Source: Patescibacteria group bacterium
GTDB lineage: Bacteria; Patescibacteriota; Microgenomatia; UBA1400; CG1-02-47-37
Length of the DNA: 64,000 bases
NCBI GenBank assembly: GCA_038065055.1
Contig: JBBTRT010000002.1
Span: 9,038-73,037, forward strand
Direction: 5' to 3'
Shown here: piece by piece, positions 1 to 64,000 of the stretch
Layout of the letters: every line of letters starts with the position of its first letter
Numbering within the stretch: the stretch's first letter is position 1
The notes under the pieces: model-generated
What the model was told of the DNA's origin: nothing
What the model saw: only the letters and a program-made list of their open reading frames with translations
Database searches by the model: none
Made by a program: the position numbers and the translations under genes

Positions 1-150
1 CTGAACCGCAGTCTTATCAATTAGGTCTAGCTCTTTACGGGAAAAAGCAGTTACTTTAGCTCCGGCCGCCCGAAGTTTCAAAACCAGATGGGAACCGATA
101 AAACCGGTGCCACCGGTAACAAAAACCCGTTTATTTTTGTAAAAATTCAT
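1..150 (-). CDS. NAD-dependent epimerase/dehydratase (extended SDR), first 50 codons only; gene runs off the left edge
   Basis: Reverse-strand translation from ATG at 150..148 gives MNFYKNKRVFVTGGTGFIGSHLVLKLRAAGAKVTAFSRKELDLIDKTAVQ, with a TGGTGFIG Rossmann motif. The start overlaps the end of the upstream gene (131) by 20 nt. Confidence 0.75.
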   Translation of the reverse strand, partial: MNFYKNKRVFVTGGTGFIGSHLVLKLRAAGAKVTAFSRKELDLIDKTAVQ

Positions 151-1312
151 AAAGTTTAGCCGCAATAAAACGTATATCTGCCACGGACATATACGGGTGA
201 CAGCCAAAATAAAATCCCTGACGATTAATCATTTTGGCGACCGGGTACTTGTCTTCCAGATCACCAAAAGTTTTTTTATAAGCCGGCTGGTTAAGTAAAG
301 GCAACAATTCTCTGGTGGCAATGCCGCAGGATTCTAAAAAGTAAATCAGCTCCCATTTATCAATCCGCTTGTCTTTAATCACCAAAGGAAACATCATATA
401 AGCGTGTTCAAAACCTGCCGGCGCTTCGGGTAATTGAAGTTGATTGGCTAAAGGTTTTAAAAGCCGGATCAATAACTTGGCCAAGCGTTGGCGCCGGCTA
501 AGTTGTTTTTTATAATCCCCGGATGCCAATTGGCTTAAACCAATGGCTGCTTCCAATTCACACAAGCGAAAATGCCAACCGATCCGATCAAATTTAAACC
601 GGGAACGAATGACAGTTTTGTTTTTTTGATTCTCATCATTAACCGAAAGATAACGGTCGCTGCGGCCGTGGAAAAGATAACTTCTGGCCATTGATTCAAT
701 TTTCTTATCGTCGCCCAATAAGAAACCGCCGACCCCGGTAGGCAATAAATGAGCAACGTAAGTAGAAAATGCGGCTAAATCGCCCCAGCTGCCGACCGAC
801 CGCTTCTTAACCCCAACAAACATCGCATCGCATGAATCTTCCAAAATTTTCAATTTGTATTTTTTAGCCAACTTAACAATTGCCGGCATATTGGCAGGCA
901 GGCCCAAAACATGGACCGGAATGATCGCCCTGGTTTTCTTGGTTATATGCCGGGCAATTTCTTGAGGGTTAAGATTGTAGGTGGCAAGTTCCACATCAAC
1001 AAAAACCGGCTTTAAACGCAAATGGTAAACCACGTTAGCCGTTGCCACAAACGAGATTGCCGGCACCAAAACTTCGTCGCCATCCCGCCAGCCGTAACGT
1101 TCTTTGAGGGAGGCTAAACCGCACAATAGCGCACCGGTGCCGGACGAGGTAAAAATAGACCAACGGCGACGATGAATTCGGGCAAACATTTTTTCCAGTT
1201 TTTGGGTAAACGGACCGTAAGTCAACCGATTAGTGGCCAAAATTTGCTGAATATATTTTTTAGCCAAAGAATTTAACTTAACTTCTCCTATCGGCACCGG
1301 GCGTTTTTTCAT
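131..1312 (-). CDS. DegT/DnrJ/EryC1-family PLP/PMP enzyme with His replacing the Schiff-base Lys (candidate ColD/E1-like sugar 3-dehydratase)
   Basis: 393-aa ORF with family blocks FTSSGTGALL and DEVLVPAISFVATAN. The four other DegT paralogs here read F-x-F-x-x-N-K-x-x-TTGEGG; this one reads FSTYVAHLLPTGVGG, with His188 at codon 749..751. Confidence 0.8.
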   Translation of the reverse strand: MKKRPVPIGEVKLNSLAKKYIQQILATNRLTYGPFTQKLEKMFARIHRRRWSIFTSSGTGALLCGLASLKERYGWRDGDEVLVPAISFVATANVVYHLRLKPVFVDVELATYNLNPQEIARHITKKTRAIIPVHVLGLPANMPAIVKLAKKYKLKILEDSCDAMFVGVKKRSVGSWGDLAAFSTYVAHLLPTGVGGFLLGDDKKIESMARSYLFHGRSDRYLSVNDENQKNKTVIRSRFKFDRIGWHFRLCELEAAIGLSQLASGDYKKQLSRRQRLAKLLIRLLKPLANQLQLPEAPAGFEHAYMMFPLVIKDKRIDKWELIYFLESCGIATRELLPLLNQPAYKKTFGDLEDKYPVAKMINRQGFYFGCHPYMSVADIRFIAAKLYEFLQK

Positions 1313-1318
1313 AACGTG

Positions 1319-1341
1319 ATTTTAACATACAAGGTTATAAT
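1319..1341. promoter_or_regulatory. divergent -10 boxes
   Basis: TAAAAT on the - strand at 1324..1319 (6 nt before ATG 1312). TATAAT on the + strand at 1336..1341 (12 nt before ATG 1354). Confidence 0.35.
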
Positions 1342-1353
1342 ACTCATACTGAC

Positions 1354-2436
1354 ATGAAAGCGCTTTTGATCAATTACGAATACCCGCCCTTAGGCGGCGG
1401 CACGGCAATGGCAAATTATTATTTGCTAAAAGAGTTTTCCAAATATAAAGATTTAAAGCTTGATTTATTAACCTCAGCCCCTGATCGCTACTGCGAGCAA
1501 AAACTTAATTCGAATATCCGAATTATTAGATTTAATATCGGCAAAAATAAGCAAAATTTACACCACCAAAGCTACGCGGATTTATTGAGATTTTTTTGGC
1601 AGAGCACGAGATGGACTTGGAAACACCGGCAGGATTATGATTTAATTCACGCTTTTTCCGGTTTGCCCGGAAGCATTACCGCTTGGTTATCAGGCAAACC
1701 ATATTTGGTTTCTTTCCGCGGCGCCGATGAACCGGGTTACGAACCCCGGCACGAATTTTTCTGGACAATAATTAAACCATTAATGTATTTTATCTACCGA
1801 CGCGCCCGGGCGTTGGACGCAAACAGCCGGTATCTTAAAAAATTGGTGTTAAAATCATTCCCTGATTTAAAAATCAAAATCATCAATAACGGGATTGATA
1901 CCCGCAGATTTTTTCCGGCAAAAAAGCCGGTGGCTAAACCAATTATCCTCTGCACCAGCCGTTTGGCCGCCAGAAAGGGAGTTGAATATCTAATCCAAGC
2001 TATGGTTTTGGTCCCCCGAGCCAAACTTCAATTAGCCGGAACCGGCAGACTTGAACCAAAACTAAAACATTTAGTCAAGCAACTGCGTCTCTCCCAAAGA
2101 GTTAAGTTTCTGGGGATGATTCCGCACGACCGGCTACCGGTGATTTACCGCCGGGCTAAAATATTTGTTTTACCCAGCTTGTCCGAAAGCCAGTCTAACT
2201 CACTTTTAGAAGCAATGGCGTCGGGTCTGCCGGTAGTTGCCACCAATATTGGCGGCAACCCAGAATTAATTGACGCAACCAATGGATTACTGGTACCCCC
2301 GGCTGACAGCCTGGCCCTGGCTCAAGCGATCATTAAATTGTTAACCTTCAAATTAAAACCTAAACTTAATCAAGTTTATTCGTGGGAAAAAGCGGCTAAA
2401 GAATATTATCAATTATATTCGCGGCTGTTTGTTTGA
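1354..2436 (+). CDS. GT-B glycosyltransferase, GT4-like
   Basis: N-terminal INYEYPPLGGG and C-terminal VLPSLSESQSNSLLEAMASGLPVVATNIGGNPELI (retaining GT-B E-x7-E type block). Confidence 0.85.
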   Translation: MKALLINYEYPPLGGGTAMANYYLLKEFSKYKDLKLDLLTSAPDRYCEQKLNSNIRIIRFNIGKNKQNLHHQSYADLLRFFWQSTRWTWKHRQDYDLIHAFSGLPGSITAWLSGKPYLVSFRGADEPGYEPRHEFFWTIIKPLMYFIYRRARALDANSRYLKKLVLKSFPDLKIKIINNGIDTRRFFPAKKPVAKPIILCTSRLAARKGVEYLIQAMVLVPRAKLQLAGTGRLEPKLKHLVKQLRLSQRVKFLGMIPHDRLPVIYRRAKIFVLPSLSESQSNSLLEAMASGLPVVATNIGGNPELIDATNGLLVPPADSLALAQAIIKLLTFKLKPKLNQVYSWEKAAKEYYQLYSRLFV

Positions 2437-3502
2437 TGTCGTGATTTTTTTTGGCATAACGGTAAGCATTTGCCGCCAATTGGTTATATAGCTTTGGATT
2501 ACTTAATAAATTTTTCAATAAAACCGGCAGTTTTTTTTCATCCCCTTCAGCGCAAAAACCAATTTGGTACTTATCGATGATCTTGTCCGGGTTGACTTTA
2601 TAAGAAATTATTGGCGTCATATTTTTAGCCGCTTGAATAAAAGTATTCGGAAAACCCTCGCTTAAAGAAGTGGAAATAAAAATTTTGGCGGAAGCAAAAT
2701 AGGCATCAATCGCCTTAAAAGGAACGAACTGAATAAATTTAAGATTGGAAATTTTTCCAGCCCGGCGCGCAATAATCTTAAAATAATCAGGCCTGTTTTC
2801 CGCGGGCGGACAGATCATAGTAAATTTTTCCTGAGGGAATTTTTTAGCCAGTTGAATAAATAAATCCGGCCGTTTCCAAATCTCGGCTCTGGCAACCCAC
2901 AAAATCCCCTGTTTATTTATTTTTTTTGGAGGATTAATCGGGTAGCCGGAAGCAACAACTACGCTTTTTTTACTTAACGACCGGCTCAGATTTGCTTGCT
3001 GGTTTTGAGTTTGGCAGATTATTTTATCGGCTAATTTTAACCCCAAAAGAAATAGTTGTCCCCGCCAACCATTTTTTTTCACAAAATCACCATTAACATC
3101 CTGTTCGTGGGCCACCATGTAAATAAATCTCCGGCCCAGTATTTTACAAATTATGGCAATCAAGCCTGTTTCGGCGCCGGCGGCCCGTTGAAAATAAACT
3201 TGGGCGTTAATTTTTCTTAGTTGAATCAATAATCTAATCAAAAAATGCCAATTACCGACTGTTAATCTGCCTAATATCCCTTCAGTTTTTGGTGACTGAA
3301 CAAACTGACAAACTTTTATCCCGTTAAAATTATCCTGCCGATTGATTAATTGATTATCAGTTAGAAAACTGACTGCGAATTTTTTGTTTTTAGCCAATTC
3401 CTGAGCCAAAAGATAGAGTTGGATCTGGGCGCCGCCGAAAACTATTTTCGACCGGGGATTAAAAAGACCGTAGGCAAACCAATCGATAAAACAAGCTTTC
3501 AT
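2396..3502 (-). CDS. GT-B glycosyltransferase (GT4-like), member of a 3-paralog family in this window
   Basis: C-terminal IFISTSLSEGFPNTFIQAAKNMTPIISYKVNPD. The N-terminal CFIDWFAYGLFNPRSKIVFGGAQIQ is shared in pattern with ORFs 5900..7045 and 7063..8028. Confidence 0.7.
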   Translation of the reverse strand: MKACFIDWFAYGLFNPRSKIVFGGAQIQLYLLAQELAKNKKFAVSFLTDNQLINRQDNFNGIKVCQFVQSPKTEGILGRLTVGNWHFLIRLLIQLRKINAQVYFQRAAGAETGLIAIICKILGRRFIYMVAHEQDVNGDFVKKNGWRGQLFLLGLKLADKIICQTQNQQANLSRSLSKKSVVVASGYPINPPKKINKQGILWVARAEIWKRPDLFIQLAKKFPQEKFTMICPPAENRPDYFKIIARRAGKISNLKFIQFVPFKAIDAYFASAKIFISTSLSEGFPNTFIQAAKNMTPIISYKVNPDKIIDKYQIGFCAEGDEKKLPVLLKNLLSNPKLYNQLAANAYRYAKKNHDIKQTAANIIDNIL

Positions 3503-4221
3503 TTTTTAATTCTGACAATCATTGAATAACCGATGGGGCAAGACATTAAAGCCGTAGCAACATATCCTCTAGCAAAAAAATTACTTATTTTCTCAGCGGT
3601 TATTGCTAAAAGATTATTTACTATATATATGGGAGCCAATATACGGGAGCTACCGCCCATGATTCGAAAAAACATATTTATAAAAATAAACACTGAGGCG
3701 GCAATATTATTGCTTGGCTGCAGCAGTAAAACTTCATCCTTTTTAAACAGACTTTTTAATTTATATTGGGTTAATCTTTGAAAATCATCTGGTTGGCCAT
3801 GTTCCGGGAAAATAAATGGTAAAGAAATAAACACCAATGCTTGATTTTTACAAACCCTTCTTAATTCGCTAATAAATTTATATTCATTCAGTGAATGTTC
3901 CAAAACCTCTGAAGCAATTATGGCATCGACAGCATTGCTTTTAATCGGCAGCTTTTGATTATCGGCAATAATATCAGCCAAAGAATTTTTATCTGTGTCT
4001 ACTCCAATATAACGACACTTTTTAGGAAACAATGAACGAAATGGTTTATAACCGCAACCTAAATCTAATACCACCGGCAATTTTTTATGTCTGATTACTA
4101 ATTTTCTAAATTTTTCCATTGTTTGCCGATAACTTCTAGTCATCAAATAAGTAAAGTCAATCAGTTGGGGACGAAGCCTTTCTCTGATTATTTTCGGGTT
4201 TATGAACGGAGTTTTTGCCAT
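3499..4221 (-). CDS. class I SAM-dependent methyltransferase
   Basis: Motif I VVLDLGCGYKPF and downstream DAIIASEVLEH. 4-nt stop/start overlap with the downstream GT. Confidence 0.75.
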   Translation of the reverse strand: MAKTPFINPKIIRERLRPQLIDFTYLMTRSYRQTMEKFRKLVIRHKKLPVVLDLGCGYKPFRSLFPKKCRYIGVDTDKNSLADIIADNQKLPIKSNAVDAIIASEVLEHSLNEYKFISELRRVCKNQALVFISLPFIFPEHGQPDDFQRLTQYKLKSLFKKDEVLLLQPSNNIAASVFIFINMFFRIMGGSSRILAPIYIVNNLLAITAEKISNFFARGYVATALMSCPIGYSMIVRIKK

Positions 4222-5903
4222 AATCTGTCAATTATATATCCGATTACCAAACCGATAAACGGCAATGATTGGGTCATTGACCTAAATTCGACCAAATTTT
4301 TTGAAACCAGAAAAAAATGCGGCACTTCCAATAAGAAAATTAAAATCAAAATATACCTCAACCGTTTATCTTTAATCATTTGCCAGCCGCCGGCAATAAA
4401 CAAAATTAATACTAAGAAATTATCTTTAAAGTAAAGATCTTCAAAAGTTTTCCTTATTCCGGTCAAAGTGGAAATAATCAAATCGGAAATGCTATGCAGT
4501 TTAAAAAAATAGGTAAAGGAAGAGATTGGCGGGCCCTGAAACGGATTCACCGTCATTGATTCTTTGGATGGAAATCCCGGTTTGCCGGCAAACTCAACAT
4601 TAGTATTCCATTTCCAATGCATCTCCTCTGAGTAATTCCAGGTGTGGTAAAGTTTCCAGTTATTATTAATTAATGGCCAAGCAATTAAAAATAACATTAG
4701 GGTCACAATCAATCCCTGTTTAATATTTCTTTTAGCCGCCACAAAAATTATAAGTAGTCCGATTAATTGGAACAGTGAATGAAGCCGGACATAAATTGAA
4801 CCCACCCCAATCAGAAAAATTGCCAGCCAATTTCGCGCTCTTTTTAATCCGGTTTCGAACAGTAAGTAGGCAAACACCATAATAATCAAAGTAAAAACCG
4901 TATCGCGCAATCCTCTGGCAGATAATTGCACTAAATATGGATGGGTACCCACGAATAAAGCGGCAATTAATCCCGTCGTAAACGACTTTATTTTTTTACC
5001 GTACCAAAATACAAACATAATCGTCAAAATATGAAAAAATATACTGGTAAATCTAATTCCCATTTCCGATCCGTACCCGAATAATTTCCATCCGGCAATA
5101 ATTATTAGCGGGTTCAGGCTTTCTTTATTACCGCAATAATTTCCCAGCACCGCCGGCTTAAAGTCAAGAGAAATTAATCTCGGAACTTCCTGAGTTAAAC
5201 AAATAACGTCTCCGTCAAATGAATGGTAACGGTAAGAATATAAATTTTGCCATGCTAAATACAACCCCCAGCTGAAAATCAGAAACAACAGACAAGCTTT
5301 GATCATTTTTTTCTTTGTTGGCCCGACTATTATTAAGATGGGTATAAATACAGAAACTAAAATAGGTACTAGGCTGGGAAAAATAAATTCATGATTGTAA
5401 AACATTAAATAAAAGTCGTAAAGAACGACCGTGGGCGGGCCAGCGACGGCTTCGTTGCTGGCCTCAATTTTAACCCAGAATTTGCTTTGCCTGCCGATTA
5501 GACCAGTGATATCCAGCGGAACCAAATGGTAATATTTGTTCTCGCCGGCTGTTTGCCAATTATTTTGATCCGTTGAGACACTGATTTTATTGCTCCCCGG
5601 AGAAGGTTTGGCCAAAGCTATCTGCAAAATTGTTTTTCGAGCTTCTTCCGGCCTGGTAAATTCATAAATTGCCACCCCTTTGGTTTGGGGATCGAGAGAT
5701 AAATCAATATTGTCTTTGCCCGACCAGCCGGAAAATTCAACCGCGTCAGTCCGCAGCTGATCAAAATTACCCCATAATTTCCCCATCTTAACTTCACTGA
5801 CTAGATTTTTGCCTTCCCAAGAGGCAATGGCAGTCATAATTGCGGTTCTAAAAATTAACCAGTTTAAAGTCAAAATTAAAACCAAGAGGAAGATTTTTTT
5901 CAT
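4200..5903 (-). CDS. polytopic membrane protein, GT-C-like (ArnT/PMT_2-type), with an N-terminal extracytoplasmic domain of about 170 aa
   Basis: 567 aa. A signal-anchor helix is followed by a hydrophilic beta-rich region and then at least 10 hydrophobic segments. The architecture resembles family-39-type lipid-linked-sugar transferases. No HMM was run. Confidence 0.5.
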   Translation of the reverse strand: MKKIFLLVLILTLNWLIFRTAIMTAIASWEGKNLVSEVKMGKLWGNFDQLRTDAVEFSGWSGKDNIDLSLDPQTKGVAIYEFTRPEEARKTILQIALAKPSPGSNKISVSTDQNNWQTAGENKYYHLVPLDITGLIGRQSKFWVKIEASNEAVAGPPTVVLYDFYLMFYNHEFIFPSLVPILVSVFIPILIIVGPTKKKMIKACLLFLIFSWGLYLAWQNLYSYRYHSFDGDVICLTQEVPRLISLDFKPAVLGNYCGNKESLNPLIIIAGWKLFGYGSEMGIRFTSIFFHILTIMFVFWYGKKIKSFTTGLIAALFVGTHPYLVQLSARGLRDTVFTLIIMVFAYLLFETGLKRARNWLAIFLIGVGSIYVRLHSLFQLIGLLIIFVAAKRNIKQGLIVTLMLFLIAWPLINNNWKLYHTWNYSEEMHWKWNTNVEFAGKPGFPSKESMTVNPFQGPPISSFTYFFKLHSISDLIISTLTGIRKTFEDLYFKDNFLVLILFIAGGWQMIKDKRLRYILILIFLLEVPHFFLVSKNLVEFRSMTQSLPFIGLVIGYIIDRLWQKLRS

Positions 5904-7045
5904 TTCATTAACCGGATCATTTGTTTTTTAAAACTCATCAGGTTGGATTTAGGATTATAAACTTGTTCCGCAAATTCAAAGGCGTTGTCGGCGAAAGTCT
6001 GCCAAATATTTTGATTGGCCAAAATCGCTTTTATATTCCTAATTAGTCTATCAAAACTACCGTTTGCGGATATGCCCCAGTGATATTGCCTGAATGAATC
6101 ATTGGGGTCTTTAAATAAAGTTAATCCGGGAATTTTAAAAGCGGCCGCCTGAACCTGCGTCATATTCAGGTTTTTATAACCGGAAGTGTCAATAAACGCC
6201 AAGGCTGTTTGGTAATACCGGTCTAGATCGGTGAACATCGCGTCTTGTTTTAGTTGGAGATTGGATATTTTAGCCGCCGTTTTAATAATAGTTTTATATA
6301 AATCAGGCTCATTTGGAGCGGCCGCCACAATCATTAGAAATTTTAAGTTAGGCAGGCTTTTGGCTAATTTAATAAACGCTTCGGGGTGTTTGCGCGGCTC
6401 GATCCGTCCTACCCACAGTAAATAATTTCTTTTTTTAAAAGGCAAGGTAGTTTTAGGCCGAGGAAACCAACAAGGTAAATTAATGGCCTCTAAATGATAT
6501 TTTTCTTTTATAATTTTCCGGTGGCGGCCGGATAGGCACCAAATAACGCCGGCGCTTTTTATTCCCCAATAATAAATTTCATCATTTGCCACCATATAGA
6601 AAGATTTTTTCCCTACCAGCCTAACGGTTAAATTTATTAAGCCGCTTTCATAATTCGGACTGGCATGAATATAAATGTCGGCCTGAATTTGTTTTAATTT
6701 CTCCCATAGCCGGAAAAAATCCAAATGAGGCCATTGCCATAACCGGTCGAATTTTCCCGCCCAATAAATAAACCAGCGGTGATATTTTTCGATTTGTTTA
6801 TCCTGGTAAATTTTTGGTTGAATTTGGCGAGAGGTTTTATATAAAGTAATGCCGTCTATTTTTTCGGTTACCTGGTTTTTGCGGACATCGTCTTCCAGTA
6901 AAAAACTAACCTCAAACCTCTCATCAGGCGTTAAGTCCTTAGCAATTATATAAAAAATGGTTTCAATTCCTCCAGCCACAATTCGGCTTTTTGGATTAAA
7001 TAAACTATAAGCATAATTAGTGATAAAACAAACTTTTACTGCCAT
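5900..7045 (-). CDS. GT-B glycosyltransferase-like protein (divergent paralog of 2396..3502 and 7063..8028)
   Basis: N-terminal VCFITNYAYSLFNPKSRIVAGGIETIFY matches the paralog pattern. The C-terminal block is degenerate (AFIDTSGYKNLNMTQVQAAAFKIPG). Confidence 0.55.
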   Translation of the reverse strand: MAVKVCFITNYAYSLFNPKSRIVAGGIETIFYIIAKDLTPDERFEVSFLLEDDVRKNQVTEKIDGITLYKTSRQIQPKIYQDKQIEKYHRWFIYWAGKFDRLWQWPHLDFFRLWEKLKQIQADIYIHASPNYESGLINLTVRLVGKKSFYMVANDEIYYWGIKSAGVIWCLSGRHRKIIKEKYHLEAINLPCWFPRPKTTLPFKKRNYLLWVGRIEPRKHPEAFIKLAKSLPNLKFLMIVAAAPNEPDLYKTIIKTAAKISNLQLKQDAMFTDLDRYYQTALAFIDTSGYKNLNMTQVQAAAFKIPGLTLFKDPNDSFRQYHWGISANGSFDRLIRNIKAILANQNIWQTFADNAFEFAEQVYNPKSNLMSFKKQMIRLMK

Positions 7046-7048
7046 AGT

Positions 7049-7060
7049 TTATAATTATAA
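7049..7060. promoter_or_regulatory. palindromic bidirectional -10 element (TTATAATTATAA)
   Basis: Reads TATAAT on the + strand (7050..7055, 7 nt before GTG 7063) and TATAAT on the - strand (7059..7054, 8 nt before ATG 7045) inside a 17-bp divergent spacer. Confidence 0.45.
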
Positions 7061-7062
7061 CC

Positions 7063-8028
7063 GTGAAACCAATAAAAGTATGTTTCATTTCCCTAAGAAG
7101 TTATCCACTTTTTGCCAAAAAATCGCCGGATTATTTTGGCGGGGCTGAGGTGCAAATCAATCTTCTGGCCAGTGAGCTGGCTAAAGACAAGCATTTTAGC
7201 ATCAGTGTGATTACCGGTGATTACGGCCAGCCGGCAATAATCAAACAGGGACGGTTATCATTATTGAAAACAAAATTATTTGATTTTTTCAGGATTCTAA
7301 AATTAGCCGATGCCGATATTTATATCGAGCGGACGATTAATCCCAAAATACTTTTAGTTTATTTATTTTGCCGCTTATTTCATAAAAAATTTATTTACAT
7401 GGTTGCCCACGATTGGGACCTAAATCACTCAGCAATTAAATTAGCGGATTTAATTATTACTCAGCACCAGCAACAAAATAAGATGTTGAAATTTAACAAT
7501 TTGGTGGTGCCGTCGCTGATAAAATTTGGTCCTAATAAAAAGATTTTTAAACGAAAATATATTTTGTGGGTGGGGCGGGCTGATTCATGGAAAAATTATC
7601 AAGCTTTTATTGAATTGGCCAAAAATTATCCTCAGGAAAAGTTTCTTATGATCTGCCGTTCCGGCCAACAAAAAACTCCAGCAACAGATTTGCCTAATTT
7701 AAAAATTATCTCTTTTGTTCCGGCGACAAAAATTTTGGATTTTTTCCGCCAGGCAAAAATCTTGGTCAATACCTCTGAAGCGGAAGGTTTTCCGAATACT
7801 TTTCTTCAGGCAGGCGTTACGAAAACGCCGGTTTTATCTTACCGGGTTAATCCGGATAATTACATCAATAAATATCATTGCGGTTTAATAGGCAGGAACC
7901 GACTAAAACAAATGTTACATAATCCGGCAAGATTAAAAAGTCTGGGAATAAATCATTATCAATATGTTAAAAAATATCACAGTTTAAAAAATATTGAGAT
8001 TTTTAAACAAACTTTGTGTAAGCTTTGA
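7063..8028 (+). CDS. GT-B glycosyltransferase (GT4-like), paralog family with 2396..3502
   Basis: GTG start. VCFISLRSYPLFAKKSPDYFGGAEVQ at the N-terminus and ILVNTSEAEGFPNTFLQAGVTKTPVLSYRVNPD at the C-terminus. Confidence 0.7.
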   Translation: MKPIKVCFISLRSYPLFAKKSPDYFGGAEVQINLLASELAKDKHFSISVITGDYGQPAIIKQGRLSLLKTKLFDFFRILKLADADIYIERTINPKILLVYLFCRLFHKKFIYMVAHDWDLNHSAIKLADLIITQHQQQNKMLKFNNLVVPSLIKFGPNKKIFKRKYILWVGRADSWKNYQAFIELAKNYPQEKFLMICRSGQQKTPATDLPNLKIISFVPATKILDFFRQAKILVNTSEAEGFPNTFLQAGVTKTPVLSYRVNPDNYINKYHCGLIGRNRLKQMLHNPARLKSLGINHYQYVKKYHSLKNIEIFKQTLCKL

Positions 8029-8731
8029 TAACTGTTTCCGGTTGGCCCGATAAGATAACCCGGCCGTGATCCAGCCAAATCGCCCGATCGCAATATTCCT
8101 TAATTTGGTCTAATTCGTGACTGACAATAATCACAGTTTTACCCTGCTGTTTCATGAGTTGAAAAACTTTTTTGGCTTTCTGCCTGAATTCATAATCGCC
8201 GACCGCCAAGACCTCGTCAAGCAAGAAAATATCGCCGGACGATTGGATGGCAATGGAAAACGCCAGTCTCACCTGCATTCCCGAAGAAAAATTTTTTAAT
8301 TTTTGATTGATAAACGGTTTGATGCCGGCAAAGCTAATAATCGTTTCCAACTTTTCCTGAATTTTTTTCCGAGCCATGCCTAAAATTACCCCGTTTAACC
8401 AGATATTATCCAGGGCCGATAAATCAGGGTTAAAACCGACGCCCAGTTCTAAAAACGGCACTAATTGTCCGGTTACCTCCACTTGGCCCTGATCCGGTCC
8501 ATAAATTCCGGCAATAACTTTTAGCAGAGTTGATTTGCCAGAGCCGTTGGGACCGATTACTCCCAGCCATTCACCAGAGTTAACCGCGAGATTGATCCGG
8601 CTTAAAGCGGTAAATGATCGTTTCTGACTTCTTAATTTAAAATTTAATAACCGTTCGCGCAGTGAATCCATTTTTTCCGTCGGTATCTGAAAAGTTTTGG
8701 TGACGTTATGGAGTTGAATTGCCGCAGTCAT
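8003..8731 (-). CDS. ABC transporter ATP-binding protein, polysaccharide/teichoic-acid exporter type (Wzt/TagH-like, short form)
   Basis: Walker A GPNGSGKST, ABC signature FSSGMQVRLAF, Walker B IFLLDEVLAVGD. Sits immediately downstream of an ABC-2 permease. Confidence 0.9.
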   Translation of the reverse strand: MTAAIQLHNVTKTFQIPTEKMDSLRERLLNFKLRSQKRSFTALSRINLAVNSGEWLGVIGPNGSGKSTLLKVIAGIYGPDQGQVEVTGQLVPFLELGVGFNPDLSALDNIWLNGVILGMARKKIQEKLETIISFAGIKPFINQKLKNFSSGMQVRLAFSIAIQSSGDIFLLDEVLAVGDYEFRQKAKKVFQLMKQQGKTVIIVSHELDQIKEYCDRAIWLDHGRVILSGQPETVIKAYTKFV

Positions 8732-8736
8732 AATAT

Positions 8737-9513
8737 TTAAAAATTATCATTAATTTTTTTAATTTGGTTTTGAAAAAATATCCAGCCGAAAATTAATACC
8801 AAAATTGCCGATATTAAAGCATAGCTTACCAGCCGCCAGTCAAACACCTGCCCAGTGATTAAAACTGCCTGGGATTGGGTGATAATTACCGCTATTGGAT
8901 TTAATAAAAATATCGTTTGATATTTATCCGGCACAAAACTAAGCGGATAAATGATCGGGCTTAAATACAAAAGTAATTGCAATAAAACTTCCCAAATAGA
9001 CAGCAAATCTTTCAGTTTGGTGTAGACAATGCTCAGGAAAAAATTCAAGCCAATAATTAAAATTGTCAAAATCAGCACTAATAATAAAAAATAAGGCAGG
9101 TTAAGCAATTGTCCATCCGGGCGAACCCAAAACCAAAAACCTAAAAAGGCTAAAAAGCCAAAAAAGAAACTGATAAACGAATTAACTACCGAAGTCAGGA
9201 TGGCGATTGATTTGGGAAAGTTTACTTTAAGAATAATGTTCGACTTTTCCGCCAAACAGGTAATGCCCCGTAGCGTCGCTTCGCTAAAATAAGAATAAAG
9301 CAGTAATCCCAAGAGTAAATTTAAAGGGTACAGCCTATCTTGAATTTTAAAAGCTAAAGAAAAAACCGCTACTAAAATAGAAAAGATTAAAAATGGCTTT
9401 AATAATACCCAAATAAACCCCAGGATAGAATTATGATAACGCAGGATAAAATCGGTCCGCACCAATTCATAAAACAAATCCCAATTATTCCCTCTGAATT
9501 TTGGCTTACTCAT
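8737..9513 (-). CDS. ABC-2 type transporter permease (Wzm/TagG-like)
   Basis: ILRYHNSILGFIWVLLKPF block plus 6 hydrophobic segments. The ORF extends to 9579, but ATG at 9513 (MSKPKFRGN...) lies 7 nt downstream of a TATAAT box and avoids overlapping the divergent gene. Confidence 0.8.
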   Translation of the reverse strand: MSKPKFRGNNWDLFYELVRTDFILRYHNSILGFIWVLLKPFLIFSILVAVFSLAFKIQDRLYPLNLLLGLLLYSYFSEATLRGITCLAEKSNIILKVNFPKSIAILTSVVNSFISFFFGFLAFLGFWFWVRPDGQLLNLPYFLLLVLILTILIIGLNFFLSIVYTKLKDLLSIWEVLLQLLLYLSPIIYPLSFVPDKYQTIFLLNPIAVIITQSQAVLITGQVFDWRLVSYALISAILVLIFGWIFFQNQIKKINDNF

Positions 9514-9520
9514 TAATGGT

Positions 9521-9528
9521 ATTATACT
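9521..9528. promoter_or_regulatory. overlapping divergent -10 boxes (ATTATACT)
   Basis: TATAAT on the - strand at 9526..9521 (7 nt before ATG 9513). TATACT on the + strand at 9523..9528 (6 nt before ATG 9535). Confidence 0.4.
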
Positions 9529-9534
9529 AGAACA

Positions 9535-10236
9535 ATGAAGCAGGCAGTTAAAGTGCGCCAATACTGGGAAAATTTGCAAAATCTTTCCATGCCGGATAAA
9601 AATATATTAGGGCTGGAAATTCAGGCAATTAAAAAATTGCTGGGACCAGGACTGCTGCTGGATGTTGGCTGCGGCGACGGCGAAGCCACAAAAGCATACA
9701 GCCAAGTGAAAAATTTAAAGACAACGGGCATTGATTATTCGGCTGAGCGGCTAAAACTTGCCAGAAAAAATTACCCGGGAATAAAATTTATCATTGCCGA
9801 TCTGACCAAAAAATTGCCGCCGCAAAAATATGATTATATTGTTTCGCAAAGATTTTTAATCAACCTGGAAAGTTGGGCGCAGCAAAAACAAATGATTGCT
9901 AAGCTGTTAAGCTGTTTGAAACCCAAAGGCAAATTAATTTTGTGCGAGGGCAGTCAACAGGGAGCCAGGAAGTTAGACGATTTCAGGGCAAAATTTAAAT
10001 TAGCCCCTATTTCTGTCCGCTGGCATAATGTTTTTCTGGATGATCAAAAATTGACCAGGCTCGGATTTAAATTAATTGGCGGCTTTGGCGGATATTTTTT
10101 ATTAACCCGGGGAGTCCGGCCTTATTTTGACCAGGATTTAAACTGGAATTGCCGATTTAACCGTTTAGCGGCCAAGATTAATTTACCGCATGATTTTTCA
10201 AGATTAAAAATTTGGCAATATGAAGCCAAGAATTAA
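9535..10236 (+). CDS. class I SAM-dependent methyltransferase
   Basis: Motif I LLLDVGCGDGEAT, then YDYIVSQRFLINL. Confidence 0.75.
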   Translation: MKQAVKVRQYWENLQNLSMPDKNILGLEIQAIKKLLGPGLLLDVGCGDGEATKAYSQVKNLKTTGIDYSAERLKLARKNYPGIKFIIADLTKKLPPQKYDYIVSQRFLINLESWAQQKQMIAKLLSCLKPKGKLILCEGSQQGARKLDDFRAKFKLAPISVRWHNVFLDDQKLTRLGFKLIGGFGGYFLLTRGVRPYFDQDLNWNCRFNRLAAKINLPHDFSRLKIWQYEAKN

Positions 10237-11353
10237 CCCGTTACCGAAAAATAAGCTGGGCTTGGGCATTCCCTATATTACCAGCGATGAATTAACGGCC
10301 GCCGGCAGGATAATAAAAAGCGGTTGGCTAAGCTTGGGGCAGGAAACAGAAAAATTTGAACAGGCGATGGCGAAATACGCGGGGGCTAAATACGCGGTGG
10401 CCACTAACAGCGGTACGGCGGCATTACATCTGTCCGTAATTGCTTCCGGGATTAAGGCGGGCGATGAAGTCATTACGACCCCGTTTACTTTTGTGGCCTC
10501 AACCAACTGTATTTTATATGAAAAAGCCAAACCGATATTCGCGGATATTGACCCGGCAACTTTAAATCTGGATGTTAAACAAATAGAGGCAAAAATTACC
10601 GCTAAAACTAAGGCAATTTTAGCGGTCGATGTTTTCGGTTATCCGGCAGAATGGCAGACAATCATAAAAATTTGCCAAAAACATAATTTGGCCATTATTG
10701 AGGACGCGGCCGAAGCGTTGGGGGCTAAATACCAGAAGAAAAAATTAGGCAGTTTAAACCATTTAGCCGTCTTTGGGTTTTTCCCCAACAAACAGATGAC
10801 TACCGGCGAAGGCGGAATCGTGACCACCAATAATAAAAAACAATATGAGCTGATGAAGCGCTTGGCAAACCAAGGCCATCGGGCCGGCCAAGACCAACAG
10901 GATTATCATTACTTGGGCTATAACTACCGGATCACGGAAATCTCCGCGGCTTTAGGGAATGAGCAGTTAAAAAAAATTGACTGGTTTCTGGCCAGCCGCC
11001 GCCAAATAGCCGGCTGGTATGACGAACAACTGGCTAATATTCCCGGCATTAATTTATTAAAACCAAACGACCCTGACCATCAGCGAAGCTGGTTTGTGTA
11101 CGTGATTCTTTTAGATAAAACAATTAACCGGCGTAAAATAGCGGCTAAATTATCCCGCTTCGGGGTACCGGTAAAAACTTATTTTCCCTCCCTGCATCTG
11201 CAGCCGTATCTTAAATCACTTAATTACCAGCGAGGCGATTTTCCGGTCAGCGAAGCGGTTTCTCAAGCAACTTTGGCGTTACCATTTTATACTAGCATGA
11301 GCCAAAAAACAGTTATTTCCGCGTGCAATCAATTAAAAGAAGCCTTAAAGTAA
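10220..11353 (+). CDS. DegT/DnrJ/EryC1-family sugar aminotransferase
   Basis: NSGTAALHL, DEVITTPFTFVASTN and FGFFPNKQMTTGEGG (Lys present). Close paralog of 36033..37145, roughly 60 percent identity by eye. Confidence 0.85.
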   Translation: MKPRINPLPKNKLGLGIPYITSDELTAAGRIIKSGWLSLGQETEKFEQAMAKYAGAKYAVATNSGTAALHLSVIASGIKAGDEVITTPFTFVASTNCILYEKAKPIFADIDPATLNLDVKQIEAKITAKTKAILAVDVFGYPAEWQTIIKICQKHNLAIIEDAAEALGAKYQKKKLGSLNHLAVFGFFPNKQMTTGEGGIVTTNNKKQYELMKRLANQGHRAGQDQQDYHYLGYNYRITEISAALGNEQLKKIDWFLASRRQIAGWYDEQLANIPGINLLKPNDPDHQRSWFVYVILLDKTINRRKIAAKLSRFGVPVKTYFPSLHLQPYLKSLNYQRGDFPVSEAVSQATLALPFYTSMSQKTVISACNQLKEALK

Positions 11354-11354
11354 T

Positions 11355-13142
11355 ATGTGCGGCATTTGCGGCAGATTAAACTTTAACGACCGGCCTGTCC
11401 AACCGGATGAGCTGGAGCAAATGTGTAAAGAGATTAAGCATCGCGGCCCGGACGACCAGGGTATTTGGCTAAAAGGCCCGGTTGGTTTAGGCAGCCGCAG
11501 ACTGTCGATTATTGATTTAAGCCCAGCCGGGCACCAACCGATCAGTAATGAAACCAAAACCGTGTGGATAGTCTTTAACGGCGAGATTTACAATTTTCAG
11601 GCGTTAAGATCCAGATTAATTAAAAACGGGCATAAATTTAGTTCTAAAACAGACACGGAAATTGTTGTGCACTTATGGGAAGAGTATGGCGTAAACTGTG
11701 TTAAATATTTGCGGGGCATGTTTGCCTTGGCGCTTTGGGACGAGAGGGAAAAAAGCTTATTTTTAGCCCGGGACCGGGTGGGGAAAAAACCGTTAAAGTA
11801 TTATTTGGATAAGCAGAAAATAATTTTTGCTTCGGAATTAAAAGCCATTTTAACAGATAAAACGATTAAACGAACCCCTGATTTGCAGGCAATCGACCAT
11901 TTTTTCAGCTTGGAGGCGGTACCGGCGCCGTTAACCGGATTTCAAGGGATTAAAAAATTACCGGCGGCGTCTTACTTATTGATAAAAAATAACCAGGTAA
12001 TTATAAAAAAATATTGGCAAGTAGAATTTTTACCTAAGACTAAACTGGCCGAGCCGGAATTGAAAACCAGTATTTTAAATCAATTAACCGAATCGGTCAG
12101 GTTACGGTTAATTTCTGATGTGCCGGTGGGAGCATTTTTGTCCGGGGGAGTCGATTCTTCGGCGGTGGTGGCATTAATGAGTCGCCTGGGCCAAAAGCAG
12201 ATCAAGACTTTTTCCGTTGGTTTTGAAGACAAAAAATACAGCGAATTGCCTTATGCCAGGATGGTGGCGAAAAAGTTTAAAACCAATCATCAGGAAATTA
12301 TTTTAACCCCTAAGCATTGGAGTTTATTACCCAAATTGGCTGAAGCTTATGAAGAACCTTACGGCGATCCGTCAGCTTTGCCGACTTTTTTAGTCAGCCA
12401 ACTGGCTGCCAAAACAGTCAAGGTGGTGTTAAACGGCGACGGCGGCGATGAAAACTTTGCCGGTTACCAGCGCTACCTGAAATTCGTCTGGCTAAACCCG
12501 CTGGGACGCTTGTTTCCGTGGTTAAATTCCGGCCCGACAATTTATCCGACTGCCTACCTGAGCCTAACCGCTCCCCAAAACTTTAAAAAATCCTTGTATC
12601 AACCGCAATTTTGGAACAATATTAACCCGTTGGCAACAAAAACTTTATTTCAAAAACAACAGTTGAAAAATCTACAACCGCTCGATAATGTGTTGAAAAC
12701 AGATATTAACCTATATTTAAGCCAAGTGCTTTTACCCAAAGTAGACATTGCCTCGATGGCCAACAGTTTAGAGGTCCGCTCGCCGTTTTTAGACCAGGAA
12801 TTAATGCAGTTTTGCGCCAAAATCCCGGGAAAATATAAGTTAAAACACGGCGAAGGAAAGTATATTTTAAAAAAGGCCCTGGAGGGAATTTTACCCCGGG
12901 AAATTATTTACCGGCCTAAAATGGGTTTTGGTTTTCCCTTGGGAATTTGGCTGAGAAACCAATGGCAAAAACCGGTTAAAAACCTACTTCTTGATCCTAA
13001 AGCCAAATATAGAAAATTTTTAAGACCGGCAACGGTTGAGCCAATGATTAATCAGCCTTTAAGCGGAGAGCACCTTGACCGCAGGCTGTGGCGGGTGATA
13101 ATGCTGGAATACTGGCTGCAACATTATTTTCCAAAACTGTAA
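11355..13142 (+). CDS. asnB: asparagine synthase (glutamine-hydrolysing) family amidotransferase
   Basis: N-terminal MCGICG (Cys2 Ntn nucleophile) and PP-loop AFLSGGVDSS. 595 aa. Confidence 0.85.
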   Translation: MCGICGRLNFNDRPVQPDELEQMCKEIKHRGPDDQGIWLKGPVGLGSRRLSIIDLSPAGHQPISNETKTVWIVFNGEIYNFQALRSRLIKNGHKFSSKTDTEIVVHLWEEYGVNCVKYLRGMFALALWDEREKSLFLARDRVGKKPLKYYLDKQKIIFASELKAILTDKTIKRTPDLQAIDHFFSLEAVPAPLTGFQGIKKLPAASYLLIKNNQVIIKKYWQVEFLPKTKLAEPELKTSILNQLTESVRLRLISDVPVGAFLSGGVDSSAVVALMSRLGQKQIKTFSVGFEDKKYSELPYARMVAKKFKTNHQEIILTPKHWSLLPKLAEAYEEPYGDPSALPTFLVSQLAAKTVKVVLNGDGGDENFAGYQRYLKFVWLNPLGRLFPWLNSGPTIYPTAYLSLTAPQNFKKSLYQPQFWNNINPLATKTLFQKQQLKNLQPLDNVLKTDINLYLSQVLLPKVDIASMANSLEVRSPFLDQELMQFCAKIPGKYKLKHGEGKYILKKALEGILPREIIYRPKMGFGFPLGIWLRNQWQKPVKNLLLDPKAKYRKFLRPATVEPMINQPLSGEHLDRRLWRVIMLEYWLQHYFPKL

Positions 13143-14476
13143 ATTTCCACCCCGAAGTTATCCAAACCGCTGCCGGCCAAATGATTAAAATTGGTTTGAA
13201 TATAGTTAAGCACCGGTGCTTGGAGGTAGCCAATTTTTTCCTGCTCCCAAACCACAAAACCAGAGCCGGAAAATTGAGGATAAGGAGTTTTTTTAAGATC
13301 AATCACTTCCGTGCCTTGCGGTAAAGATTGCAAATAATAATCCCGTAACTGGATGGCATATAATTTATCACCGGGCTGATATCGATTAATGATGGATTGA
13401 TAGGCGGATCGAATTTGCGCCCGGCCGTCACGGCCAAAATATAAATAGTTAATCCCCAACCCAAATTGAATTATAACAATCAAAGACACAGCGAAAGTGA
13501 GCCAGCGGCGCCAATGAAGCAGAGGCCATAAAAGCAAAGGCCACAAAGCAATTACGTAGGCTGCCCCCGGCGCCGGCAGGGTGAAAAAAATTAAAACAGT
13601 TAGATAAACAGTGATAATCGCCAGTAAATAAGTTTGCCGCCTGATTAACATTGCAATTATAGCGGCCGCGGGCCACCAGCTTAAATATTGCCAATGAGGC
13701 GGTAAAGCCAAACCCAAAAAATAACGGTGAAAAAAATCAGCGCCGGAATATTTACCGACGATTATGACTAATCCCAACCCAACCGAAAGCCACCAAAACC
13801 AACTACGGGACTTAAATAAAGAATAAGCATAAATACCGATCAGCACTACTAAAGTTAAAGATTGAAGCCAAAAGGCTAAAACAGTCACAATAGCGGTGGC
13901 TAAAAGCAGCCAAGAAAAAGCCGGTTTGGCGGCCAGCAAACGGCGCCATAAATAAATTGCCAGCAAAATTACTACCATGAATAAGGAATACATCCGGGCA
14001 TTGCGGCTAAGATCAATTAAAGGAAAAGCTATTGTTAGTAGAAAACTGAAAAGCAGGCTTTGGCTAAACAAAAAACCCACCGGCACTAACAAGGCGCCGG
14101 CAATCGCCCCGGGCAAGCGGGTTGTAAATTCGGATAAGCCAAAAATTTGGTAAAAACCGGCTACTGTCAGCAAGTGCGGCCAGGCCCGGTTAAAATTAAC
14201 CGCCGTGGGCCGGTCGGAGATAAAATCCCAAAGATAAATTTGAGTAATTAAATTGGGAACAGTTTCGTTATTTTGCAACAAGGGAAAAATAAAATTAGCT
14301 ATTTTTTTGGCTTGACAATTATCCGGAGATTGCCGGCAAAAATTCTGGTAGGCGGCGGCTTTAACCGTCAGAAATTCGTCTTCTTTAAAATCTGCTGTTC
14401 CTAACCGATAAACTCTTAGACCAAAGGCCAAAAGAGTTAAAAACCCAAGAATAATTACTTTTTTTTGAGTTGCCAT
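13124..14476 (-). CDS. GT-C-like membrane glycosyltransferase (family 39/ArnT-PMT type)
   Basis: First-loop motif RVYRLGTADFKEDEF, followed by many TM segments and a C-terminal soluble domain of about 100 aa. The ORF extends to 14527, but MATQKKVIILGF at 14476 is the more plausible start. Confidence 0.55.
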   Translation of the reverse strand: MATQKKVIILGFLTLLAFGLRVYRLGTADFKEDEFLTVKAAAYQNFCRQSPDNCQAKKIANFIFPLLQNNETVPNLITQIYLWDFISDRPTAVNFNRAWPHLLTVAGFYQIFGLSEFTTRLPGAIAGALLVPVGFLFSQSLLFSFLLTIAFPLIDLSRNARMYSLFMVVILLAIYLWRRLLAAKPAFSWLLLATAIVTVLAFWLQSLTLVVLIGIYAYSLFKSRSWFWWLSVGLGLVIIVGKYSGADFFHRYFLGLALPPHWQYLSWWPAAAIIAMLIRRQTYLLAIITVYLTVLIFFTLPAPGAAYVIALWPLLLWPLLHWRRWLTFAVSLIVIIQFGLGINYLYFGRDGRAQIRSAYQSIINRYQPGDKLYAIQLRDYYLQSLPQGTEVIDLKKTPYPQFSGSGFVVWEQEKIGYLQAPVLNYIQTNFNHLAGSGLDNFGVEIYSFGK

Positions 14477-15885
14477 ATTAATACCAAAACACTGAATAAA
14501 GAAATCAAACCAGCCAAATAACGCCACCAGGTGGGTAAAAATTTAGCTGCAATTTGGTGATCGCCAGGGGGCACGGCAAAAGTAATCAAGCCATTAACAC
14601 CGGGTTTAATGGCAACTTTTTGGCCATCAACGGTTACCTGCCAGCCAGGGTAATAAAGCGTATTAAGCTGATCTTTAGACTTAACATAATCAACTTCTTT
14701 AACCCAAATCGGGAGATATTCATTCCAACCGGCAGCGACGCCGGTGTAATTGTCAAAAAATGCCTGATCGTAAAACCTGACTTCATTAATCCGCAGGTGA
14801 TTGCGGTTACCGTATAAAGCTAAACCAATTAATAAGGCTGCTGCCAGGTAGCGCAAGAATTTTGACTGAATCATTTTGACAGCCAGCGCGCCGCTTATGG
14901 CCGCGGTAAAGACCGCTAAAGACAAAAACCGCCAGGGAGTTGAAACCTGCTGCAGAAGCGTCGGTAAGTCCCAAATAAATTTTGATTGGGGCAACATTAA
15001 AAATATGCTTAAGCTAAAAACTAATAAATAAGGCCACAACTTGCGCCAAAAAAACAGGCTTAAAACGATAGCCAGCCATTGGGCAATACCTACCTGCTGA
15101 GACAAAGAATTATCACCCCAACCAGGGGCGTTAGTCCCCCACTGGGAATACAATAGGCGGGAAAAAGGAACAAAGTCATTGACATAACCATGGCTGACAA
15201 AGTCTTTAAAATGAGTGTAGGGCAGTTCCAAGTTGGCCGGCAAAAAATACCAAGCGGATAAGCCCAAGGCAAGCAAGATGCTAAATAAGAACCGGCGGTA
15301 AGCGGTTCGATTTTGCAGAAAAACCAACAACAAAAGCGGTCCGAAAATAACTAGCTTTCCCGGATGAGATAAGATCCACAGGCTTAAAAAAATTGACGCT
15401 CCCAACCATTTTTTTTGTTTGACGGCCCAAAAAAACCAAGGAATAAAAGCATAGGCAACTACTACTCCAAGAGAGCCGGTAATAAAAATTTTAACAAACA
15501 TATAAGGAGCAAAACCCCATAAAATCGCGCCGACCAAACCGGACAAAAAATACATCCCGACCACGCTGGAAAAATAAGCCAAAACCAAAGTCAGCTTAAG
15601 ACTGACGGCAAAATCAGCGCCAAGCAAATGAAAACTTTCCGCGATGAAATAAGGCAGAGGGTAAGCAAAGATAAAAAGCGGGTAGCCGCGGCCGGCATAT
15701 AAATCCGGCGCCCAGGCAGGGGGAAATTGGCCCGACCGCAAAACTTTATCAAACTGCCAGAGCCGGACAATATGGGCCTGGGAATCGTGGCCGTCATAAA
15801 ATCCCGGCCCCCAAAAAGTCCGCATGGCCACTAAGCTTAAAAACAGCAATAAAAGCAATTGCCAAAGATGTTTTTTTATTGCCAT
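14455..15885 (-). CDS. polytopic membrane protein, YfhO-like GT-C candidate
   Basis: N-terminal FYDGHDSQAHIVRLWQF. C-terminal YYPGWQVTVDGQKVAIKPGVNGLITFAVPPGDHQIAAKF plus a final TM helix, a module I recognise from YfhO-type proteins. No HMM was run. Confidence 0.5.
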   Translation of the reverse strand: MAIKKHLWQLLLLLFLSLVAMRTFWGPGFYDGHDSQAHIVRLWQFDKVLRSGQFPPAWAPDLYAGRGYPLFIFAYPLPYFIAESFHLLGADFAVSLKLTLVLAYFSSVVGMYFLSGLVGAILWGFAPYMFVKIFITGSLGVVVAYAFIPWFFWAVKQKKWLGASIFLSLWILSHPGKLVIFGPLLLLVFLQNRTAYRRFLFSILLALGLSAWYFLPANLELPYTHFKDFVSHGYVNDFVPFSRLLYSQWGTNAPGWGDNSLSQQVGIAQWLAIVLSLFFWRKLWPYLLVFSLSIFLMLPQSKFIWDLPTLLQQVSTPWRFLSLAVFTAAISGALAVKMIQSKFLRYLAAALLIGLALYGNRNHLRINEVRFYDQAFFDNYTGVAAGWNEYLPIWVKEVDYVKSKDQLNTLYYPGWQVTVDGQKVAIKPGVNGLITFAVPPGDHQIAAKFLPTWWRYLAGLISLFSVLVLIWQLKKK

Positions 15886-17249
15886 ACATTGCCGAAGTAT
15901 TGAAAGACCGTCAATAAACCGATCAAGTTTAATAATAAACTCAAGCCTATTAAGACCGGGGCTAAAAATCTCTCACTCAACCATTGCTTTAAGCCAAAAA
16001 CCAAAATAATCATTTGGGCCAGAATGGCCGGGAAAAGATACCGGCCCTGAATGCCGTAAATATCACCGCTGGAAATAAAAACTTTAAAATCATTAGCTAC
16101 AATTACTCCTGCTTGCAGCAGCAGAAAACCCCATAACCAGCCATAATTGCCACTCCTGTCTTTAAACCACCATTTTACCCAACCCAATAAACTGAATAGC
16201 AATAATAGCTTCAAAAGAATAAAAACCCAGGCAGGCAAACTGATTTCCAGCCAACCGAATGTGCCCCAATACCAGGGGAAAACCTGGGCCCAATGAATGG
16301 CGGCGGTTACCTGAAAGTAATGAATCAACTGGGCCAGTAATTGGCCGCTGAAAATACCGGTAACCACAAATTTGGCCATGGAAGTGTATTCGTTTAAGTT
16401 AGTGATATAGAGCAAGCGATCGAAATAGCCAACCGTCATAGCGGCAATGGCAGCGCTTAACGGCCCGGCTAACCAAGCCAATAATAGTAATAAACCAAAA
16501 GCGATTAAAACAAACAGCCAACGCTGCTTCCCGGTAAATTTTAACCATAACCAAAAAACCAACAAGAAAATCAAATCCGGTTTGACTAAAATACCGGCAA
16601 GAGCGGCAAATAAACTTAACCACCATCGCTTAGCGATAATCCAGTAAATAAAAACCGTGGCGAGTAAAATGGCTAAAGGATCGTAGTGGACGCCAACCGA
16701 TAAAAAGCTCAGCATTGGCTGGAAGGCCACTAAGCCGGAAACGGTTAAACCGAGCCAAAAAGACTTAAAAATTTTCTTGGCAGCAAGGTAAGCCAGCCAA
16801 ACGGTTAATAAATGTAAAACAACACTCAATAATCTGACTGCAAAAAACCGAGCCAAAAAGGTATGGCCACCCAGCCAATAAACTGGCGCGGCCAAATAGT
16901 AATACAGCGGCGGCCGCTTGAGTGAAGTTTGCCAGATGTTTTCCGTGAATTGCTGCCTTGAATCGGAAGTTAAAGTTTTGAGCTGACTTAACCAGCCGGT
17001 ATCGTAGCCGTGCCACATCGGATGATTGATCTGCCAATTAAAATTAACAATTTTCGCCGCTTCAATCACTTCCGAAGGTGTAACCTGTTCCCGGCGGGGA
17101 TGGGGCCGACGGCCGTGCTCAGCCACAAATTCAACAATGGAAAAATGAGACGGTTCATCGGGAATTTGAAAAATCGGCACCAGCAACAGCCAAACCAGGC
17201 TTTTGAGTAAAACTAGACTAAAGAAAATGACGATTAATTTAGCGCGCAT
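15876..17249 (-). CDS. DUF2142-like polytopic membrane protein (GT-C candidate)
   Basis: N-terminal TM helix followed by FQIPDEPSHF (P-D-E-x-x-H), then at least 10 hydrophobic segments. Paralog pattern is shared with 17239..18783. Confidence 0.5.
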   Translation of the reverse strand: MRAKLIVIFFSLVLLKSLVWLLLVPIFQIPDEPSHFSIVEFVAEHGRRPHPRREQVTPSEVIEAAKIVNFNWQINHPMWHGYDTGWLSQLKTLTSDSRQQFTENIWQTSLKRPPLYYYLAAPVYWLGGHTFLARFFAVRLLSVVLHLLTVWLAYLAAKKIFKSFWLGLTVSGLVAFQPMLSFLSVGVHYDPLAILLATVFIYWIIAKRWWLSLFAALAGILVKPDLIFLLVFWLWLKFTGKQRWLFVLIAFGLLLLLAWLAGPLSAAIAAMTVGYFDRLLYITNLNEYTSMAKFVVTGIFSGQLLAQLIHYFQVTAAIHWAQVFPWYWGTFGWLEISLPAWVFILLKLLLLFSLLGWVKWWFKDRSGNYGWLWGFLLLQAGVIVANDFKVFISSGDIYGIQGRYLFPAILAQMIILVFGLKQWLSERFLAPVLIGLSLLLNLIGLLTVFQYFGNVWQ

Positions 17250-18783
17250 CTTTTAATTTAATTAACAAAATTAACTGGGAAATCAAAGCCGAAATTAACA
17301 CTCCGCTCAAAATCCAGCCCTTGGCAAACCAGGGTTTATACTGGCTGGCCTGAACAATAAACGACTGCCAGCCGGTAACATCATAGTAACTCGAAGCAAC
17401 CACGTATAAAGCCTGCCATTGCAAGAAAATAAACCAACAAATCAACAAAAGCATTATGCTTCTTACCCAGTGCTGATTAATCAAACTGACCAATTGCTCA
17501 ATACCCAAAGTCAGTAAAATCAGGTGACTACTGATAACCGGAAAATAATACCGGCCCTGAAAGCCAAAAGGAAAACCGTTCTGCCGGGTAAAACCCCAAT
17601 CCCAAATTAAAAGCAGAATAAAATAAATTAAAGCCGACCAAGCAATAAAAATAATTTTAAAATCGGCAAGCTTACGCTTAATAAAATAAATAATTAAGCC
17701 TAAACCTGCGGCAACCAAGAGGCGCATCAAAACGCGGTTAACCCAGCGGGGTAAAGTGACGCCCAGCCAGTTAAAGACACCCCAATACCAAGGCAAGACT
17801 TCGGCCACAGTATGTTTTAAAGTCCAAATAATATGGGCAGATAAGGGGTAATCGGGTAGAACCAGTTTATCTCCGGAAGTTACAGTCAGATAAGGCAAAC
17901 TGCCGCTAAAAAATATCGCCAGCAAATGCTTGGTCCGATCGGGAGCAAGTATTAAGGCGACTAGTAAACTAAGAGGTAAAACCAATAGAAACTTCAAGGT
18001 TTGTTTAGGCCGTTGGAATAGACTGTAAATGATCGCCGGCAAAATAACGGCAAAAGCAATGCTAAACTGTTGTTTGTTGATCACCCCTAAACCTAAAACC
18101 AGGGCTAAACCAAGCCAATCGTTTAGGTGAGAACGGCCAATAATTTTCAAACTAAAATAAATGACCGCGGTAAATAACAGGTTATGAAGATTATCACTGG
18201 TAACACCGGCGGCGACAAAACTTAACATCGGCTGCATAGCCGCAAGAACCGTGGCAGTTAAAACCAGTAAGCGGCGCTGGGGGAAAATCTCCTGAGTAAT
18301 CTTGTAAACCAAATAAATCATTAACCAGTGCGCCCAAAGCCAAAATAGCCGCACGCTAAAGACGCGGACGAAAAGATCAGCCGGATAAACTAAGCGGTAG
18401 ATCAAAGCCGAAATTTGATAAAAGAAATGAGGATAATAAGCTGATTCCCGGATGACTAAATTGGTTCTGGTTTCAGGAGGAAGATTGGAAATCGTGGTTT
18501 CTTCCGGGCCAATTAAGGTTTGACTGTAAGCAAGCCGGTATTCGGGATGAAAAGTAAAGCGGTTATTTCCCTGCTCGTCACGCTTGGTCCCCAAAATTTC
18601 CAGGGACCGAAAGATTTCTTCATTCATGTCCGGGTAGCGGCCGTGGCGGCTAAGGTCGTTACCTTCGGCGATAAAAGCCACGTGGGCAAAATGGGCCTGC
18701 TCATCCGGGGTGTGCCATAAAGGCACCAGCAGAACCCAAAATATTGACTGTAAAATAACAGTGAAAAATAATAATTTAGTCAT
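17239..18783 (-). CDS. DUF2142-like polytopic membrane protein (GT-C candidate)
   Basis: N-terminal TM helix followed by WHTPDEQAHFAHV (P-D-E-x-x-H), then multiple TM segments. 514 aa. Confidence 0.5.
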   Translation of the reverse strand: MTKLLFFTVILQSIFWVLLVPLWHTPDEQAHFAHVAFIAEGNDLSRHGRYPDMNEEIFRSLEILGTKRDEQGNNRFTFHPEYRLAYSQTLIGPEETTISNLPPETRTNLVIRESAYYPHFFYQISALIYRLVYPADLFVRVFSVRLFWLWAHWLMIYLVYKITQEIFPQRRLLVLTATVLAAMQPMLSFVAAGVTSDNLHNLLFTAVIYFSLKIIGRSHLNDWLGLALVLGLGVINKQQFSIAFAVILPAIIYSLFQRPKQTLKFLLVLPLSLLVALILAPDRTKHLLAIFFSGSLPYLTVTSGDKLVLPDYPLSAHIIWTLKHTVAEVLPWYWGVFNWLGVTLPRWVNRVLMRLLVAAGLGLIIYFIKRKLADFKIIFIAWSALIYFILLLIWDWGFTRQNGFPFGFQGRYYFPVISSHLILLTLGIEQLVSLINQHWVRSIMLLLICWFIFLQWQALYVVASSYYDVTGWQSFIVQASQYKPWFAKGWILSGVLISALISQLILLIKLKDAR

Positions 18784-18791
18784 TCCCAGAA

Positions 18792-18812
18792 ATTATAACA
18801 TTCTGATAGAAT
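18792..18812. promoter_or_regulatory. divergent -10 boxes
   Basis: TATAAT on the - strand at 18797..18792 (8 nt before ATG 18783). TAGAAT on the + strand at 18807..18812 (8 nt before ATG 18821). Confidence 0.4.
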
Positions 18813-18820
18813 AACCGTGC

Positions 18821-19801
18821 ATGAAAAGACTAATTTTTTTAGATGAATTGAGAGGGTTAGCGATTTTGTGCATCATGCTGTTTCATTATCTTTATCTGTA
18901 CGATTTGCGATACGGACATCTCTATACTTTTTCTTTTAACTTTCATTGGGGAGGGTTCTTTGGAATTTATTTATTTTTTGTCATAAGCGGCTTTGTAGTA
19001 ATGAAATCTTTGGAGAGAGTTAAAAAACCGCTTGATTTTATAATTAACCGATTGTCAAAACTGTACCCATCTTATTGGCTGGCAATGATAATTACTTATA
19101 CATTCGTATTTATTTTTGGATTGCCCGGAAGAGAAGTTGGTTTTAAAGATTTTTTGATCAATTTGTCAATGCTACAACATTGGCTTGGAGTGCCTGATGT
19201 TGACGGGGTTTATTGGATATTGCCGATATTTTTAATTTTTTACGGTTTTATTGTTTTAACCCTGCTCACTAAACAATTAAAACATATTGAAATTATCGGA
19301 GTAGGATGGCTAATAATAGAGGTTGGCCTTCGCTTGATTAATTTTCCTTATAGAGAGTTAATCCGATCTTTTTTTGGATTTTTTGACTACGCCCATTTAT
19401 TTTTAATCGGCATATTATTTTATCAATTAAAAACAAAGGGTTTTATTTGGTGGCGTAATTTATTAATTTGGCTAGTCTTCCTGATTGAATTAAGCAATCA
19501 TAAAACAACTGAAACAATAAGCTTATTGGTTATTTTAACGATATTCTACCTAATAATAATTAATAAACTACAAATAATGGAAAATCGGCTTTTTAAATGG
19601 CTGGGGCAAATTTCTTACCCGCTTTTTTTAGTTCATACAAACATCGGTTATGTAGTGATACAAAAAGTTTACACATTTTCTGATTCGCCCCTATTAATTT
19701 TAGGTTTGCCGTTTTTAATTACCTTGCTGCTGGCAACAGCCATTTATTATTGGATCGAAAAACCGGCGTTGACAACAATCAGAAACATTTATTATAAGTA
19801 A
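18821..19801 (+). CDS. acyltransferase family 3 membrane O-acyltransferase
   Basis: N-terminal LDELRGLAILCIMLFHY and about 10 hydrophobic segments, typical of OafA/Lag-1-type sugar O-acetyltransferases. Confidence 0.7.
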   Translation: MKRLIFLDELRGLAILCIMLFHYLYLYDLRYGHLYTFSFNFHWGGFFGIYLFFVISGFVVMKSLERVKKPLDFIINRLSKLYPSYWLAMIITYTFVFIFGLPGREVGFKDFLINLSMLQHWLGVPDVDGVYWILPIFLIFYGFIVLTLLTKQLKHIEIIGVGWLIIEVGLRLINFPYRELIRSFFGFFDYAHLFLIGILFYQLKTKGFIWWRNLLIWLVFLIELSNHKTTETISLLVILTIFYLIIINKLQIMENRLFKWLGQISYPLFLVHTNIGYVVIQKVYTFSDSPLLILGLPFLITLLLATAIYYWIEKPALTTIRNIYYK

Positions 19802-19805
19802 CTAT

Positions 19806-20366
19806 ATGTTGCAAACAAGTAATTACATAAAACACACCTCAAAGAATCTACTCAAAAAGTGGCTGATAAATTATTTTTATAAAGTTTTGTTTTCCCTCAT
19901 TGCTGATTTAAAAATTATAACTGTGCTGGATGCCGGCTGCGGCGAAGGCTTTACGCTGGATCAACTGAAAAAGAAGTTTCCTGCTTTAAATTGCGTGGGA
20001 ATTGACGTTTCAGACAAAGCGATCAACATAGGTAGAAAAATGTTCCCGAAAATTAAACTGAAAACCGGCAGTATTTATCACTTACCTTATAAAAAGACTT
20101 TCGACCTGATGATCTGCACTGAGGTGCTGGAACACTTAGAGCAACCAGAAAAGGCGTTACAGGAAATAAAACGGGCAGCAAAGCAATATTGTCTTTTCTC
20201 CGTCCCTAATGAACCTTGGTTTAGGATAACAAAATTAGGAAATGATCCAGAACATATCAATCACTGGACCAAAAATAAATTTATCAGCCTACTTGAAAAA
20301 AATCAATTCAAAATTCTGAAAGTCAGGACCCCGTTTCCCTGGACAATAGTCTTAACTAAGATTTGA
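19806..20366 (+). CDS. class I SAM-dependent methyltransferase
   Basis: Motif I VLDAGCGEGFT, then FDLMICTEVLEHL. Confidence 0.75.
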   Translation: MLQTSNYIKHTSKNLLKKWLINYFYKVLFSLIADLKIITVLDAGCGEGFTLDQLKKKFPALNCVGIDVSDKAINIGRKMFPKIKLKTGSIYHLPYKKTFDLMICTEVLEHLEQPEKALQEIKRAAKQYCLFSVPNEPWFRITKLGNDPEHINHWTKNKFISLLEKNQFKILKVRTPFPWTIVLTKI

Positions 20367-21105
20367 TTTTATTATTTGATTGAATGATTAAATTAAGAAA
20401 ATCTGACTTAAAAGTTTTTTTCAATAAAGCAATGTTGGGCATCAGACAATGGCCGCCGATAAAACCAGGAGTTAAAACAGGCCGTAAAACATTGGATTTA
20501 GTGAGGCAGTAACCCTGATTATATGTAGTATTAAATTGAGTGATAGCCTGATCGAAATCGATTTTAAAGCGGCGGCAGAAACGAGCCATTTCCTGATGCC
20601 AGGCAATACATAAAGCGTAATAAGTCGTATCCAATAATTTTCCCAGCTCAGTGGCCCGGGAAGAATCGAGAATAACGCTTTTTACGCCTAAGCCGGCATA
20701 ATATTGTTTCGCTAACCGGCCGGCTTTAACCGAAGTCGGACCGATAAATTTGGTAAATTTTTTAATATCTCTGGCTAAATACGGATGAGTCCCCCGAATC
20801 GGCGAATGGACCAGTAATGTTTTCTTTATGGACTGATGGAGGGTTTCTGTATTTTTAAGAGGCACTGTGGAATCAATAATAACCAAGCCGGGCCGGTTAA
20901 GTTTAGTTTGGGTTAAAACCAAACGGTTAAAATTTTGGCTGTACGGCAAACAGACATGAAGCACATCCAGATGGCGGCTTTGTATTTCATCCAAGTTAAT
21001 ATCTTTTAATAATAGCTTATGTTTAGACTTAACCAGTTTAGCGATTGATGAACCAACTTCGCCAATTCCTAAGATGCCGACGGTTAACCGTTTATTTTTG
21101 GTCAT
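20356..21105 (-). CDS. short UDP-glucose/GDP-mannose dehydrogenase-like NAD-binding protein (lacks the C-terminal nucleotide-sugar domain)
   Basis: Rossmann VGILGIGEVGSSIAKLV. The central helical block ATELGKLLDTTYYALCIAWHQEMARFCRRFKIDFDQAI and GGHCLMPN resemble the dimerisation domain and catalytic-Cys motif of the family. Only 249 aa. Confidence 0.45.
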   Translation of the reverse strand: MTKNKRLTVGILGIGEVGSSIAKLVKSKHKLLLKDINLDEIQSRHLDVLHVCLPYSQNFNRLVLTQTKLNRPGLVIIDSTVPLKNTETLHQSIKKTLLVHSPIRGTHPYLARDIKKFTKFIGPTSVKAGRLAKQYYAGLGVKSVILDSSRATELGKLLDTTYYALCIAWHQEMARFCRRFKIDFDQAITQFNTTYNQGYCLTKSNVLRPVLTPGFIGGHCLMPNIALLKKTFKSDFLNLIIQSNNKIKS

Positions 21106-22043
21106 AATTTATTTGACGGTTTTTCAATTATGGCTTCCTGATCAACTTTCGTTAAACTGCGGGTCAGCATTTCTCCGATGAAGCCAATCGAGAAAAACTG
21201 TAAACCCATGATTTCAAAAAGAATGCCTAATTGGAATAAAGGCCGGGTGCCTACGCTTTGTCCCTGAAAATGCAAAGCGGTTAAATAAACCAGAATCGAA
21301 GATCCGATCAGAATAGAAAAAAGTGCCAGGCTACCAAAAAAATGCATCGGATTTAAACTAAATTTAGTGATAAAAATGACAGTTAAAAAGTCAAAAAAAC
21401 CGGTAATAAGCCGTTTTGAACCAAATTTAGAATTACCACTTAACCGGGGTAAATTATTAATTTCCACCTCAGCGACTTTAAAGCCAAAACTTTGGGCAAA
21501 AATAGGAATAAACCGATATAAACCGCTGTAAATTTTTAATTTTTGAATTAATTCCCCTTTATAAGCCTTAAAGGGACAGTCAATATCATGAAGCCGGGTT
21601 TGAAACACCCAGCCGGTAACTTGATTAAAAAGCCGGGAAAAAATTGTTTTACCGATTCCTCCTTTACCGGTTTTTTTCCAACCCACGACTAAATCATAAC
21701 CCTCATTAATTTTCTGAAGAAATTGTTTAATTTCCAGAGGATCATCCTGCAAGTCACCATCCAAAGTAATAATAGTGTCATACTTGGCATGAGAAAATCC
21801 AACCGAATAAGCAGTGGCTTTACCAAAATTCCGGCGGAATTTAATTATTTTAATTAATTTATTGGTTTGAGACAACTTGAAAATATTTTGATAGGTTTTG
21901 TCGGTTGAGCCATCATCAATAAACAAGATTTCATAATTATTTAACTGAAGCGAACGACACGACAATAAAATTTTCTTCACTAAGGGCTCAATGTTCTCTG
22001 CCTCATTGAAAACCGGAATAATCAAAGATAAATTTTGCTTCAT
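21102..22043 (-). CDS. GT2 polyprenyl-phosphate glycosyltransferase (GtrB/CsbB/ArnC/DPM1-like) with C-terminal TM helices
   Basis: LSLIIPVFNEAENI, FIDDGSTDKT, LDGDLQDDP, and two C-terminal hydrophobic helices. Confidence 0.85.
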   Translation of the reverse strand: MKQNLSLIIPVFNEAENIEPLVKKILLSCRSLQLNNYEILFIDDGSTDKTYQNIFKLSQTNKLIKIIKFRRNFGKATAYSVGFSHAKYDTIITLDGDLQDDPLEIKQFLQKINEGYDLVVGWKKTGKGGIGKTIFSRLFNQVTGWVFQTRLHDIDCPFKAYKGELIQKLKIYSGLYRFIPIFAQSFGFKVAEVEINNLPRLSGNSKFGSKRLITGFFDFLTVIFITKFSLNPMHFFGSLALFSILIGSSILVYLTALHFQGQSVGTRPLFQLGILFEIMGLQFFSIGFIGEMLTRSLTKVDQEAIIEKPSNKL

Positions 22044-22045
22044 GG

Positions 22046-22726
22046 TTAATTAACCGCTTGGTCTTCCAGGCTGACTAAATGTAATTTATCCACCCCTTTG
22101 ATTTTCTTTAACTCTTTCAGGAAATCGGCCGGATTAATTTGGGGCTTTAACTTAATATTATAAGTCATTTCCAGTTTATTCTGTTTGTCAAAGGTTAATA
22201 AATTAGCCAATTGATGCCAAGTAAGATTGGCTTTAAAAATAGCCATTAATTTATCCGTGGTCATCTGGGGGGGGAATTCCAAAGTCAGCAAATGGTCAGT
22301 CCGCTCAATCATGCCAAAATGTTTCTTAGTCAAATAATAAATCACGGCAACAATCATCGCGGTGCTAACTAAAGCAATAGTGTAATTATTGGTCCCCACA
22401 GCCATTCCTAAAATTAAGCTAATAAAAACAAAGGCAATATCTTTTGAGTCTTTCACCGCCGTCCGGAAACGGATAATCGAAAACGCGCCAAATAAAGAAA
22501 AAGCCCTAGCTAAACTGTTACCGACAATCATCATTAAAAGCGAACCGGAAACAGTTAAAAGAACTAAGGTGAAAGTAAAAGAAGCGGAATAAGATAATCC
22601 CCGATGGGTATTTTTATAGACTGTGGCCATGATTAAACCGATCACAAAAGCCAATAAAATATTGACCACAATCGTCGGTAAAGGATAATCTAAGCTCGCG
22701 CCGGCAAGAGACAAAAATTGATTCAT
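22046..22726 (-). CDS. DUF4956-like membrane protein
   Basis: 4 TM segments with the block FSIIRFRTAVKDSKDIAFVF that I recognise from DUF4956. ATGA overlap with the upstream VTC gene. Confidence 0.6.
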   Translation of the reverse strand: MNQFLSLAGASLDYPLPTIVVNILLAFVIGLIMATVYKNTHRGLSYSASFTFTLVLLTVSGSLLMMIVGNSLARAFSLFGAFSIIRFRTAVKDSKDIAFVFISLILGMAVGTNNYTIALVSTAMIVAVIYYLTKKHFGMIERTDHLLTLEFPPQMTTDKLMAIFKANLTWHQLANLLTFDKQNKLEMTYNIKLKPQINPADFLKELKKIKGVDKLHLVSLEDQAVN

Positions 22727-23442
22727 AAATTTTCTTCGCTCACTATACCACAGGCCTCAAGACCGCGGCAATACTTTGACAGAGGAGCGCGATAAAGATT
22801 AGCAAAGCGGCTCATTTCGGCAATATAACCCGGAACCGGGCCGGAAAATTTTATCTCTAAAATATAACTATTGGGATAAACATCAGCTAAACGGTAAGGG
22901 TAAAAAAGATCGGTCGCGGGCGAGGCTTGAATTTGATAATCAAAGGTTAAACGCAAATCCGGATAATGAGGATCCAGCCAAGGTTCGCGCCGGTAAGAAA
23001 CCAAAAGCGAGGGCTTGAGCTGTTTAGCAATAACTGCCTGATAAAAATTAACGGCTGCCGAAGGCAATTGGCTTAAGCTCAGCTGGCCGCGAAGCCAATG
23101 TTTAGTCTTGGCCCAAGTAACCGGGAAGCGGTCTTTATGAAAAAATTCACCATTTTTGCGTTTAATTTCCCAAAAGACAGGCGTGGAAGCAATCGCAGTT
23201 GACTGGTACGCCCGTAACCGGTATTTAGTTCTGATTTTCAAGCCGTACTGTTTATCCCAATATGCCTGATAATCGGCAGTATCAAAATATAAGGAAGCCA
23301 GGTAATAACTTTTGTCTTGGCTGGCACCAGAAAATTTATCCGGCTTTAAACCCCGGGATTTAAAATAACGGCTTAACTTAAGGTATTGATCGGCAGTCAG
23401 TAAATATTTATATTCCCGACGCTGAAAGGTTTGATGGTCCAT
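22723..23442 (-). CDS. VTC-domain (polyphosphate polymerase / triphosphate-tunnel-like) protein
   Basis: Starts FQRREYKYLL (E-x-K tunnel-entry motif), with Arg/Lys-rich beta-strand pattern (IRTKYRLRAY, WEIKRKNG). Commonly paired with DUF4956 in bacteria. Confidence 0.6.
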   Translation of the reverse strand: MDHQTFQRREYKYLLTADQYLKLSRYFKSRGLKPDKFSGASQDKSYYLASLYFDTADYQAYWDKQYGLKIRTKYRLRAYQSTAIASTPVFWEIKRKNGEFFHKDRFPVTWAKTKHWLRGQLSLSQLPSAAVNFYQAVIAKQLKPSLLVSYRREPWLDPHYPDLRLTFDYQIQASPATDLFYPYRLADVYPNSYILEIKFSGPVPGYIAEMSRFANLYRAPLSKYCRGLEACGIVSEENL

Positions 23443-23447
23443 AAGGG

Positions 23448-23470
23448 ATTATACAAAGGAATGTTATCAT
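23448..23470. promoter_or_regulatory. divergent -10 boxes
   Basis: TATAAT on the - strand at 23453..23448 (5 nt before ATG 23442). Extended -10 TGTTATCAT on the + strand at 23462..23470 (6 nt before ATG 23477). Confidence 0.35.
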
Positions 23471-23476
23471 ATAATT

Positions 23477-25210
23477 ATGAAATGGGGATTAATTGCTTTA
23501 GCCGTCAGCGTTATTTTCGGATTTTATCATCTGACCATTCCCTTAATTTATAAAATTTCACCTTATTCACCCCTGGCTTTAAATACCCAAACCTCGTCTT
23601 TGAGCGTGGATGAAGCGATTGCTTATGCCACTAAAACCCAAGAAGCGCTGAGCGGACACATGGCTTTAAGCGATTTATTTATTTGGGAATACAAAGATTA
23701 TCCGTCTCCACTCCGAGGCGAGATTGTCCCGGCGATAATGATGGCCGGTATGGCAAAATTAGGCGGCGGAATAGATCAAGGGTTTATTTTGGCTGATTTT
23801 ATTTTACCAGTGGTGTCATTCTTGATCCTAACGGTGTTTTTCCAAGCAATGAGCGGCAAAAAATACTTCGCGGCAGTTACGGCATTAATGATTATGTTTT
23901 TTTATCATTATTTCCGGTTTTTTCCCTACCTACCCTCGGCAATAAGACAATTATGGCTGGCGTTGAATGACGGTTACCCCTCTCATTTTTTGAGAAGTTT
24001 TCACCCTCAAATCAGTTTTCCTTTTTTCATGGTGAGCTTGTTGTTGATTTGGCTGATGCTGAAAAACAGCCAGAGAAAATATCTGTGGCTGTATTTAGGC
24101 ATTTCGCTGGGACTGTTATTTTATACCGACTTTTTTTACTGGACATTTATACTTGGCTTTATCGGCGTAGTCTTTGCCTGGTCCAAAAAAAGCCAATATT
24201 TGAAAAGCTTAATTATTGGTTTAATGATCGGCCTGCCTTATTTGATTAACACACTTAAATTTCAAAATTCAAGTTTAAGCCAGAGTTTTATTAAAAATAT
24301 GACTTTTAAGCCTGAAGATGAGATGATCCCGATCGGTATAATGCTGATACTATTGTTAGCGGCCAGATGGGGTTTAAAAAATAAAATCCAGGCGATTTTT
24401 TGGCAGCTTTATTATTTAGCGATTATCCTTGTGCTTTTGGTGTCAAAATTGGCCGGGGTAGCAATTGATGATCCGGTCGGACATTGGAAAATAAGAATTA
24501 TTTATCCTTTAACGATGGGTTTCTTAATGTTGCTGGTAAATGAAAGAATCAAATTAAAGAAAAGTATTTGGCTGGCAATAGCTTTCGGATTACTGGTTTA
24601 TCAGGCAAGAGTCCACTGGCAGTTTTTTAACCGCCAGGCCCAAGCTTTTCAGATTGAACCGGATAAAGTTGGGGCATTTGAGTGGATTAATCAAAATATC
24701 AATAAAGATAGCGTAATTTTAACCTCAAGCCTGAAAGACAACCTTTACTTAGCTATTTTTACTCATGCGAATGTGTTTATTCCCCGTTCCCAGCACAGCC
24801 TGGCCCCAGATATAGAAGCTTTGGAGCGGTTTTTGCTGTTATACAAGGCTGCCGGTATTCCGGCCGAACGCGTAAAAACGATGTTTTCCTTAACTGAAGA
24901 TAATCAAAGACTAAAAACCAAAGGCAGATTTAATTTTGACGATTGCGGCGGCCATTATTTATATTTTAGGCGGTTTATCAAAAATGATTATTACAATTGC
25001 TCGGTATCAGCGGAACAACTAAGCCAAATCATGAAAAACTATGAAGCGATCGAAGGAAGTCTGGCGCACTGGAAAAATAAATACCGCCTGGATTATTGGC
25101 TATGGGGGCCGCAGGAACAAGCCTGGGCCAAAATGAAACCAAAAGATTTTGAGAATTGGCAATTAGTCTTTGCTAACTCAAGCTACCAATTGTTTAAATT
25201 GCCTGAATAA
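23477..25210 (+). CDS. polytopic membrane protein with C-terminal soluble domain (GT-C-like candidate); distant paralog of 57339..58829
   Basis: 577 aa. The first external loop contains SLSVDEAIAYA, followed by about 11 hydrophobic segments and a hydrophilic C-terminus of about 190 aa. Confidence 0.4.
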   Translation: MKWGLIALAVSVIFGFYHLTIPLIYKISPYSPLALNTQTSSLSVDEAIAYATKTQEALSGHMALSDLFIWEYKDYPSPLRGEIVPAIMMAGMAKLGGGIDQGFILADFILPVVSFLILTVFFQAMSGKKYFAAVTALMIMFFYHYFRFFPYLPSAIRQLWLALNDGYPSHFLRSFHPQISFPFFMVSLLLIWLMLKNSQRKYLWLYLGISLGLLFYTDFFYWTFILGFIGVVFAWSKKSQYLKSLIIGLMIGLPYLINTLKFQNSSLSQSFIKNMTFKPEDEMIPIGIMLILLLAARWGLKNKIQAIFWQLYYLAIILVLLVSKLAGVAIDDPVGHWKIRIIYPLTMGFLMLLVNERIKLKKSIWLAIAFGLLVYQARVHWQFFNRQAQAFQIEPDKVGAFEWINQNINKDSVILTSSLKDNLYLAIFTHANVFIPRSQHSLAPDIEALERFLLLYKAAGIPAERVKTMFSLTEDNQRLKTKGRFNFDDCGGHYLYFRRFIKNDYYNCSVSAEQLSQIMKNYEAIEGSLAHWKNKYRLDYWLWGPQEQAWAKMKPKDFENWQLVFANSSYQLFKLPE

Positions 25211-27563
25211 TTTGATAGACTTCCAGTTCTTGCGGGTGAATCGTACCGATTGGCCGCAGCTGAAAACGACTACAGAGGCGTTCAACTGCCGGCCGGAGAA
25301 AATTTTGGGTGGCTTCCGGTTCCATAATTACCACTGTTCCCGGGGTTAGGCGGTCAATGGCTGGATCGATATATTTTCCCAGCCAAGTTTGTTCCAAGGC
25401 TATTCCCGTCATTAAAGCCGGATTCAAAGGCAGTTCATTTTTTTTATTTAAGGCAATTAACAATAAAGTATCGTTATCTTCCGATAACAATGCCAGTGGA
25501 AAATTTTGAAGCCGATGAAAATTTAAAAACTCGGCTAAAGGAGGAGTCGGCAGACTAACTTGGCTAGAAAAGCTTGGTTTAGTATTACTAATTTGCCCAA
25601 TCAAAGTGTTGGCATATAAAACTAAAAATAGAATAAAAGGGAGCAGGTAAACCTTTTTAGGGCTCCAGGTTCGTAGGACTAAAATTAATTGAATCAGAAA
25701 AAACCCGGCAATATGAATAATATTATTTTCGTGTGAACGACTGACAAAATAACTAAAGATAGCTAAATTATGAATAGCAGTAAAAATGAGTATAGGCGCG
25801 GGGAATTTTACGGCTGTAATAATACCTAAAACCATGATGGCAATTATTAAGTAATAATTGCCATAAATAGGAATTAATAAGGCTCCGAAACCATTTTTAA
25901 AAGCTAAGGCATATTCAAAATAGTTACCAAGTTGCGGGAAAAAATGATGCGTGAAAAATTCACGCAGAATAATGCCAACAAAAATTACGACACTAATTAA
26001 ACCAAAAAAAAATATTTTGCGTTTGGGATATTTAAAAAATAAACAGGTCATTAACCAAGCGGGAATAATGTAAATGGCAGTTTCGGCTGACCAAAAAAGA
26101 GCAATCGCGCTGAAAATTGAGCCAAATATAAACGCGGCTGAGTTAGATAGATATACCAGCCCCCAAATGATTAGTAAACCGAAACCAAAACGCAACGGCC
26201 CGGTTGAAGGCAATAATACCCGGCTATAATCGGAAAAAAGAGGCTGTAAGGTTATAAAAATTATCGCGGTAATTAAACCTAAAAATTTATTTTTGTTCAA
26301 TTTAAGTAAAACCAAACTACCCAATAAATAATATCCCGCAAATAAAAAAAGATTTAACAAATGAAAATTTTTGAATGAAAAACCGATTCGTTCAAGAATA
26401 GTAGCTAAAAAATGAATCGATAGATAACCATACTGCGAAGGGGTGTCACCAAGAAGACTTTTTCCTTTTATAACATCAAAAGCCGGCCCTAGGTAAAAAG
26501 AATAATGATGATAAGCAATTGGTTTTTGGACTAAATAAAAAATCAAGGGGAATAATAAAATTATTGCCAGCCAAGCGGGTAATTTTAATTTAATTGGCAA
26601 ATGAAAGTTTAACCGCCAGTAAATAAAATAAATTATTAATGAAAACAAAATAATTAACCCTGGCGGATTGTGAATAGGGAAAAAAGAAATTACCGCTAGA
26701 ATGCCGGCTAAATTAAACCAGAAAATTCGAGGCACGATTAAAGCCAGCGATAAAAGCAGTAATTGATTGGCCCCCAGAAGATTAGATAAAGACAGCCATA
26801 AAATTAAAACTGCCGCGGTCAGACTATTAATTAGCTGTAATTTAAGCAAATTAACCCGCTGCAAAATAAAAGCTAAAGGAATAAGTATTACCCCGGCAAA
26901 GATGTAAATACCCCATTCCAATTTTTCCGATGAACCGAAAATAGCCTGGCTGGCTACCGATCCAATCACTAATAACCATAAGCAAGTCAACCAATTAAGC
27001 CAGGGTTTAAAAATTGTTTGTTTAATAGTCAGCAATAAACCTAATAAAAAAATTAAGAAATAATTAATTAAAGGAGTCGCGGTTAAGGCCCAGAATAAAG
27101 AGAGGATTTTCTCAAAAATAAAACCTGGAATTTGTTGGAAATTTTGCTTTAAAAAGCTTAAGGGAAAACTGTATTTCGTAAGAAAATATGGAGCGGTAAT
27201 TTCAACCGGCGATTCAATTTCAATTTGATAGGTTTTACCTTTTGAATTAGAAATTACCGGAAAGCCAAATGGGAAAAATGTTTTCGTATTTGAAGTATTA
27301 TAGTATTCACTTTGGTAATACCAATCGCCGGATCCTTTTTCTTTAATTCTGAATATCACCGGCTCATAAATACCTTCCGGCCAAGGATTAAACTTAATTT
27401 CAACTACTCCTAAACGATCATTAGTGGCTTTAAATTCACGTGACAATTGATGGCGGGAAATTATTGTAGATAAATTAGCGCTGTTTAAATAGTATGAATT
27501 TTTAACAGCGAAAAATAATAAAACTACAAAAAGAAACAGCCAGATTTTAACAACTAATTTCAT
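25194..27563 (-). CDS. very large polytopic membrane protein (789 aa), function unknown; GT-C/polymerase-like candidate
   Basis: Signal anchor, an external domain of about 130 aa, at least 15 hydrophobic segments, and a C-terminal soluble domain of about 130 aa. No diagnostic motif recognised. Confidence 0.35.
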   Translation of the reverse strand: MKLVVKIWLFLFVVLLFFAVKNSYYLNSANLSTIISRHQLSREFKATNDRLGVVEIKFNPWPEGIYEPVIFRIKEKGSGDWYYQSEYYNTSNTKTFFPFGFPVISNSKGKTYQIEIESPVEITAPYFLTKYSFPLSFLKQNFQQIPGFIFEKILSLFWALTATPLINYFLIFLLGLLLTIKQTIFKPWLNWLTCLWLLVIGSVASQAIFGSSEKLEWGIYIFAGVILIPLAFILQRVNLLKLQLINSLTAAVLILWLSLSNLLGANQLLLLSLALIVPRIFWFNLAGILAVISFFPIHNPPGLIILFSLIIYFIYWRLNFHLPIKLKLPAWLAIILLFPLIFYLVQKPIAYHHYSFYLGPAFDVIKGKSLLGDTPSQYGYLSIHFLATILERIGFSFKNFHLLNLFLFAGYYLLGSLVLLKLNKNKFLGLITAIIFITLQPLFSDYSRVLLPSTGPLRFGFGLLIIWGLVYLSNSAAFIFGSIFSAIALFWSAETAIYIIPAWLMTCLFFKYPKRKIFFFGLISVVIFVGIILREFFTHHFFPQLGNYFEYALAFKNGFGALLIPIYGNYYLIIAIMVLGIITAVKFPAPILIFTAIHNLAIFSYFVSRSHENNIIHIAGFFLIQLILVLRTWSPKKVYLLPFILFLVLYANTLIGQISNTKPSFSSQVSLPTPPLAEFLNFHRLQNFPLALLSEDNDTLLLIALNKKNELPLNPALMTGIALEQTWLGKYIDPAIDRLTPGTVVIMEPEATQNFLRPAVERLCSRFQLRPIGTIHPQELEVYQIIQAI

Positions 27564-28381
27564 TTTGGTTTTTGGGCAACTAACATTAAATTACCAAGCC
27601 AAAGTTTAATTTTTAAACTAACTAAGGGGCAATAATTAAAAGAAGGACCGGATTTTAACACTTGAAACTTATTGGCTCGGAAAATTAAAGACATGGTTTT
27701 CAGGCTATATAAATAGGTGTGTTCAATGTCGATAATCGGAGAAAAAGATCTTAAAATCTTGGCTTGAAGGGCCCCGATATTATGATTGATGGCTAAAATT
27801 AAGCCGCCGGGCTTTAGATAATCATAGCAGGCGTTTAAGAATTGATTCGGATCGCTAATATGGTCAAAAGTTTGGAAAAAGCAAATTACGTCAAAGGATT
27901 TTTTAGGGAATAATTTTGGTTTAAAAACTGAATGTCTGATAAAACTTTGCAGTTTTTTTGGCGCTTGATTGATAGCATCCTGGCTAGGCTCTACTCCCCA
28001 AACCGACTGATAGCCCTGGCGCTTGGCTTCAGTTAAAAAGAAACCGTTACCGCAGCCGATTTCCAATAATTTTTCTTTTTTAACCCTATATTTTTCCAGT
28101 TGTTTCAAATAGTAACCGTAAGTTAAAGTTAAGTCTTTAACCCGATTTTGATAAGTAAAAAAACTTTGGTTATATAAATGGCTGATTTTTGTTGGCTCCA
28201 TAATCGGATCAGAATAAACCAAGCCGCAGCCTAAACATTGAACAATCCGGTAATGTAGCCGGTCCGGGCGGCGACGGGCTGAGAAAACTTTTGAATTGAT
28301 TTGCGCTAATTTAAAGTTTTGCGGGTACAATTCTTTTTTCTTGGCTTTGGGACCGCAGAGCGGACAAAATTGAGCAATCAT
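27560..28381 (-). CDS. class I SAM-dependent methyltransferase with N-terminal zinc ribbon
   Basis: CPLCG...CLGCG Cys pairs, then motif I LLEIGCGNGFF. Confidence 0.75.
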   Translation of the reverse strand: MIAQFCPLCGPKAKKKELYPQNFKLAQINSKVFSARRRPDRLHYRIVQCLGCGLVYSDPIMEPTKISHLYNQSFFTYQNRVKDLTLTYGYYLKQLEKYRVKKEKLLEIGCGNGFFLTEAKRQGYQSVWGVEPSQDAINQAPKKLQSFIRHSVFKPKLFPKKSFDVICFFQTFDHISDPNQFLNACYDYLKPGGLILAINHNIGALQAKILRSFSPIIDIEHTYLYSLKTMSLIFRANKFQVLKSGPSFNYCPLVSLKIKLWLGNLMLVAQKPK

Positions 28382-28383
28382 GA

Positions 28384-29280
28384 TTATTTTGTCTCCCGGT
28401 TAATAGTTTGGATAATTTGGTCCGGCATCAGGCCGTAGCGGCGGCGTAAAAAATCCTGGCTGCCGACGGTTTTAAAATATTCATCGGTTATTCCCAAACG
28501 TTTAAACTTACCCCGGAAGGGTAATTCGCTTAAAACTTCGGCAATCCCACTGCCTAAGCCGCCGATGATTGAGTGTTCTTCAATAGAAAAAATATTTTGA
28601 TGAGATAACGCAATTTTTTTTATTAATCGAATGTCTAGTGGTTTTATGGTCGGCAAAATCACAATCGTGGCCTTGAGTTTAGCAGCGATCACGTTGGCGG
28701 CAATTCTGCCTGAAGTAAAAATAGCAATTTTTTTTCCTGTTTTATAAACAATTCCTTGGCCGATGGATATTTTGGGCGGTTGATGGTGAATAACCGGCTC
28801 CCCCACCTTACCCAAGCGCAAATAAACCGGACCAGCGTGCTTGATGGCTAAAATAGTCAGCAATTCGGTTTCAACCGGATCGGCCGGATTTAAGATCGTT
28901 AAGTTAGGCAAGGGCCGCAAGACGCTTAAATCTTCATAATTAGTGTGGCTAAAACCGGCTGAACCATAACCCAGGCCGCCGCCGACGCCGATAATTTTGA
29001 CGTTGGCATTTTGAAAACAAACATCGTTGCGGATAAATTCATATGGCCGCAAACTGGCAAAAGTAGCGATGGAGTAAGTTATTGGAATCAGGCCGGATTG
29101 GGCCATGCCGGCCGCCATGCCGATCATATTGGCTTCAGCCACACCAACATTATAAAAACGGTCAGGAAATTGGCGGCGGAAGCTTTCAAAAACCGTAAAG
29201 CCTAAATCGGCCGTCAATAAAACAATCCGCTGATCTTTTTTTGCCAACCGGGTAATAGTATTAATAAAAGCCTGTCTCAT
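28384..29280 (-). CDS. transketolase, C-terminal (pyrimidine-binding) subunit
   Basis: FYNVGVAEANMIGMAAGMA block. 298 aa, directly downstream of the N-terminal subunit with a 4-nt overlap. Confidence 0.85.
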   Translation of the reverse strand: MRQAFINTITRLAKKDQRIVLLTADLGFTVFESFRRQFPDRFYNVGVAEANMIGMAAGMAQSGLIPITYSIATFASLRPYEFIRNDVCFQNANVKIIGVGGGLGYGSAGFSHTNYEDLSVLRPLPNLTILNPADPVETELLTILAIKHAGPVYLRLGKVGEPVIHHQPPKISIGQGIVYKTGKKIAIFTSGRIAANVIAAKLKATIVILPTIKPLDIRLIKKIALSHQNIFSIEEHSIIGGLGSGIAEVLSELPFRGKFKRLGITDEYFKTVGSQDFLRRRYGLMPDQIIQTINRETK

Positions 29281-30095
29281 AAAACAAATTTTAGCTCTTT
29301 AATTGCCTGATTAAATTGGGCCTGCGTCGGATTAAGATAATGCCACTCCAGCTTATCTTCCATAAAAGAAACGCCTTTCCCCAGTACTGTCCGGCAAATG
29401 ATCACCGTGGGTTTAGTTTTAGACAACGGAGAATTTAACGCTTTAATTATTTGAATTAGATTATGGCCATTAATCATTTTTACCCGCCAGCCAAAAGTCT
29501 GCCATTTTTGCTTGAACGGTTCCAGGTTTACTACCTGATTGGTCCGGCCAAAAGCCTGCAGCCGGTTGTAATCAATGATAGCTATCAGATTATTTAACTG
29601 GCGGTGACTGGCAACCAGAGCCGCCTCCCAAACCGAGCCTTCATCGCATTCACCATCGCTTAAAATCGCAAAAACTTTGTACTGGCGATGCTGGATTTTT
29701 CCGGCTAAGGCCATCCCGGAAGCTAAACTTAAACCATGGCCCAATGAACCGGAGCTGGCATCGATACCGCTGAGATGAATTTCCGGATGGCCGGCCAATA
29801 AAGTATTGTCCTGATGATAAGTATTAAGCATGGCCTTGGAGAAAAAACCTTTATGAAAAAGAGCGGAATATAAAGCGGCACAAGCATGGCCTTTACTTAA
29901 AATAATCCGGTCTCTTTGAGAATGACGGGGCTGACGAGGGTAAATTTTGGCGGCATTAAAATAAAGACAAGTTAAAATATCAACAACTGACAGGGCCGAA
30001 CCAATGTGGCCAATATTTCCGTGATAAGAAATAGTTAAAACATCCCGGCGGATTTGATTGGCAATTTTGGTCAATTTAGTTAGATTTAACCCCAT
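29277..30095 (-). CDS. transketolase, N-terminal (thiamine-diphosphate-binding) subunit
   Basis: GHIGSALSVVDIL and ILSDGECDEGSVWEAA (GDG...E ThDP/metal motif), then IIDYNRLQ. Confidence 0.85.
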   Translation of the reverse strand: MGLNLTKLTKIANQIRRDVLTISYHGNIGHIGSALSVVDILTCLYFNAAKIYPRQPRHSQRDRIILSKGHACAALYSALFHKGFFSKAMLNTYHQDNTLLAGHPEIHLSGIDASSGSLGHGLSLASGMALAGKIQHRQYKVFAILSDGECDEGSVWEAALVASHRQLNNLIAIIDYNRLQAFGRTNQVVNLEPFKQKWQTFGWRVKMINGHNLIQIIKALNSPLSKTKPTVIICRTVLGKGVSFMEDKLEWHYLNPTQAQFNQAIKELKFVL

Positions 30096-30102
30096 GTGTC
30101 TG

Positions 30103-30108
30103 ATTATA
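30103..30108 (-). promoter_or_regulatory. -10 box for the transketolase operon
   Basis: TATAAT on the - strand, 7 nt upstream of ATG 30095. Confidence 0.35.
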
Positions 30109-30137
30109 GTATAAAATACTAACTAATTATAGAAAAT

Positions 30138-30824
30138 ATGAGCTACGACTTGGCTTTAGTTTTACCGGTTCAGAATCAAGCAGAAATTATTAATTCAGTA
30201 GTCAATAAAATTGTTAAAATCTTAACTAAGGCAAAAATTAACTATCAACTGATCATGGCGGAAAACGGGTCGACTGATAATACTTTGTCTGTCCTTAAAA
30301 AAATGGCTAAAAAAAATCACCGAATTAAACTGATTACTTCTTTACCAGGGTATGGCCGGGCAGTAATTACCGGACTAAAAGCAGCTGACGGAAAATACCT
30401 GGGTTACATGCCGTCAGACGGCCAGTGCGATGCGACCGTGCTGACGAAAGTATTTGAGGCGGCGCGGAAAAAATCAGTTGATTTGGTGAAAGTGTACCGA
30501 ACTTCAAGAGAAAGCCGCTTAAGAAAATATATCTCCAAGGTCTTTAACTGCTTGGCAAATTTATTTTTTAATTTAAAAGTTAAAGATATTAATGCCAGCC
30601 CGACGGTGTTTGCGGCGGAAAAATTACAGCAATTAAAATTAAAATCACCAGACTCGTTTCTGGATACGGAATTATTGATTAAAGCGCGAAGATTTAACTG
30701 GAAAATTGTCCGGATACCGATGAGAAACTTCAATCGCAGCGGCGGAAAATCCACCGTCAAACCAGCGATTGTATTTGAGTTTGTAAGAAATATAATCCAG
30801 TGGAGGTGGCATGAACAGTTATAA
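30138..30824 (+). CDS. GT2 glycosyltransferase (DPM1-like, soluble form)
   Basis: LALVLPVQNQAEII, MAENGSTDNT, MPSDGQCD. Confidence 0.75.
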   Translation: MSYDLALVLPVQNQAEIINSVVNKIVKILTKAKINYQLIMAENGSTDNTLSVLKKMAKKNHRIKLITSLPGYGRAVITGLKAADGKYLGYMPSDGQCDATVLTKVFEAARKKSVDLVKVYRTSRESRLRKYISKVFNCLANLFFNLKVKDINASPTVFAAEKLQQLKLKSPDSFLDTELLIKARRFNWKIVRIPMRNFNRSGGKSTVKPAIVFEFVRNIIQWRWHEQL

Positions 30825-31755
30825 AAATAGGACGGTGTTGGTAACCGGAGGAAGCGGTTTTATCGGCGCTAATTTAGTCCGCAGTTTAATTAATCAAAGC
30901 GCTAAGGTCCATTTATTTTTAAGGCCAAAAGCAAAAATCTGGCGGCTGACTGAAATAATAAAAAAAACCAAAATTTATAATGTCGATATTACGGATAAGC
31001 AATCGATTGAAAAAGCAATTATAAAAATTAAGCCCCAAGTGATTTTCCACTTAGCAGTTTATGGGGCCTATCCGCAGCAAACTAACCTAGGGGCAACGAT
31101 TAAAACTAATATAATCGGAACGGTTAATTTACTGGAGGCAATTAAAAACAGCCAAACTGTGCTTGTGAATACCGGAACATCTTCAGAATACGGCTGCAAA
31201 AACAAACCCATGAAAGAAACTGACAGTTTGGAACCGGCTTTTTTTTACGCGGCCAGCAAAGCGGCTACTTCTTATTTATGCCGGATTTTTAGTCAACAAT
31301 TTAATCAGCCAATCATAACCCTAAGGCCATTTTCCATTTACGGCGACTGGGAAGAGCCGGAAAGATTTGTTCCCACCATTATTAATAGCTGTTTGAAAAA
31401 ACAACCAATCAAGCTGGTGGCGGGGAAACAAGTCAGGGATTGGTTATATGTTGAAGATATAACGAGAGCTTATTTAATGGCCGGGGAAAGGTCAGACCTA
31501 AGAGGAGAAATTTTTAATATCGGTTCGGGAAAACAAGTTTTAGTCAGCAAGGTAGCCAGAAAAATTATTAAACTAATTAATAATCCGGTACCGGTTAAGA
31601 TCGGGGCTTATAAGCCGAGGCAATGGGAAGCAAATAATTGGCAAGCAGATATTTCAAAAGCAAAAAAAATTCTCAGTTGGGAACCAAAGTATAATTTAGA
31701 ACAGGGTTTGAAAAAAACTATTGCCTGGTGGGGTAACGCTGGTAAAGCACGGTAA
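30811..31755 (+). CDS. NAD-dependent epimerase/dehydratase (extended SDR)
   Basis: VLVTGGSGFIGANLV, STSSEYG, YAASKAA (YxxxK). Confidence 0.85.
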   Translation: MNSYKNRTVLVTGGSGFIGANLVRSLINQSAKVHLFLRPKAKIWRLTEIIKKTKIYNVDITDKQSIEKAIIKIKPQVIFHLAVYGAYPQQTNLGATIKTNIIGTVNLLEAIKNSQTVLVNTGTSSEYGCKNKPMKETDSLEPAFFYAASKAATSYLCRIFSQQFNQPIITLRPFSIYGDWEEPERFVPTIINSCLKKQPIKLVAGKQVRDWLYVEDITRAYLMAGERSDLRGEIFNIGSGKQVLVSKVARKIIKLINNPVPVKIGAYKPRQWEANNWQADISKAKKILSWEPKYNLEQGLKKTIAWWGNAGKAR

Positions 31756-31846
31756 CGGCTTCGTCACCGATAAATTCCTGGCCTGACAGACGGTAAAAGT
31801 GGAAAAACGCGAAAATTAAAAAAATTAAAAGTATGACTTTTTTCAT
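31718..31846 (-). pseudogene. 42-codon relic of a GT-C (family 39-like) N-terminus
   Basis: My own reverse-strand translation gives MKKVILLIFLIFAFFHFYRLSGQEFIGDEAVTVLYQRYPTRQ-stop. That is a signal-anchor helix plus an FYRL...GDEA first-loop motif, as in 13124..14476 (RVYRLGTADFKEDEF). It has a TAATG overlap with the upstream acyltransferase stop and runs 38 nt into the 3' end of the convergent gene. Confidence 0.5.
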
Positions 31847-32835
31847 TATAGGGCCTTCTTTTCGGTAAAGGCAGCCATGACGATTGCCAGCAAATTACAT
31901 ATTACCCAGGTGAAGATAAAGAGGGGCAAAGATGATTGCCTCCCGGTGAAAGATAAAATAAACACGCTGATGGTCAGGTGAGTTAAATAAAGCGTCAAGG
32001 AATAATTAGCAAAAAAGCGGATAACTGTTGTAAGTTTGCCGGCAATTTTAATTTTAATTGCCTGAAGATAATGGAGTAAAAAGCCAATTGATCCGGACAG
32101 CAACAACTCAAAAATTATTTCATATTCGCGCAGGGTAGAGTTAACTCTAATTACGGCCAGAAGCATTAAAATAAAAGCTAAAATTAAGAACAAGTTGTGA
32201 CTTAGCCGGCTAAACCAATTCCGGGACAAACCATAATAAATTAACGCCCCCATCAGCCAAACCAAGACCAATCCCTGGCCCCGGCCAAAAAATAAACTAT
32301 AAACTGGAATTGCCAGAAATAAAACAGTTAACCAGCGGTTTTTGGCCAAAACCAAGGCGCCAAAACTTAAGTAGGTCCACCACCAAAGCGGCAAAGACCA
32401 AAATGAGCGGCCGGAGCCAAAAGGAACTGAAGGGAAATATTGGAGCATAAAAAGATTGGTAAAAAAAGTTTTGACGTTAAAAGCTTTAAAATAATAATAA
32501 GTTTCCGGATGCAACTTAAGCGCGATGCTGTCCAAAATTACAACTAAAAAAAGCGCCGGCAAAAAAACAGCGTAAATCCGGGTAAAACGGCTGCGCAAAT
32601 AATCAATAAAGCGGTAATTACCCTGCTTGAGCTTTACTTCCACGCTCATGGGAATCAGAAAACCGGAGACCAGGAAAAAAATCACCACCGCAATGTTTTC
32701 CATAGCCGGATTAGTTGGCTGACCAAGCCAAAGAAATTGTTTATGCGACTGGATTAAGTGGCCGATTAAAACCGCTTGCGCGGCTAAAATCCGAACTATA
32801 TCTAGACTAAGAGAGGTAAGTGGTGTTAAAATCAT
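31846..32835 (-). CDS. acyltransferase family 3 membrane O-acyltransferase
   Basis: LDIVRILAAQAVLIGH plus about 10 TM segments. The ORF extends to a TTG at 32853, but ATG at 32835 lies 6 nt downstream of a TATAAT box. Confidence 0.65.
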   Translation of the reverse strand: MILTPLTSLSLDIVRILAAQAVLIGHLIQSHKQFLWLGQPTNPAMENIAVVIFFLVSGFLIPMSVEVKLKQGNYRFIDYLRSRFTRIYAVFLPALFLVVILDSIALKLHPETYYYFKAFNVKTFFTNLFMLQYFPSVPFGSGRSFWSLPLWWWTYLSFGALVLAKNRWLTVLFLAIPVYSLFFGRGQGLVLVWLMGALIYYGLSRNWFSRLSHNLFLILAFILMLLAVIRVNSTLREYEIIFELLLSGSIGFLLHYLQAIKIKIAGKLTTVIRFFANYSLTLYLTHLTISVFILSFTGRQSSLPLFIFTWVICNLLAIVMAAFTEKKAL

Positions 32836-32841
32836 GACTAT

Positions 32842-32847
32842 ATTATA
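32842..32847 (-). promoter_or_regulatory. -10 box for the acyltransferase-3 gene
   Basis: TATAAT on the - strand, 6 nt upstream of ATG 32835. It overlaps the first base of the divergent neuB-like start codon. Confidence 0.35.
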
Positions 32848-33881
32848 TGACAAAACTGGGTGGAAAAACTTGTTTTATTATTGCCGAGGCCGGAGTCAAC
32901 CATAATGGCGACGTGAAATTAGCGGAAAGATTAATTATCGCCGCGGCCAAGGCCGGGGCCGACGCCGTTAAATTCCAAACTTTTAAAGCAGAACAGGTAA
33001 CGACAAAGCACTCCCCGACCGCGGCTTACCAAAAGAAAAACGTGGGTGAAAACAATCAATGGAAATTGCTCCGGCCTTTGGAATTAAACGAATCGGCTTA
33101 CCCAAGATTAATTCAAATCGCTAAAGCCAATAAAATTATGTTTTTGTCGACGCCGCACGGACATATTGACTCAGCTAAATTCTTAAAACCTTTAGTCCCG
33201 GCCTGGAAAACCGGATCAGGCGATTTAACCAATCTGCCGTTTTTAAAATGGCTGGGAGAAACCGGCAAGCCGATTATTTTGGCAACCGGCATGGCAACAA
33301 TCGTGGAAATTAAAGAGGCCATAGATACGATTGCTAAAACCGGCAACAAAAAAATAATTATCCTGCACTGCACCACGAACTACCCTTGCCCGGATAATGA
33401 AGCTAATGTAGGGGCGATGCTGGATATTCAAAAAAACTTTCCTGATTATGCGGTGGGGTTTTCCGACCATACTTTAGGAATTGACGCGGATATGTTAGCG
33501 GCCGGACTGGGAGCAGTGATAATTGAAAAACATTTTACTTTGGACCGAAAAATGCCGGGGCCGGACCAGCAAAATTCATTGGAGCCTCAAGAGTTAAAAG
33601 AAATGGTAGAGAAAGTCAGAAGAATCGAAGTATTGAAAGGCAGTGGCATTAAAAAACCGTTTAAATCGGAAATAGTGATTGCCGAAATGGCCCGGAAAGC
33701 GGTGATCGCTTTAACCAATATCAAAAAGGGCAAAAAATTCAGTCATGAGAATTTAACGATCAAACGGCCCGCCAAAGGCGGCTTGCACCCGAAAATGTAT
33801 TGGGAATTAATCGGAAAAATTGCCGCCAAAAATATCCAGGCTGATAGCCAAATCCACGCAGATGATTGGCAAAACATTTGA
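32847..33881 (+). CDS. neuB: nonulosonic acid synthase (NeuB/LegI/PseI family)
   Basis: CFIIAEAGVNHNGDVKLAERLIIAAAKAGADAVKFQTF, HCTTNYPCP and GFSDHTLG, with a C-terminal SAF-like domain. Confidence 0.9.
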   Translation: MTKLGGKTCFIIAEAGVNHNGDVKLAERLIIAAAKAGADAVKFQTFKAEQVTTKHSPTAAYQKKNVGENNQWKLLRPLELNESAYPRLIQIAKANKIMFLSTPHGHIDSAKFLKPLVPAWKTGSGDLTNLPFLKWLGETGKPIILATGMATIVEIKEAIDTIAKTGNKKIIILHCTTNYPCPDNEANVGAMLDIQKNFPDYAVGFSDHTLGIDADMLAAGLGAVIIEKHFTLDRKMPGPDQQNSLEPQELKEMVEKVRRIEVLKGSGIKKPFKSEIVIAEMARKAVIALTNIKKGKKFSHENLTIKRPAKGGLHPKMYWELIGKIAAKNIQADSQIHADDWQNI

Positions 33882-34590
33882 CCTCACGGCGGCTTATTCA
33901 CAAAAGCTAACCGAAGTAAAAAAACTGTTGCATTATTACTTTGACCGAGCCGAAATTAAAAATAAGATCGTATTAGATGCCGGTTGCCGAGTGGGAGATT
34001 ATACCCAGGCTTTTATCAATATGGGGGCACGCAAAGTCATCGGCATTGATTTAAGCAGAAAGTGCCTTAAAACAGCCAAAAAAAGATATAAAAATAATAC
34101 AAAGGCTGCTTTTTACCGTGAGAATTTAACTAACTTGAAAAGATTCCGGGACAATTATTTTGACGCGATTTTTTGCGCCGGAACCATAAGCTATTTAAAT
34201 CCCCAAGATAGCAAAGCCGCGGTTAAAGAATTTGTCCGAATCAGTAAACCAAAAGGGGTCATAATTGTTTTGTTTCAAAAAGATAAAGGCCCGGTAATTC
34301 AAGTTGCCAGATGGATAGCTAATCACCTCCCGTTATCAATTTATCTTTTTTTAGTCGAAAACCTGGCTTTTTTATTAAAGCCAATTGTGGAAAAAATAAT
34401 CGACCGGAGTGTCAGCCTGAACTATCTTAAATATGATATTCTGCTGAGTTTGCGCGGGGTATATTTCGGGGTGCCGGTTAAAATAAATAAAAAATTCCGC
34501 ATCCAAACAATTAAATGCGAGCAGTGTTCGGAAGAAACCACCGCATCCTTTAAAATAATCCTGCCCGCAGACAAAAAGATGCTAAAATAA
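33820..34590 (+). CDS. class I SAM-dependent methyltransferase embedded in the nonulosonic acid operon
   Basis: Motif I VLDAGCRVGDYT, then FDAIFCAGTISYL. The start may be ATG at 33862 (MIGKTFD...). Confidence 0.7.
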   Translation: MPPKISRLIAKSTQMIGKTFDLTAAYSQKLTEVKKLLHYYFDRAEIKNKIVLDAGCRVGDYTQAFINMGARKVIGIDLSRKCLKTAKKRYKNNTKAAFYRENLTNLKRFRDNYFDAIFCAGTISYLNPQDSKAAVKEFVRISKPKGVIIVLFQKDKGPVIQVARWIANHLPLSIYLFLVENLAFLLKPIVEKIIDRSVSLNYLKYDILLSLRGVYFGVPVKINKKFRIQTIKCEQCSEETTASFKIILPADKKMLK

Positions 34591-34594
34591 CCTT

Positions 34595-35650
34595 ATGAAG
34601 AAAGCGGCTTATTTAACCGGGACCAGAGCAGAATTTGGTTTGATGCAGAAAATCTTAAAAAAAATTGACTCTAATTCCCATTTTAACCTTTTATTATTGG
34701 CTACCGGCATGCATTTATTGCCGGAATTCGGCCAAACAATCAATGAGGTAAAAAAAGAATTTCCTGAAGTAAAAATTATTACCGCCACCTATGAAGATGA
34801 TAATCGGTTATCCCAGGCCAGATTTTTAAGCCAATGCTGCCGGTTAGTGACGGAAACGCTGCAGCAAGAAAAACCGGACCTGGTGTTGGTTTTAGGCGAC
34901 CGGGCCGAACAACTGGCTATGGCCCAAACAGCGGCTTATTTAGCCATCCCCGTAATTCATTTGCACGGCGGCGAACATACTACCACGATTGACAATAAAG
35001 CCAGAAACGCAATTACCATGTTAGCTGATTATCATTTACCGGCAACAAAAAAATCAGCTGAAAAATTAATCTCAATGGGTATTGAAGCAAATAAAATACA
35101 GGTTGTTGGCGCCCCAGGATTGGACGAAATTAAAAATTTGGAAAAATCAGAGAAAAAAGAATTTTTAGTGGTATTGCAACACCCGGATGAGCAAGAACAA
35201 GATGCCGCCAAACAAATTTCTTCAACCCTGGAGGCGACTTTAAGTTTTAATTTACCGGTTAAAATTATTTACCCGAACAGCGATCCGGGCGGCAGGCAAA
35301 TAATTAAAGTCATTCAGGAATATGTGAAAAAATATCCGGATAAATTTGAGGCCTTACCTAATTTAATTCATGAGGATTATCTAAAATTGTTAAACCAAGC
35401 TCAGGCGCTAATCGGCAACAGTTCCAGCGCTTTGATTGAAGCGCCCAGTTTGGGACTAGCGGCAGTCAATATCGGACCGAGGCAAAAAGGCCGGGAAAAA
35501 GCCGGGAATGTGATTGAGGCTGATTATGACGAAAAAACAATAATTCAGGCAATTAAATTAGCTTTAACAAAAAAATTAACGGGAAAAGATAATCCTTACG
35601 GCGATGGGCAAACCAGCCAAAGAGTGATAAAATTCCTCGAAACACTATGA
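34595..35650 (+). CDS. neuC: UDP-sugar 2-epimerase, hydrolysing type (NeuC/LegG family)
   Basis: LTGTRAEFGLM, ATGMHL, GDRAEQL and VIHLHGGEHTTTIDN, the pattern of the hydrolysing branch. Confidence 0.8.
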   Translation: MKKAAYLTGTRAEFGLMQKILKKIDSNSHFNLLLLATGMHLLPEFGQTINEVKKEFPEVKIITATYEDDNRLSQARFLSQCCRLVTETLQQEKPDLVLVLGDRAEQLAMAQTAAYLAIPVIHLHGGEHTTTIDNKARNAITMLADYHLPATKKSAEKLISMGIEANKIQVVGAPGLDEIKNLEKSEKKEFLVVLQHPDEQEQDAAKQISSTLEATLSFNLPVKIIYPNSDPGGRQIIKVIQEYVKKYPDKFEALPNLIHEDYLKLLNQAQALIGNSSSALIEAPSLGLAAVNIGPRQKGREKAGNVIEADYDEKTIIQAIKLALTKKLTGKDNPYGDGQTSQRVIKFLETL

Positions 35651-36036
35651 ATCGATTTAAACAGTGGCAACAACCGGCATTTGATAAAAACGATATGACT
35701 AAATGGAATTGGATCTGCCAGCACCGGGATAAGTTCCAATTAGGAAAAAATACCGATATCGGCGCGTTTACCTATATTAATGCCAAATACGGAGTAATAA
35801 TCGAGGATGAAGTTCAAATCGGCAGCCATTGCGCGATTTATTCAGACAATACGATCGATAACATCCAGGGAAAGATTATTATTAAACAAGGAGCCAGAAT
35901 CGGCAGCCACACGGTGATCTTGCCGGGAGTAACGATTGGTGAAAACGCCTTAATCGGCGCCCACAGCTTAGTTAAACAAAATGTTGGCCCTAATGAAATC
36001 GTTGGCGGAGTGCCGGCAAGGCTAATTAAAAAATGA
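35647..36036 (+). CDS. left-handed beta-helix (hexapeptide-repeat) acetyltransferase (LegH/PglD-like role)
   Basis: Imperfect hexapeptide repeats IGSHCAIYSDNTI ... IGSHTVILPGVTIGENALIGAHSLV. Confidence 0.8.
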   Translation: MNRFKQWQQPAFDKNDMTKWNWICQHRDKFQLGKNTDIGAFTYINAKYGVIIEDEVQIGSHCAIYSDNTIDNIQGKIIIKQGARIGSHTVILPGVTIGENALIGAHSLVKQNVGPNEIVGGVPARLIKK

Positions 36037-37145
36037 AACAAATCCTACTTGGCCCTCCATCACTGGCTCAAGATGAAATCAAAGCGGTTTCCCGAGTGAT
36101 TAAAAGCGGCCAGTTAAGCCTGGGCGAAGAAACGGCTAAATTTGAACAAGAAATGGCCCAGTGGGTCGGGACAAAATACGCGGTGGCGGTTTCCAGCGGA
36201 ACCACTGGCCTGCATTTAGCGGTGATTGCCGCCGGAATTAAACAGGGCGATGAAGTAATTACTGCACCTTTTTCTTTTGTGGCTTCAACCAATTGTTTTT
36301 TATACGAAAAGGCCGTCCCTAAATTTGTGGATATTGACCAGGTAACTTTTAATATCGACGTAAATAAAATTGAAGCGGCTATAACAGATAAAACAAGGGC
36401 TATAGTCGGGGTGGATATTTTCGGCTATCCGGCTGAGTGGGGCAAAATATCAGCCATTGCCAAAAAATACAACTTGGCCGTCATTGAAGACGCGGCTGAG
36501 GCTTTGGGGGCCAAATATAAGGGTAAAAAATTAGGCAGCTTAGGCCAGCCGACTATTTTTGCTTTTTACCCGAACAAGCAAATGACTACCGGCGAAGGCG
36601 GCATGGTAGTAACTAATGATAAAAAAACTTATCAATTAATCAAAGGCTTAGCCAACCAGGGCCGCGGGCCGCAAATGCAGTGGTTAAAACATGAATATTT
36701 AGGCTATAACTACCGGATGACTGAACTATCAGCGGCGATCGGCCGGGCCCAACTTAAAAAACTTGATTGGTTTTTGAAAAGCCGGCAAAAAGTCGCCGGC
36801 TGGTACAATCAAAGATTAAAAAATATACCGGCAATTCAATTAATTAAAACGGATGATAAAGAACATGAGCGCAGCTGGTTTGTTTACGTAGTGAGATTGG
36901 ATAAAAAAATTAACCGGGATAAAATTATCAATAAACTGATCCGTGCCGGAATTCCCAGCAAGGCTTATTTACCGTCAATCCACTTACAGCCATATATGAA
37001 ACCATATGGATTTAAACCGGGCGATTTTCCGGTCAGCGAGGCAGTTTCCAATTCTACTTTATCTCTCCCCTTTTATACGGAGATGAAACAGTCAACGGTT
37101 GATTACGTTTGCGAAAAACTAATTAAAACTTTAAAATCAAGCTAA
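36033..37145 (+). CDS. DegT-family sugar 4-aminotransferase (LegC/PglE-like role)
   Basis: SSGTTGLHL, DEVITAPFSFVASTN and FAFYPNKQMTTGEGG. ATGA-type coupling on both sides. Confidence 0.85.
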   Translation: MKQILLGPPSLAQDEIKAVSRVIKSGQLSLGEETAKFEQEMAQWVGTKYAVAVSSGTTGLHLAVIAAGIKQGDEVITAPFSFVASTNCFLYEKAVPKFVDIDQVTFNIDVNKIEAAITDKTRAIVGVDIFGYPAEWGKISAIAKKYNLAVIEDAAEALGAKYKGKKLGSLGQPTIFAFYPNKQMTTGEGGMVVTNDKKTYQLIKGLANQGRGPQMQWLKHEYLGYNYRMTELSAAIGRAQLKKLDWFLKSRQKVAGWYNQRLKNIPAIQLIKTDDKEHERSWFVYVVRLDKKINRDKIINKLIRAGIPSKAYLPSIHLQPYMKPYGFKPGDFPVSEAVSNSTLSLPFYTEMKQSTVDYVCEKLIKTLKSS

Positions 37146-38137
37146 TGAATCATCCGAAAATTACCAATAAAAATATTTTAGTTTCCGGAGGCACCGGGTC
37201 GATCGGGTCAATTTTAGTCCAAAAAATTATCCGCGGCTTCCAACCAAAACAAGTCAGAATCTTGGATAATAACGAGGCCGGTTTATTCCAAGCCATAAGG
37301 CAGTATAAAAATAATGAAATCGTAAGGTGTTTCTTGGGCGATGTCCGGGATAAAGACCGGGTAAATTGGGCAATGAAAGGCGCAGACGCTGTTTTTCACG
37401 CCGCGGCTTTAAAACACGTGGAATTAAATGAATACTCGCCATTTGAGTCGGTTAAAACTAATGTACTCGGAACCCAAAATATGCTGGAAGCGGCGTTATT
37501 AAATAACGTGGAAACTTTCATTAATATTTCAACTGATAAGGCGGCTAATCCTACCAGCACCATGGGAGCGTCAAAATTATTGGCGGAAAGATTAACGTCC
37601 GGGGCCAATAATTTTAAAGGCAACGCCAGAACAGTTTTTGCCAGCGTGAGATTCGGCAATGTGCTAAATTCTTCCGGTTCGGTGTTGCCAATTTGGCAGG
37701 AAGAAATTCAGCAAGGCAAGGCTTTAACCGTGACCGATAAAAATATGATCCGGTACTTTATGACAATTGAGGATGCGGTCAGCTTGATTTGCAAAGCGGC
37801 GGCAACGGCAAAAGGCGGTGAAGTGTTTATTTTGAAAATGCCGGCACTAAAAATAATCGATTTAGCCGAAACTTTGAGCGAAATATTAGCCAAGCCGCTC
37901 AAAATTAAAACCGTCGGCAAAAGGCAGGGTGAAAAATTATTTGAGAAAATTGTGACCCGGACTGAGGCTGCTTTAGCTTTGGAATTATCGGAAATGTATG
38001 TTTTACCGGCTGCGGAAAACCGAGATTGGTATCGGCAAAACGGCGGTAAAGGCGTTCCTGAAGAAGGGGTGGAGCCGAAGAAGCTGATGACTAAAGCGGA
38101 AATTAAGCAATTATTAATCCGGATAGGGATAAAGTGA
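37145..38137 (+). CDS. nucleotide-sugar 4,6-dehydratase, Polysacc_synt_2 family (PglF/LegB-like)
   Basis: ILVSGGTGSIGSILV and STDKAANPTSTMGASK. Met140 (37562..37564) occupies the position of the SDR catalytic Tyr. Confidence 0.8.
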   Translation: MNHPKITNKNILVSGGTGSIGSILVQKIIRGFQPKQVRILDNNEAGLFQAIRQYKNNEIVRCFLGDVRDKDRVNWAMKGADAVFHAAALKHVELNEYSPFESVKTNVLGTQNMLEAALLNNVETFINISTDKAANPTSTMGASKLLAERLTSGANNFKGNARTVFASVRFGNVLNSSGSVLPIWQEEIQQGKALTVTDKNMIRYFMTIEDAVSLICKAAATAKGGEVFILKMPALKIIDLAETLSEILAKPLKIKTVGKRQGEKLFEKIVTRTEAALALELSEMYVLPAAENRDWYRQNGGKGVPEEGVEPKKLMTKAEIKQLLIRIGIK

Positions 38138-38916
38138 AACTGGTCATCGTTGGGTTAGGGTCAATCGGAAAAAGGCATAAAACAAATTTAGAATCTTTAG
38201 GCCATGAAGTAATTAATGATTATGCAGAAGCCGATGGAATTTTAATTTGCAACCCAACGGCATTGCACGTTAAAACCGCGCTGGAAGTTCAAAAATACCA
38301 TTTGCCTATTTTTATTGAAAAACCAATTTCTCATAATTTGGATAATCTAGATAAGTTAGCCGGAAATATCTTGGTCGGCTATTGTTTAAGATTTGATTGG
38401 TCTTTGCAAGAATTTAAAACCAAAATCAGCCAGGAAAAAATCCAAGCGGTAAAAATTGTTTGCCAAAGCTGGCTGCCGGATTGGCGGCCAGATAAAGATT
38501 ACCGCCAAAGTTATTCGGCAAAAAAGGAATTAGGCGGCGGGGTGCTGCTAGATTTGTCCCATGAAATTGATTATGCTTTATGGTTTTTCGGGCCGGTGAA
38601 AACAGTTAAAGCTAAATTACAAATGGTACCGGAATTAGAAATCGAAATCGAAGCCAAAGTTAATTTAGAGCTGGAATTTGTTTCCGGAGTAAAAGCAGAA
38701 ATGTATTTAAGTTATGCTGACAATGAATATAAAAGATTTTGCGAGGTGCAAACCGATAAGGAAAAGCTTGTTTGGAATTTTCAGCCGAATAACGAAATGT
38801 ATGTTGAAGAAATGAAACACTTTATTAAAGTAATTCAGGAAAAAGAAAAACCATTAATTACTGTGGCTGACGGCAAGAAAGTCCTAGAAGTAATCGAGGC
38901 GGCGAAAAATTCATGA
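38134..38916 (+). CDS. Gfo/Idh/MocA-family NAD(P) oxidoreductase
   Basis: LVIVGLGSIGKRH Rossmann and FIEKPIS (EKP motif). Confidence 0.7.
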   Translation: MKLVIVGLGSIGKRHKTNLESLGHEVINDYAEADGILICNPTALHVKTALEVQKYHLPIFIEKPISHNLDNLDKLAGNILVGYCLRFDWSLQEFKTKISQEKIQAVKIVCQSWLPDWRPDKDYRQSYSAKKELGGGVLLDLSHEIDYALWFFGPVKTVKAKLQMVPELEIEIEAKVNLELEFVSGVKAEMYLSYADNEYKRFCEVQTDKEKLVWNFQPNNEMYVEEMKHFIKVIQEKEKPLITVADGKKVLEVIEAAKNS

Positions 38917-39743
38917 ACCGTTATAACTTTGGCTTTGTCTTCACCGAGGTCACCATGTTGATCGTCGGTAAGTATTTATTAAACTTAGGTTTTCACCCTT
39001 ATTTTTATGGTGTGATCACCGGCGTCTGCGCTTCTTTAATTATGCTGAAGGCGTTTAAACTTCACCCAACAAAAGCGACCTTTATTGTCACACTGCCGAC
39101 GATTGTCTTTTTTACCATTGCCAACTCCTTAGGTTTTATGGCTTTAAAGTATAGCCAACTAACAAGCTATAATTTTTTAATCCAAAGCAGTTTGTTAACG
39201 GTACCGCTTTTGGCTCATTGGTTTTTAAAAGAAAAAATTCATTGGCTGATTTTTCCGCTTTCCTTGATTAATCTGATAGGCATCGCTCTACTGGTAAGCT
39301 TAAACCAAGCCGGGTTCCAATTCGGTAATGTTTTAACACTGCTGGCAGCAATTTTTGTTGGTTTGGATTTTGTTTGGCAAAAACGGGCCGCACTCAAAAT
39401 TAATCAAAATATCGTCGCTTTTTGGCGCCGGTTGATATCGTCACTTTTCCTGGGAATCTTTTGGCTCATGACACCGTCTTTGGGCACAGCCACTTTTAGT
39501 AATGCTTTGATATTAATCCCCATTTCCTTGCTTTATGTAGTCTTCTCATTATTGATGGTAAGAGCCTTAACTGTTCAACCTGTAGCCGACTTTAATTTAT
39601 TTATTACCATCTCTCCTGTTCTTACCGCCATAGCAGCTTTTTGGTTACTTGGCGAAACAATGACTTTAAAGCAAATAATCGGAGCAAGTTTAATCGTTAT
39701 CTCAATTATCGTTTATAATTGGTATAGGAAAACTAAAACATGA
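38913..39743 (+). CDS. EamA/DMT-superfamily transporter (10 TM)
   Basis: Two internally repeated 5-TM halves, each ending in an EamA-like block (LLAHWFLKEKIHW...IGIALLV and AFWLLGETMTLKQIIGASLIVISIIVY). Confidence 0.7.
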   Translation: MNRYNFGFVFTEVTMLIVGKYLLNLGFHPYFYGVITGVCASLIMLKAFKLHPTKATFIVTLPTIVFFTIANSLGFMALKYSQLTSYNFLIQSSLLTVPLLAHWFLKEKIHWLIFPLSLINLIGIALLVSLNQAGFQFGNVLTLLAAIFVGLDFVWQKRAALKINQNIVAFWRRLISSLFLGIFWLMTPSLGTATFSNALILIPISLLYVVFSLLMVRALTVQPVADFNLFITISPVLTAIAAFWLLGETMTLKQIIGASLIVISIIVYNWYRKTKT

Positions 39744-40288
39744 AACTCAAAAAACGGCTGATTATTTACGCCTTTATCGACAGCCAAAATTTAAATCTGG
39801 GCACCAGTAAAGATTTATTTAAAAATAAGAAACTTATTTATCGCGGCTGGAAATTAGATTTTAAAAAATTTCAGATCTACCTAAAAAACAAGTTTAAAGC
39901 CAGTAAGGCTTTTTTATTCATCGGCTATATAAAACAAAATCAAAAGCTTTATCAGTTTTTACGCCGTTGCGGTTACACTTTGATTTTTAAACCAACCACT
40001 AAAGACAACCACGGCAAATTCAAAGGTAATGTCGATGCCGAACTAATCCTTCATTCTGCCGCCATTGAATTTCCTCATTACAACAAAGCAATTATTGTTG
40101 CCGGAGACGGTGACTACCACTGTTTATTGGAATATTTAGAATCCAAAAATAAACTCTACAAACTAATAATTCCCAACCGGTATTCCGAATCCAGGTTGTT
40201 AAGTAAATTCCAATCTTATAAAATCTTTCTGTATCGAGAGAAAGATAACCTGATTTATGCCAATAAAAATGGGAGGCGTCGCACATAA
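39740..40288 (+). CDS. NYN-domain (LabA-like, PIN-fold) protein
   Basis: Acidic motifs IYAFIDSQNLNLG, GNVDAELILH and IIVAGDGDYHCLLEYL. ATGA overlap with the EamA gene. Confidence 0.6.
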   Translation: MKLKKRLIIYAFIDSQNLNLGTSKDLFKNKKLIYRGWKLDFKKFQIYLKNKFKASKAFLFIGYIKQNQKLYQFLRRCGYTLIFKPTTKDNHGKFKGNVDAELILHSAAIEFPHYNKAIIVAGDGDYHCLLEYLESKNKLYKLIIPNRYSESRLLSKFQSYKIFLYREKDNLIYANKNGRRRT

Positions 40289-40332
40289 ACACATAGTTTA
40301 TGGGTCGTATTCTCCCTAATGATTAAAACTAT

Positions 40333-40338
40333 TATACT
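40333..40338 (+). promoter_or_regulatory. -10 box upstream of the neuA-like gene
   Basis: TATACT in the 82-bp spacer after the NYN gene. It lies 6 nt upstream of a 6-codon mini-ORF ATG (40345) and 32 nt upstream of ATG 40371. Confidence 0.3.
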
Positions 40339-40370
40339 AAGCAAATGATTCTTTTGTCAAGTAAAAAACT

Positions 40371-41054
40371 ATGATTCTGGCTGTCATTCCCGCACGGAGC
40401 GGGTCAAAATCAGTTAAAGATAAAAATATCCGGCCTTTGGGCGGAAGGCCGTTGATGGCATGGTCGATTAAAACCGCTCTTGCCTGCAAACAAATTGATA
40501 AAGTAGTTGTTTCTACTGATAGCGAAAAATACGCCCAGTTGGCTAAATTTTACGGCGCAGAAGTTATTATGCGGCCGGCAGAACTGGCGACTGATGAGGC
40601 AGCTATGATACCGGTGTTACAACACGCCTTGAAAACCTATCCGGCAGATTTGATAGTCTTGCTTGACCCAACTTCACCTCTAAGAAATGTAGTTGATATT
40701 AATAAATGCTTGGAATTAATTAAACAACCGGAAACAGATTCGGTAATTACGATTTGCGAGGTAGAACATAATCCGTTTTACGTGATGGGGGTGATTAAAA
40801 ATAACTATTGGCAGTTTCCAATTGCTAAACCGGAAAAAGAAATCCATCGGCGGCAAGACGCGCCCAAGGCTTACCGGGTTAACGCGGCAGTTTATATCAT
40901 AAAAAAAGAAATTTTAATGGCCGGTAAAATATTTACCGATAAAACCCGGACAGTCGAAATGCCGCAAGAGCGATCCAGCCATATTGATAGCGAACTTGAT
41001 TTTAAATACATTGAATTTTTATTAAAGGAGAAATATGTCAAATCAGATTTTTAA
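40371..41054 (+). CDS. neuA: CMP-nonulosonic acid synthetase (NeuA/LegF cytidylyltransferase family)
   Basis: ILAVIPARSGSKSVKDKNI at the N-terminus and RRQDAPKAYRVNAAVY. 227 aa. Confidence 0.85.
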   Translation: MILAVIPARSGSKSVKDKNIRPLGGRPLMAWSIKTALACKQIDKVVVSTDSEKYAQLAKFYGAEVIMRPAELATDEAAMIPVLQHALKTYPADLIVLLDPTSPLRNVVDINKCLELIKQPETDSVITICEVEHNPFYVMGVIKNNYWQFPIAKPEKEIHRRQDAPKAYRVNAAVYIIKKEILMAGKIFTDKTRTVEMPQERSSHIDSELDFKYIEFLLKEKYVKSDF

Positions 41055-41748
41055 CTTAGAAAATAAAGTCGTGTTAATTACCGGAGCCACCGGGATTCAA
41101 GGCCCGGAACACGTTAAAGCCTTTAAATCAGTCGGGGCGATCGTCGTAGCAACTGATATCAAAGATACGGAAATTATTCTGGATGTGACCAGCAAAGATT
41201 CCATCCAAACGGCGACTAAAAAAATTATTGAAAAATACGGACAAATTGACACGCTAATCAATAATGCCGGGGCCACCGGTAAATATGCCACTGACTGGGA
41301 GCAAATCATTAAAGTAAATTTAACCGGGACTTATAATTGCTCTGAAATCATCGGCGCGATGATGAAGCAGGGATCGATTATTAATGTTAGCTCGATTTAC
41401 GGCTTAGTGGGACCGGACTGGTCACTTTATGAAAATGCAAATTATGACGGTAAACCGATGGGGGTGCCGGCCGGATACGCGGCCAGTAAGGGCGGAGTAA
41501 TCGCTTTAACGAAGTATTTCGCCTCGCTTTACGCGCCAAAAATCAGGGTTAATTGCGTTGTTCCCGGAGGCATTTTCGATAACCAACCGGAAAGTTTTGT
41601 GAAAAAATATTCGACAAAAACAATGCTTGGCCGCATGGCAAATAAGAATGAAGTTTCCGGAGCATTACTTTATTTGGCGTCAGACCTATCCAGTTATGTG
41701 ACCGGAGCTAATATTGTTATCGACGGCGGTTTAACAGCCAGGGTATGA
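41035..41748 (+). CDS. classical short-chain dehydrogenase/reductase
   Basis: VVLITGATGIQG, INNAGATG, YAASKGG (YxxxK). Confidence 0.8.
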   Translation: MSNQIFNLENKVVLITGATGIQGPEHVKAFKSVGAIVVATDIKDTEIILDVTSKDSIQTATKKIIEKYGQIDTLINNAGATGKYATDWEQIIKVNLTGTYNCSEIIGAMMKQGSIINVSSIYGLVGPDWSLYENANYDGKPMGVPAGYAASKGGVIALTKYFASLYAPKIRVNCVVPGGIFDNQPESFVKKYSTKTMLGRMANKNEVSGALLYLASDLSSYVTGANIVIDGGLTARV

Positions 41749-43295
41749 AACAAAGCTGGCAAAAGATAGCGGCGATTTTATCGATCGGACTCTGGATTGC
41801 GGCCGGGCTTTACGGTTTGATTTTCAACATCAGTTACATTGATGAAGCGAAATACATAATGAAGGGTTGGTTGATGCTTAACGGGGAAGTTGAGTACTAC
41901 ACCACCGGCGGCTTTCTTTATCAACATATGCCGGGCAGTTTGCTCTGGCAGGGATTAGGGCAAAGACTTTGGGGACCGAGTTTGCTGGCAGGAAGATTAC
42001 AATCATTCATACTGGGATTATTGGTTCTGCTTAGCAGTTGGCGGTTAAGCCAAAAAATCAGCGGGAAAATAGCCGGAACAATGACTTTGATTTTATTAGG
42101 TTTAGCCCCGACCGTTACTTTTTATTATTCAACCGCGACGCCGCAATCATTACTGGTTTTAGGATTAATGCTAGGTTTTATTGCTTTATATGAAAGCAAG
42201 TTTTTATTGGCGTCAGTTTGGTTCAGTTTAACTTTTATCATCAGAGAAAATTTTTTATTTACCCTGCTGCTTTATATTGGCTTTCTAATAATAGTGAAGC
42301 GAAAGAATCTCAATTCTCTGCTGTTAAATTTACTGGTAATCGGGGTAACTTTAAGTATTTTTTTAATTCCCGGATATCCGGGAACGATTAACATTTTAAA
42401 AAATTTGCCGTGGGTAAACTTCATATTGCCGGTAAGCCAGTCAGAAAAAGATATCTTGGGAATGTACTGGAAGGAAGATTTACAATCATTAGGCTTATAT
42501 TGGCGGGCAATCAGAGATTTTGGAGTCGTATTTCATGCTTGGATAATAATCGGCGGGTTATTAATAATTGATTGGGTGAGGCAAAGAAAACAAATAATAC
42601 TGAGCTTTAAGCCCAAACAATTATTTTGGCTGTTTTTAATCGGCATTACCGGTTTTAATTTTATAATCCACAGTTGGGCGGCATTTAGATTATCGCCGCG
42701 GGCAATTATCAGTTATTTTCCTTATGTGGCCCCATTAGTCGCCGTGATCATGGCCCATGGATTAGCTAGTTGGTTTAAGAAAGTTAAAAATAAAAAAATA
42801 TTTCTAGCAGGATATCTTGCTTTATTGGTTTTATTGCCAATTACTGTCCGTTACGGGGCAAATTTTGCCATTCCTACCAAGTGGTCGGATTTAAGACTGA
42901 TTAACCGTTCCGGTAAAATATTAAAACCAATTGTGGCGGATAAAACCAAGATTATCTGGATCGCTGAACCAATCAGCTTGTTTATGGCAGGCAAAGTGTC
43001 ATATTATCCCCTGATTAACCATACCGGTTTTTATAAACCTTCGGCTGACACAGACACTGTCCGGAGCTTAGGATTTTGGAATATGGCCATGCTGAAGGAA
43101 TGGTTTAATGAAGCAGATCTTGTGGTCATCGAAGATAATAAAATGAAGCTTTTGAGAGAAAGCAGCCAGGCGACAGAGTTAGCGGAATTGATAAAAGACA
43201 CTTTAGCGGCTAAGTATAAACTAATTTGGAAAACTAATGATCTTTGGCCAAAAGGTTTAGAATTTTATCAACCGCTTGGCCGCCATGAACGGTGA
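41745..43295 (+). CDS. GT-C-like membrane glycosyltransferase (family 39/ArnT-PMT type)
   Basis: First-loop ISYIDEAKYIMKGW, about 11 TM segments and a C-terminal soluble domain of about 150 aa. Confidence 0.55.
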   Translation: MKQSWQKIAAILSIGLWIAAGLYGLIFNISYIDEAKYIMKGWLMLNGEVEYYTTGGFLYQHMPGSLLWQGLGQRLWGPSLLAGRLQSFILGLLVLLSSWRLSQKISGKIAGTMTLILLGLAPTVTFYYSTATPQSLLVLGLMLGFIALYESKFLLASVWFSLTFIIRENFLFTLLLYIGFLIIVKRKNLNSLLLNLLVIGVTLSIFLIPGYPGTINILKNLPWVNFILPVSQSEKDILGMYWKEDLQSLGLYWRAIRDFGVVFHAWIIIGGLLIIDWVRQRKQIILSFKPKQLFWLFLIGITGFNFIIHSWAAFRLSPRAIISYFPYVAPLVAVIMAHGLASWFKKVKNKKIFLAGYLALLVLLPITVRYGANFAIPTKWSDLRLINRSGKILKPIVADKTKIIWIAEPISLFMAGKVSYYPLINHTGFYKPSADTDTVRSLGFWNMAMLKEWFNEADLVVIEDNKMKLLRESSQATELAELIKDTLAAKYKLIWKTNDLWPKGLEFYQPLGRHER

Positions 43296-45042
43296 TATAC
43301 CGGGCACAGGCTTGTTTGGCTTGCTGCAATTCCTGTTTGGTTTGGGGCTGATTGGGATCAGTTAAGATTGTCAGCCATTTAGTTAAACCGCGCCGATTGG
43401 TCACGGTAACCGCCCCGCCGTCTTTAATAATGGGGAGGAAAAAACCATAGTCTTTTTTAAAAGGATTGACACTAATTACCGGCCGGTTCATCATAATTGC
43501 TTCAAAAACAGTCATGGACCAAGTTTGCAGCACCACGGAACAGACGTTGAGCAGTTCGACTAATTCCAGTTGATTATTATCTGTTACAATCGCGTTAGCA
43601 ATTCCCCATTCTTTTAACTCTTCTAAAACCCGGTAGCGTTTTTCACTGGGATGAGGCTTAATGACTAAAACCGTGTTTTTACCGGCTGCCACGGCCCGTG
43701 AAGCCAGTTGGAAAAAAGCGGCTTTTTCCGGTTTGGGGATCATCTGGCTGGGACCAAAAGAAATCAACAGAGCAATTTTTTTATCTAATTTATCAACCCC
43801 CAACAGTCTATATATTTGTTTTTTGGTCAATTTCGGTTTATTCTGCTGCTGTAAATCGCCCACCACTGTTAATTTTTTTTCAGGCACCCCAATTTTAATA
43901 AGCTGGTTTTTTACAAAATCTCCAGGCAAGGCAATTTTATCTGTCGTATCATATGAATTAAGCCAGTCTAAAGCCAATAAAGTATTGGGAGAAACTAAGA
44001 GTGATTGCACCTGATTAGTTTTAGCCAAAGCGGCCAGGGACAGCTCACAAAATCTTGAGTCAGACACTACTATAACCGCTTTGGGTTTAATCTGCTTAAA
44101 TAAATTGGCGCCAGCGGCCAGGTAAAGCCGGCTTAAAGTTTGGCCCAGTTCAATCATCGGAGCAGCAGCAGTTAAACCCAGGTTGTATAAAAAATCAGCC
44201 TGGTTTTTAACTGAATTTATTTTTTTTGGCAAACTAACTGGCCGGAGAGTAAACTCTTTAGGCAGAAAGCCGGCTAAAAAGAAGTGATGAGCTGAAACTT
44301 GATTTAAATTTTTTAAAACCGGTTTAACATTAATTATATCAGTCACCAGCCAGGGATTATGGTGATGTTTCTCCAAAGCTTGATAAAGCGGGGCTAAGGT
44401 TTTAAAGTGGCGAAAAAAATCAAGGCTCATAAGCATAGCAGAGCGGAGGTTTTGAATTGGCGGCGGCGGAATTTGAGCGGCTAACTTAAATTGATTAATT
44501 TTCTTTTGAAACTGGCGCCGGAGAAAAAATCTTTTCAGCCAGTGATTAAGCCAGATAAAGGTCATGAAGTGAGGCTTTAAAACTTTTACCTTTATCTCTT
44601 GGGCCAAATAGGAAGCGATTTGTTCAAGATAACTGCTACTTAAAGTGATGACTAAATCAGGTTTAATTTTTTTAAACAGCTTGACATAAAGCGGAACATA
44701 AATAAAATAATCATAGGTTAAATGAATGGCTAAACGGTTGAAAAATAAATTCTGAGGGAAAGTTTTTAATAATCTGTCAGTTAGGTCTAAATATTGACGC
44801 CGGTTAGCAGCATAATCAAGCTTGGCTAGTTCAGTACCATAATAATAAACAGAGCTGTCATGAAGCTCAAAGGCGTCAGAAGTAATCACGGAAAGCTTAA
44901 AGAACCGCTGAAGGAGAAAAACGGCCAGCTTAAGCCGAGTTTTAAGCCAACTAAGATAAAGAAAGCTAAAGAGCCTGCCTAATAATCCGGTCAGGGTCTG
45001 GATTTTAATGATATCCTCTGTAATAATTAAGGCGCTTTTCAT
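43234..45042 (-). CDS. 602-aa GT-B-like protein with an HP motif (TagF/KpsS/sialyltransferase-like C-terminal domain); candidate CMP-sugar transferase
   Basis: C-terminal LVIKPHPSEK (His464-Pro465, 43648..43653) followed by LLNVCSVVLQTWSMTVFEAIMMNRPVISV, a GT-B C-domain pattern. No close family recognised. Confidence 0.4.
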   Translation of the reverse strand: MKSALIITEDIIKIQTLTGLLGRLFSFLYLSWLKTRLKLAVFLLQRFFKLSVITSDAFELHDSSVYYYGTELAKLDYAANRRQYLDLTDRLLKTFPQNLFFNRLAIHLTYDYFIYVPLYVKLFKKIKPDLVITLSSSYLEQIASYLAQEIKVKVLKPHFMTFIWLNHWLKRFFLRRQFQKKINQFKLAAQIPPPPIQNLRSAMLMSLDFFRHFKTLAPLYQALEKHHHNPWLVTDIINVKPVLKNLNQVSAHHFFLAGFLPKEFTLRPVSLPKKINSVKNQADFLYNLGLTAAAPMIELGQTLSRLYLAAGANLFKQIKPKAVIVVSDSRFCELSLAALAKTNQVQSLLVSPNTLLALDWLNSYDTTDKIALPGDFVKNQLIKIGVPEKKLTVVGDLQQQNKPKLTKKQIYRLLGVDKLDKKIALLISFGPSQMIPKPEKAAFFQLASRAVAAGKNTVLVIKPHPSEKRYRVLEELKEWGIANAIVTDNNQLELVELLNVCSVVLQTWSMTVFEAIMMNRPVISVNPFKKDYGFFLPIIKDGGAVTVTNRRGLTKWLTILTDPNQPQTKQELQQAKQACARYITVHGGQAVDKILNLLAKDH

Positions 45043-45048
45043 AGTATG

Positions 45049-45054
45049 ATTATA
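45049..45054 (-). promoter_or_regulatory. -10 box for the 602-aa GT-B-like gene
   Basis: TATAAT on the - strand, 6 nt upstream of ATG 45042. Confidence 0.35.
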
Positions 45055-45056
45055 GC

Positions 45057-45818
45057 TTGTTTATGAAAACTGTCAGAATTATTCCCAAATTAGAGGTAAA
45101 AAACGAAAACCTGATCAAGGGGGTGCATTTGGACGGGTTAAGAATTGTGGGTAAGCCGGAGAAAGCGGCTTTGGAGTATGCCCAGGCCGGGGCAGACGAA
45201 TTAATTTACCTGGATTTGGTGGCCAGCCTTTACCAACGGGAAAATTGGATTAAGATTGTCCGGCGCACGGCCGAACAGATTTATATTCCTTTAACCGTTG
45301 GCGGCGGCATCCGCACCCTGGAAGATGCTAAGTTGTTTTTCCGCAATGGAGCAGATAAAGTGGCAATTAACACCGGCATTGTTAATAATCCCAGGCTCGT
45401 AACCATAATCGCAAAAAAATTCGGCTCCCAAGCGATGGTGGCATCTTTGGAAGTGCAAAAAAAGATTAGCGGCGGCTATGAAGTTTTCACTGATTCCGGC
45501 CGGACGCAGACCGGGCTTGATCCGGTTACTTGGGCAAAAAAAGTGGAAAAATTGGGAGCCGGAGAAATTCTCCTGACATTTATTCACCGGGACGGAACGA
45601 TGAAAGGATATGACCTTGAATTACTGCGGCAAATTTCCAGCCAGGCAAAAATTCCGGTGATCGCGAGCGGCGGGGCCGGGACAATTGAAGACCTAATTGA
45701 AGCCATAAAAGCCGGAGCGGATGCGCTAGCGATTGCCTCGCTGTTACACTTTAAAAAAATGACCATCGGCCAAATTAAGGCCCAACTTAAGTTAAAAAAT
45801 ATAAAAATTAGATTATGA
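45057..45818 (+). CDS. HisF-like cyclase subunit (WbuZ/HisF2-type, acetamidino sugar modification)
   Basis: LTVGGGIRTLEDA and VIASGGAGTIEDL phosphate-binding blocks. The track start is TTG at 45057; the first ATG is at 45063. Confidence 0.85.
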   Translation: MFMKTVRIIPKLEVKNENLIKGVHLDGLRIVGKPEKAALEYAQAGADELIYLDLVASLYQRENWIKIVRRTAEQIYIPLTVGGGIRTLEDAKLFFRNGADKVAINTGIVNNPRLVTIIAKKFGSQAMVASLEVQKKISGGYEVFTDSGRTQTGLDPVTWAKKVEKLGAGEILLTFIHRDGTMKGYDLELLRQISSQAKIPVIASGGAGTIEDLIEAIKAGADALAIASLLHFKKMTIGQIKAQLKLKNIKIRL

Positions 45819-46420
45819 AAATCGCGTTGATTGATTACGGGGCCGGCAACTTATTTTCCGTCGAAAGAGCCTTGAAATTTAGCGGAGCTGATTATTATTT
45901 AGCTACTAAAGCAGAACAAATTATTAAGGCTGACAAGCTGGTTTTGCCTGGAGTAGGCGCGTTTTGCGACGGGATGAAGGGATTGAAAAAAAATAAATTG
46001 AGCCAAGCAATTATAAGCGCGGCTCGGCAACAAAAACCAATTTTGGGCATCTGCCTGGGAATGCAACTAATGATGAGTTCGGGCCACGAATTCGGCATTC
46101 ATCAAGGCTTGGGTTTAATTGAAGGCGTGGTCAATAAAATAACAACCCAAGAAAAACTGCCGCAAATCGGCTGGAATGAGCTTAAAATTTTAAAAGAGTC
46201 ACCGTTGCTTAATGGAATTAAATCGGGCGATTATTTTTATTTTGTGCATTCTTTTGTTTGCCGGCCAAAAAACCCAAAAGTTATGGTCACGACGACTAAT
46301 TATGGCGGAGATAATTTTTGCTCTGTTTTAGCCGATAAAAACATTTATGGGGTGCAGTTTCACCCGGAAAAAAGCGGCCCTGAAGGCTTAAAAATTTACC
46401 AAAACTTTGTTAAGCTTTAA
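45815..46420 (+). CDS. HisH-like glutamine amidotransferase subunit (WbuY-type)
   Basis: KIALIDYGAGNLFSV, Cys nucleophile in PILGICLGMQLMM, and GVQFHPEKSG. Confidence 0.85.
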   Translation: MKIALIDYGAGNLFSVERALKFSGADYYLATKAEQIIKADKLVLPGVGAFCDGMKGLKKNKLSQAIISAARQQKPILGICLGMQLMMSSGHEFGIHQGLGLIEGVVNKITTQEKLPQIGWNELKILKESPLLNGIKSGDYFYFVHSFVCRPKNPKVMVTTTNYGGDNFCSVLADKNIYGVQFHPEKSGPEGLKIYQNFVKL

Positions 46421-46428
46421 TTCTTGGT

Positions 46429-47610
46429 TTAAGAAACAACGTGTTTTAAACGCCATTTCCCCTTAATTTTTTCCCACAGGTGCGGTTGGCGGTAACGGTC
46501 GATAATTTTCCAAAAATGAGCTTCGGAAATATCCAGATAGGCTAAAAATTCCTTAAAATATTTCCGGGGAAATTCGCCATCATAACGGCGGACTAAAGCC
46601 ACACCTTCTTCCCGGGTAATGTGCTGACTTCTGATTTCCATTTGAGCATCCCGCGATGCGCGGCCCAAGCCGAATTTTATATACCCCAAATAAAAGTGAA
46701 AGCCGTCTGTCTTGTCATCCAGGCTGGAATATTTAGTGTAGGTACCTTCAGATCGGCCATCAGGGTTCGCTTCAAAATTTGTATGCTTGGTGGCACAATA
46801 GAAATTTTCTTGGGGAATCCACTGGTGATAATAAGAAAACCAGTGCATTTGAATGCCTAGTTCGTTAATTTTTTTGAGGGCGGGCGGGCGGTAAAGAGCA
46901 AAAGTTTCCGGCTGAATTTCAGCTGGGTTAAAGATGCCCAGTTTAAGCCCGGCTTTAATCAAAGCATCAACCCCGGCGCCCTTGAAATACAGCTCTTCCC
47001 AATCAGCCACCGATTCGTAGGGCTTATTTTTATTTTTAACCGAACCGCCGTATTCGACCTCACCGTTCTCGCCGTAAAAAATCAAAGGAATACCAAACTT
47101 CAAAGCCACATGGAAAGCATAGGCTTTTTGCCCAAAAGCAAACGGCTCCCAGGCATCGCCTTTTAATTCAAAAGCCACCCGGGCCAGCTTGCGATGCAAT
47201 TGACCATTGGGGTTGAACAGAAGATTATCATAACCAGCCTGAACAAAATTATTATAATTTTTCCAACCAATATCGGTGTAAATAAACGGCGCCCAGGTAA
47301 CGGTTAAGGGGTGCATACCGTAATGATGCTTTAACTGGTAAGCCACCAGGGCACTATCTTTGCCGCCGCTACTGGGAATAACTACATCAAAACTACCGTT
47401 TTTAGAGCGGTGCCGATCGAGCAATTTGACCAGTTCCTGTTCCCTTTGCTGCCAATTAATTTGATGCTGTTTTTCCTCATGATAACGGCAGGCGCTGCAG
47501 ATACCCTCGCTGTCGATGGTAATTCGGGGGCGTTGATTAGAAACCACGCAACGCTTGCAAAAAACAACTGTTTTAGGTAACTGTTCCAGTTGTTTGTCTA
47601 ATGTTTTCAT
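46429..47610 (-). CDS. N-acetyl sugar amidotransferase (WbuX/PseA-type PP-loop ATPase)
   Basis: Zinc-ribbon CKRCVVSN...CSACRYHEEK and PP-loop VIPSSGGKDSALV. 393 aa. Confidence 0.8.
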   Translation of the reverse strand: MKTLDKQLEQLPKTVVFCKRCVVSNQRPRITIDSEGICSACRYHEEKQHQINWQQREQELVKLLDRHRSKNGSFDVVIPSSGGKDSALVAYQLKHHYGMHPLTVTWAPFIYTDIGWKNYNNFVQAGYDNLLFNPNGQLHRKLARVAFELKGDAWEPFAFGQKAYAFHVALKFGIPLIFYGENGEVEYGGSVKNKNKPYESVADWEELYFKGAGVDALIKAGLKLGIFNPAEIQPETFALYRPPALKKINELGIQMHWFSYYHQWIPQENFYCATKHTNFEANPDGRSEGTYTKYSSLDDKTDGFHFYLGYIKFGLGRASRDAQMEIRSQHITREEGVALVRRYDGEFPRKYFKEFLAYLDISEAHFWKIIDRYRQPHLWEKIKGKWRLKHVVS

Positions 47611-47631
47611 AAACTATTATAGCTTAATATA

Positions 47632-48954
47632 TTAGAACCATGACCAAATTAAATTGTTAATCGCAGCGATACTTATATACGTCAGAATTGAGATAAAAAT
47701 ATATTTGTTTTTCTGTAGTATTTTCGATAAAAAAATTATTAAGCTATAGATCAGAACCGGTAAAACATGCAACATATATGAAGCCTTGATACTATCGCCT
47801 TTAAAGCTTGGATATTTAGTAATCATGACCAGCCAACCCAAATATGTCAGACACAACATAATTATCATCATTGCAGGAATAAACCAATCTTTTTTTCTTT
47901 GACTGAAAAAAGTAATAAAACTAAATAAAATTAATAAGGTAAAAGGCAAATTAATTCGATTCTGCCAAGCTAAGTTTGCTACGCGGGCTGGGGAGGTAAA
48001 ATTTCGATCCTGCTTAATTGTATCGATACTGATACCAAAACGCCTTTGGGAAAAATAATTCCACCAATCGCCCCAAAATTCACTATAGTAAATCGGGATT
48101 AACCGGTTAAGAGGAGTATTGGGGGCAAAACGAATCGGATAACCCATCATTAACCTGAAGGGCACTTCCGTGTAAAAAGCAAGCGGTTGACGCTGGAAAA
48201 ACGGAAGATCTGGCTCTCCACCTTCACCAACACCATAAATTTCCTGATTGCGCCGGCCAATATAAAACCAGCTTGATCCTAATAAAACTAATAAAGTAAA
48301 AACTATAAGAAATTTGATTGCTTTCGACCAAGTAATTTTTTTTAAATAACCCAATCCCCAAAATCCAAAAAATAAAGTAATCAGCAGGACGAATGAAGAC
48401 ATTCTGGTTAAAAGATTAATAATCGTTATTGCGGCTAAAATCACTGTTTTAAACAAAGTCGGATGAGATTGATAATGAACAATAAAGTACCAAAATGCCA
48501 GACTAATCAAAAACGCGGAAAATAACTCAAGATTATACATAGGGATTGTTTTTTGAAATACCGGTAATGAAAATATCAAAGCAATAAATAAATAATGGAA
48601 TATTCTAGGTTTTGGCAATAGTGGTTTAACGATTCGGTACCAAAAAAAGATTAGAAAAACAGCAAAAACCGGATTAAGATACTGCCAAACTTTAAGAGCG
48701 CTTATAAAATCTGACTTATAAAAATAACTGTATAAACGACCGATTAACCCGGAAACCAGATAAAAAAACGGTGGATTATAGGCTTCCCTGGTTTCAGAAA
48801 GGGTAGGAAGTCGCCATTGACCGGTTAGAATATCAGCATAGCGAATATGAATAAAAGAATCATAGCCAGCAATAACCGGATAATAGTAAACGTTATGAAC
48901 TAAGAAAAATAAACCAAGAACAAAACTTAAATAAATAATTATTTTTTTAACCAT
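47632..48954 (-). CDS. polytopic membrane protein, GT-C-like; paralog of 52351..53694
   Basis: Shares IPIYYSEFWGDWWNYF and KGDSIKASYML blocks and overall TM layout with 52351..53694. Sits immediately downstream of a DPM1-like GT2. Confidence 0.5.
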   Translation of the reverse strand: MVKKIIIYLSFVLGLFFLVHNVYYYPVIAGYDSFIHIRYADILTGQWRLPTLSETREAYNPPFFYLVSGLIGRLYSYFYKSDFISALKVWQYLNPVFAVFLIFFWYRIVKPLLPKPRIFHYLFIALIFSLPVFQKTIPMYNLELFSAFLISLAFWYFIVHYQSHPTLFKTVILAAITIINLLTRMSSFVLLITLFFGFWGLGYLKKITWSKAIKFLIVFTLLVLLGSSWFYIGRRNQEIYGVGEGGEPDLPFFQRQPLAFYTEVPFRLMMGYPIRFAPNTPLNRLIPIYYSEFWGDWWNYFSQRRFGISIDTIKQDRNFTSPARVANLAWQNRINLPFTLLILFSFITFFSQRKKDWFIPAMMIIMLCLTYLGWLVMITKYPSFKGDSIKASYMLHVLPVLIYSLIIFLSKILQKNKYIFISILTYISIAAINNLIWSWF

Positions 48955-49640
48955 AATCTTATGATTGTAAACAAATATTTTTTCCCTCTTTTGGCAAAAC
49001 CGAAAATATTCGAGGCTGTCTTGGATTCACCATGCTCCCGAGGCACACAGTCATAAGGAACTTCTTTTATTTTAAATCCCCGCCGGAGACTGTTAACTAA
49101 TAGGTCGATACAATATTCACCATAATCACCGTTTAACTTATAGTGATTAAAGACAATTTTTTTAGATAAAATGTAGCCACTGGTGTAATCGGTTAATGAA
49201 TGGCCAAGAAATAATCCGGCAGTTTTATTTAATATCAAACTGAGAAATACTGCCAGTTTATTTTCCCTTTGATCGTGGCCGCCGGTAACATACCTTGAAC
49301 CAATCACTAAATCGTATTCGGGAATTAATTTAATCATGTTAGTTAAATATTTTGGCGGCATGGATAAATCTGCATCCATCCAACCAATAACCTCTCCCCG
49401 GCTTTGCTGGATCCCAAAATTAAAAGCACTGGTTAATCCCCGTTCATGAAGACGACGGAATAATTTGATTCTATGGTCATGTTTTTGCAACTTTTGAACT
49501 ATTTGCCAGGTTTTATCCGGAGAATTATCATCAACCACAATAATTTCATATTGCCTTTTTTTCAAGATTAAACTAATTTGATTAATTAAATTAGCAATAT
49601 TGCCGGCTTCATTGTAGGTAGGAAGAATAATGGAAATCAT
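48939..49640 (-). CDS. GT2 polyprenyl-phosphate-sugar synthase (DPM1/Ppm1/ArnC-like)
   Basis: ISIILPTYNEAGNI, VVDDNSPDKT, WMDADLSMPP. Confidence 0.8.
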   Translation of the reverse strand: MISIILPTYNEAGNIANLINQISLILKKRQYEIIVVDDNSPDKTWQIVQKLQKHDHRIKLFRRLHERGLTSAFNFGIQQSRGEVIGWMDADLSMPPKYLTNMIKLIPEYDLVIGSRYVTGGHDQRENKLAVFLSLILNKTAGLFLGHSLTDYTSGYILSKKIVFNHYKLNGDYGEYCIDLLVNSLRRGFKIKEVPYDCVPREHGESKTASNIFGFAKRGKKYLFTIIRLWLKK

Positions 49641-50362
49641 TTTTGGGCCAAAATTATTATTGAACTACCAAAAGGCAGGTTAAATAATTTTAATAACTTA
49701 TTCTCTAACGAAGTAATCGATAACAATAATTGGTTGAGCCACGGAGACAGATAATCAACATCGGATTTGGAATGAAAGAAAAAATACTTTTTTAATAATC
49801 GATTAAGAGCAAAAATCGGAAAAGTAAACATAAATAAATATGAAGCCCGTTTAATATTAAAACCCTCCCTAGAGATCTTTTGTATTAATTCTGATTTGGG
49901 ATATCTTTGCCTGGCCTGCATTACAACATCATGAGGCCCAAAAAGCCACTGATAAGCACAATCCGTCACCAGTACATATCCTCCTGGTTTTAAAACGCGA
50001 AAAGCCTCCTTGATTACTTTAATATCAGATTTAATCCCCTGGTGATACAAAACGTCAAAAATTGTCACTAAGTCGAATTGAGATGATTGAAAAGGAAGAT
50101 TGTCAGCTGATCCTAATTTAACTCTTGTTAAGCCTCTTTGACGACAAAAACTTAACGCTAGCGGAGAAATATCGACTCCACTGGCTTGACCAAGTTGATT
50201 AAGCATTAATAAATTCCTGCCCGTGCCGCAACCAATATCCAAAATTTTTTTAGACTTTGAAGATAAAGAAGAAATAAGAGTAATAGCAAAATTTCTTTTG
50301 GAAGAAAACCACCAATGAGTATCTTCCAGTTGAAACATTTTGGAATATTCTTGTGCTTGCAT
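49637..50362 (-). CDS. class I SAM-dependent methyltransferase
   Basis: Motif I ILDIGCGTGRNL, then FDLVTIFDVLYH. Confidence 0.75.
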   Translation of the reverse strand: MQAQEYSKMFQLEDTHWWFSSKRNFAITLISSLSSKSKKILDIGCGTGRNLLMLNQLGQASGVDISPLALSFCRQRGLTRVKLGSADNLPFQSSQFDLVTIFDVLYHQGIKSDIKVIKEAFRVLKPGGYVLVTDCAYQWLFGPHDVVMQARQRYPKSELIQKISREGFNIKRASYLFMFTFPIFALNRLLKKYFFFHSKSDVDYLSPWLNQLLLSITSLENKLLKLFNLPFGSSIIILAQK

Positions 50363-50396
50363 AACTGATATATTTTACCTTACTTTATGCTAAAAT

Positions 50397-51659
50397 ATGT
50401 TAATTATGCAACCGGCGCGTGATTATAAATTAAAAGAGTTAGGTAAAAGAACAAAGTGCATTCCCGGATCAGAACCGGTTTTAAGCGGAGAATCTCATGA
50501 TAAAGTCATGGGTAAAAAGGCCCGGCCGCTTTTCTCAAAAAAAATTATCCCGGTTTGCGAACCTTCATTAAACGCCAAAGCTTTTGAGTATGTTAAAAAG
50601 GCGTTACAAACCAACTGGATTAGCTCGAGAGGTGATTTTTTAGAAAAATTTGAGCAATTATTTGCTAAAAAAGTCGGGGCTAAATATGCAGTAGCGGTTA
50701 ATTCGGGAACCTCGGCATTACATTTAGCTTTGGCAACATTAGGGATTGAACCAATCGATGAAGTGATTGTGCCAACCTACACAATGATTTCTTCGGCTTT
50801 TGCCGTTTCTTACCTGGGGGCCAAGCCGGTTTTTGTCGACTGTGATGATTATTACCAAATTGACCCAAATTTAATTGAAGCGGCTATTACCAAAAAAACT
50901 AAAGCAATTATGCCGGTTCATATTTACGGACACCCGGCGGACATGGATAAAATTGAAAAAATTGCTAAAAAATATAAGTTAGCGGTTATTTATGATGCGG
51001 CCGAATCACATGGAGCAAAATATAAAAACAAAGAAATTGGCGGCCGGGGTTTAGCCAGCTGCTATTCTTTTTATGCTAATAAAATTATTACTACCGGTGA
51101 AGGCGGCATGGTTGTTTCCAATAACAAAGCTTTTATTGAACTCGCCCGAAATTTAAAAGATGTAGCCTTTTCCACTGAACGCCATTTCTGGCATAAACGA
51201 CTAGGCTATAACTTTAGAATGACAAACATAACCGCTGCCGTCGGTTTAGCCCAGACAGAACAATATGATAAATTAGTAAAAGCCAGAATCGATCACGCAA
51301 AATATTATATGAAAAACCTGGCTAAAGTTAAGGGAATAAAATTCCCCAAAACTGCACCTTGGGCGAAAAATGCTTTCTGGATGTTTGGCTTTGAGGTCAT
51401 GCCGGAATTTGGGATGACAAGGGACAAATTAAGACAATTTATGGCTAAAATGGGGGTAGAAACCAGAACATATTTTGTGCCGTTACACTTACAGCCGTAT
51501 TATTACAAAGAAAATAAAGACAAGATTTTTCCTGTGGCTGAAGGCTTAAGTGAAAGAGGATTATATATTCCTTCGGCTTCGAGCTTAAGCAAGATTCAGA
51601 TGGATCGAGTTATTAGAGTAATTAAACAGGCCCACAAAACCGCAATTTTAAAGAAGTAA
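50397..51659 (+). CDS. DegT-family sugar aminotransferase (ArnB-like) with uncertain 5' end
   Basis: NSGTSALHL, DEVIVPTYTMISS and YSFYANKIITTGEGG. The family core begins near residue 50. Alternative ATGs are at 50406 and 50508. Confidence 0.8.
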   Translation: MLIMQPARDYKLKELGKRTKCIPGSEPVLSGESHDKVMGKKARPLFSKKIIPVCEPSLNAKAFEYVKKALQTNWISSRGDFLEKFEQLFAKKVGAKYAVAVNSGTSALHLALATLGIEPIDEVIVPTYTMISSAFAVSYLGAKPVFVDCDDYYQIDPNLIEAAITKKTKAIMPVHIYGHPADMDKIEKIAKKYKLAVIYDAAESHGAKYKNKEIGGRGLASCYSFYANKIITTGEGGMVVSNNKAFIELARNLKDVAFSTERHFWHKRLGYNFRMTNITAAVGLAQTEQYDKLVKARIDHAKYYMKNLAKVKGIKFPKTAPWAKNAFWMFGFEVMPEFGMTRDKLRQFMAKMGVETRTYFVPLHLQPYYYKENKDKIFPVAEGLSERGLYIPSASSLSKIQMDRVIRVIKQAHKTAILKK

Positions 51660-52347
51660 TTAAGTAATTAACGATCATTTCAAACAAATTGCTTTTACTG
51701 ACACCGTACTGCCGAAAACCGTACATGACCGGTACTTCTTTAATTTTCAAACCTTTTTCATGGCAATAATAAATTAACCGGATACAAAACTCGCCGTAGC
51801 CGTAAAAAATTCGATTAAGATTTAAAGACGTGAGAATTTTCCGCCTAACAACAAGAAAACCGCTTAAGCTTTCGTGAACAGGAAAGTTAAAAATTAGGCG
51901 GTTGACAATAAAATTTCCCCATTTGCTGAGCCAGTATTGTAAATTATTGGCTTCACTGACATGCATGCCGCCGCCGGGAATATAGCGGGAACCAACAACT
52001 AAATCGGCCATTTCTTTTTGGACCGGCTCAAGCAAGCGGTAGATATCTTCCGGGCGATGGGTCAAATCAGTGTCCATAATTATTAGGTAGTCCCCTTTTG
52101 CCTGCCTGATACCGGTTAAAATGGCCGAAGCTAAGCCTCGTTCATGCCGACGAACAATTAACTTAACCGGCCATTTTTTCCTGATTAGTTTTTGAACCAC
52201 ATTTTGGGTGTCGTCGGAAGAATTATCATCCACCACGATAAATTCTAAAGTAAAAGCTTTAAGTTCTTCCTGAAATTTAATTGTTTCAATTAGTTTGCCA
52301 ATATTGCCGGCTTCATTGTAGGTAGGGAGAATAAAGCTGAGTTTCAT
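51622..52347 (-). CDS. GT2 polyprenyl-phosphate-sugar synthase (DPM1/Ppm1/ArnC-like), paralog of 48939..49640
   Basis: LSFILPTYNEAGNI, VVDDNSSDDT, IMDTDLTHRP. Confidence 0.8.
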   Translation of the reverse strand: MKLSFILPTYNEAGNIGKLIETIKFQEELKAFTLEFIVVDDNSSDDTQNVVQKLIRKKWPVKLIVRRHERGLASAILTGIRQAKGDYLIIMDTDLTHRPEDIYRLLEPVQKEMADLVVGSRYIPGGGMHVSEANNLQYWLSKWGNFIVNRLIFNFPVHESLSGFLVVRRKILTSLNLNRIFYGYGEFCIRLIYYCHEKGLKIKEVPVMYGFRQYGVSKSNLFEMIVNYLITSLKLRFCGPV

Positions 52348-52350
52348 AAA

Positions 52351-53694
52351 TTAATACCAACTCCACCAAAGATTAATAATCGTCGCTAAACTTAACCAAA
52401 GAGTAATCGGTAGAAAAATATATTTATGTTTTTTAATTACCTCAAATAGAAAAATCACCAGTTGATATATAAAAATCGGCAAAATAAACAGCATATAAGA
52501 AGCTTTTATAGAATCGCCTTTGGCCGACCCGTGAAAAGTAATCGAATATAAGAATCCGAGCCAAGCAATAATAAAAGTAATTAAAAACATTAACTCGACC
52601 AACCACTGGTCATCAGGCCGGCGCAGTTTCTTTAAGATCCGTAAAACTAAATAGCCAAAACTAACAATCATTAAGATAGAGGTGGGCAGATTGACCTGAT
52701 TTTGAAGAGCTAAGCCAGCAACCCGTTGAGGAGTAGTTAGCAGCCGGTCGGCTTCGCGGGCTTCAAAATCAATACCATAGCGCCTTTGAATAAAATAATT
52801 CCAAAAATCGCCCCAAAATTCGCTATAGTAAATCGGAATAAAACGATTGAGCCAGACTTCCATTCTGATCGGATGAGTCATCATAAAATGAAAGGGAATC
52901 TCGGTCAAAAAGGCCAACCTTTCTTCCGGCGCTACCCCACCTTTAAAGCGATTCATAATAATGGTCACCCGATCCTCGTAAAGATCTGATTTCCGGCCGT
53001 AAAACCAACCGGTACCGAGGGAAACAACCAGTATAAATACTAATAATAAACCCAGAGATTTGGACCAACTGATCCGATGAAGATAAGCCAGTCCTAAATA
53101 GCCGGCACATAAAGCCGTTAATATTGCCAGGGTCGAAATCCGGCTTAGAAGACAAATGGCCATTAATAGGCCAAGTTGAATGCTATTGGACAAGGTTGGT
53201 TTGGGTAAGACTTTAAAAATAAAGAACCACAAAGTTATACTGGTAACTAATAATAACCAGGGTTCAATGGTGTACATAACTAAAGTTTTATGCAGCACCG
53301 GCAAGGAAAATAGTAAAAGCAGAAACGCAAATCGGGCCGGTTGGTTCTCCGGCAACATTTTTTTAATAATCTGATACCAAAGATAACCGCTAATAAGCGG
53401 AAATAAAATCGAAAAATAACGCCAATAAACCACGGCTTTAAAGAATTCTTTGCCAGAGAGATAACTGGTTACGCGGGTGAATAAGCCGCTAATCAGGAAA
53501 AAAAGCGGCGGGTCGTAAAATTTGGCGGTTTCATCAATTGTTGGGTAACGCCACTGTTCACTGATTATTTGGGCATACTTAACGTGAAGAGCATAAATAT
53601 AGCCGCTGCGGTTGGGGAAAAAATACAAATTGTGAGCCAGGAAAAAAACAGCCAAGCAAAGACCCAAAATCAAGAAGAATTTTTTAGTGAACAT
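52351..53694 (-). CDS. polytopic membrane protein, GT-C-like; paralog of 47632..48954
   Basis: IPIYYSEFWGDFWNYF and KGDSIKASYML, with a matching N-terminus (FFLAHNLYFFP vs FFLVHNVYYYP). Confidence 0.5.
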   Translation of the reverse strand: MFTKKFFLILGLCLAVFFLAHNLYFFPNRSGYIYALHVKYAQIISEQWRYPTIDETAKFYDPPLFFLISGLFTRVTSYLSGKEFFKAVVYWRYFSILFPLISGYLWYQIIKKMLPENQPARFAFLLLLFSLPVLHKTLVMYTIEPWLLLVTSITLWFFIFKVLPKPTLSNSIQLGLLMAICLLSRISTLAILTALCAGYLGLAYLHRISWSKSLGLLLVFILVVSLGTGWFYGRKSDLYEDRVTIIMNRFKGGVAPEERLAFLTEIPFHFMMTHPIRMEVWLNRFIPIYYSEFWGDFWNYFIQRRYGIDFEAREADRLLTTPQRVAGLALQNQVNLPTSILMIVSFGYLVLRILKKLRRPDDQWLVELMFLITFIIAWLGFLYSITFHGSAKGDSIKASYMLFILPIFIYQLVIFLFEVIKKHKYIFLPITLWLSLATIINLWWSWY

Positions 53695-54799
53695 TTTTAA
53701 TTTGCTTAATAATATAAAGTTGGTCTTTTTGGCTTAAAGCGGCAAAAGTAGGTAAATTTAAGCCTTGCTTAGCCACTGCATCCGTGACGGGAAACTGATA
53801 ACGGCGGTTAGCTTTTTTATAGGGCGGCAGCTGAGGTAAAGGGTAAAAAAACGGCCGTGTTTCAATCCCTTTTTTTGCTAAGAAATGCATCAGCTGGTCC
53901 CGCGAGCAGCCAAATTTTGATTCATTAACCAAGAGAGAAAACATCCACCAGTTAGTTTGAGCATAATCGGCTTGGGTTTGAAAACTTAAGCCGGGAATAC
54001 CCGAGAGTAATTTTTGGTAACGGGCGGCAATGGTTTGTTTTTGAGCCACAAACTTTGATAAGCGGCGCAACTGGCCGATGCCGACCGCGGCTTGCAAATT
54101 TGTCATGGCATAGTTATAACCAATGGCCGGGTGATAATAATTGTGGATGGCAGTGTCTTTAGCTTGGTCACGGTAAAACTTGGCAGTGGCATAAATTTTT
54201 TGACTGTTGGTAACTAACATACCACCTTCACCGGTGGTAACAATTTTATTGCCAAAAAAAGAAAAAGTAGTAACGTCGGCAATTCCGCCAAATGGTTTTC
54301 CCCAATATAATGACCCCAGAGATTCGGCCGAGTCGGAAATAAAGCGGAGTTTAAATTTTTTGACCAAAGCTTTTACCCGAAGAAAATCAATTGGATGGCC
54401 GTAAAGATCAACCGACATTATGGCTTTTGTTTTGGAAGTAATTTTTGATTCAAGAAGATCAATATTTAAATTGAATGTATTTGGTTCAATATCGACAAAT
54501 ATTGGTTTAGCCCTAACATAGGTTATGGCGTTGGCGGAAGCAACAAAAGTCAAGGCCGGTACAATTACCTCATCACCCGGACCGATACCTAAAGCAATTA
54601 AGGTTAAATGCAGGGCGGCAGTGCCGTTGCAAACCGGCAAGGCATAGCGGCTTTTAACGACAGCGCTAAATTCCCGGCCAAATTGCTCAACTAAGGGGCC
54701 AATCGAAGAAATCCAACCGCTATTTAAACTGTCATTGACTAATTTTTTTTCAATGCGACCGAAAATCGGTTGGGCTAAAGGAATGAATGAGTGCATCAA
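53684..54799 (-). CDS. DegT-family sugar aminotransferase (ArnB-like)
   Basis: CNGTAALHL, DEVIVPALTFVASAN, FSFFGNKIVTTGEGG. Confidence 0.85.
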   Translation of the reverse strand: MMHSFIPLAQPIFGRIEKKLVNDSLNSGWISSIGPLVEQFGREFSAVVKSRYALPVCNGTAALHLTLIALGIGPGDEVIVPALTFVASANAITYVRAKPIFVDIEPNTFNLNIDLLESKITSKTKAIMSVDLYGHPIDFLRVKALVKKFKLRFISDSAESLGSLYWGKPFGGIADVTTFSFFGNKIVTTGEGGMLVTNSQKIYATAKFYRDQAKDTAIHNYYHPAIGYNYAMTNLQAAVGIGQLRRLSKFVAQKQTIAARYQKLLSGIPGLSFQTQADYAQTNWWMFSLLVNESKFGCSRDQLMHFLAKKGIETRPFFYPLPQLPPYKKANRRYQFPVTDAVAKQGLNLPTFAALSQKDQLYIIKQIKNVH

Positions 54800-56048
54800 A
54801 ATATTTTACCTCTTTTTTGCCAAAGGAAAAGTCCGTACAGAAACGCATGTTGGTACGGCGGACCAGAATCATAAAATTGCCCAGACAACCAAAAAGCCAG
54901 CTAAAAACTAAACTGATTGCCGAACCAACGGCGCCATAATGAGGCGCTAATAAATAATTAGAACCAACTAATAAAATCAGACTTAAAAAACTCACCCAAA
55001 TGATCGGTTGATGATTTCTGGTGGCAAATAAGACATGGTCATATGGGGCGAAAATGATTAAAATAAATTGACCCAGCAACAGCCAGGCAAAGACAGGAAC
55101 ACTGGGTAAGAATTTATCTCCAAGGACTAAAGAAATTAGCGGATAGCGGAAAATAAAAAGCAATAATAAGAATGGGGCAAAAAATAATGCCGAAAATTTA
55201 ACTGCCAGATCGGTATAGCGTTGAATTTCAGCTGACTGACGCAGGCTATATAACGAAGATATTTTGGGGAAAAAATAAGTCATCAGAGAACCAGATAAAG
55301 TTTTGATAAAACCAAATAGTCCATATGCCCCGGCGAAGAATCCAACTGCCTCGACCGAATGATAATGCCGGAGAATTAAAGGCAAACTACTATCTTGAAA
55401 ATAAGATAAGGGGATAATTAAAGCAAAAGGTAAACTGTAGTGGAAATATTTTTTAGCTAAAGGAAAAGAAAATTGTAAAGGTTTAAAACGCCAAAGCCAG
55501 TAAAGACAAAAACTAAATAAAACAATTGATTCGATTAAAATAGATAAAGAGTAACCGAAAACATTTTTGTAGATTAAAATAATAATCCCTAATCCCAGAA
55601 GTTTAATGATTTTCGCAATAAAACGAGAAAGATTAGGCTGCCAGGCTTGTTGAAGTCCTTCAAAAGTAATTAAAGTGGCATCGGCAAGACGAGAAAAAAT
55701 TTCGTTGGCTAATAAAATTATAAATACCCAGGATAACTGACCTTTAATGGCGCCGGTAATTAAGGCAATAAGGAGACAAGCACTTAAGATCATAAGTTTA
55801 AGGGTTAAAAAAGTCCCCAGGGTTTGTTTGGGCTGGTTAAAAAAAGCAGTAAAATGGACGTGAGCCCGGGAAAGACCAAAATCAGATAAAGCCATGATGA
55901 CACCCAAAAAGCCAACTATATAGGCTACCTGGCCAAAAATTATTGGTCCAAAAATCCGAGCTGAAACCGAAATGGTAATAAAGGAAACTAACCCACCCAA
56001 GCCGTTAGCAGCAAATTGAGTGATAATATTGCGGCCAAGCTGAGACAT
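54750..56048 (-). CDS. Wzx-like flippase (MOP superfamily polysaccharide biosynthesis protein)
   Basis: 432 aa with at least 12 TM segments. The N-terminus NIITQFAANGLGGLVSFITISVSARIFGP is typical of the family. Confidence 0.7.
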   Translation of the reverse strand: MSQLGRNIITQFAANGLGGLVSFITISVSARIFGPIIFGQVAYIVGFLGVIMALSDFGLSRAHVHFTAFFNQPKQTLGTFLTLKLMILSACLLIALITGAIKGQLSWVFIILLANEIFSRLADATLITFEGLQQAWQPNLSRFIAKIIKLLGLGIIILIYKNVFGYSLSILIESIVLFSFCLYWLWRFKPLQFSFPLAKKYFHYSLPFALIIPLSYFQDSSLPLILRHYHSVEAVGFFAGAYGLFGFIKTLSGSLMTYFFPKISSLYSLRQSAEIQRYTDLAVKFSALFFAPFLLLLFIFRYPLISLVLGDKFLPSVPVFAWLLLGQFILIIFAPYDHVLFATRNHQPIIWVSFLSLILLVGSNYLLAPHYGAVGSAISLVFSWLFGCLGNFMILVRRTNMRFCTDFSFGKKEVKYFDALIHSFSPTDFRSH

Positions 56049-56051
56049 AAT

Positions 56052-56765
56052 TTATTTCTGCGCCTCAACTAATTGTTGAACAGGATGCCCCAGTAAATTA
56101 AGAAACGGATTCCAACCAGTCAGTAACACCAGTGAATTAATAAGCCAGCGGCCAATTTCTAAATGGTAGTGACCGAGGGAACCCAAAGAACCAGTATAGA
56201 TATTTCTTAACCATAAGGCGTGGCTACAATTGATTTTCACCCGCTTAAAGTAGCGGCGACATAACAGTAATAATTCAGGAGAGGTGAATTCCTGAACATG
56301 GAGCCGGTCGGTTAAACCGGCCGATGTTTTAACCGGAGTGGTTAGAATCAGCCGGCCGCCGGACTTCAATACCCTATTTGCCTCAGCTAATAATTTTTGC
56401 GGCTGATCCAGGTGCTCAATAATTTCCGTGGCAATGACGACGTCAAAAAAACCTGACTGAAACGGTAATAATTCTGCCGGGGCTTTTAAAAATTTGGCTT
56501 TAACTTTGGTTGCAGCATAATTAAGGCTCGATTGATCCAAATCGATGCCATACAAGCGACCACGATTGATTAGGCTCAATAAAACTCCATCACCGCAGCC
56601 GATGTCCAATATTTTTTGATTTTTTTTATGGGGAATTAATTTAATTACTTGTTGATACCGGGCAAAAACAAACGCATTAAAAGTAAAAATATTGCGGCTA
56701 ATTTGCTGCCAATGATAATGGGGCGAACGAAGCTGATATTTATTAAAAGTTATTTTTTCCGGCAT
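56052..56765 (-). CDS. class I SAM-dependent methyltransferase
   Basis: Motif I ILDIGCGDGVLL, then FDVVIATEIIEHL. Confidence 0.75.
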   Translation of the reverse strand: MPEKITFNKYQLRSPHYHWQQISRNIFTFNAFVFARYQQVIKLIPHKKNQKILDIGCGDGVLLSLINRGRLYGIDLDQSSLNYAATKVKAKFLKAPAELLPFQSGFFDVVIATEIIEHLDQPQKLLAEANRVLKSGGRLILTTPVKTSAGLTDRLHVQEFTSPELLLLCRRYFKRVKINCSHALWLRNIYTGSLGSLGHYHLEIGRWLINSLVLLTGWNPFLNLLGHPVQQLVEAQK

Positions 56766-57355
56766 AGAAAAACCAAATCCTGGGCCAAAAAATTAGGCCA
56801 ATAATTTATACAGGGATAGATGGGGTTAAATTTTAACCAAATAAGCAACCTATTTAAGCCGGGAATGGTGGTAAAACTGGCTGATTTTTTAACCCTAAAC
56901 CCGGCAATTTTGAGTTGTTGAGAAAAAGTGTGATGAGTAAAAAACCGTAAATGATAACCTTCTTTTTTCGGCGGCTGACCGCAAAGCATGAATAAGCGGT
57001 AGCCCCACCAAGCAATATTGGGAGTGGAAATGATCAACCAACCCTTAGGCTTTAACACCCGATAAATTTCCTTTAAGAATAATTCTGACTGGGCCAGGTG
57101 TTCGATGACTTCCAGGGAAATGGCGCCACTAAATTCACTTGAGTGAAACGGAAGCGGCCGATTAAAGTCAGCCGGAATAATATTTTGACCACGGTTAATA
57201 TCAACCAAAGTCAGATTGATTATTCTGCCTTTGGTTAGCTCAGCTAATTCTCCATTGCCTGATCCTAACTCTACAATCCGGCCATCAATCTTCGACGGTA
57301 ATAAATTAATTGCTTTAGAATACCAGGGCCGATGAAAATCAATTGTGCGCTGCAT
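56750..57355 (-). CDS. class I SAM-dependent methyltransferase
   Basis: Motif I IVELGSGNGELA, then FSGAISLEVIEHL. Confidence 0.7.
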   Translation of the reverse strand: MQRTIDFHRPWYSKAINLLPSKIDGRIVELGSGNGELAELTKGRIINLTLVDINRGQNIIPADFNRPLPFHSSEFSGAISLEVIEHLAQSELFLKEIYRVLKPKGWLIISTPNIAWWGYRLFMLCGQPPKKEGYHLRFFTHHTFSQQLKIAGFRVKKSASFTTIPGLNRLLIWLKFNPIYPCINYWPNFLAQDLVFLCRKK

Positions 57356-58829
57356 ATAAACTACCGTCTTTTAAAATTATATAATCAGCCGGAAACGGGC
57401 AGACAGGTTCTTGAGCTAATTGCTCCCGGCTCCAAGCTTTTAGCTCTTCCGGCAGTTGGCGTTTTCCAAAAGAAAAAACAGTCAACCCTTGATTATAGGT
57501 TAAATCGAATAAATGGCCAATAATTTGAGTGTCAGTTAAAGTGGCTTCAATTTCTGCCTGACTCAAGTGGCTCAAAGCCATGGCACAGTTAAACCGTTGC
57601 CACAATTCTTCCCGGCTGAAGGAAGAATAGCTGCCGTAAGGCAAGTAGAGCTTAGCTTTTGACAAAACCGGTAAATAAAAATTAAGACGTTTATCTAAGG
57701 TTAAGACTATTGGATTACCGGCTTGTTGATTAATAAAAGTAATTAGTTCCTGTTCCCGGGGCGTTATACGATACATTGACTGCCACTGCCAGGAAATCAG
57801 GCTTTGATTAATTAAAGCATATGCCAAAATCAAGCCAGTGAATATCCGCCAATATTTTTCAATCAAACGGCCAAACACAATTACCAAAAGCAACGGCACC
57901 AACGGTTCAAAAGTCGAGCTGGGCCAATGGCCGGGTGCAATAGTAAAGCCGGTTACCAGCTGTACATTCATCAAGCCGATAGCAGCAAAAAAAACACTCC
58001 ACCAGAATTTTTTGACCAGTGCTGACAAACTCGAAAAATAAATTAAAATAATTAAAAAGACATATCTAATGGTGGTTAATGGTTCCAGAAATCGTCCTTC
58101 GAGCCGGCCAAAGCGAATTTGCTGTTCGATAGGGGCCGAAAATGATTGATAAAAATAAGGCAGGGAGATAATTAGTCCCAATAATAACCCAGCCAATAAT
58201 TTCTTACTTTTAGTGAGCAAACAAAAAATTGCCAAAATTAACAGTGCTGCTGACCAATGATAAAAATAAACATAAGCCAGCAAACCAGCCCAAAATCCAG
58301 CCAAAATAGAACGTCGATAAAGACTGATTAAAAAAAGCAGTAAAAAAATAAATGTCAGTTGTGGCGGAATCAAGCGGTTAAAGTTAAAAAACATCGGCTG
58401 AAACCAAGCAACAGGATTAATTTTAGTCAACAGCTGATAACCGAATAACGAAGCTAATGATCCGACTAGAGCCAATTCCCGGCTGACTTTAAATTGCCAA
58501 GACAGTTGAAAAAGTAATAAAAAAATAATTGCCGGCAGAAAAAAATCAGCTAAAATAAAAGTGGTCTCGACTGAGCCAAAAAGCCAAGTGAAACTTGCCA
58601 GTAGAAACGGGCCAATAAACGGCAGGCTGGATAAATTTCTGCCGTCAAATAATTGACCTTGAACTACCGCCACAACCTGAGACGCGTAGATATTTTCGTC
58701 ACCATTATTAAAAGGAGTATAAATAATACCTTGCTGCCGGGCCGTCCACCAGGGAATCAAATTATGCAGGGAAAAAATAAAACCCACAGTTAACGCCAAT
58801 AAAATAAAAATTATTTTTTGATTCTTCAT
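57339..58829 (-). CDS. polytopic membrane protein with C-terminal soluble domain (GT-C-like candidate); distant paralog of 23477..25210
   Basis: First external loop PFNNGDENIYASQ, about 11 TM segments and a hydrophilic tail of about 150 aa. Confidence 0.4.
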   Translation of the reverse strand: MKNQKIIFILLALTVGFIFSLHNLIPWWTARQQGIIYTPFNNGDENIYASQVVAVVQGQLFDGRNLSSLPFIGPFLLASFTWLFGSVETTFILADFFLPAIIFLLLFQLSWQFKVSRELALVGSLASLFGYQLLTKINPVAWFQPMFFNFNRLIPPQLTFIFLLLFLISLYRRSILAGFWAGLLAYVYFYHWSAALLILAIFCLLTKSKKLLAGLLLGLIISLPYFYQSFSAPIEQQIRFGRLEGRFLEPLTTIRYVFLIILIYFSSLSALVKKFWWSVFFAAIGLMNVQLVTGFTIAPGHWPSSTFEPLVPLLLVIVFGRLIEKYWRIFTGLILAYALINQSLISWQWQSMYRITPREQELITFINQQAGNPIVLTLDKRLNFYLPVLSKAKLYLPYGSYSSFSREELWQRFNCAMALSHLSQAEIEATLTDTQIIGHLFDLTYNQGLTVFSFGKRQLPEELKAWSREQLAQEPVCPFPADYIILKDGSLYAAHN

Positions 58830-59929
58830 TTAATTAAAGAAGTTAATAATTTAATTTCCTGATGAATTATCTTGCGATTATCAAACTGGTCTAAAATTGT
58901 TTGCCTCGCGCCTTGACTTAGGCGGTTGGCTAAATCAGGCTGATTTATAAGTTGATTAATACCAGCGGTAATCGCTACGGGATTATTTTTCACCAATAAA
59001 CCATTCAAGCCATTGGTCAGAATAAACCGGCTGTAAGTTTTATCGGCTACCACGCAAGGCAAGCCACAACTCATAGCTTCCAGTAAGGCTTTAGGGCTAC
59101 CCTCGTGATGCGATACCAAGCAAAAAATATCGGCTGCTTGATAAATTTTAACCAAATCATAATGTTTTACCGATTCAATATATTTCAGCTTAATTTTAAG
59201 TTTTTTGGCCAAAGCAAAAACTTTCTGTTTTAGAGGTCCCCGACCGATTAAGGAGAGTTCAACCGGAATTTTAATTTTGGCCACCGCCCTGAGCAAATTT
59301 AATTGGTTTTTTTGGTGAACTAACCGACCAACAGTTAATAACCTAATCGGCTGATGAATTACCCGCTTAACCGGTTTAAATAAATTCACATCAACTCCAT
59401 TTGGAATTAAGTTAGCTTTAGGCCGATGGTCAGTTGAAGTCACGATGACCCGATCGGAAAACCGCCAACCACACCTTTCGGTAAATTTGATAAACGGAAC
59501 CAACCACCACAAACCTTCCTGATTGGCAAAATGGGCATAATCATACCCGTAAGTGGTTACCACTGGCAGGTGCCAAAAAAACTTTGCCAGCAATGCCGGC
59601 CAAACACCCAGCATTTGTTTCACCCGCAATACCCGGCACTGGGTAATTTCCCGGCAGTAAAACCACGGCATTAACCAAGTATAAAGCCAGCGCGGTAAAT
59701 TATAATGATTGGGTAAAAGAGTAATTAAATCAGGATAAGGGTTAGGCTCATTAGCGTAAGAAAAAACGTAAACCGGGTGAAAAAATTTCGGATAAAAACG
59801 CAAGTAATTATTTAACCAATGACTATCACGTCCACTTAAATTGTAAGTGCGAAAACTATCACCGGAATTTAAAAAAATTCCCAAAGCCGGTTTCATACTT
59901 AATTTTTTGGTTTTAAGCGCAAGTGGCAA
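58826..59929 (-). CDS. GT-B glycosyltransferase, GT4-like
   Basis: CLVSHHEGSPKALLEAMSCGLPCVVAD. An alternative start MKPALGIF at 59896 would remove the 31-nt overlap. Confidence 0.8.
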   Translation of the reverse strand: MPLALKTKKLSMKPALGIFLNSGDSFRTYNLSGRDSHWLNNYLRFYPKFFHPVYVFSYANEPNPYPDLITLLPNHYNLPRWLYTWLMPWFYCREITQCRVLRVKQMLGVWPALLAKFFWHLPVVTTYGYDYAHFANQEGLWWLVPFIKFTERCGWRFSDRVIVTSTDHRPKANLIPNGVDVNLFKPVKRVIHQPIRLLTVGRLVHQKNQLNLLRAVAKIKIPVELSLIGRGPLKQKVFALAKKLKIKLKYIESVKHYDLVKIYQAADIFCLVSHHEGSPKALLEAMSCGLPCVVADKTYSRFILTNGLNGLLVKNNPVAITAGINQLINQPDLANRLSQGARQTILDQFDNRKIIHQEIKLLTSLIK

Positions 59930-60972
59930 CAGCCGATACAGGCTGCCCGAAAGGCCCCTCTCTTTACTTGCAGACGGAATTGACGATACTTAGGACTATT
60001 CCATAACTTCATAAATGGTTGATCCAAAACCGAACCGATCTTTAAATTAAAACAAGGATAAATATCGCCAAATGGAGAAATCCGGGCCAAGTGGAAAATT
60101 TTAGTACAGTAAACGCGGCTTAAATCAATGTTGCCACCGTAATAATCTAAAACGTCATGCGGTTGCAATTGAGGGCTAAAAGTGACCCGGAGATTAAATT
60201 TCTGAGCCAGCTTTAAGCTTGAATCTAAGCTAATTTTTAATGCTTCACGGGGTATTTTAGGCATCAACTTCCGGTAGTCAGTTTTTAAATGACTTAAGTT
60301 ATCGTGAAGATCGTAACCGGAGCGATCGACGGACGGGTCCAGTAATTGAAAATTGAGCCAATTAACTTTAAATTTGACGGCCAACTCCACCATTTTAGAC
60401 ATTTTAGTATAGTTATGGGGCAAAACTACGGAATTAACCGTAAACGTCGGATAAGCTTTCCCTTGCCACTCTTTTTGATTTTGAATATCCTTTAAAGTAG
60501 TAAGGGTTTTACGCCAACTACCCTTACCCCTGACCTTATCATGCAGGGTCGCGGTATAGCCATCGAGAGAAAACATGAGCGTATCCAGGCCCATGGCCAC
60601 CAAAGCCTGATTTTTCTCGGGCGTGTTGATAGTTAAATTGGAAATAATTCCAACCCGGTGTTTTTTCTTGGCATGAGATAAAACTTCAATAATGTCTTTC
60701 CTGAGCATGATCTCCCCGCCGGTAAAGGAAATACCGGTTTGCCTGGGTATTTGATCGATGGTCCGTAAAATTTCTTCAGTTAAAAGATGGCGCTGAGCCT
60801 TAATTTTTTTGACTTTTTCTTCAATTCTCAGATAGCAAAAAGGGCAAGCTAAATTGCAGGCATAAAGCAATTCAAAAACGACATTACTGGGAAACGGCGA
60901 CCAGCCAGCTGGCCAAAAAGAAAACAGATTTTCGTATAGCGGCGCTAATTTACGTCTTATTATTTGCAACAT
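59899..60972 (-). CDS. radical SAM enzyme with C-terminal SPASM/twitch-type Cys motif
   Basis: CNLACPFCY (Cys39/43/46, 60835..60858). C-terminal C-x12-G-x4-C (CTKIFHLARISPFGDIYPC) plus CIGCC. Confidence 0.8.
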   Translation of the reverse strand: MLQIIRRKLAPLYENLFSFWPAGWSPFPSNVVFELLYACNLACPFCYLRIEEKVKKIKAQRHLLTEEILRTIDQIPRQTGISFTGGEIMLRKDIIEVLSHAKKKHRVGIISNLTINTPEKNQALVAMGLDTLMFSLDGYTATLHDKVRGKGSWRKTLTTLKDIQNQKEWQGKAYPTFTVNSVVLPHNYTKMSKMVELAVKFKVNWLNFQLLDPSVDRSGYDLHDNLSHLKTDYRKLMPKIPREALKISLDSSLKLAQKFNLRVTFSPQLQPHDVLDYYGGNIDLSRVYCTKIFHLARISPFGDIYPCFNLKIGSVLDQPFMKLWNSPKYRQFRLQVKRGAFRAACIGCCHLRLKPKN

Positions 60973-62080
60973 AAGTACGGTATAAGTGTAAATGACTGGT
61001 TATAATTTGTCTACGTTCAAAGTGTGAGCTTAAAAGCTTAAAACTATTTAAACCAAACAGTTTTTTTTGCCGGCTTGTTTGAATGATAGCGGCAACAATC
61101 TCTCTGGGTTTATTGGGATTGACCAAAAATCCATTGTTTTTAATTAACTCCTTGTTGCCGCCGCGATTAGAGGCCACGATCGGCAAACCAAAGCTTAGCG
61201 CCTCTAAACCGGCACGGGATAAAGGCTCAGGCCAGCGAGAAAGAAGCACAAACAAACCGGCCTGTTGAAATAATTTTAAAGTGTCCTCGTGGTTTAGTTT
61301 GCCTAAATAGTGGCAGTTTTCAGGAAAAGTGGTTTTAAAGCTGGGATTAATTTCGCCAGCGAAAATAAATTTATATTGAGGCAGCAGCCTAGCTACCTTG
61401 ATCAATATATCCGTACCTTTACCAAAGGATAGCTTACCAACTGATAGAATAATATTACCCTGTGCGCGCGGCTGTTTTACCGGTGGTAAATTGTAAATCG
61501 AAATGGTTTTTTTGACACCATTTGCCTGATAAATTTTGGCCAGTTGAGGAGAAACTGCAATGACTTGTTGACAACGGTTCAACCACCATTTTAATTGATA
61601 CTGCCAAAACTTCGCTAAAACTAATTTAATTGAAGAAATTTTGTGATAACGATTTTGGTATTCAGGAATCTCGTGATTTAAATAATAGCTAAAATTGCAG
61701 TTTGTCTGCTGGTGGGTAAAACATAAAGCCAAAGGGCATAAAAATTTAAAATCCCTGACCGTCGCCACAACCGGCTTGCCGGTCAGCCAACCGGCAATAA
61801 CTGCCCCGGGCAAAATGTACTTACCGTGAACATGGATAAGATTTATTTTTTCTGATTTAATTTTTTGATAAATGTGCCAAGCGGAATAAATAAAATAAAT
61901 TGGATTGTTAAACCATAGGGGAGATAAACCTTCACCAATTTGATTTCTTTTCCAAGCGGGAGAAAAAATTATTACCTTTTGTTTTACTGAGCGTAAACCT
62001 TCAGCTAAGGCATTCTGACTATGTTCAGCTCCGGATACCGGCCGATCAGAAGCATATTCGTTAAGAAATAAGATTTTCAT
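60950..62080 (-). CDS. GT-B glycosyltransferase, GT4-like
   Basis: FVLLSRWPEPLSRAGLEALSFGLPIVASNRGGNKELI. The ORF extends to 62134, but MKILFLNEY at 62080 is the typical GT4 N-terminus. Confidence 0.8.
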   Translation of the reverse strand: MKILFLNEYASDRPVSGAEHSQNALAEGLRSVKQKVIIFSPAWKRNQIGEGLSPLWFNNPIYFIYSAWHIYQKIKSEKINLIHVHGKYILPGAVIAGWLTGKPVVATVRDFKFLCPLALCFTHQQTNCNFSYYLNHEIPEYQNRYHKISSIKLVLAKFWQYQLKWWLNRCQQVIAVSPQLAKIYQANGVKKTISIYNLPPVKQPRAQGNIILSVGKLSFGKGTDILIKVARLLPQYKFIFAGEINPSFKTTFPENCHYLGKLNHEDTLKLFQQAGLFVLLSRWPEPLSRAGLEALSFGLPIVASNRGGNKELIKNNGFLVNPNKPREIVAAIIQTSRQKKLFGLNSFKLLSSHFERRQIITSHLHLYRTYVANNKT

Positions 62081-63110
62081 AAACCCGTAAATGGATTTTA
62101 AGATTATTTTCCCAAGTGAAATTAGTCCGGACAAATTTTTGGCCAGCCTGGCCCATTTGACGGCATAATTGAGGCGATTTAATTAATTGAAGCAGTTTAT
62201 CTGCCCAATCTTCAATATCATTAGTTTTAGCTAAAAACCCGGTTCTCCCCGGCTGAATTATTTCTTTAATCGATGAATGGTTGTTGCCAATTACCGGTAT
62301 GCCGCTGGCGCCGGCTTCAGCCAAGGTCATTCCAAAACCTTCTTTTAATGAAGGTAAAACCACCACGTCTGCCTGATGATAGAACGCCGGTTTTTCGGCT
62401 TCGGGAATAAAACCGGTCACCTGAATATTTTTACCTCTCAGCCGATATTCCAAAGGGCCGTTGCCGGCAAAAATCAATTGAGCGTCGGATCGATTGATTC
62501 TTTGCATCACTTTAAGCAAAAATTCCGGGTTTTTACGGGCTTTTAAGCCGCCGACAAACATAATTGTAAATTTCCGAGAAGTTTTTTTACCGGGCTGGAA
62601 ACGTTCATCAACTCCAGGATAAGCGACACTGATATTTTCACTAGAGTATTTTAGTTGTTCAATAATTTCAGATTTAGTTGACTTAGAAATAGTAATGATA
62701 TGATCAAAATATTTAATCACGAATTTATCAATCCAATGATTTACGCCTGATTCCAGATGCAAATAAGATGCCACAATTGGAACGAGAGGATATAGTTTTT
62801 TAAAGATAACTGCGGCCGGACCGATAAAATAGGGATTATGGACACGCAAAAGATTAAATTTCTCCTGACGATAAGTTTTGAGCAAGTAATCTAAAGCAAA
62901 AGGGTTAAAAATATGCGGTGGATACATGGATTTAACCGGGGCAAATTGAACAGAAAGATTTTGATTTTTAAGATACAGCCTGTTTTTGGGCAATAATGTT
63001 AAGACTTTAACGCCCTGATGGCAAAGGCGGTTAATCACTTCCCGATCATATACTTCGCCACCGGAATTTGACTGCGGGGATAAGCCAAGTTGAGGTGAAC
63101 AGATAATCAT
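62061..63110 (-). CDS. GT-B glycosyltransferase, GT4-like
   Basis: VVLPSLKEGFGMTLAEAGASGIPVIGNNHSSIKEII. Confidence 0.85.
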   Translation of the reverse strand: MIICSPQLGLSPQSNSGGEVYDREVINRLCHQGVKVLTLLPKNRLYLKNQNLSVQFAPVKSMYPPHIFNPFALDYLLKTYRQEKFNLLRVHNPYFIGPAAVIFKKLYPLVPIVASYLHLESGVNHWIDKFVIKYFDHIITISKSTKSEIIEQLKYSSENISVAYPGVDERFQPGKKTSRKFTIMFVGGLKARKNPEFLLKVMQRINRSDAQLIFAGNGPLEYRLRGKNIQVTGFIPEAEKPAFYHQADVVVLPSLKEGFGMTLAEAGASGIPVIGNNHSSIKEIIQPGRTGFLAKTNDIEDWADKLLQLIKSPQLCRQMGQAGQKFVRTNFTWENNLKIHLRVYENLIS

Positions 63111-63115
63111 GACTT

Positions 63116-63125
63116 ATTATATAAT
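63116..63125. promoter_or_regulatory. palindromic bidirectional -10 element (ATTATATAAT)
   Basis: TATAAT on + at 63120..63125 (6 nt before ATG 63132) and TATAAT on - at 63121..63116 (5 nt before ATG 63110) in a 21-bp spacer. Confidence 0.45.
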
Positions 63126-63131
63126 GCTTTT

Positions 63132-63989
63132 ATGCAATCCGTTCTAATTACCGGCAGCAATGGATTTATCGGCCAACATATTGCGGCTAAACTAAAACTG
63201 CAAAACATAAGGGTAATTGAGTTTTGCCGGCAAAATAATCAGGATTTAATCAACCCTCAAGATTTTAATAACTTACCAAAAGTAGACACTGTGTTTCATT
63301 TGGCGGCCGTATCCGGCTATAAAAATGCCAAAGCGAGCTTAGATACGACTTATAAGGTAAATGTTTTAGGGACGATTAACGCGCTGGAGTATTGCCGCCG
63401 GGTAAAGGCCAAAATAATTTTATCCAGCACTTATGTTTACAACCAGCCTTATGAAAAAATTAAGCATGAGGCTGACCCACTGAAGCCGACAACCCATTAT
63501 TCTTTCAGTAAATTTTTAGGCGAAGAGTGCTGTCGGTTTTACGCCCGGGCATTTAAAGTTAATACTTTGGTAATCCGGACAGCCAATGTTTACGGGCCAA
63601 AGCAGGATGGAATTTATATTGTGCCGGTAATTACCTCTCACTTATTGGCACGTAAGCAGTTGACTTTGACAAAACGGGCTGTGGAAAGATGTTTTATTTA
63701 TATCGATGATTTAGTTGACGGTTACATTAAATTGGCCCAGTGGCCGACCCTGCCAGGCGAAGTATTTAATATCGGGCCGGATAAACCAAATAAAATGGCT
63801 GAGCTGGTAAAGCAAATAGAAAAAATCAGCGGGCAAAAGGCTAAAATTACTTATACCGGGGAAGACCGGCCACATGAGGCAGACAAAAATCGGGTTAATA
63901 CCAATAAAATAAAAACAACTTTAAACTGGAAGCCGCAAATTAGCTTAGAAACCGGATTAAAGCGTTACCTGGATTCACTTAATCAATAA
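63132..63989 (+). CDS. NAD-dependent epimerase/dehydratase (extended SDR)
   Basis: VLITGSNGFIGQHIA, SSTYVY, YSFSKFL (YxxxK). Confidence 0.85.
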   Translation: MQSVLITGSNGFIGQHIAAKLKLQNIRVIEFCRQNNQDLINPQDFNNLPKVDTVFHLAAVSGYKNAKASLDTTYKVNVLGTINALEYCRRVKAKIILSSTYVYNQPYEKIKHEADPLKPTTHYSFSKFLGEECCRFYARAFKVNTLVIRTANVYGPKQDGIYIVPVITSHLLARKQLTLTKRAVERCFIYIDDLVDGYIKLAQWPTLPGEVFNIGPDKPNKMAELVKQIEKISGQKAKITYTGEDRPHEADKNRVNTNKIKTTLNWKPQISLETGLKRYLDSLNQ

Positions 63990-64000
63990 ATTCAAATGAG

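Follow-up and report, generated by a model that had tools for sequence, protein, structure and literature searches.

The gene at the left end of the window, as we call the whole 64-kb stretch of DNA that was analysed, raises the question of what a member of a sugar aminotransferase family does when it carries a histidine at the position of the lysine that forms the Schiff base with the cofactor. Membership itself is clear by profile and by fold: Pfam DegT_DnrJ_EryC1 (PF01041) matches residues 17-387 of the product (hereafter the DegT-His protein, Table 1) with 268 bits, and the AlphaFold2 model (mean pLDDT 91.6) has the aminotransferase-like fold (fold-type I) and matches solved DegT members at TM-scores of 0.85-0.89 in the fold comparison, placing the 393-aa protein in DegT/DnrJ/EryC1/StrS. 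We propose that it is probably a PMP-dependent, Fe-S-independent (ColD-type) nucleotide-sugar 3-dehydratase of an uncharacterised, widespread lineage.

Table 1. Features of the DegT-His locus and the other DegT paralogs of the window
Feature	Position	Strand	Description	Basis
DegT-His gene	131..1312	(-)	393-aa DegT/DnrJ/EryC1 protein, predicted PMP-dependent nucleotide-sugar 3-dehydratase	ORF list, PF01041
EDSCD motif, residues 158-162	827..841	(-)		alignments
Motif FSTYVAHLLPTGVGG, residues 182-196	725..769	(-)	family signature with Thr184 and Val194	
His188 codon	749..751	(-)	site of Schiff-base Lys; aligned to E1 His220 and ColD His188	
Extended loop HGRSDRYLSVNDENQKNKTVIRSRFKFDRIGWHFR, residues 215-249	566..670	(-)	no Cys	
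DegT-His/SDR gene overlap	131..150	(-)	20 nt	
SDR gene start	1..150	(-)	first 50 aa of 308; remainder left of the window, L001:11163-12089	
DegT paralog	10220-11353	(+)	Lys and TTGEGG, FGFFPNKQMTTGEGG	
DegT paralog	36033-37145	(+)	Lys and TTGEGG, FAFYPNKQMTTGEGG	
DegT paralog	50397-51659	(+)	Lys and TTGEGG, YSFYANKIITTGEGG	
DegT paralog	53684-54799	(-)	Lys and TTGEGG, FSFFGNKIVTTGEGG	

The placement of His188 at the Schiff-base Lys position, from which the original prediction started, is borne out by alignment to both known His-type enzymes: HMMER puts it on His220 of E1, a column with ypaHh in wild-type 3bcx and ypaKh in the H220K mutant 3bb8, and MAFFT puts it on the active-site His of ColD, which is residue 188 as well, just as had been stated. 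The Lys claimed for the other four DegT paralogs is likewise found, with TTGEGG, in 4/4, and Lys occupies the His188 column in all 16 Lys-type sequences compared, solved aminotransferases among these. Conversely, His188 is kept in 120/120 best database homologues (46-93% identity) and in each of the 79 genome loci examined, a conservation that, judged from these alignments, is far above chance. The family alignment holds no invariant Lys; K70 is the sole nearly invariant one and sits, in the model, at the C-terminus of helix 58-73, where it is predicted to lie away from the cofactor. Nesting within an aminotransferase clade that tolerates the exchange had been named as one outcome that would speak against a dehydratase; instead, the His is invariant across a large family, and since the Lys-to-His switch is real and holds on that scale, the family does not look like an aminotransferase clade in which the exchange is simply tolerated.

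The cofactor-binding residues of the 3-dehydratase class also appear to be retained. Asp159, Ser183, Phe88, Gly58-Thr59 and Arg249 are invariant in the family, and Asp159, Ser183, Phe88 and Gly58-Thr59 line up with ColD cofactor residues in the alignment, with Asp159, Ser183 and the aromatic residue 88 numbered identically in ColD. In the PLP-binding motif the residue conserved is Asp159, which in this fold would contact the pyridine nitrogen of the cofactor. Cys161 is common to ColD (EDNCE) and E1 (EDCCD), as opposed to EDAA in aminotransferases; the adjacent position is Asp162 in the subclade of the DegT-His protein, as in E1, instead of Glu. Val194 replaces the Glu of xGEGG that ColD, E1 and the aminotransferases keep, and the lineage can be recognised by the signature motifs FSTYxAH..TGVGG, EDSC[ED]xMF and HGR..IDDD. 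The loop after HG(R/W) (span of residues 213-250) is 38 aa long here, compared with 39 in ColD and 47 in E1, the range being 35-47 aa in His-type enzymes versus 20-32 aa in the 16 Lys-type sequences, and residues 215-249 correspond to the Fe-S loop in E1 and to the loop of ColD that carries Arg219. Within these residues neither the DegT-His protein nor most of its family has any Cys, so that the enzyme would be ColD-like rather than E1-like and electron transfer of the E1/E3 type is unlikely. A Clostridial subclade of the family (L067, L076) has four Cys in the loop and is apparently Fe-S-bearing.

The original assignment to the ColD/E1 type is supported as regards class, in that His188, EDxC and the loop are common to all; the DegT-His protein, 26% identical to ColD and 28% to E1, is an ortholog of neither. 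A ColD ortholog was ruled out on that identity and on a phmmer pairwise score of 122 bits, which lies below those of several aminotransferases (E1 reaches 135 bits); characterised Campylobacter jejuni homologues are 62-67% identical to ColD (PMC10440746). Membership of E1/RfbH was ruled out by the score on the RfbH model (NCBIfam NF011936; 196.4 bits, under the cutoff of 423) and by the Cys-free loop. Profile and fold scores give no preference to ColD or E1: the profile scores are 262 bits for GDP-perosamine synthase (Per), 252 for 7b0m, 249 for E1 and 219 for ColD, and the closest fold to the model is that of Per (PDB 3bn1; TM 0.88/0.94, rmsd 2.2 A), to which the lineage would thus be marginally closer in structure. 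By contrast, neighbour-joining bootstrap trees (numpy implementation), in which we examined the split of the family, ColD and E1 versus all Lys-type sequences, group the family with ColD and E1 and put Per among the Lys-type enzymes, with a bootstrap of 99% for the full set, 82% for balanced sampling and 64% once motif and loop columns were masked. The family forms a lineage distinct from both ColD and E1 and marked by motifs of its own.

ColD (WbdK, PDB 2gms), the 3-dehydratase that acts on GDP-4-keto-6-deoxy-D-mannose in E. coli O55 and similar O-antigen clusters, shares with the DegT-His protein the His188-for-Lys exchange, the EDxCE/D motif, a long Cys-free loop after HG with (S/R)FKF, the lack of an Fe-S cluster, a gene that adjoins and overlaps one for a GFS-family SDR and, at the family level, the linkage to Gmd (GDP-mannose 4,6-dehydratase) and ManC. 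Unlike ColD, whose Ser187, His189, Glu194, Arg219 and Asn248 correspond to Ala, Leu, Val, Asp and His in the DegT-His protein, the family has the acidic IDDD loop motif, is frequently found coupled with or fused to a DPMS-like GT2, and occurs in CPR bacteria, many bacterial phyla and Archaea, whereas ColD belongs to Gram-negative O-antigen loci. With E1 (RfbH/DdhC/AscC, PDB 3bcx), the CDP-4-keto-6-deoxy-D-glucose 3-dehydrase, the DegT-His protein has in common the His at the Lys site, the S-x-Y-x-A-H spacing, the extended loop and an Asp that matches E1 Asp194; it differs from E1 in having neither the Cys-x-Cys...Cys motif nor an E3 partner and in a family context that is GDP-linked rather than CDP-linked. 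Per, the best structural and profile match, acts on the substrate presumed here, GDP-4-keto-6-deoxymannose, yet it has Lys (FSFFGNK..TTGEGG), a 22-aa loop and EDAAE.

The partner gene was predicted to overlap the DegT-His gene translationally, which holds: its ATG lies at 150 and the DegT-His stop codon at 131-133, an overlap of 20 nt that implies translational coupling. The portion inside the window contains the TGGTGFIG Rossmann motif and gave short N-terminal matches to extended-SDR families (Pfam Epimerase, 32.8 bits). In the source contig the complete SDR is 308 aa long, and its alignment to E. coli GFS (1bws) revealed that it keeps 5/5 of the residues expected of an active enzyme of this type, namely the Ser107-Tyr136-Lys140 catalytic triad and the Cys109/His179 epimerisation pair. 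The further claim that it is ColC-like is right insofar as the SDR is a full-length GFS/ColC member (ColC has 307 aa) with these five residues conserved; it is nearer GFS, however, with 36% identity to E. coli GFS and 28% to ColC. We rejected it as a ColC ortholog by comparison with the real ColC of E. coli O55 on these identities, and as an Fcl ortholog on its score with the Fcl equivalog model NF047922 (232 bits; cutoff 500), such that it would be a divergent GFS/ColC member and the ortholog of neither. Its best solved relatives are GDP-sugar enzymes, and in principle it might produce fucose independently. A 4-reductase partner can act only if the 4-keto group survives, as it would with a 3-dehydratase but not with an aminotransferase.

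Beyond the window, the next gene (L001:12070-12810) overlaps the SDR gene by 20 nt and encodes a GT2 that resembles DPMS/AglJ and whose sole solved relative is a GDP-mannose-dependent Dol-P-Man synthase; the island also holds GT-C genes of the PMT_2, DUF2142 and YfhO types. Such a pairing of a polyprenyl-phosphate-type GT2 with GT-C genes is reminiscent of the ArnC/ArnT, GtrB/GtrC, CsbB/YfhO and DPMS/PMT systems. The difference from these three-component systems is that the GT2 step is one that we infer and that the transferred sugar would be a 3,6-dideoxyhexose, which to our knowledge has not been described for them.

The gene context of the family as a whole points in the same direction. At least 595 species-level genomes, bacterial and archaeal, carry the family, whose hosts range over CPR bacteria, Elusimicrobia, Acidobacteria, Latescibacterota, Clostridia (the cultured Eubacterium sp. 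MSJ-13 is a host as well), Woesearchaeota and Methanosarcinales, and the His and cofactor residues are invariant down to ~40% identity in both domains of life. In counts over 79 genome loci, a 4-keto reductase/epimerase is the commonest adjacent partner: a GFS-like SDR occurs in 45/79 loci (adjacent in 30). Gmd, identified by TIGR01472 (601 bits, cutoff 415), is found in 31 of the 79, directly adjacent in 19, and is fused in frame to a DegT-His domain in two independent genomes; a ManC-like mannose-1-phosphate guanylyltransferase is present in 8/79, and fusions of DegT-His to GT2 are seen in 8 loci. Among CPR members, Gmd lies next to the gene in L017, L019, L027, L063, L081 and L088. In Pelosinus (L069) the order is Gmd, ColC (an ortholog with 52% identity) and the family gene, and E. 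coli O55 also displays colC-colD adjacency. The Pelosinus locus additionally encodes RfbH and a ColD-like protein, and its DegT-His member might therefore have another role; an LpxD/NeuD-type N-acyltransferase is encoded directly downstream of it. Taken together, the Gmd, GFS-like SDR and DPMS-like GT2 of the family context point to a ColD-type reaction on GDP-4-keto-6-deoxymannose. NCBI names both genuine ColD and those family members that it names "DegT/DnrJ/EryC1/StrS family aminotransferase", and our literature search on the lineage or on colitose in CPR bacteria returned nothing specific.

At the locus itself, the 4,6-dehydratase partner that had been anticipated was not found: Pfam tables of called genes, NCBIfam scans of extended SDRs and tblastn with bona fide Gmd and ManC revealed no Gmd, ManC or any NTP-transferase in ~81 kb (the 64-kb window, ~10 kb to its left, the side on which a look for Gmd or a nucleotidyltransferase had been suggested, and ~7 kb to its right). 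The expectation of such a partner is thus supported at the family level and not locally. Similarly, neither Gmd nor a guanylyltransferase turned up closer than 10 kb to the gene in any of five close relatives (L010, L090, L091, L093 and L094). The window and flanks hold generic 4,6-dehydratase-like SDRs, including a dTDP-glucose-4,6-dehydratase-like one at 30811-31755 (171 bits), a PseB-like enzyme and a CMP-sugar synthetase; Pfam tables of the same region gave no E3-like reductase near the DegT-His gene. A DUF6798 membrane protein that relatives keep upstream of the gene is absent from the window.

These local absences, together with the dTDP-glucose-4,6-dehydratase-like SDR and the E1-like Asp162 of the subclade, could be accommodated if the source genome and its Microgenomates-like subclade used the 3-dehydratase on a UDP-, CDP- or dTDP-4-keto-6-deoxyhexose supplied by a generic 4,6-dehydratase-like SDR of the island. 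We regard this as unlikely, on the basis that the subclade keeps the family-wide invariant residues just as the Gmd-linked and Gmd-fused members do, that the partner SDR is GFS-like with GDP-sugar enzymes as its best solved relatives, that the GT2 resembles GDP-mannose-dependent DPMS and that Gmd adjoins the gene in the CPR members named above. Similarly small is the chance that we assign to an atypical sugar 4-aminotransferase, or another PLP enzyme, descended from a GDP-perosamine-synthase-like ancestor, with His188 as general base and the amino sugar freed by hydrolysis rather than by transaldimination. Per as closest fold and best profile match, the N-acyltransferase downstream in Pelosinus and the aminotransferase activity of SpnQ in the absence of reductase (PMC8987622) would agree with such an enzyme, but amination would leave the adjacent 4-keto reductase/epimerase without a substrate, Lys is found at the His188 column in 16/16 Lys-type sequences, both the dehydratase loop and EDxC link the family to ColD and E1, and under comparable conditions neither of these two enzymes transaminates the sugar in its wild-type form (PMC8987622).

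Much less probable is an E1/SpnQ-type 3-dehydratase with an Fe-S cluster and an external reductase: a pairwise score that slightly favours E1 over ColD, the SxY-x-AH spacing and Asp162 held in common with E1 and the four loop Cys of the Clostridial subclade are outweighed by the Cys-free loop of this protein and most of its family, the RfbH score far under its cutoff and the lack of an E3-like reductase near the gene. That the protein is a catalytically dead paralog with a structural or regulatory role is more improbable still; the catalytic Lys and the Glu of xGEGG are indeed both absent, but pseudoenzymes would hardly be expected to keep the His and cofactor residues invariant across Bacteria and Archaea, or to be coupled in operons with, and fused to, biosynthetic enzymes.

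We therefore favour a ColD-type 3-dehydratase, whose family most likely removes the 3-hydroxyl of a GDP-linked sugar to yield a rare dideoxy sugar destined for the cell surface. Modelled on ColD, the enzyme would bind PLP non-covalently and convert it to PMP by transamination with glutamate; PMP would condense with the 4-keto group of GDP-4-keto-6-deoxy-D-mannose to a ketimine, His188 would take the C4' proton and the 3-OH would leave, and hydrolysis would release GDP-4-keto-3,6-dideoxymannose and ammonia. The coupled GFS/ColC-family SDR could then carry out C5 epimerisation and C4 reduction to a GDP-3,6-dideoxyhexose (colitose or an isomer), which the coupled DPMS-like GT2 would probably transfer to polyprenyl phosphate, for GT-C glycosyltransferases of the surrounding glycan island to use the lipid-linked sugar outside the membrane. 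The reaction, GDP as the nucleotide in the source genome, the stereochemistry of the product and the polyprenyl-phosphate step are all what we infer. The full scheme, in which a third His-type PMP lineage, with this protein as its first recognised member, makes GDP-3,6-dideoxyhexoses and often passes them through a DPMS-like GT2 to polyprenyl phosphate for GT-C enzymes, is a tentative one that we consider possible, though rather doubtful as a whole.

The well-characterised groups of nucleotide-sugar 3-dehydratases comprise only E1, ColD and SpnQ (2022 review, PMC8987622). Recognition of the lineage by FSTYxAH..TGVGG would lead to the re-annotation of thousands of bacterial and archaeal proteins from aminotransferase to dehydratase and would predict that CPR bacteria and archaea display dideoxyhexoses on their surfaces. 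Experimental access would be easy through the natural Gmd fusions and the cultured host Eubacterium sp. MSJ-13, and the Lys-to-His switch could be compared across lineages, including the apparently Fe-S-bearing Clostridial subclade of the family. If the proposal is true, three-component glycosylation systems would gain a new type of donor, and 3,6-dideoxyhexoses would be common surface sugars far beyond Gram-negative O-antigens.

Alignment places His188 of the query, the 393-residue DegT protein, where Lys-type aminotransferases carry their Schiff-base lysine, as the original prediction had claimed: the residue occupies the column of His220 of E1 (RfbH) in a HMMER alignment, which reads ypaHh in the wild-type (3bcx) and ypaKh in the H220K mutant (3bb8), and that of His188 of ColD in a MAFFT alignment with the true ColD sequence, taken from a PDB search. 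Asp159, Ser183 and residue 88 share their numbering with ColD as well. The lysine noted for the four other DegT paralogs of the window is present in all of them (xNK..TTGEGG). The histidine is kept in 120 of 120 best matches (46-93% identity) from a 5.8-billion-protein collection and at 79 of 79 analysed genome loci of the family. These 120 matches share the signature FSTY[VIA]AH, then TGVGG, together with EDSC[ED]xMF; a third signature element is HGR with an acidic loop, Y(L/I)SIDDD, after it. Within a 37-sequence alignment (A1), His188, Asp159, Ser183, Phe88 and Gly58-Thr59 are invariant and no lysine is, the sole nearly invariant one being K70, where helix 58-73 ends. When one genome per GTDB species was scanned, at least 595 genomes proved to have a relative, with hosts including CPR groups, Elusimicrobia, Acidobacteria, Latescibacterota, Planctomycetes, Proteobacteria, Chloroflexi and Clostridia as well as Woesearchaeota, Methanosarcinales and Thermoplasmata; among named organisms, the nearest relatives come from CPR bacteria of Microgenomates type (Beckwithbacteria, Curtissbacteria, Gottesmanbacteria). 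The window corresponds to positions 101092-165091 of Hain_H52, a groundwater contig of 276 kb.

Orthology to ColD or E1 was ruled out: the query is 26% identical to ColD and 28% to E1, the same range as for GDP-perosamine synthase (Per, 28%) and the Lys-type paralogs of the window (28-32%), and its RfbH model score of 196 bits compares with a cutoff of 423. The grouping with ColD and E1 raised in the original prediction was recovered by neighbor joining, which splits His-type from Lys-type sequences with 99% bootstrap support in the full set, 82% with balanced sampling and 64% with motif and loop columns masked, but not by profile and fold scores, which are nearest to Per. The family profile gives 262 bits for Per, 252 for the aminotransferase 7b0m, 249 for E1 and 219 for ColD, and the AlphaFold2 model of the query (pLDDT 91.6) matches Per most closely (TM 0.88/0.94, rmsd 2.2 Å; ColD 0.85/0.86; E1 0.89/0.84). 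The histidine may have arisen independently of that in ColD and E1. Both of these, like the aminotransferases, have Glu in xGEGG, where the family has Val, and lack its Thr184 and acidic loop. On the other hand, ColD, E1 and the family have in common the histidine, a Cys in EDxC (EDAA in aminotransferases) and an extended loop after HG(R/W), with 35-47 residues in the span compared versus 20-32 in 16 Lys-type sequences and ending in (S/R)F(K/R/S)F. Read from the alignments, these are three shared derived characters (histidine, EDxC cysteine, extended loop) tying the family to ColD and E1, and we read the family as a third lineage, probably sister to ColD+E1.

The query loop after HGR contains no Cys, so that a [2Fe-2S] cluster as in E1 is unlikely, and the remaining route would be of ColD type, with hydrolysis and regeneration of PMP from glutamate (PMC8987622). 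Separately, a Clostridial subclade (Eubacterium sp. MSJ-13 and a Lachnospiraceae genome) has four Cys in this loop, HGRACTCERCVASDGNQVCPKR, likened to the [2Fe-2S] motif of E1; its genes sit with those for GDP-mannose 4,6-dehydratase (Gmd), mannose-1-phosphate guanylyltransferase (ManC) and an SDR that shares 53-54% identity with the GDP-fucose synthase (GFS) of E. coli, an arrangement that may point to an E1-type enzyme acting on a GDP-linked sugar.

Among the 79 loci, a GFS-like SDR occurs in 45 (adjoining in 30, nearly always on the same strand as the family gene), Gmd in 31 (adjoining in 19; TIGR01472, 601 bits, cutoff 415), a GT2 resembling dolichol-phosphate mannose synthase (DPMS) in 23 (adjoining in five) and a ManC-like guanylyltransferase in eight; of the 44 loci whose flanks extend 5 kb or more in each direction, 35 have Gmd and/or the SDR. 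Two independent CPR genomes (Patescibacteria/Saccharibacteria) encode in-frame Gmd–DegT-His fusions, and DegT-His precedes GT2 in fusions of ~620-640 residues at eight loci (L037, L039, L049, L050, L052, L068, L070, L075). In an uncultured Pelosinus sp., Gmd is followed by a true ColC ortholog (52% identity to E. coli O55 ColC) and the family member, matching the colC-colD adjacency of E. coli O55. Fusions, neighbours and this gene order tie the family to GDP-4-keto-6-deoxymannose and a subsequent 4-keto reductase. Such an order of steps follows the colitose pathway and is incompatible with simple 4-amination. The 21-kb Pelosinus locus (L069:1-21164) holds three His-type DegT genes, the other two being an RfbH and a ColD-like gene.

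Features at the query locus, in the window and at loci of relatives (L001, source contig with flanks; other L numbers, relatives' loci)
Feature	Position	Strand	Remarks
DegT-His gene	window 131-1312	minus	393 aa; full-length DegT/DnrJ/EryC1/StrS, PF01041, 268 bits
His188 codon	window 749-751	minus	within FSTYVAHLLPTGVGG
SDR start	window ATG 150	minus	begins MNFYKNKRVFVTGGTGFIGS
SDR	L001:11163-12089		308 aa; full-length match to GDP-L-fucose synthase
GT2	L001:12070-12810		similar to AglJ and to synthases of polyprenyl-phosphate sugars
ArnB-like Lys-type DegT	L001:12758-13960	minus	364 bits to UDP-Ara4N aminotransferase model
NeuB	window 32847-33881		nonulosonic-acid set
UDP-GlcNAc 2-epimerase-like	window 34595-35650		same set, with hexapeptide transferase
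Lys-type DegT	window 36033-37145		same set
PseB-like 4,6-dehydratase	window 37145-38137		297 bits
CMP-sugar synthetase	window 40371-41054		
Gmd–DegT-His fusion	L071:7770-10010		GDP_Man_Dehyd 453 bits; no internal stop codon
Gmd–DegT-His fusion	L072:2761-4998		GDP_Man_Dehyd 453 bits; no internal stop codon
DegT-His–GT4 fusion	L024:9971-12376		DegT-His first; also in P0066
GT2–methyltransferase–DegT-His fusion	L044:1901-4519		DegT-His last
RfbH/E1 ortholog	L069:138-1244		643 bits
Family member	L069:10001-11197		flanked by Gmd and ColC ortholog; LpxD/NeuD-like N-acyltransferase directly after
ColD-like gene	L069:17375-18598	minus	
Clostridial family gene	L067:10001-11203		Eubacterium sp. MSJ-13
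Clostridial family gene	L076:9974-11194		Lachnospiraceae

At the query locus, the noted overlap of the downstream SDR gene with the DegT-His stop was confirmed (20 nt), and the SDR and GT2 genes overlap by 20 nt too. The SDR keeps Ser107, Cys109, Tyr136, Lys140 and His179 at numbering identical to GFS 1bws, which it matches with 177 bits, and is therefore a GFS/ColC-type epimerase/reductase, so that its earlier description as ColC-like holds for type and catalytic residues, but not for orthology. As an ortholog of GFS or ColC it was rejected (36% and 28% identity; NCBIfam match 232 bits, where the equivalog cutoff is 500). The only solved relative of the GT2 is the GDP-mannose-dependent DPMS of Pyrococcus. 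Operon content and the surrounding glycan island, which abounds in membrane glycosyltransferases of GT-C type (PMT_2, DUF2142, YfhO), GT2 and GT4 enzymes and methyltransferases, suggest a deoxygenation–epimerisation–transfer route. From gene content and its conservation, both observed, we infer its chemistry: GDP-4-keto-6-deoxyhexose would be 3-deoxygenated by the His-type enzyme, the SDR would epimerise C5 and reduce C4, and the GT2 would transfer the sugar to polyprenyl phosphate for use by a GT-C enzyme.

The Gmd or nucleotidyltransferase expected left of the window did not turn up: neither Gmd, ManC nor another NDP-sugar pyrophosphorylase gene lies in the window or the flanks read on both sides, nor within 10 kb of DegT-His in five relatives from its subclade (L010, L090, L091, L093, L094). 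This organism may draw the GDP substrate from elsewhere or may use a different nucleotide sugar. Gmd adjoins DegT-His in other CPR genomes (L017, L019, L027, L063, L081, L088).

Several neighbours are recorded in their own right. A nonulosonic-acid (pseudaminic/legionaminic-like) gene set occupies window positions 32847-41054. Left of the window, past the DegT-His/SDR/GT2 trio, an ArnB-like Lys-type DegT, an ArnC-like GT2 and a WcaF-like acetyltransferase (to L001:15243) look like a second polyprenyl-phosphate amino-sugar module. A VTC-domain/DUF4956 gene pair and CotH-like kinase genes (window 22046-23442) recur in these CPR glycan islands near the trio, also in L090 and L094, and a radical SAM/SPASM protein among GT4 genes (window 59899-60972) has a homologous arrangement in L094. 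A 516-residue DUF6798 membrane protein is encoded directly upstream of DegT-His in L090, L093 and L094 (all 8437-9987), whose family members are relatives at 63-67% identity; tblastn found no homologue in the window or L001.

Prediction of the query as a ColD/E1-type 3-dehydratase is the best-supported reading, and one we consider reasonably probable. Rather than an ortholog of ColD or E1, the query is best seen as belonging to a His-type DegT lineage that is new, widespread and defined by its own signature; the literature searched yielded no mention of this lineage, and NCBI names the family and genuine ColD alike "DegT/DnrJ/EryC1/StrS family aminotransferase". The lineage is mechanistically unsurprising, yet it provides a useful re-annotation of proteins now called aminotransferases.

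Follow-up and report, generated by a model that had tools for sequence, protein, structure and literature searches.

A predicted CMP-nonulosonate transferase of the GT-B type in a surface glycan locus of an uncultured Patescibacteria bacterium

The stretch of Patescibacteria DNA analysed here (the window, 64,000 nucleotides) carries genes for the synthesis of a CMP-activated nonulosonic acid, which raises the question of which protein transfers this sugar onto a glycan. The original prediction pointed to the product of a minus-strand gene at 43234..45042. Translation of that strand gave an ATG-to-stop reading frame of 602 residues containing His464-Pro465, with KPHPSEK encoded at 43639-43659 and LLNVCSVVLQTWSMTVFEAIMMNRPVISV likewise present. 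The protein is soluble and basic (pI 9.84), and a sequence scan found no hydrophobic segments. We consider it probable that this protein is a CMP-nonulosonate transferase, by predicted activity, acting in the assembly of a surface glycan.

The gene is flanked, as had been described, by a CMP-nonulosonic acid operon on one side and a WbuX/Y/Z acetamidino module on the other. Profile matches place the nonulosonic acid biosynthesis genes at 32847..38916 on the plus strand; they encode a NeuB-type synthase, a methyltransferase, a NeuC-type hydrolysing 2-epimerase (bona fide, 353 bits), a hexapeptide N-acyltransferase (35647-36036), a DegT aminotransferase, a PseB-like 4,6-dehydratase and a GFO/IDH oxidoreductase. 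A PseF/NeuA-like CMP-nonulosonate synthetase of the CTP_transf_3 family (40371..41054, plus strand), recognised by profile match and kept across loci, would supply the proposed donor. The acetamidino module (45057..47610, both strands), also identified by profile matches, comprises a WbuZ/HisF-like protein (45057-45818, plus), a HisH/WbuY-like protein (45815-46420, plus) and the N-acetyl-sugar amidotransferase WbuX (46429-47610, minus). A Wzx-like flippase lies at 54750-56048, and the locus also holds three GT4 and five GT2 glycosyltransferases for ordinary sugars, GT-C-like proteins and Acyl_transf_3 O-acyltransferases. The statement that the stretch has no other obvious sialyltransferase-like or Maf-like gene was borne out across the 18.8-64 kb scanned, where Maf, GT38/42/52/80 and paralogues of the target were not found; the target is the single protein of its superfamily found in the window.

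The immediate neighbour is a convergent plus-strand gene (41745..43295), which shares 62 nt at its 3' end with the target. It encodes a polytopic membrane protein of 516 residues with nine hydrophobic segments and a GT-C/PMT_2-like character (PMT_2 at 22 bits, below cutoff), and its orthologues have recorded PMT_2 matches. A homologue of this partner was found in nine of eleven family loci, adjoining the target gene wherever genes were called. On its sequence features it is a candidate extracytoplasmic glycan transferase.

The target had been called an orphan, which is incorrect. Its full-length homologues form at least 37 clusters (33-79% identity), mostly from Candidatus Beckwithbacteria, and 642 representative clusters of a wider superfamily were matched at E<=1e-3. 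Genes for NeuB, NeuC and CMP-synthetase occur in all eight family loci having enough flank. A relative of 26% identity lies inside a nonulosonic acid cluster of different gene order, and distant relatives in Bacteroidia, Ignavibacteria, Nocardioidaceae and a Methanosarcinales archaeon adjoin NeuB and/or CMP-synthetase homologues. Furthermore, one relative (P0084) carries a fused CTP_transf_3 cytidylyltransferase, and its gene, too, lies among nonulosonic acid genes in a cluster.

Conservation within the family and superfamily highlights three segments. The first, K462-P-H464-P465-S-E467-K (43639..43659, minus strand), contains a (K/R)XHP signature. K462-P-H464-P465 is invariant in all 37 family members and, across 88 superfamily members, H464 is kept in 88, P465 in 87, K462 in 84 and E467 (as E or D) in 81. 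From its composition the target would be expected to contain 0.65 HP dipeptides, and it contains exactly one; the conservation of HP across the family and superfamily is far beyond chance. (K/R)XHP is a CMP-binding motif common to sialyltransferases of GT29, GT38, GT42, GT52 and GT80 and to Kdo transferases of GT99 and GT107, and in such CMP-dependent enzymes the KxHP signature contacts the cytosine/phosphate (PMC12887879). The second segment, Q-T-W-S509-M-T-V-F-E514-A (43498..43527, minus strand), corresponds to the N-terminus of the GT-B phosphate/ribose-binding helix; S509 is kept in all 88 superfamily members and E514, as E or D, in 84. The third, S327-D328-S-R330-F-C-E333 (44044..44064, minus strand), was located by alignments at the end of strand beta4 of the N-domain. 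Position 328 is D or E in 77 of the 88 sequences, D328 is topologically equivalent to D95 of WecB, and we regard it as a candidate catalytic base or acid. The D/E-D/E-G motif expected by the original prediction is absent from both the protein and its family in a motif scan, which also gave no conserved DxD across the family; the only two adjacent acidic residues that are conserved, E9-D10, precede I, V or L.

The proposed GT-B architecture was upheld by an AlphaFold model of high quality (pLDDT 90.7, pTM 0.88) and by Foldseek matches at E ~1e-10, the first genuine glycosyltransferase among them being WaaA, a CMP-Kdo transferase. In the model the GT-B fold occupies residues ~201-602, and residues 1-200 (44443..45042, minus strand) form an extra Rossmann-like domain ahead of it, delineated by the model and hhalign. 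Hence the statement that the N-terminal ~300 residues match nothing fails for residues ~201-415, which form an ordinary GT-B N-domain, and stands in part for residues 1-200, an additional Rossmann-like domain with weak likeness to a GT-B half. The latter has invariant T8 and D10 (in LIITED) and two long basic helices (residues 19-44 and 163-189). Modelled alone it reached pLDDT 85 with weak matches to 2-epimerases and MurG, and hhalign paired residues 115-159 with 307-352 (36% identity, E 7e-4). Together, the alignment and the model suggest that this domain probably arose as a copy of the GT-B N-half and has since degenerated. The acceptor-side N-terminal domain (residues 201-415; 43798..44442, minus strand), defined by the family alignment and by profile alignments to 2-epimerases and NeuC, has invariant R211-H212-x-K214, D235 and S351-P352-N353. 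Partial matches to the BFO_1060, TIGR04396 and Epimerase_2 models define the C-terminal nucleotide-binding domain (residues 416-602; 43237..43797, minus strand).

The best NCBIfam match of the target is NF046086 (BFO_1060), at 46.1 bits against a cutoff of 200 (residues 441-580; model positions 205-341 of 365), and TIGR04396 gave 35.2 bits over residues 441-600 against a curated cutoff of 125. BFO_1060 was matched by 85, TIGR04396 by 86 and TIGR04326 by 22 of 87 more distant relatives; the best relative scored against BFO_1060 reached 93 bits, and none scored against TIGR04396 reached its cutoff. The only Pfam model that the target passes is Epimerase_2 (PF02350; 31.8 versus 30.6 bits), in a partial match of residues 378-525 to model positions 134-284 of 347. 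Polysialyltransferase (PF07388), GT52 (PF07922) and Glyphos_transf (PF04464) were not matched by the target even at E<=10. Weak matches to PF07388 were found in three of the 37 family and six of the 88 superfamily members, and to PF07922 in three of the 88. Capsule_synth (PF05159), with no match to the target, was weakly matched by 11 of the 37 homologues and 59 of the 88 relatives, and the superfamily profile matched KpsC (6mgb) at E 3.8e-7. PF04464 was matched by 29 family members (best E 1.6e-12) and 65 superfamily members. On these comparisons the target family appears to be an uncharacterised yet widespread sister group of the curated transferase families, not a member of them.

The closest functional parallel is the BFO_1060 family of Tannerella forsythia, whose members have been shown genetically to be transferases of Pse/Leg derivatives, and in which HP, DXD and D/E-D/E-G motifs have been described (PMC5420450). 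Like the target, these enzymes of a general O-glycosylation system (Tanf_01245/TFUB4_00887/BFO_1060) are soluble, GT-B/TagB-like, have a C-terminal HP and are encoded beside a CMP-nonulosonic acid pathway. However, the likeness is confined to the C-terminal domain, and the target comes from a different phylum, lacks DXD and D/E-D/E-G, and is ~240 residues longer, including the N-terminal Rossmann-like domain. Uncharacterised GT-B proteins encoded in surface-glycan loci make up the TIGR04396 'surface carbohydrate biosynthesis protein' group (with TIGR04326 and TIGR04331; Leptospira-type), which belongs to the same superfamily and, given the sub-cutoff score, would be a sister group. Among CMP-dependent transferases, GT38 polysialyltransferase, GT52, GT80, WaaA (GT30), KpsC/KpsS (GT107), WbbB (GT99) and the Pse transferase KpsS1 (GT118) share with the target the GT-B fold and a nucleotide-binding domain containing (K/R)XHP; they also have a catalytic carboxylate on the facing domain, for which the target has a candidate. 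The motif is likewise shared with the retaining ulosonic-acid transferases of GT99, GT107, GT118 and GT140, such as KpsC, KpsS and KpsS1. The target differs from the CMP-dependent enzymes in its three-domain layout and in having neither a significant sequence match to them nor D/E-D/E-G.

A GT-B enzyme of the same pathway could instead use a UDP- or GDP-sugar, with the nonulosonic acid moved by something else. The best PDB profile match is indeed a UDP-Glc-dependent GT28-type diacylglycerol glucosyltransferase (9wde, E 7e-16), and some family members weakly match GT1/GT4 Pfam models; the KxHP segment, however, has no counterpart in the 9wde alignment, and its K-x-H-P is invariant in the family and typical of CMP donors. 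Bacillus subtilis SpsB is TagB-like, contains HP and lies in a Leg locus, yet is dispensable for Leg transfer (PMC7439481), so context together with an HP motif can mislead. Against such a donor, the three GT4 and five GT2 enzymes cover the ordinary sugars and leave the nonulosonic acid with no other candidate in the 18.8-64 kb scanned, while the cytidylyltransferase fusion and the cross-phylum linkage speak specifically for a CMP-sugar. We consider a UDP- or GDP-sugar donor unlikely, and transfer of a polyol phosphate from CDP-glycerol or CDP-ribitol onto a cell-wall polymer, as by TagF/TagB-type phosphotransferases, distinctly improbable. TagF, TagB and TarF (PF04464) are of the same GT-B superfamily, use a cytidine-nucleotide donor, are peripheral to the membrane and act on lipid-linked polymers; besides the PF04464 matches of relatives, the TarB and TarF NCBIfam models were matched by 14-15 distant relatives and the TagF-like polymerase Cps3D (8qoy) at E 3.7e-8. 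PF04464 matches are, however, expected of a nonulosonic acid transferase, because the Tannerella transferases carry a TagB-like domain (PMC5420450), and the target itself has none. Within the window, a family-library scan of 18.8-64 kb found no TagD/TarI/TarJ-type genes; among the called genes of the conserved neighbourhoods L001-L005 and L021, no CDP-glycerol/ribitol or teichoic-acid Pfam families were seen. In these regions no CDP-polyol supply accompanies the family. What is conserved beside it are genes for CMP-nonulosonic acid, and the enzymes found as neighbour and as fusion partner belong to CTP_transf_3 and serve CMP-ulosonic acid; they are not glycerol-3-phosphate cytidylyltransferases. 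Nor does the target fall into a clear TagF clade with teichoic-acid genes, an outcome that the original prediction had named as counting against it, as it had an assignment outside the glycosyltransferases.

Under such an assignment the target would be a divergent paralogue of the NeuC/WecB/PseG type in the nonulosonic acid pathway, with an epimerase- or hydrolase-like action on a nucleotide sugar. UDP-GlcNAc 2-epimerases (WecB/MnaA/NeuC; PF02350) are its closest solved structures, filling the top 32 Foldseek PDB matches (target-normalised TM 0.62-0.72); besides the Epimerase_2 score, the superfamily profile matches epimerases at E 6e-15 to 1e-6, SD328xR aligns to the GD-R motif of the NeuC of the locus, and some homologues are automatically named 2-epimerase in database entries. 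The target also shares with the non-hydrolysing type a His ending the second C-domain strand. In Escherichia coli WecB, mutagenesis identified D95, E117 and E131 as the catalytic carboxylates, and it is on these residues that an epimerase assignment fails. Only the D95 equivalent (D328) is kept in the target; S351 (Q in relatives) takes the place of the glutamate in HVE117AG, a deletion removes the P-E131-E loop, and the HGGE glutamate of NeuC falls in an alignment gap. Furthermore, the NeuC equivalog score is 24.8 bits against a cutoff of 235.9, the Lys of KxHP (at -2 of the His) is absent from epimerases and the His from NeuC, and epimerases lack the extra N-terminal domain. Because a genuine NeuC is present in this locus and in every orthologous locus, the pathway has no vacant step, and we regard a non-transferase role as very unlikely. 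There is a similarly slim chance that the target, as a special case of a CMP-nonulosonate transferase, is a processive polymerase making a homopolymer of, or a polymer rich in, nonulosonic acid, analogous to polysialyltransferase or to the synthesis of the Legionella poly-Leg5Am7Ac O-chain. The few weak polysialyltransferase matches would fit this, a strongly basic protein with an extra domain could hold an anionic polymer, and Acyl_transf_3 O-acyltransferases accompany the acetamidino module in the locus, a possible parallel to the Legionella LPS locus. Against it, the locus encodes a Wzx-type flippase, GT-C-like proteins and numerous further glycosyltransferases, a gene set usual for heteroglycans built from repeat units; the scanned parts of the window showed no ABC-transporter export system, and the sequence gives no sign of processivity.

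Collectively, the best-supported reading is that the target, a GT-B protein with an HP motif, takes as its donor the CMP-nonulosonic acid made by the flanking genes; its activity remains a prediction. In its favour are KxHP, the nearest curated models, synteny both conserved and reshuffled, and the CTP_transf_3 fusion; against it, D/E-D/E-G is absent and no curated transferase cutoff is reached. In the mechanism we propose, the target would be a cytoplasmic, peripherally membrane-associated GT-B glycosyltransferase whose donor is a CMP-activated 5,7-diamino nonulosonic acid of the Leg/Pse type, probably N-acetimidoylated. The acceptor would be a hydroxyl of a growing, probably lipid-linked, surface glycan. 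The C-terminal domain would bind CMP: K462 would contact the cytosine, H464 would act on the leaving phosphate, and the phosphate and ribose would be held by S509 and E514/E467. From across the cleft, D328 would activate the hydroxyl of the acceptor. Binding of the acceptor or the membrane would probably fall to the extra Rossmann-like domain and the strongly basic protein surface. The finished glycan may then be flipped by the Wzx-like flippase and passed on by the convergent GT-C-like partner.

A broader proposal, which we put forward tentatively and consider rather unlikely, is that these proteins form a new GT family of KxHP-type CMP-nonulosonate transferases with three Rossmann domains and an obligate GT-C partner, placing an acetamidino Leg/Pse-type sugar on the CPR envelope. 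If true, no nonulosonic acid glycosylation system would have been described from CPR bacteria before this one. Within the same proposal the target may be processive, as a poly-nonulosonate polymerase, and the superfamily of ~600-residue proteins, which extends from Bacteroidia to a methanogen-lineage archaeon (Methanosarcinales), could comprise the general Leg/Pse transferases long sought for glycans other than those of flagella.

The gene for the candidate CMP-nonulosonate transferase (the target) is a genuine ORF on the minus strand, running from an ATG at 45042 to a stop at 43234 and encoding 602 aa. The protein is strongly basic (pI 9.84), and a hydrophobicity check over its whole length found no segment of transmembrane-helix length. 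The AlphaFold2 model built on the alignment of the 37 family members is confident (pLDDT 90.7, pTM 0.88). The original prediction called the target an orphan, which is refuted by a word-indexed search of 5.8 billion proteins giving 37 full-length homologue clusters at 33-79% identity, with Patescibacteria throughout as named sources. Several of these entries are unnamed, ‘hypothetical’ or automatically named ‘UDP-N-acetylglucosamine 2-epimerase’, a label that is probably wrong for this family. When 1.84 billion cluster representatives were scanned exhaustively with HMMER, 642 matched at E<=1e-3, of which 104 reached E<=1e-10 and 43 reached E<=1e-30; many are proteins of 600-660 aa, and some, of about 350-400 aa, lack the first domain. 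In a scan of GTDB species genomes the full-length family was that of Candidatus Beckwithbacteria, including the complete genome CP011210 (61% identity), and distant relatives of the C-domain were found in Bacteroidia, Melioribacteraceae, Ignavibacteria, Deltaproteobacteria, Anaerolineae, Nocardioidaceae and a Methanosarcinales archaeon. Profile searches of all ORFs in the window for a paralogue of the target gave only NeuC and a GT4 enzyme, both weakly.

The target itself passes one Pfam threshold, that of Epimerase_2, by a partial match (31.8 vs 30.6 bits). Its best NCBIfam match, BFO_1060 family glycosyltransferase, stays below threshold (46 bits, cutoff 200), as do TIGR04396 (35 bits, cutoff 125) and NeuC (25 bits, cutoff 236). 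Among the 37 family members Pfam found Epimerase_2 in all 37, TagF-type Glyphos_transf in 29, KpsC/S-type Capsule_synth in 11 and polysialyltransferase in three. The 87 more distant relatives matched mainly TIGR04396 (86) and BFO_1060 (85), with best E-values of 1e-33 to 1e-35, together with TIGR04326 (22) and TarB/TarF (14-15); their Pfam matches were Glyphos_transf (65), Capsule_synth (59), polysialyltransferase (6) and GT52 (3). On profile scores the target family is placed as a sister group inside the GT-B superfamily, because none of the relatives tested individually reached the BFO_1060 or TIGR04396 cutoff. Searches of the PDB with the narrow family profile were almost empty, and TagF-like and KpsC structures were reached only by the broad superfamily profile (TagF-like polymerase Cps3D, E 3.7e-8; KpsC, E 3.8e-7), which also matched a GT28 glucosyltransferase (E 7e-16). 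A family consensus fragment around KPHP matched only designed repeat proteins in the PDB, which we discarded as artefacts. The superfamily's only experimentally anchored members are enzymes of Tannerella forsythia, where the O-glycan loses its terminal Pse or Leg derivative when Tanf_01245 or TFUB4_00887 is deleted and regains it on complementation (PMC5420450).

Judged from secondary structure, profile alignments to solved epimerases and alignment to the NeuC of the locus, the canonical GT-B N-domain spans about aa 201-415, with the C-domain following at about aa 416-602. Residues 1-200 form an additional alpha/beta domain, which was modelled in isolation with a pLDDT of 85 and gave weak Foldseek matches to 2-epimerases and MurG (E 6e-3 to 0.09, probability up to 0.99). 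Using hhalign, aa 115-159 aligned with aa 307-352 of the same protein (36% identity, E 7e-4, probability 26%). These matches are suggestive of a degenerate extra copy of the GT-B Rossmann half that has lost its SDxR motif. The N-terminal 300 aa, previously described as unrecognisable, are hence this extra domain plus part of an ordinary acceptor-side domain. Invariant residues in the family alignment are T8, D10 (LIITED), R211-H212-x-K214 and D235 in the N-terminal part, then D328-x-R330-x-x-E333 and S351-P352 (with N353 in 36/37), and E439-K440, K462-P463-H464-P465-x-E467 and K530 in the C-terminal part. S509 and E514 of QTWSMTxFEA are each kept in 36 of the 37.

The HP dipeptide occurs once in the target, against 0.65 expected from composition, within KPHPSEK (encoded at 43639-43659); QTWSMTVFEA is encoded at 43498-43527. 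All 88 sequences of the superfamily alignment keep H464 and S509, 87 keep P465 and 84 keep K462, with an Arg in one more. Acidic residues (E/D) occupy the E467 position in 81/88, the E514 position in 84/88 and position 328 in 77/88. A (K/R)XHP motif is common to sialyltransferases of GT29, 38, 42, 52 and 80 and to retaining Kdo transferases of GT99 and 107; its Pro packs on the cytosine and its Lys/Arg hydrogen-bonds cytosine O2/N3 (PMC12887879, 2026). K462-P-H464-P465 of the target fits this motif exactly. The D/E-D/E-G motif that the original prediction proposed to seek is absent, and no DXD is conserved in the family. The candidate for the catalytic carboxylate is D328 instead; it lies where strand beta4 of the N-domain ends and aligns with D95 of WecB and with the Asp of NeuC GD-R. 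Its relation to H464 was taken from topological equivalence to WecB D95 and H213.

The pathway run opens with a NeuB-type synthase (403 bits), a methyltransferase and NeuC, followed by a 129-aa hexapeptide N-acyltransferase (35647-36036, plus strand), a DegT aminotransferase and a PseB-like dehydratase. Then come a 260-aa GFO/IDH/MocA oxidoreductase (38134-38916, plus strand; GTG start, partial NAD-binding-domain match only), a 276-aa EamA-family transporter with a predicted NYN-domain RNase of 182 aa (38913-40288, plus strand), the CMP-synthetase (CTP_transf_3, 40371-41054) and a PtmA-like SDR. A 516-aa GT-C/PMT_2-like membrane protein (41745-43295, plus strand) separates the SDR from the target. 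Beyond the target lie WbuZ, HisH and WbuX, forming an acetamidino module, and then further GT2 enzymes, membrane proteins, methyltransferases, a LegC-like aminotransferase, a Wzx-like flippase and GT4 enzymes. The pathway combines PseB/PseC-like enzymes with NeuC/NeuB-like ones and is completed by the hexapeptide acyltransferase. In orthologous loci this gene encodes 128-129 aa, and in one (L002) a formyltransferase-hexapeptide fusion stands instead, suggesting N-formyl and N-acetyl variants of the sugar. The EamA and NYN genes are inserted inside the operon, between oxidoreductase and CMP-synthetase; EamA recurs in locus L003 and NYN was not seen in L001-L003. The oxidoreductase has 295-297 aa in L002 and L003, against 190 aa in L001; in some lineages its gene may have been truncated or be in decay.

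The convergent target and GT-C-like genes overlap at their 3' ends by 62 nt (43234-43295; 12-28 nt in orthologous loci), leaving no room for terminators. The target and a WbuZ/HisF-like gene start back-to-back, 14-20 nt apart (45042-45063), with a 20-nt gap also in L001 and L002, so that both promoters must lie in coding sequence. The comparison of these junctions covered L001-L003 and L005.

Core gene order was constant in the loci viewed at gene level, whose target orthologues share 33-62% identity. By tblastn, NeuB, NeuC and the CMP-synthetase were found in all eight family loci with enough flank. The GT-C-like partner has a homologue in 9 of the 11 family loci, immediately next to the target's orthologue in each locus for which genes had been called. 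A relative of only 26% identity (P0038) lies in a differently ordered cluster of GFO/IDH, CTP_transf_3, PglD-like, P0038, NeuB and NeuC. The 590-aa Bacteroidia relatives adjoin a NeuB gene, and NeuB and/or CMP-synthetase homologues also occur in the Ignavibacteria, Nocardioidaceae and Methanosarcinales loci. An 894-aa full-length relative (P0084), encoded within a nonulosonic acid cluster, carries a CTP_transf_3 cytidylyltransferase as a C-terminal fusion. This linkage, kept through order shuffling, phylum changes and domain fusion, is the strongest argument for a CMP-nonulosonic acid donor.

Two of the contigs, CAZDQA010000027.1 (L009) and CAYPXO010000010.1 (L011), are labelled ‘uncultured Pseudomonadales’. 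The former holds a Beckwithbacteria-type locus and is probably mis-binned or mislabelled, because its neighbours are 61-79% identical to window proteins; those of L011 are more divergent (32-54%). The P0084 cluster (L021, 6052-7956 and 10001-12685) also contains a NeuB-AP_endonuc_2 fusion (634 aa), a second NeuB fragment and an AsnB-like amidotransferase. An AsnB-type gene is common to this cluster and the window (11355-13142), where the 595-aa soluble product, considered as a second transferase candidate, proved to be an AsnB-type asparagine synthase instead.

That the target is a UDP-GlcNAc 2-epimerase-like enzyme appears very improbable, even though 2-epimerases rank first in Foldseek searches of the PDB (E ~1e-10, target-normalised TM 0.62-0.72, 10-16% identity), with the first genuine transferase, the CMP-Kdo transferase WaaA, at rank 33, and the superfamily profile matches epimerases by sequence (E 6e-15 to 1e-6). 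D95, E117 and E131 of E. coli WecB are reportedly catalytically important by mutagenesis. In the printed alignments the glutamate of the epimerase HVE(117)AG corresponds to S351 of the target and to Gln in most relatives, and the P-E131-E loop is a 7-residue deletion in the superfamily. When the target is aligned to the NeuC of the locus, the HGGE glutamate of NeuC faces a gap and H464 faces an Asn. Furthermore, the operon itself encodes a genuine NeuC (353 bits, cutoff 236), as do all orthologous loci, which leaves no epimerase step unfilled; a PseG-like nucleotidase role was rejected since that step is already filled by the NeuC-type hydrolysing epimerase. A TagF-type enzyme acting on CDP-glycerol or CDP-ribitol, to which the many weak PF04464/TarB/TarF matches among the relatives could point, is distinctly unlikely. 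Such matches are expected for nonulosonic acid transferases, because those of Tannerella carry a ‘TagB’ domain themselves, and neither the 18.8-64 kb part of the window nor the Pfam listings of conserved neighbourhoods contain a glycerol-3-phosphate or ribitol-phosphate cytidylyltransferase.

From the computed fold, motifs, relationships, linkage and fusion we infer that the target is probably a CMP-nonulosonic acid:glycan transferase, and propose a mechanism for it. Our confidence is restrained because inference from context and motifs has failed before in this superfamily: B. subtilis SpsB, which is encoded beside a Leg pathway and combines a TagB domain with both DEG and HP motifs, was not required for Leg transfer (PMC7439481). 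In the proposed mechanism the C-domain would bind CMP through K462, H464, P465, E467, S509 and E514, and D328 of the N-domain, with R330 and E333, would act on the acceptor or donor sugar. Membrane or acceptor binding may fall to the basic surface together with the extra domain, and after flipping, the GT-C-like partner would transfer the product onward.

Elsewhere the window encodes at least nine polytopic membrane proteins with 9-20 hydrophobic segments (47632-49640, 51622-53694 and 57339-58829, all minus strand, and 4200-27563). A Pfam scan of the ORFs at 47632-48954, 52351-53694, 57339-58829, 23477-25210 and 25194-27563 gave no match; five others lie in 4200-18783. Two polytopic genes lie directly behind those of small GT2 enzymes resembling polyprenyl-phosphate sugar synthases (PgfS/ArnC/PpgS-like), which suggests several GT2-plus-GT-C-type extracytoplasmic glycosylation pairs. 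The glycan locus also contains a split transketolase (N-terminal and pyrimidine/C-terminal subunits; 28384-30095, minus strand), with a VTC-domain and DUF4956 pair nearby (22046-23442, minus strand). In glycan clusters split transketolases usually attach two-carbon branches to sugars.

CMP-nonulosonic acid loci are already known to encode GT-B transferases of the KxHP type. The target family differs from the known examples in lying below every curated family threshold, in its third, probably duplicated domain, in its conserved GT-C partner and in its occurrence in Patescibacteria. The literature searched made no mention of nonulosonic acids together with Patescibacteria or the candidate phyla radiation, and nothing relevant on TIGR04396. 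Within the pathways of the sialic-acid-like sugars legionaminic and pseudaminic acid, transfer is the step that is least well characterised. Few transferases are known besides the Maf flagellin enzymes, KpsS1 (GT118) and those defined genetically in Tannerella, and none of this type is known to have a solved structure or a reconstituted activity. The prediction is a useful, testable lead for glycobiology, if unsurprising to a specialist. The family is coherent: its KxHP, Ser and acidic residues are conserved, and its linkage to CMP-nonulosonic acid synthesis is tight and recurs across phyla. It thereby supplies definite proteins to express and mutate, and to use in making Leg/Pse glycosides chemoenzymatically. 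A full pathway together with a transferase and GT-C partner would indicate sialic-acid-like surface decoration of these episymbiotic, ultra-small bacteria.
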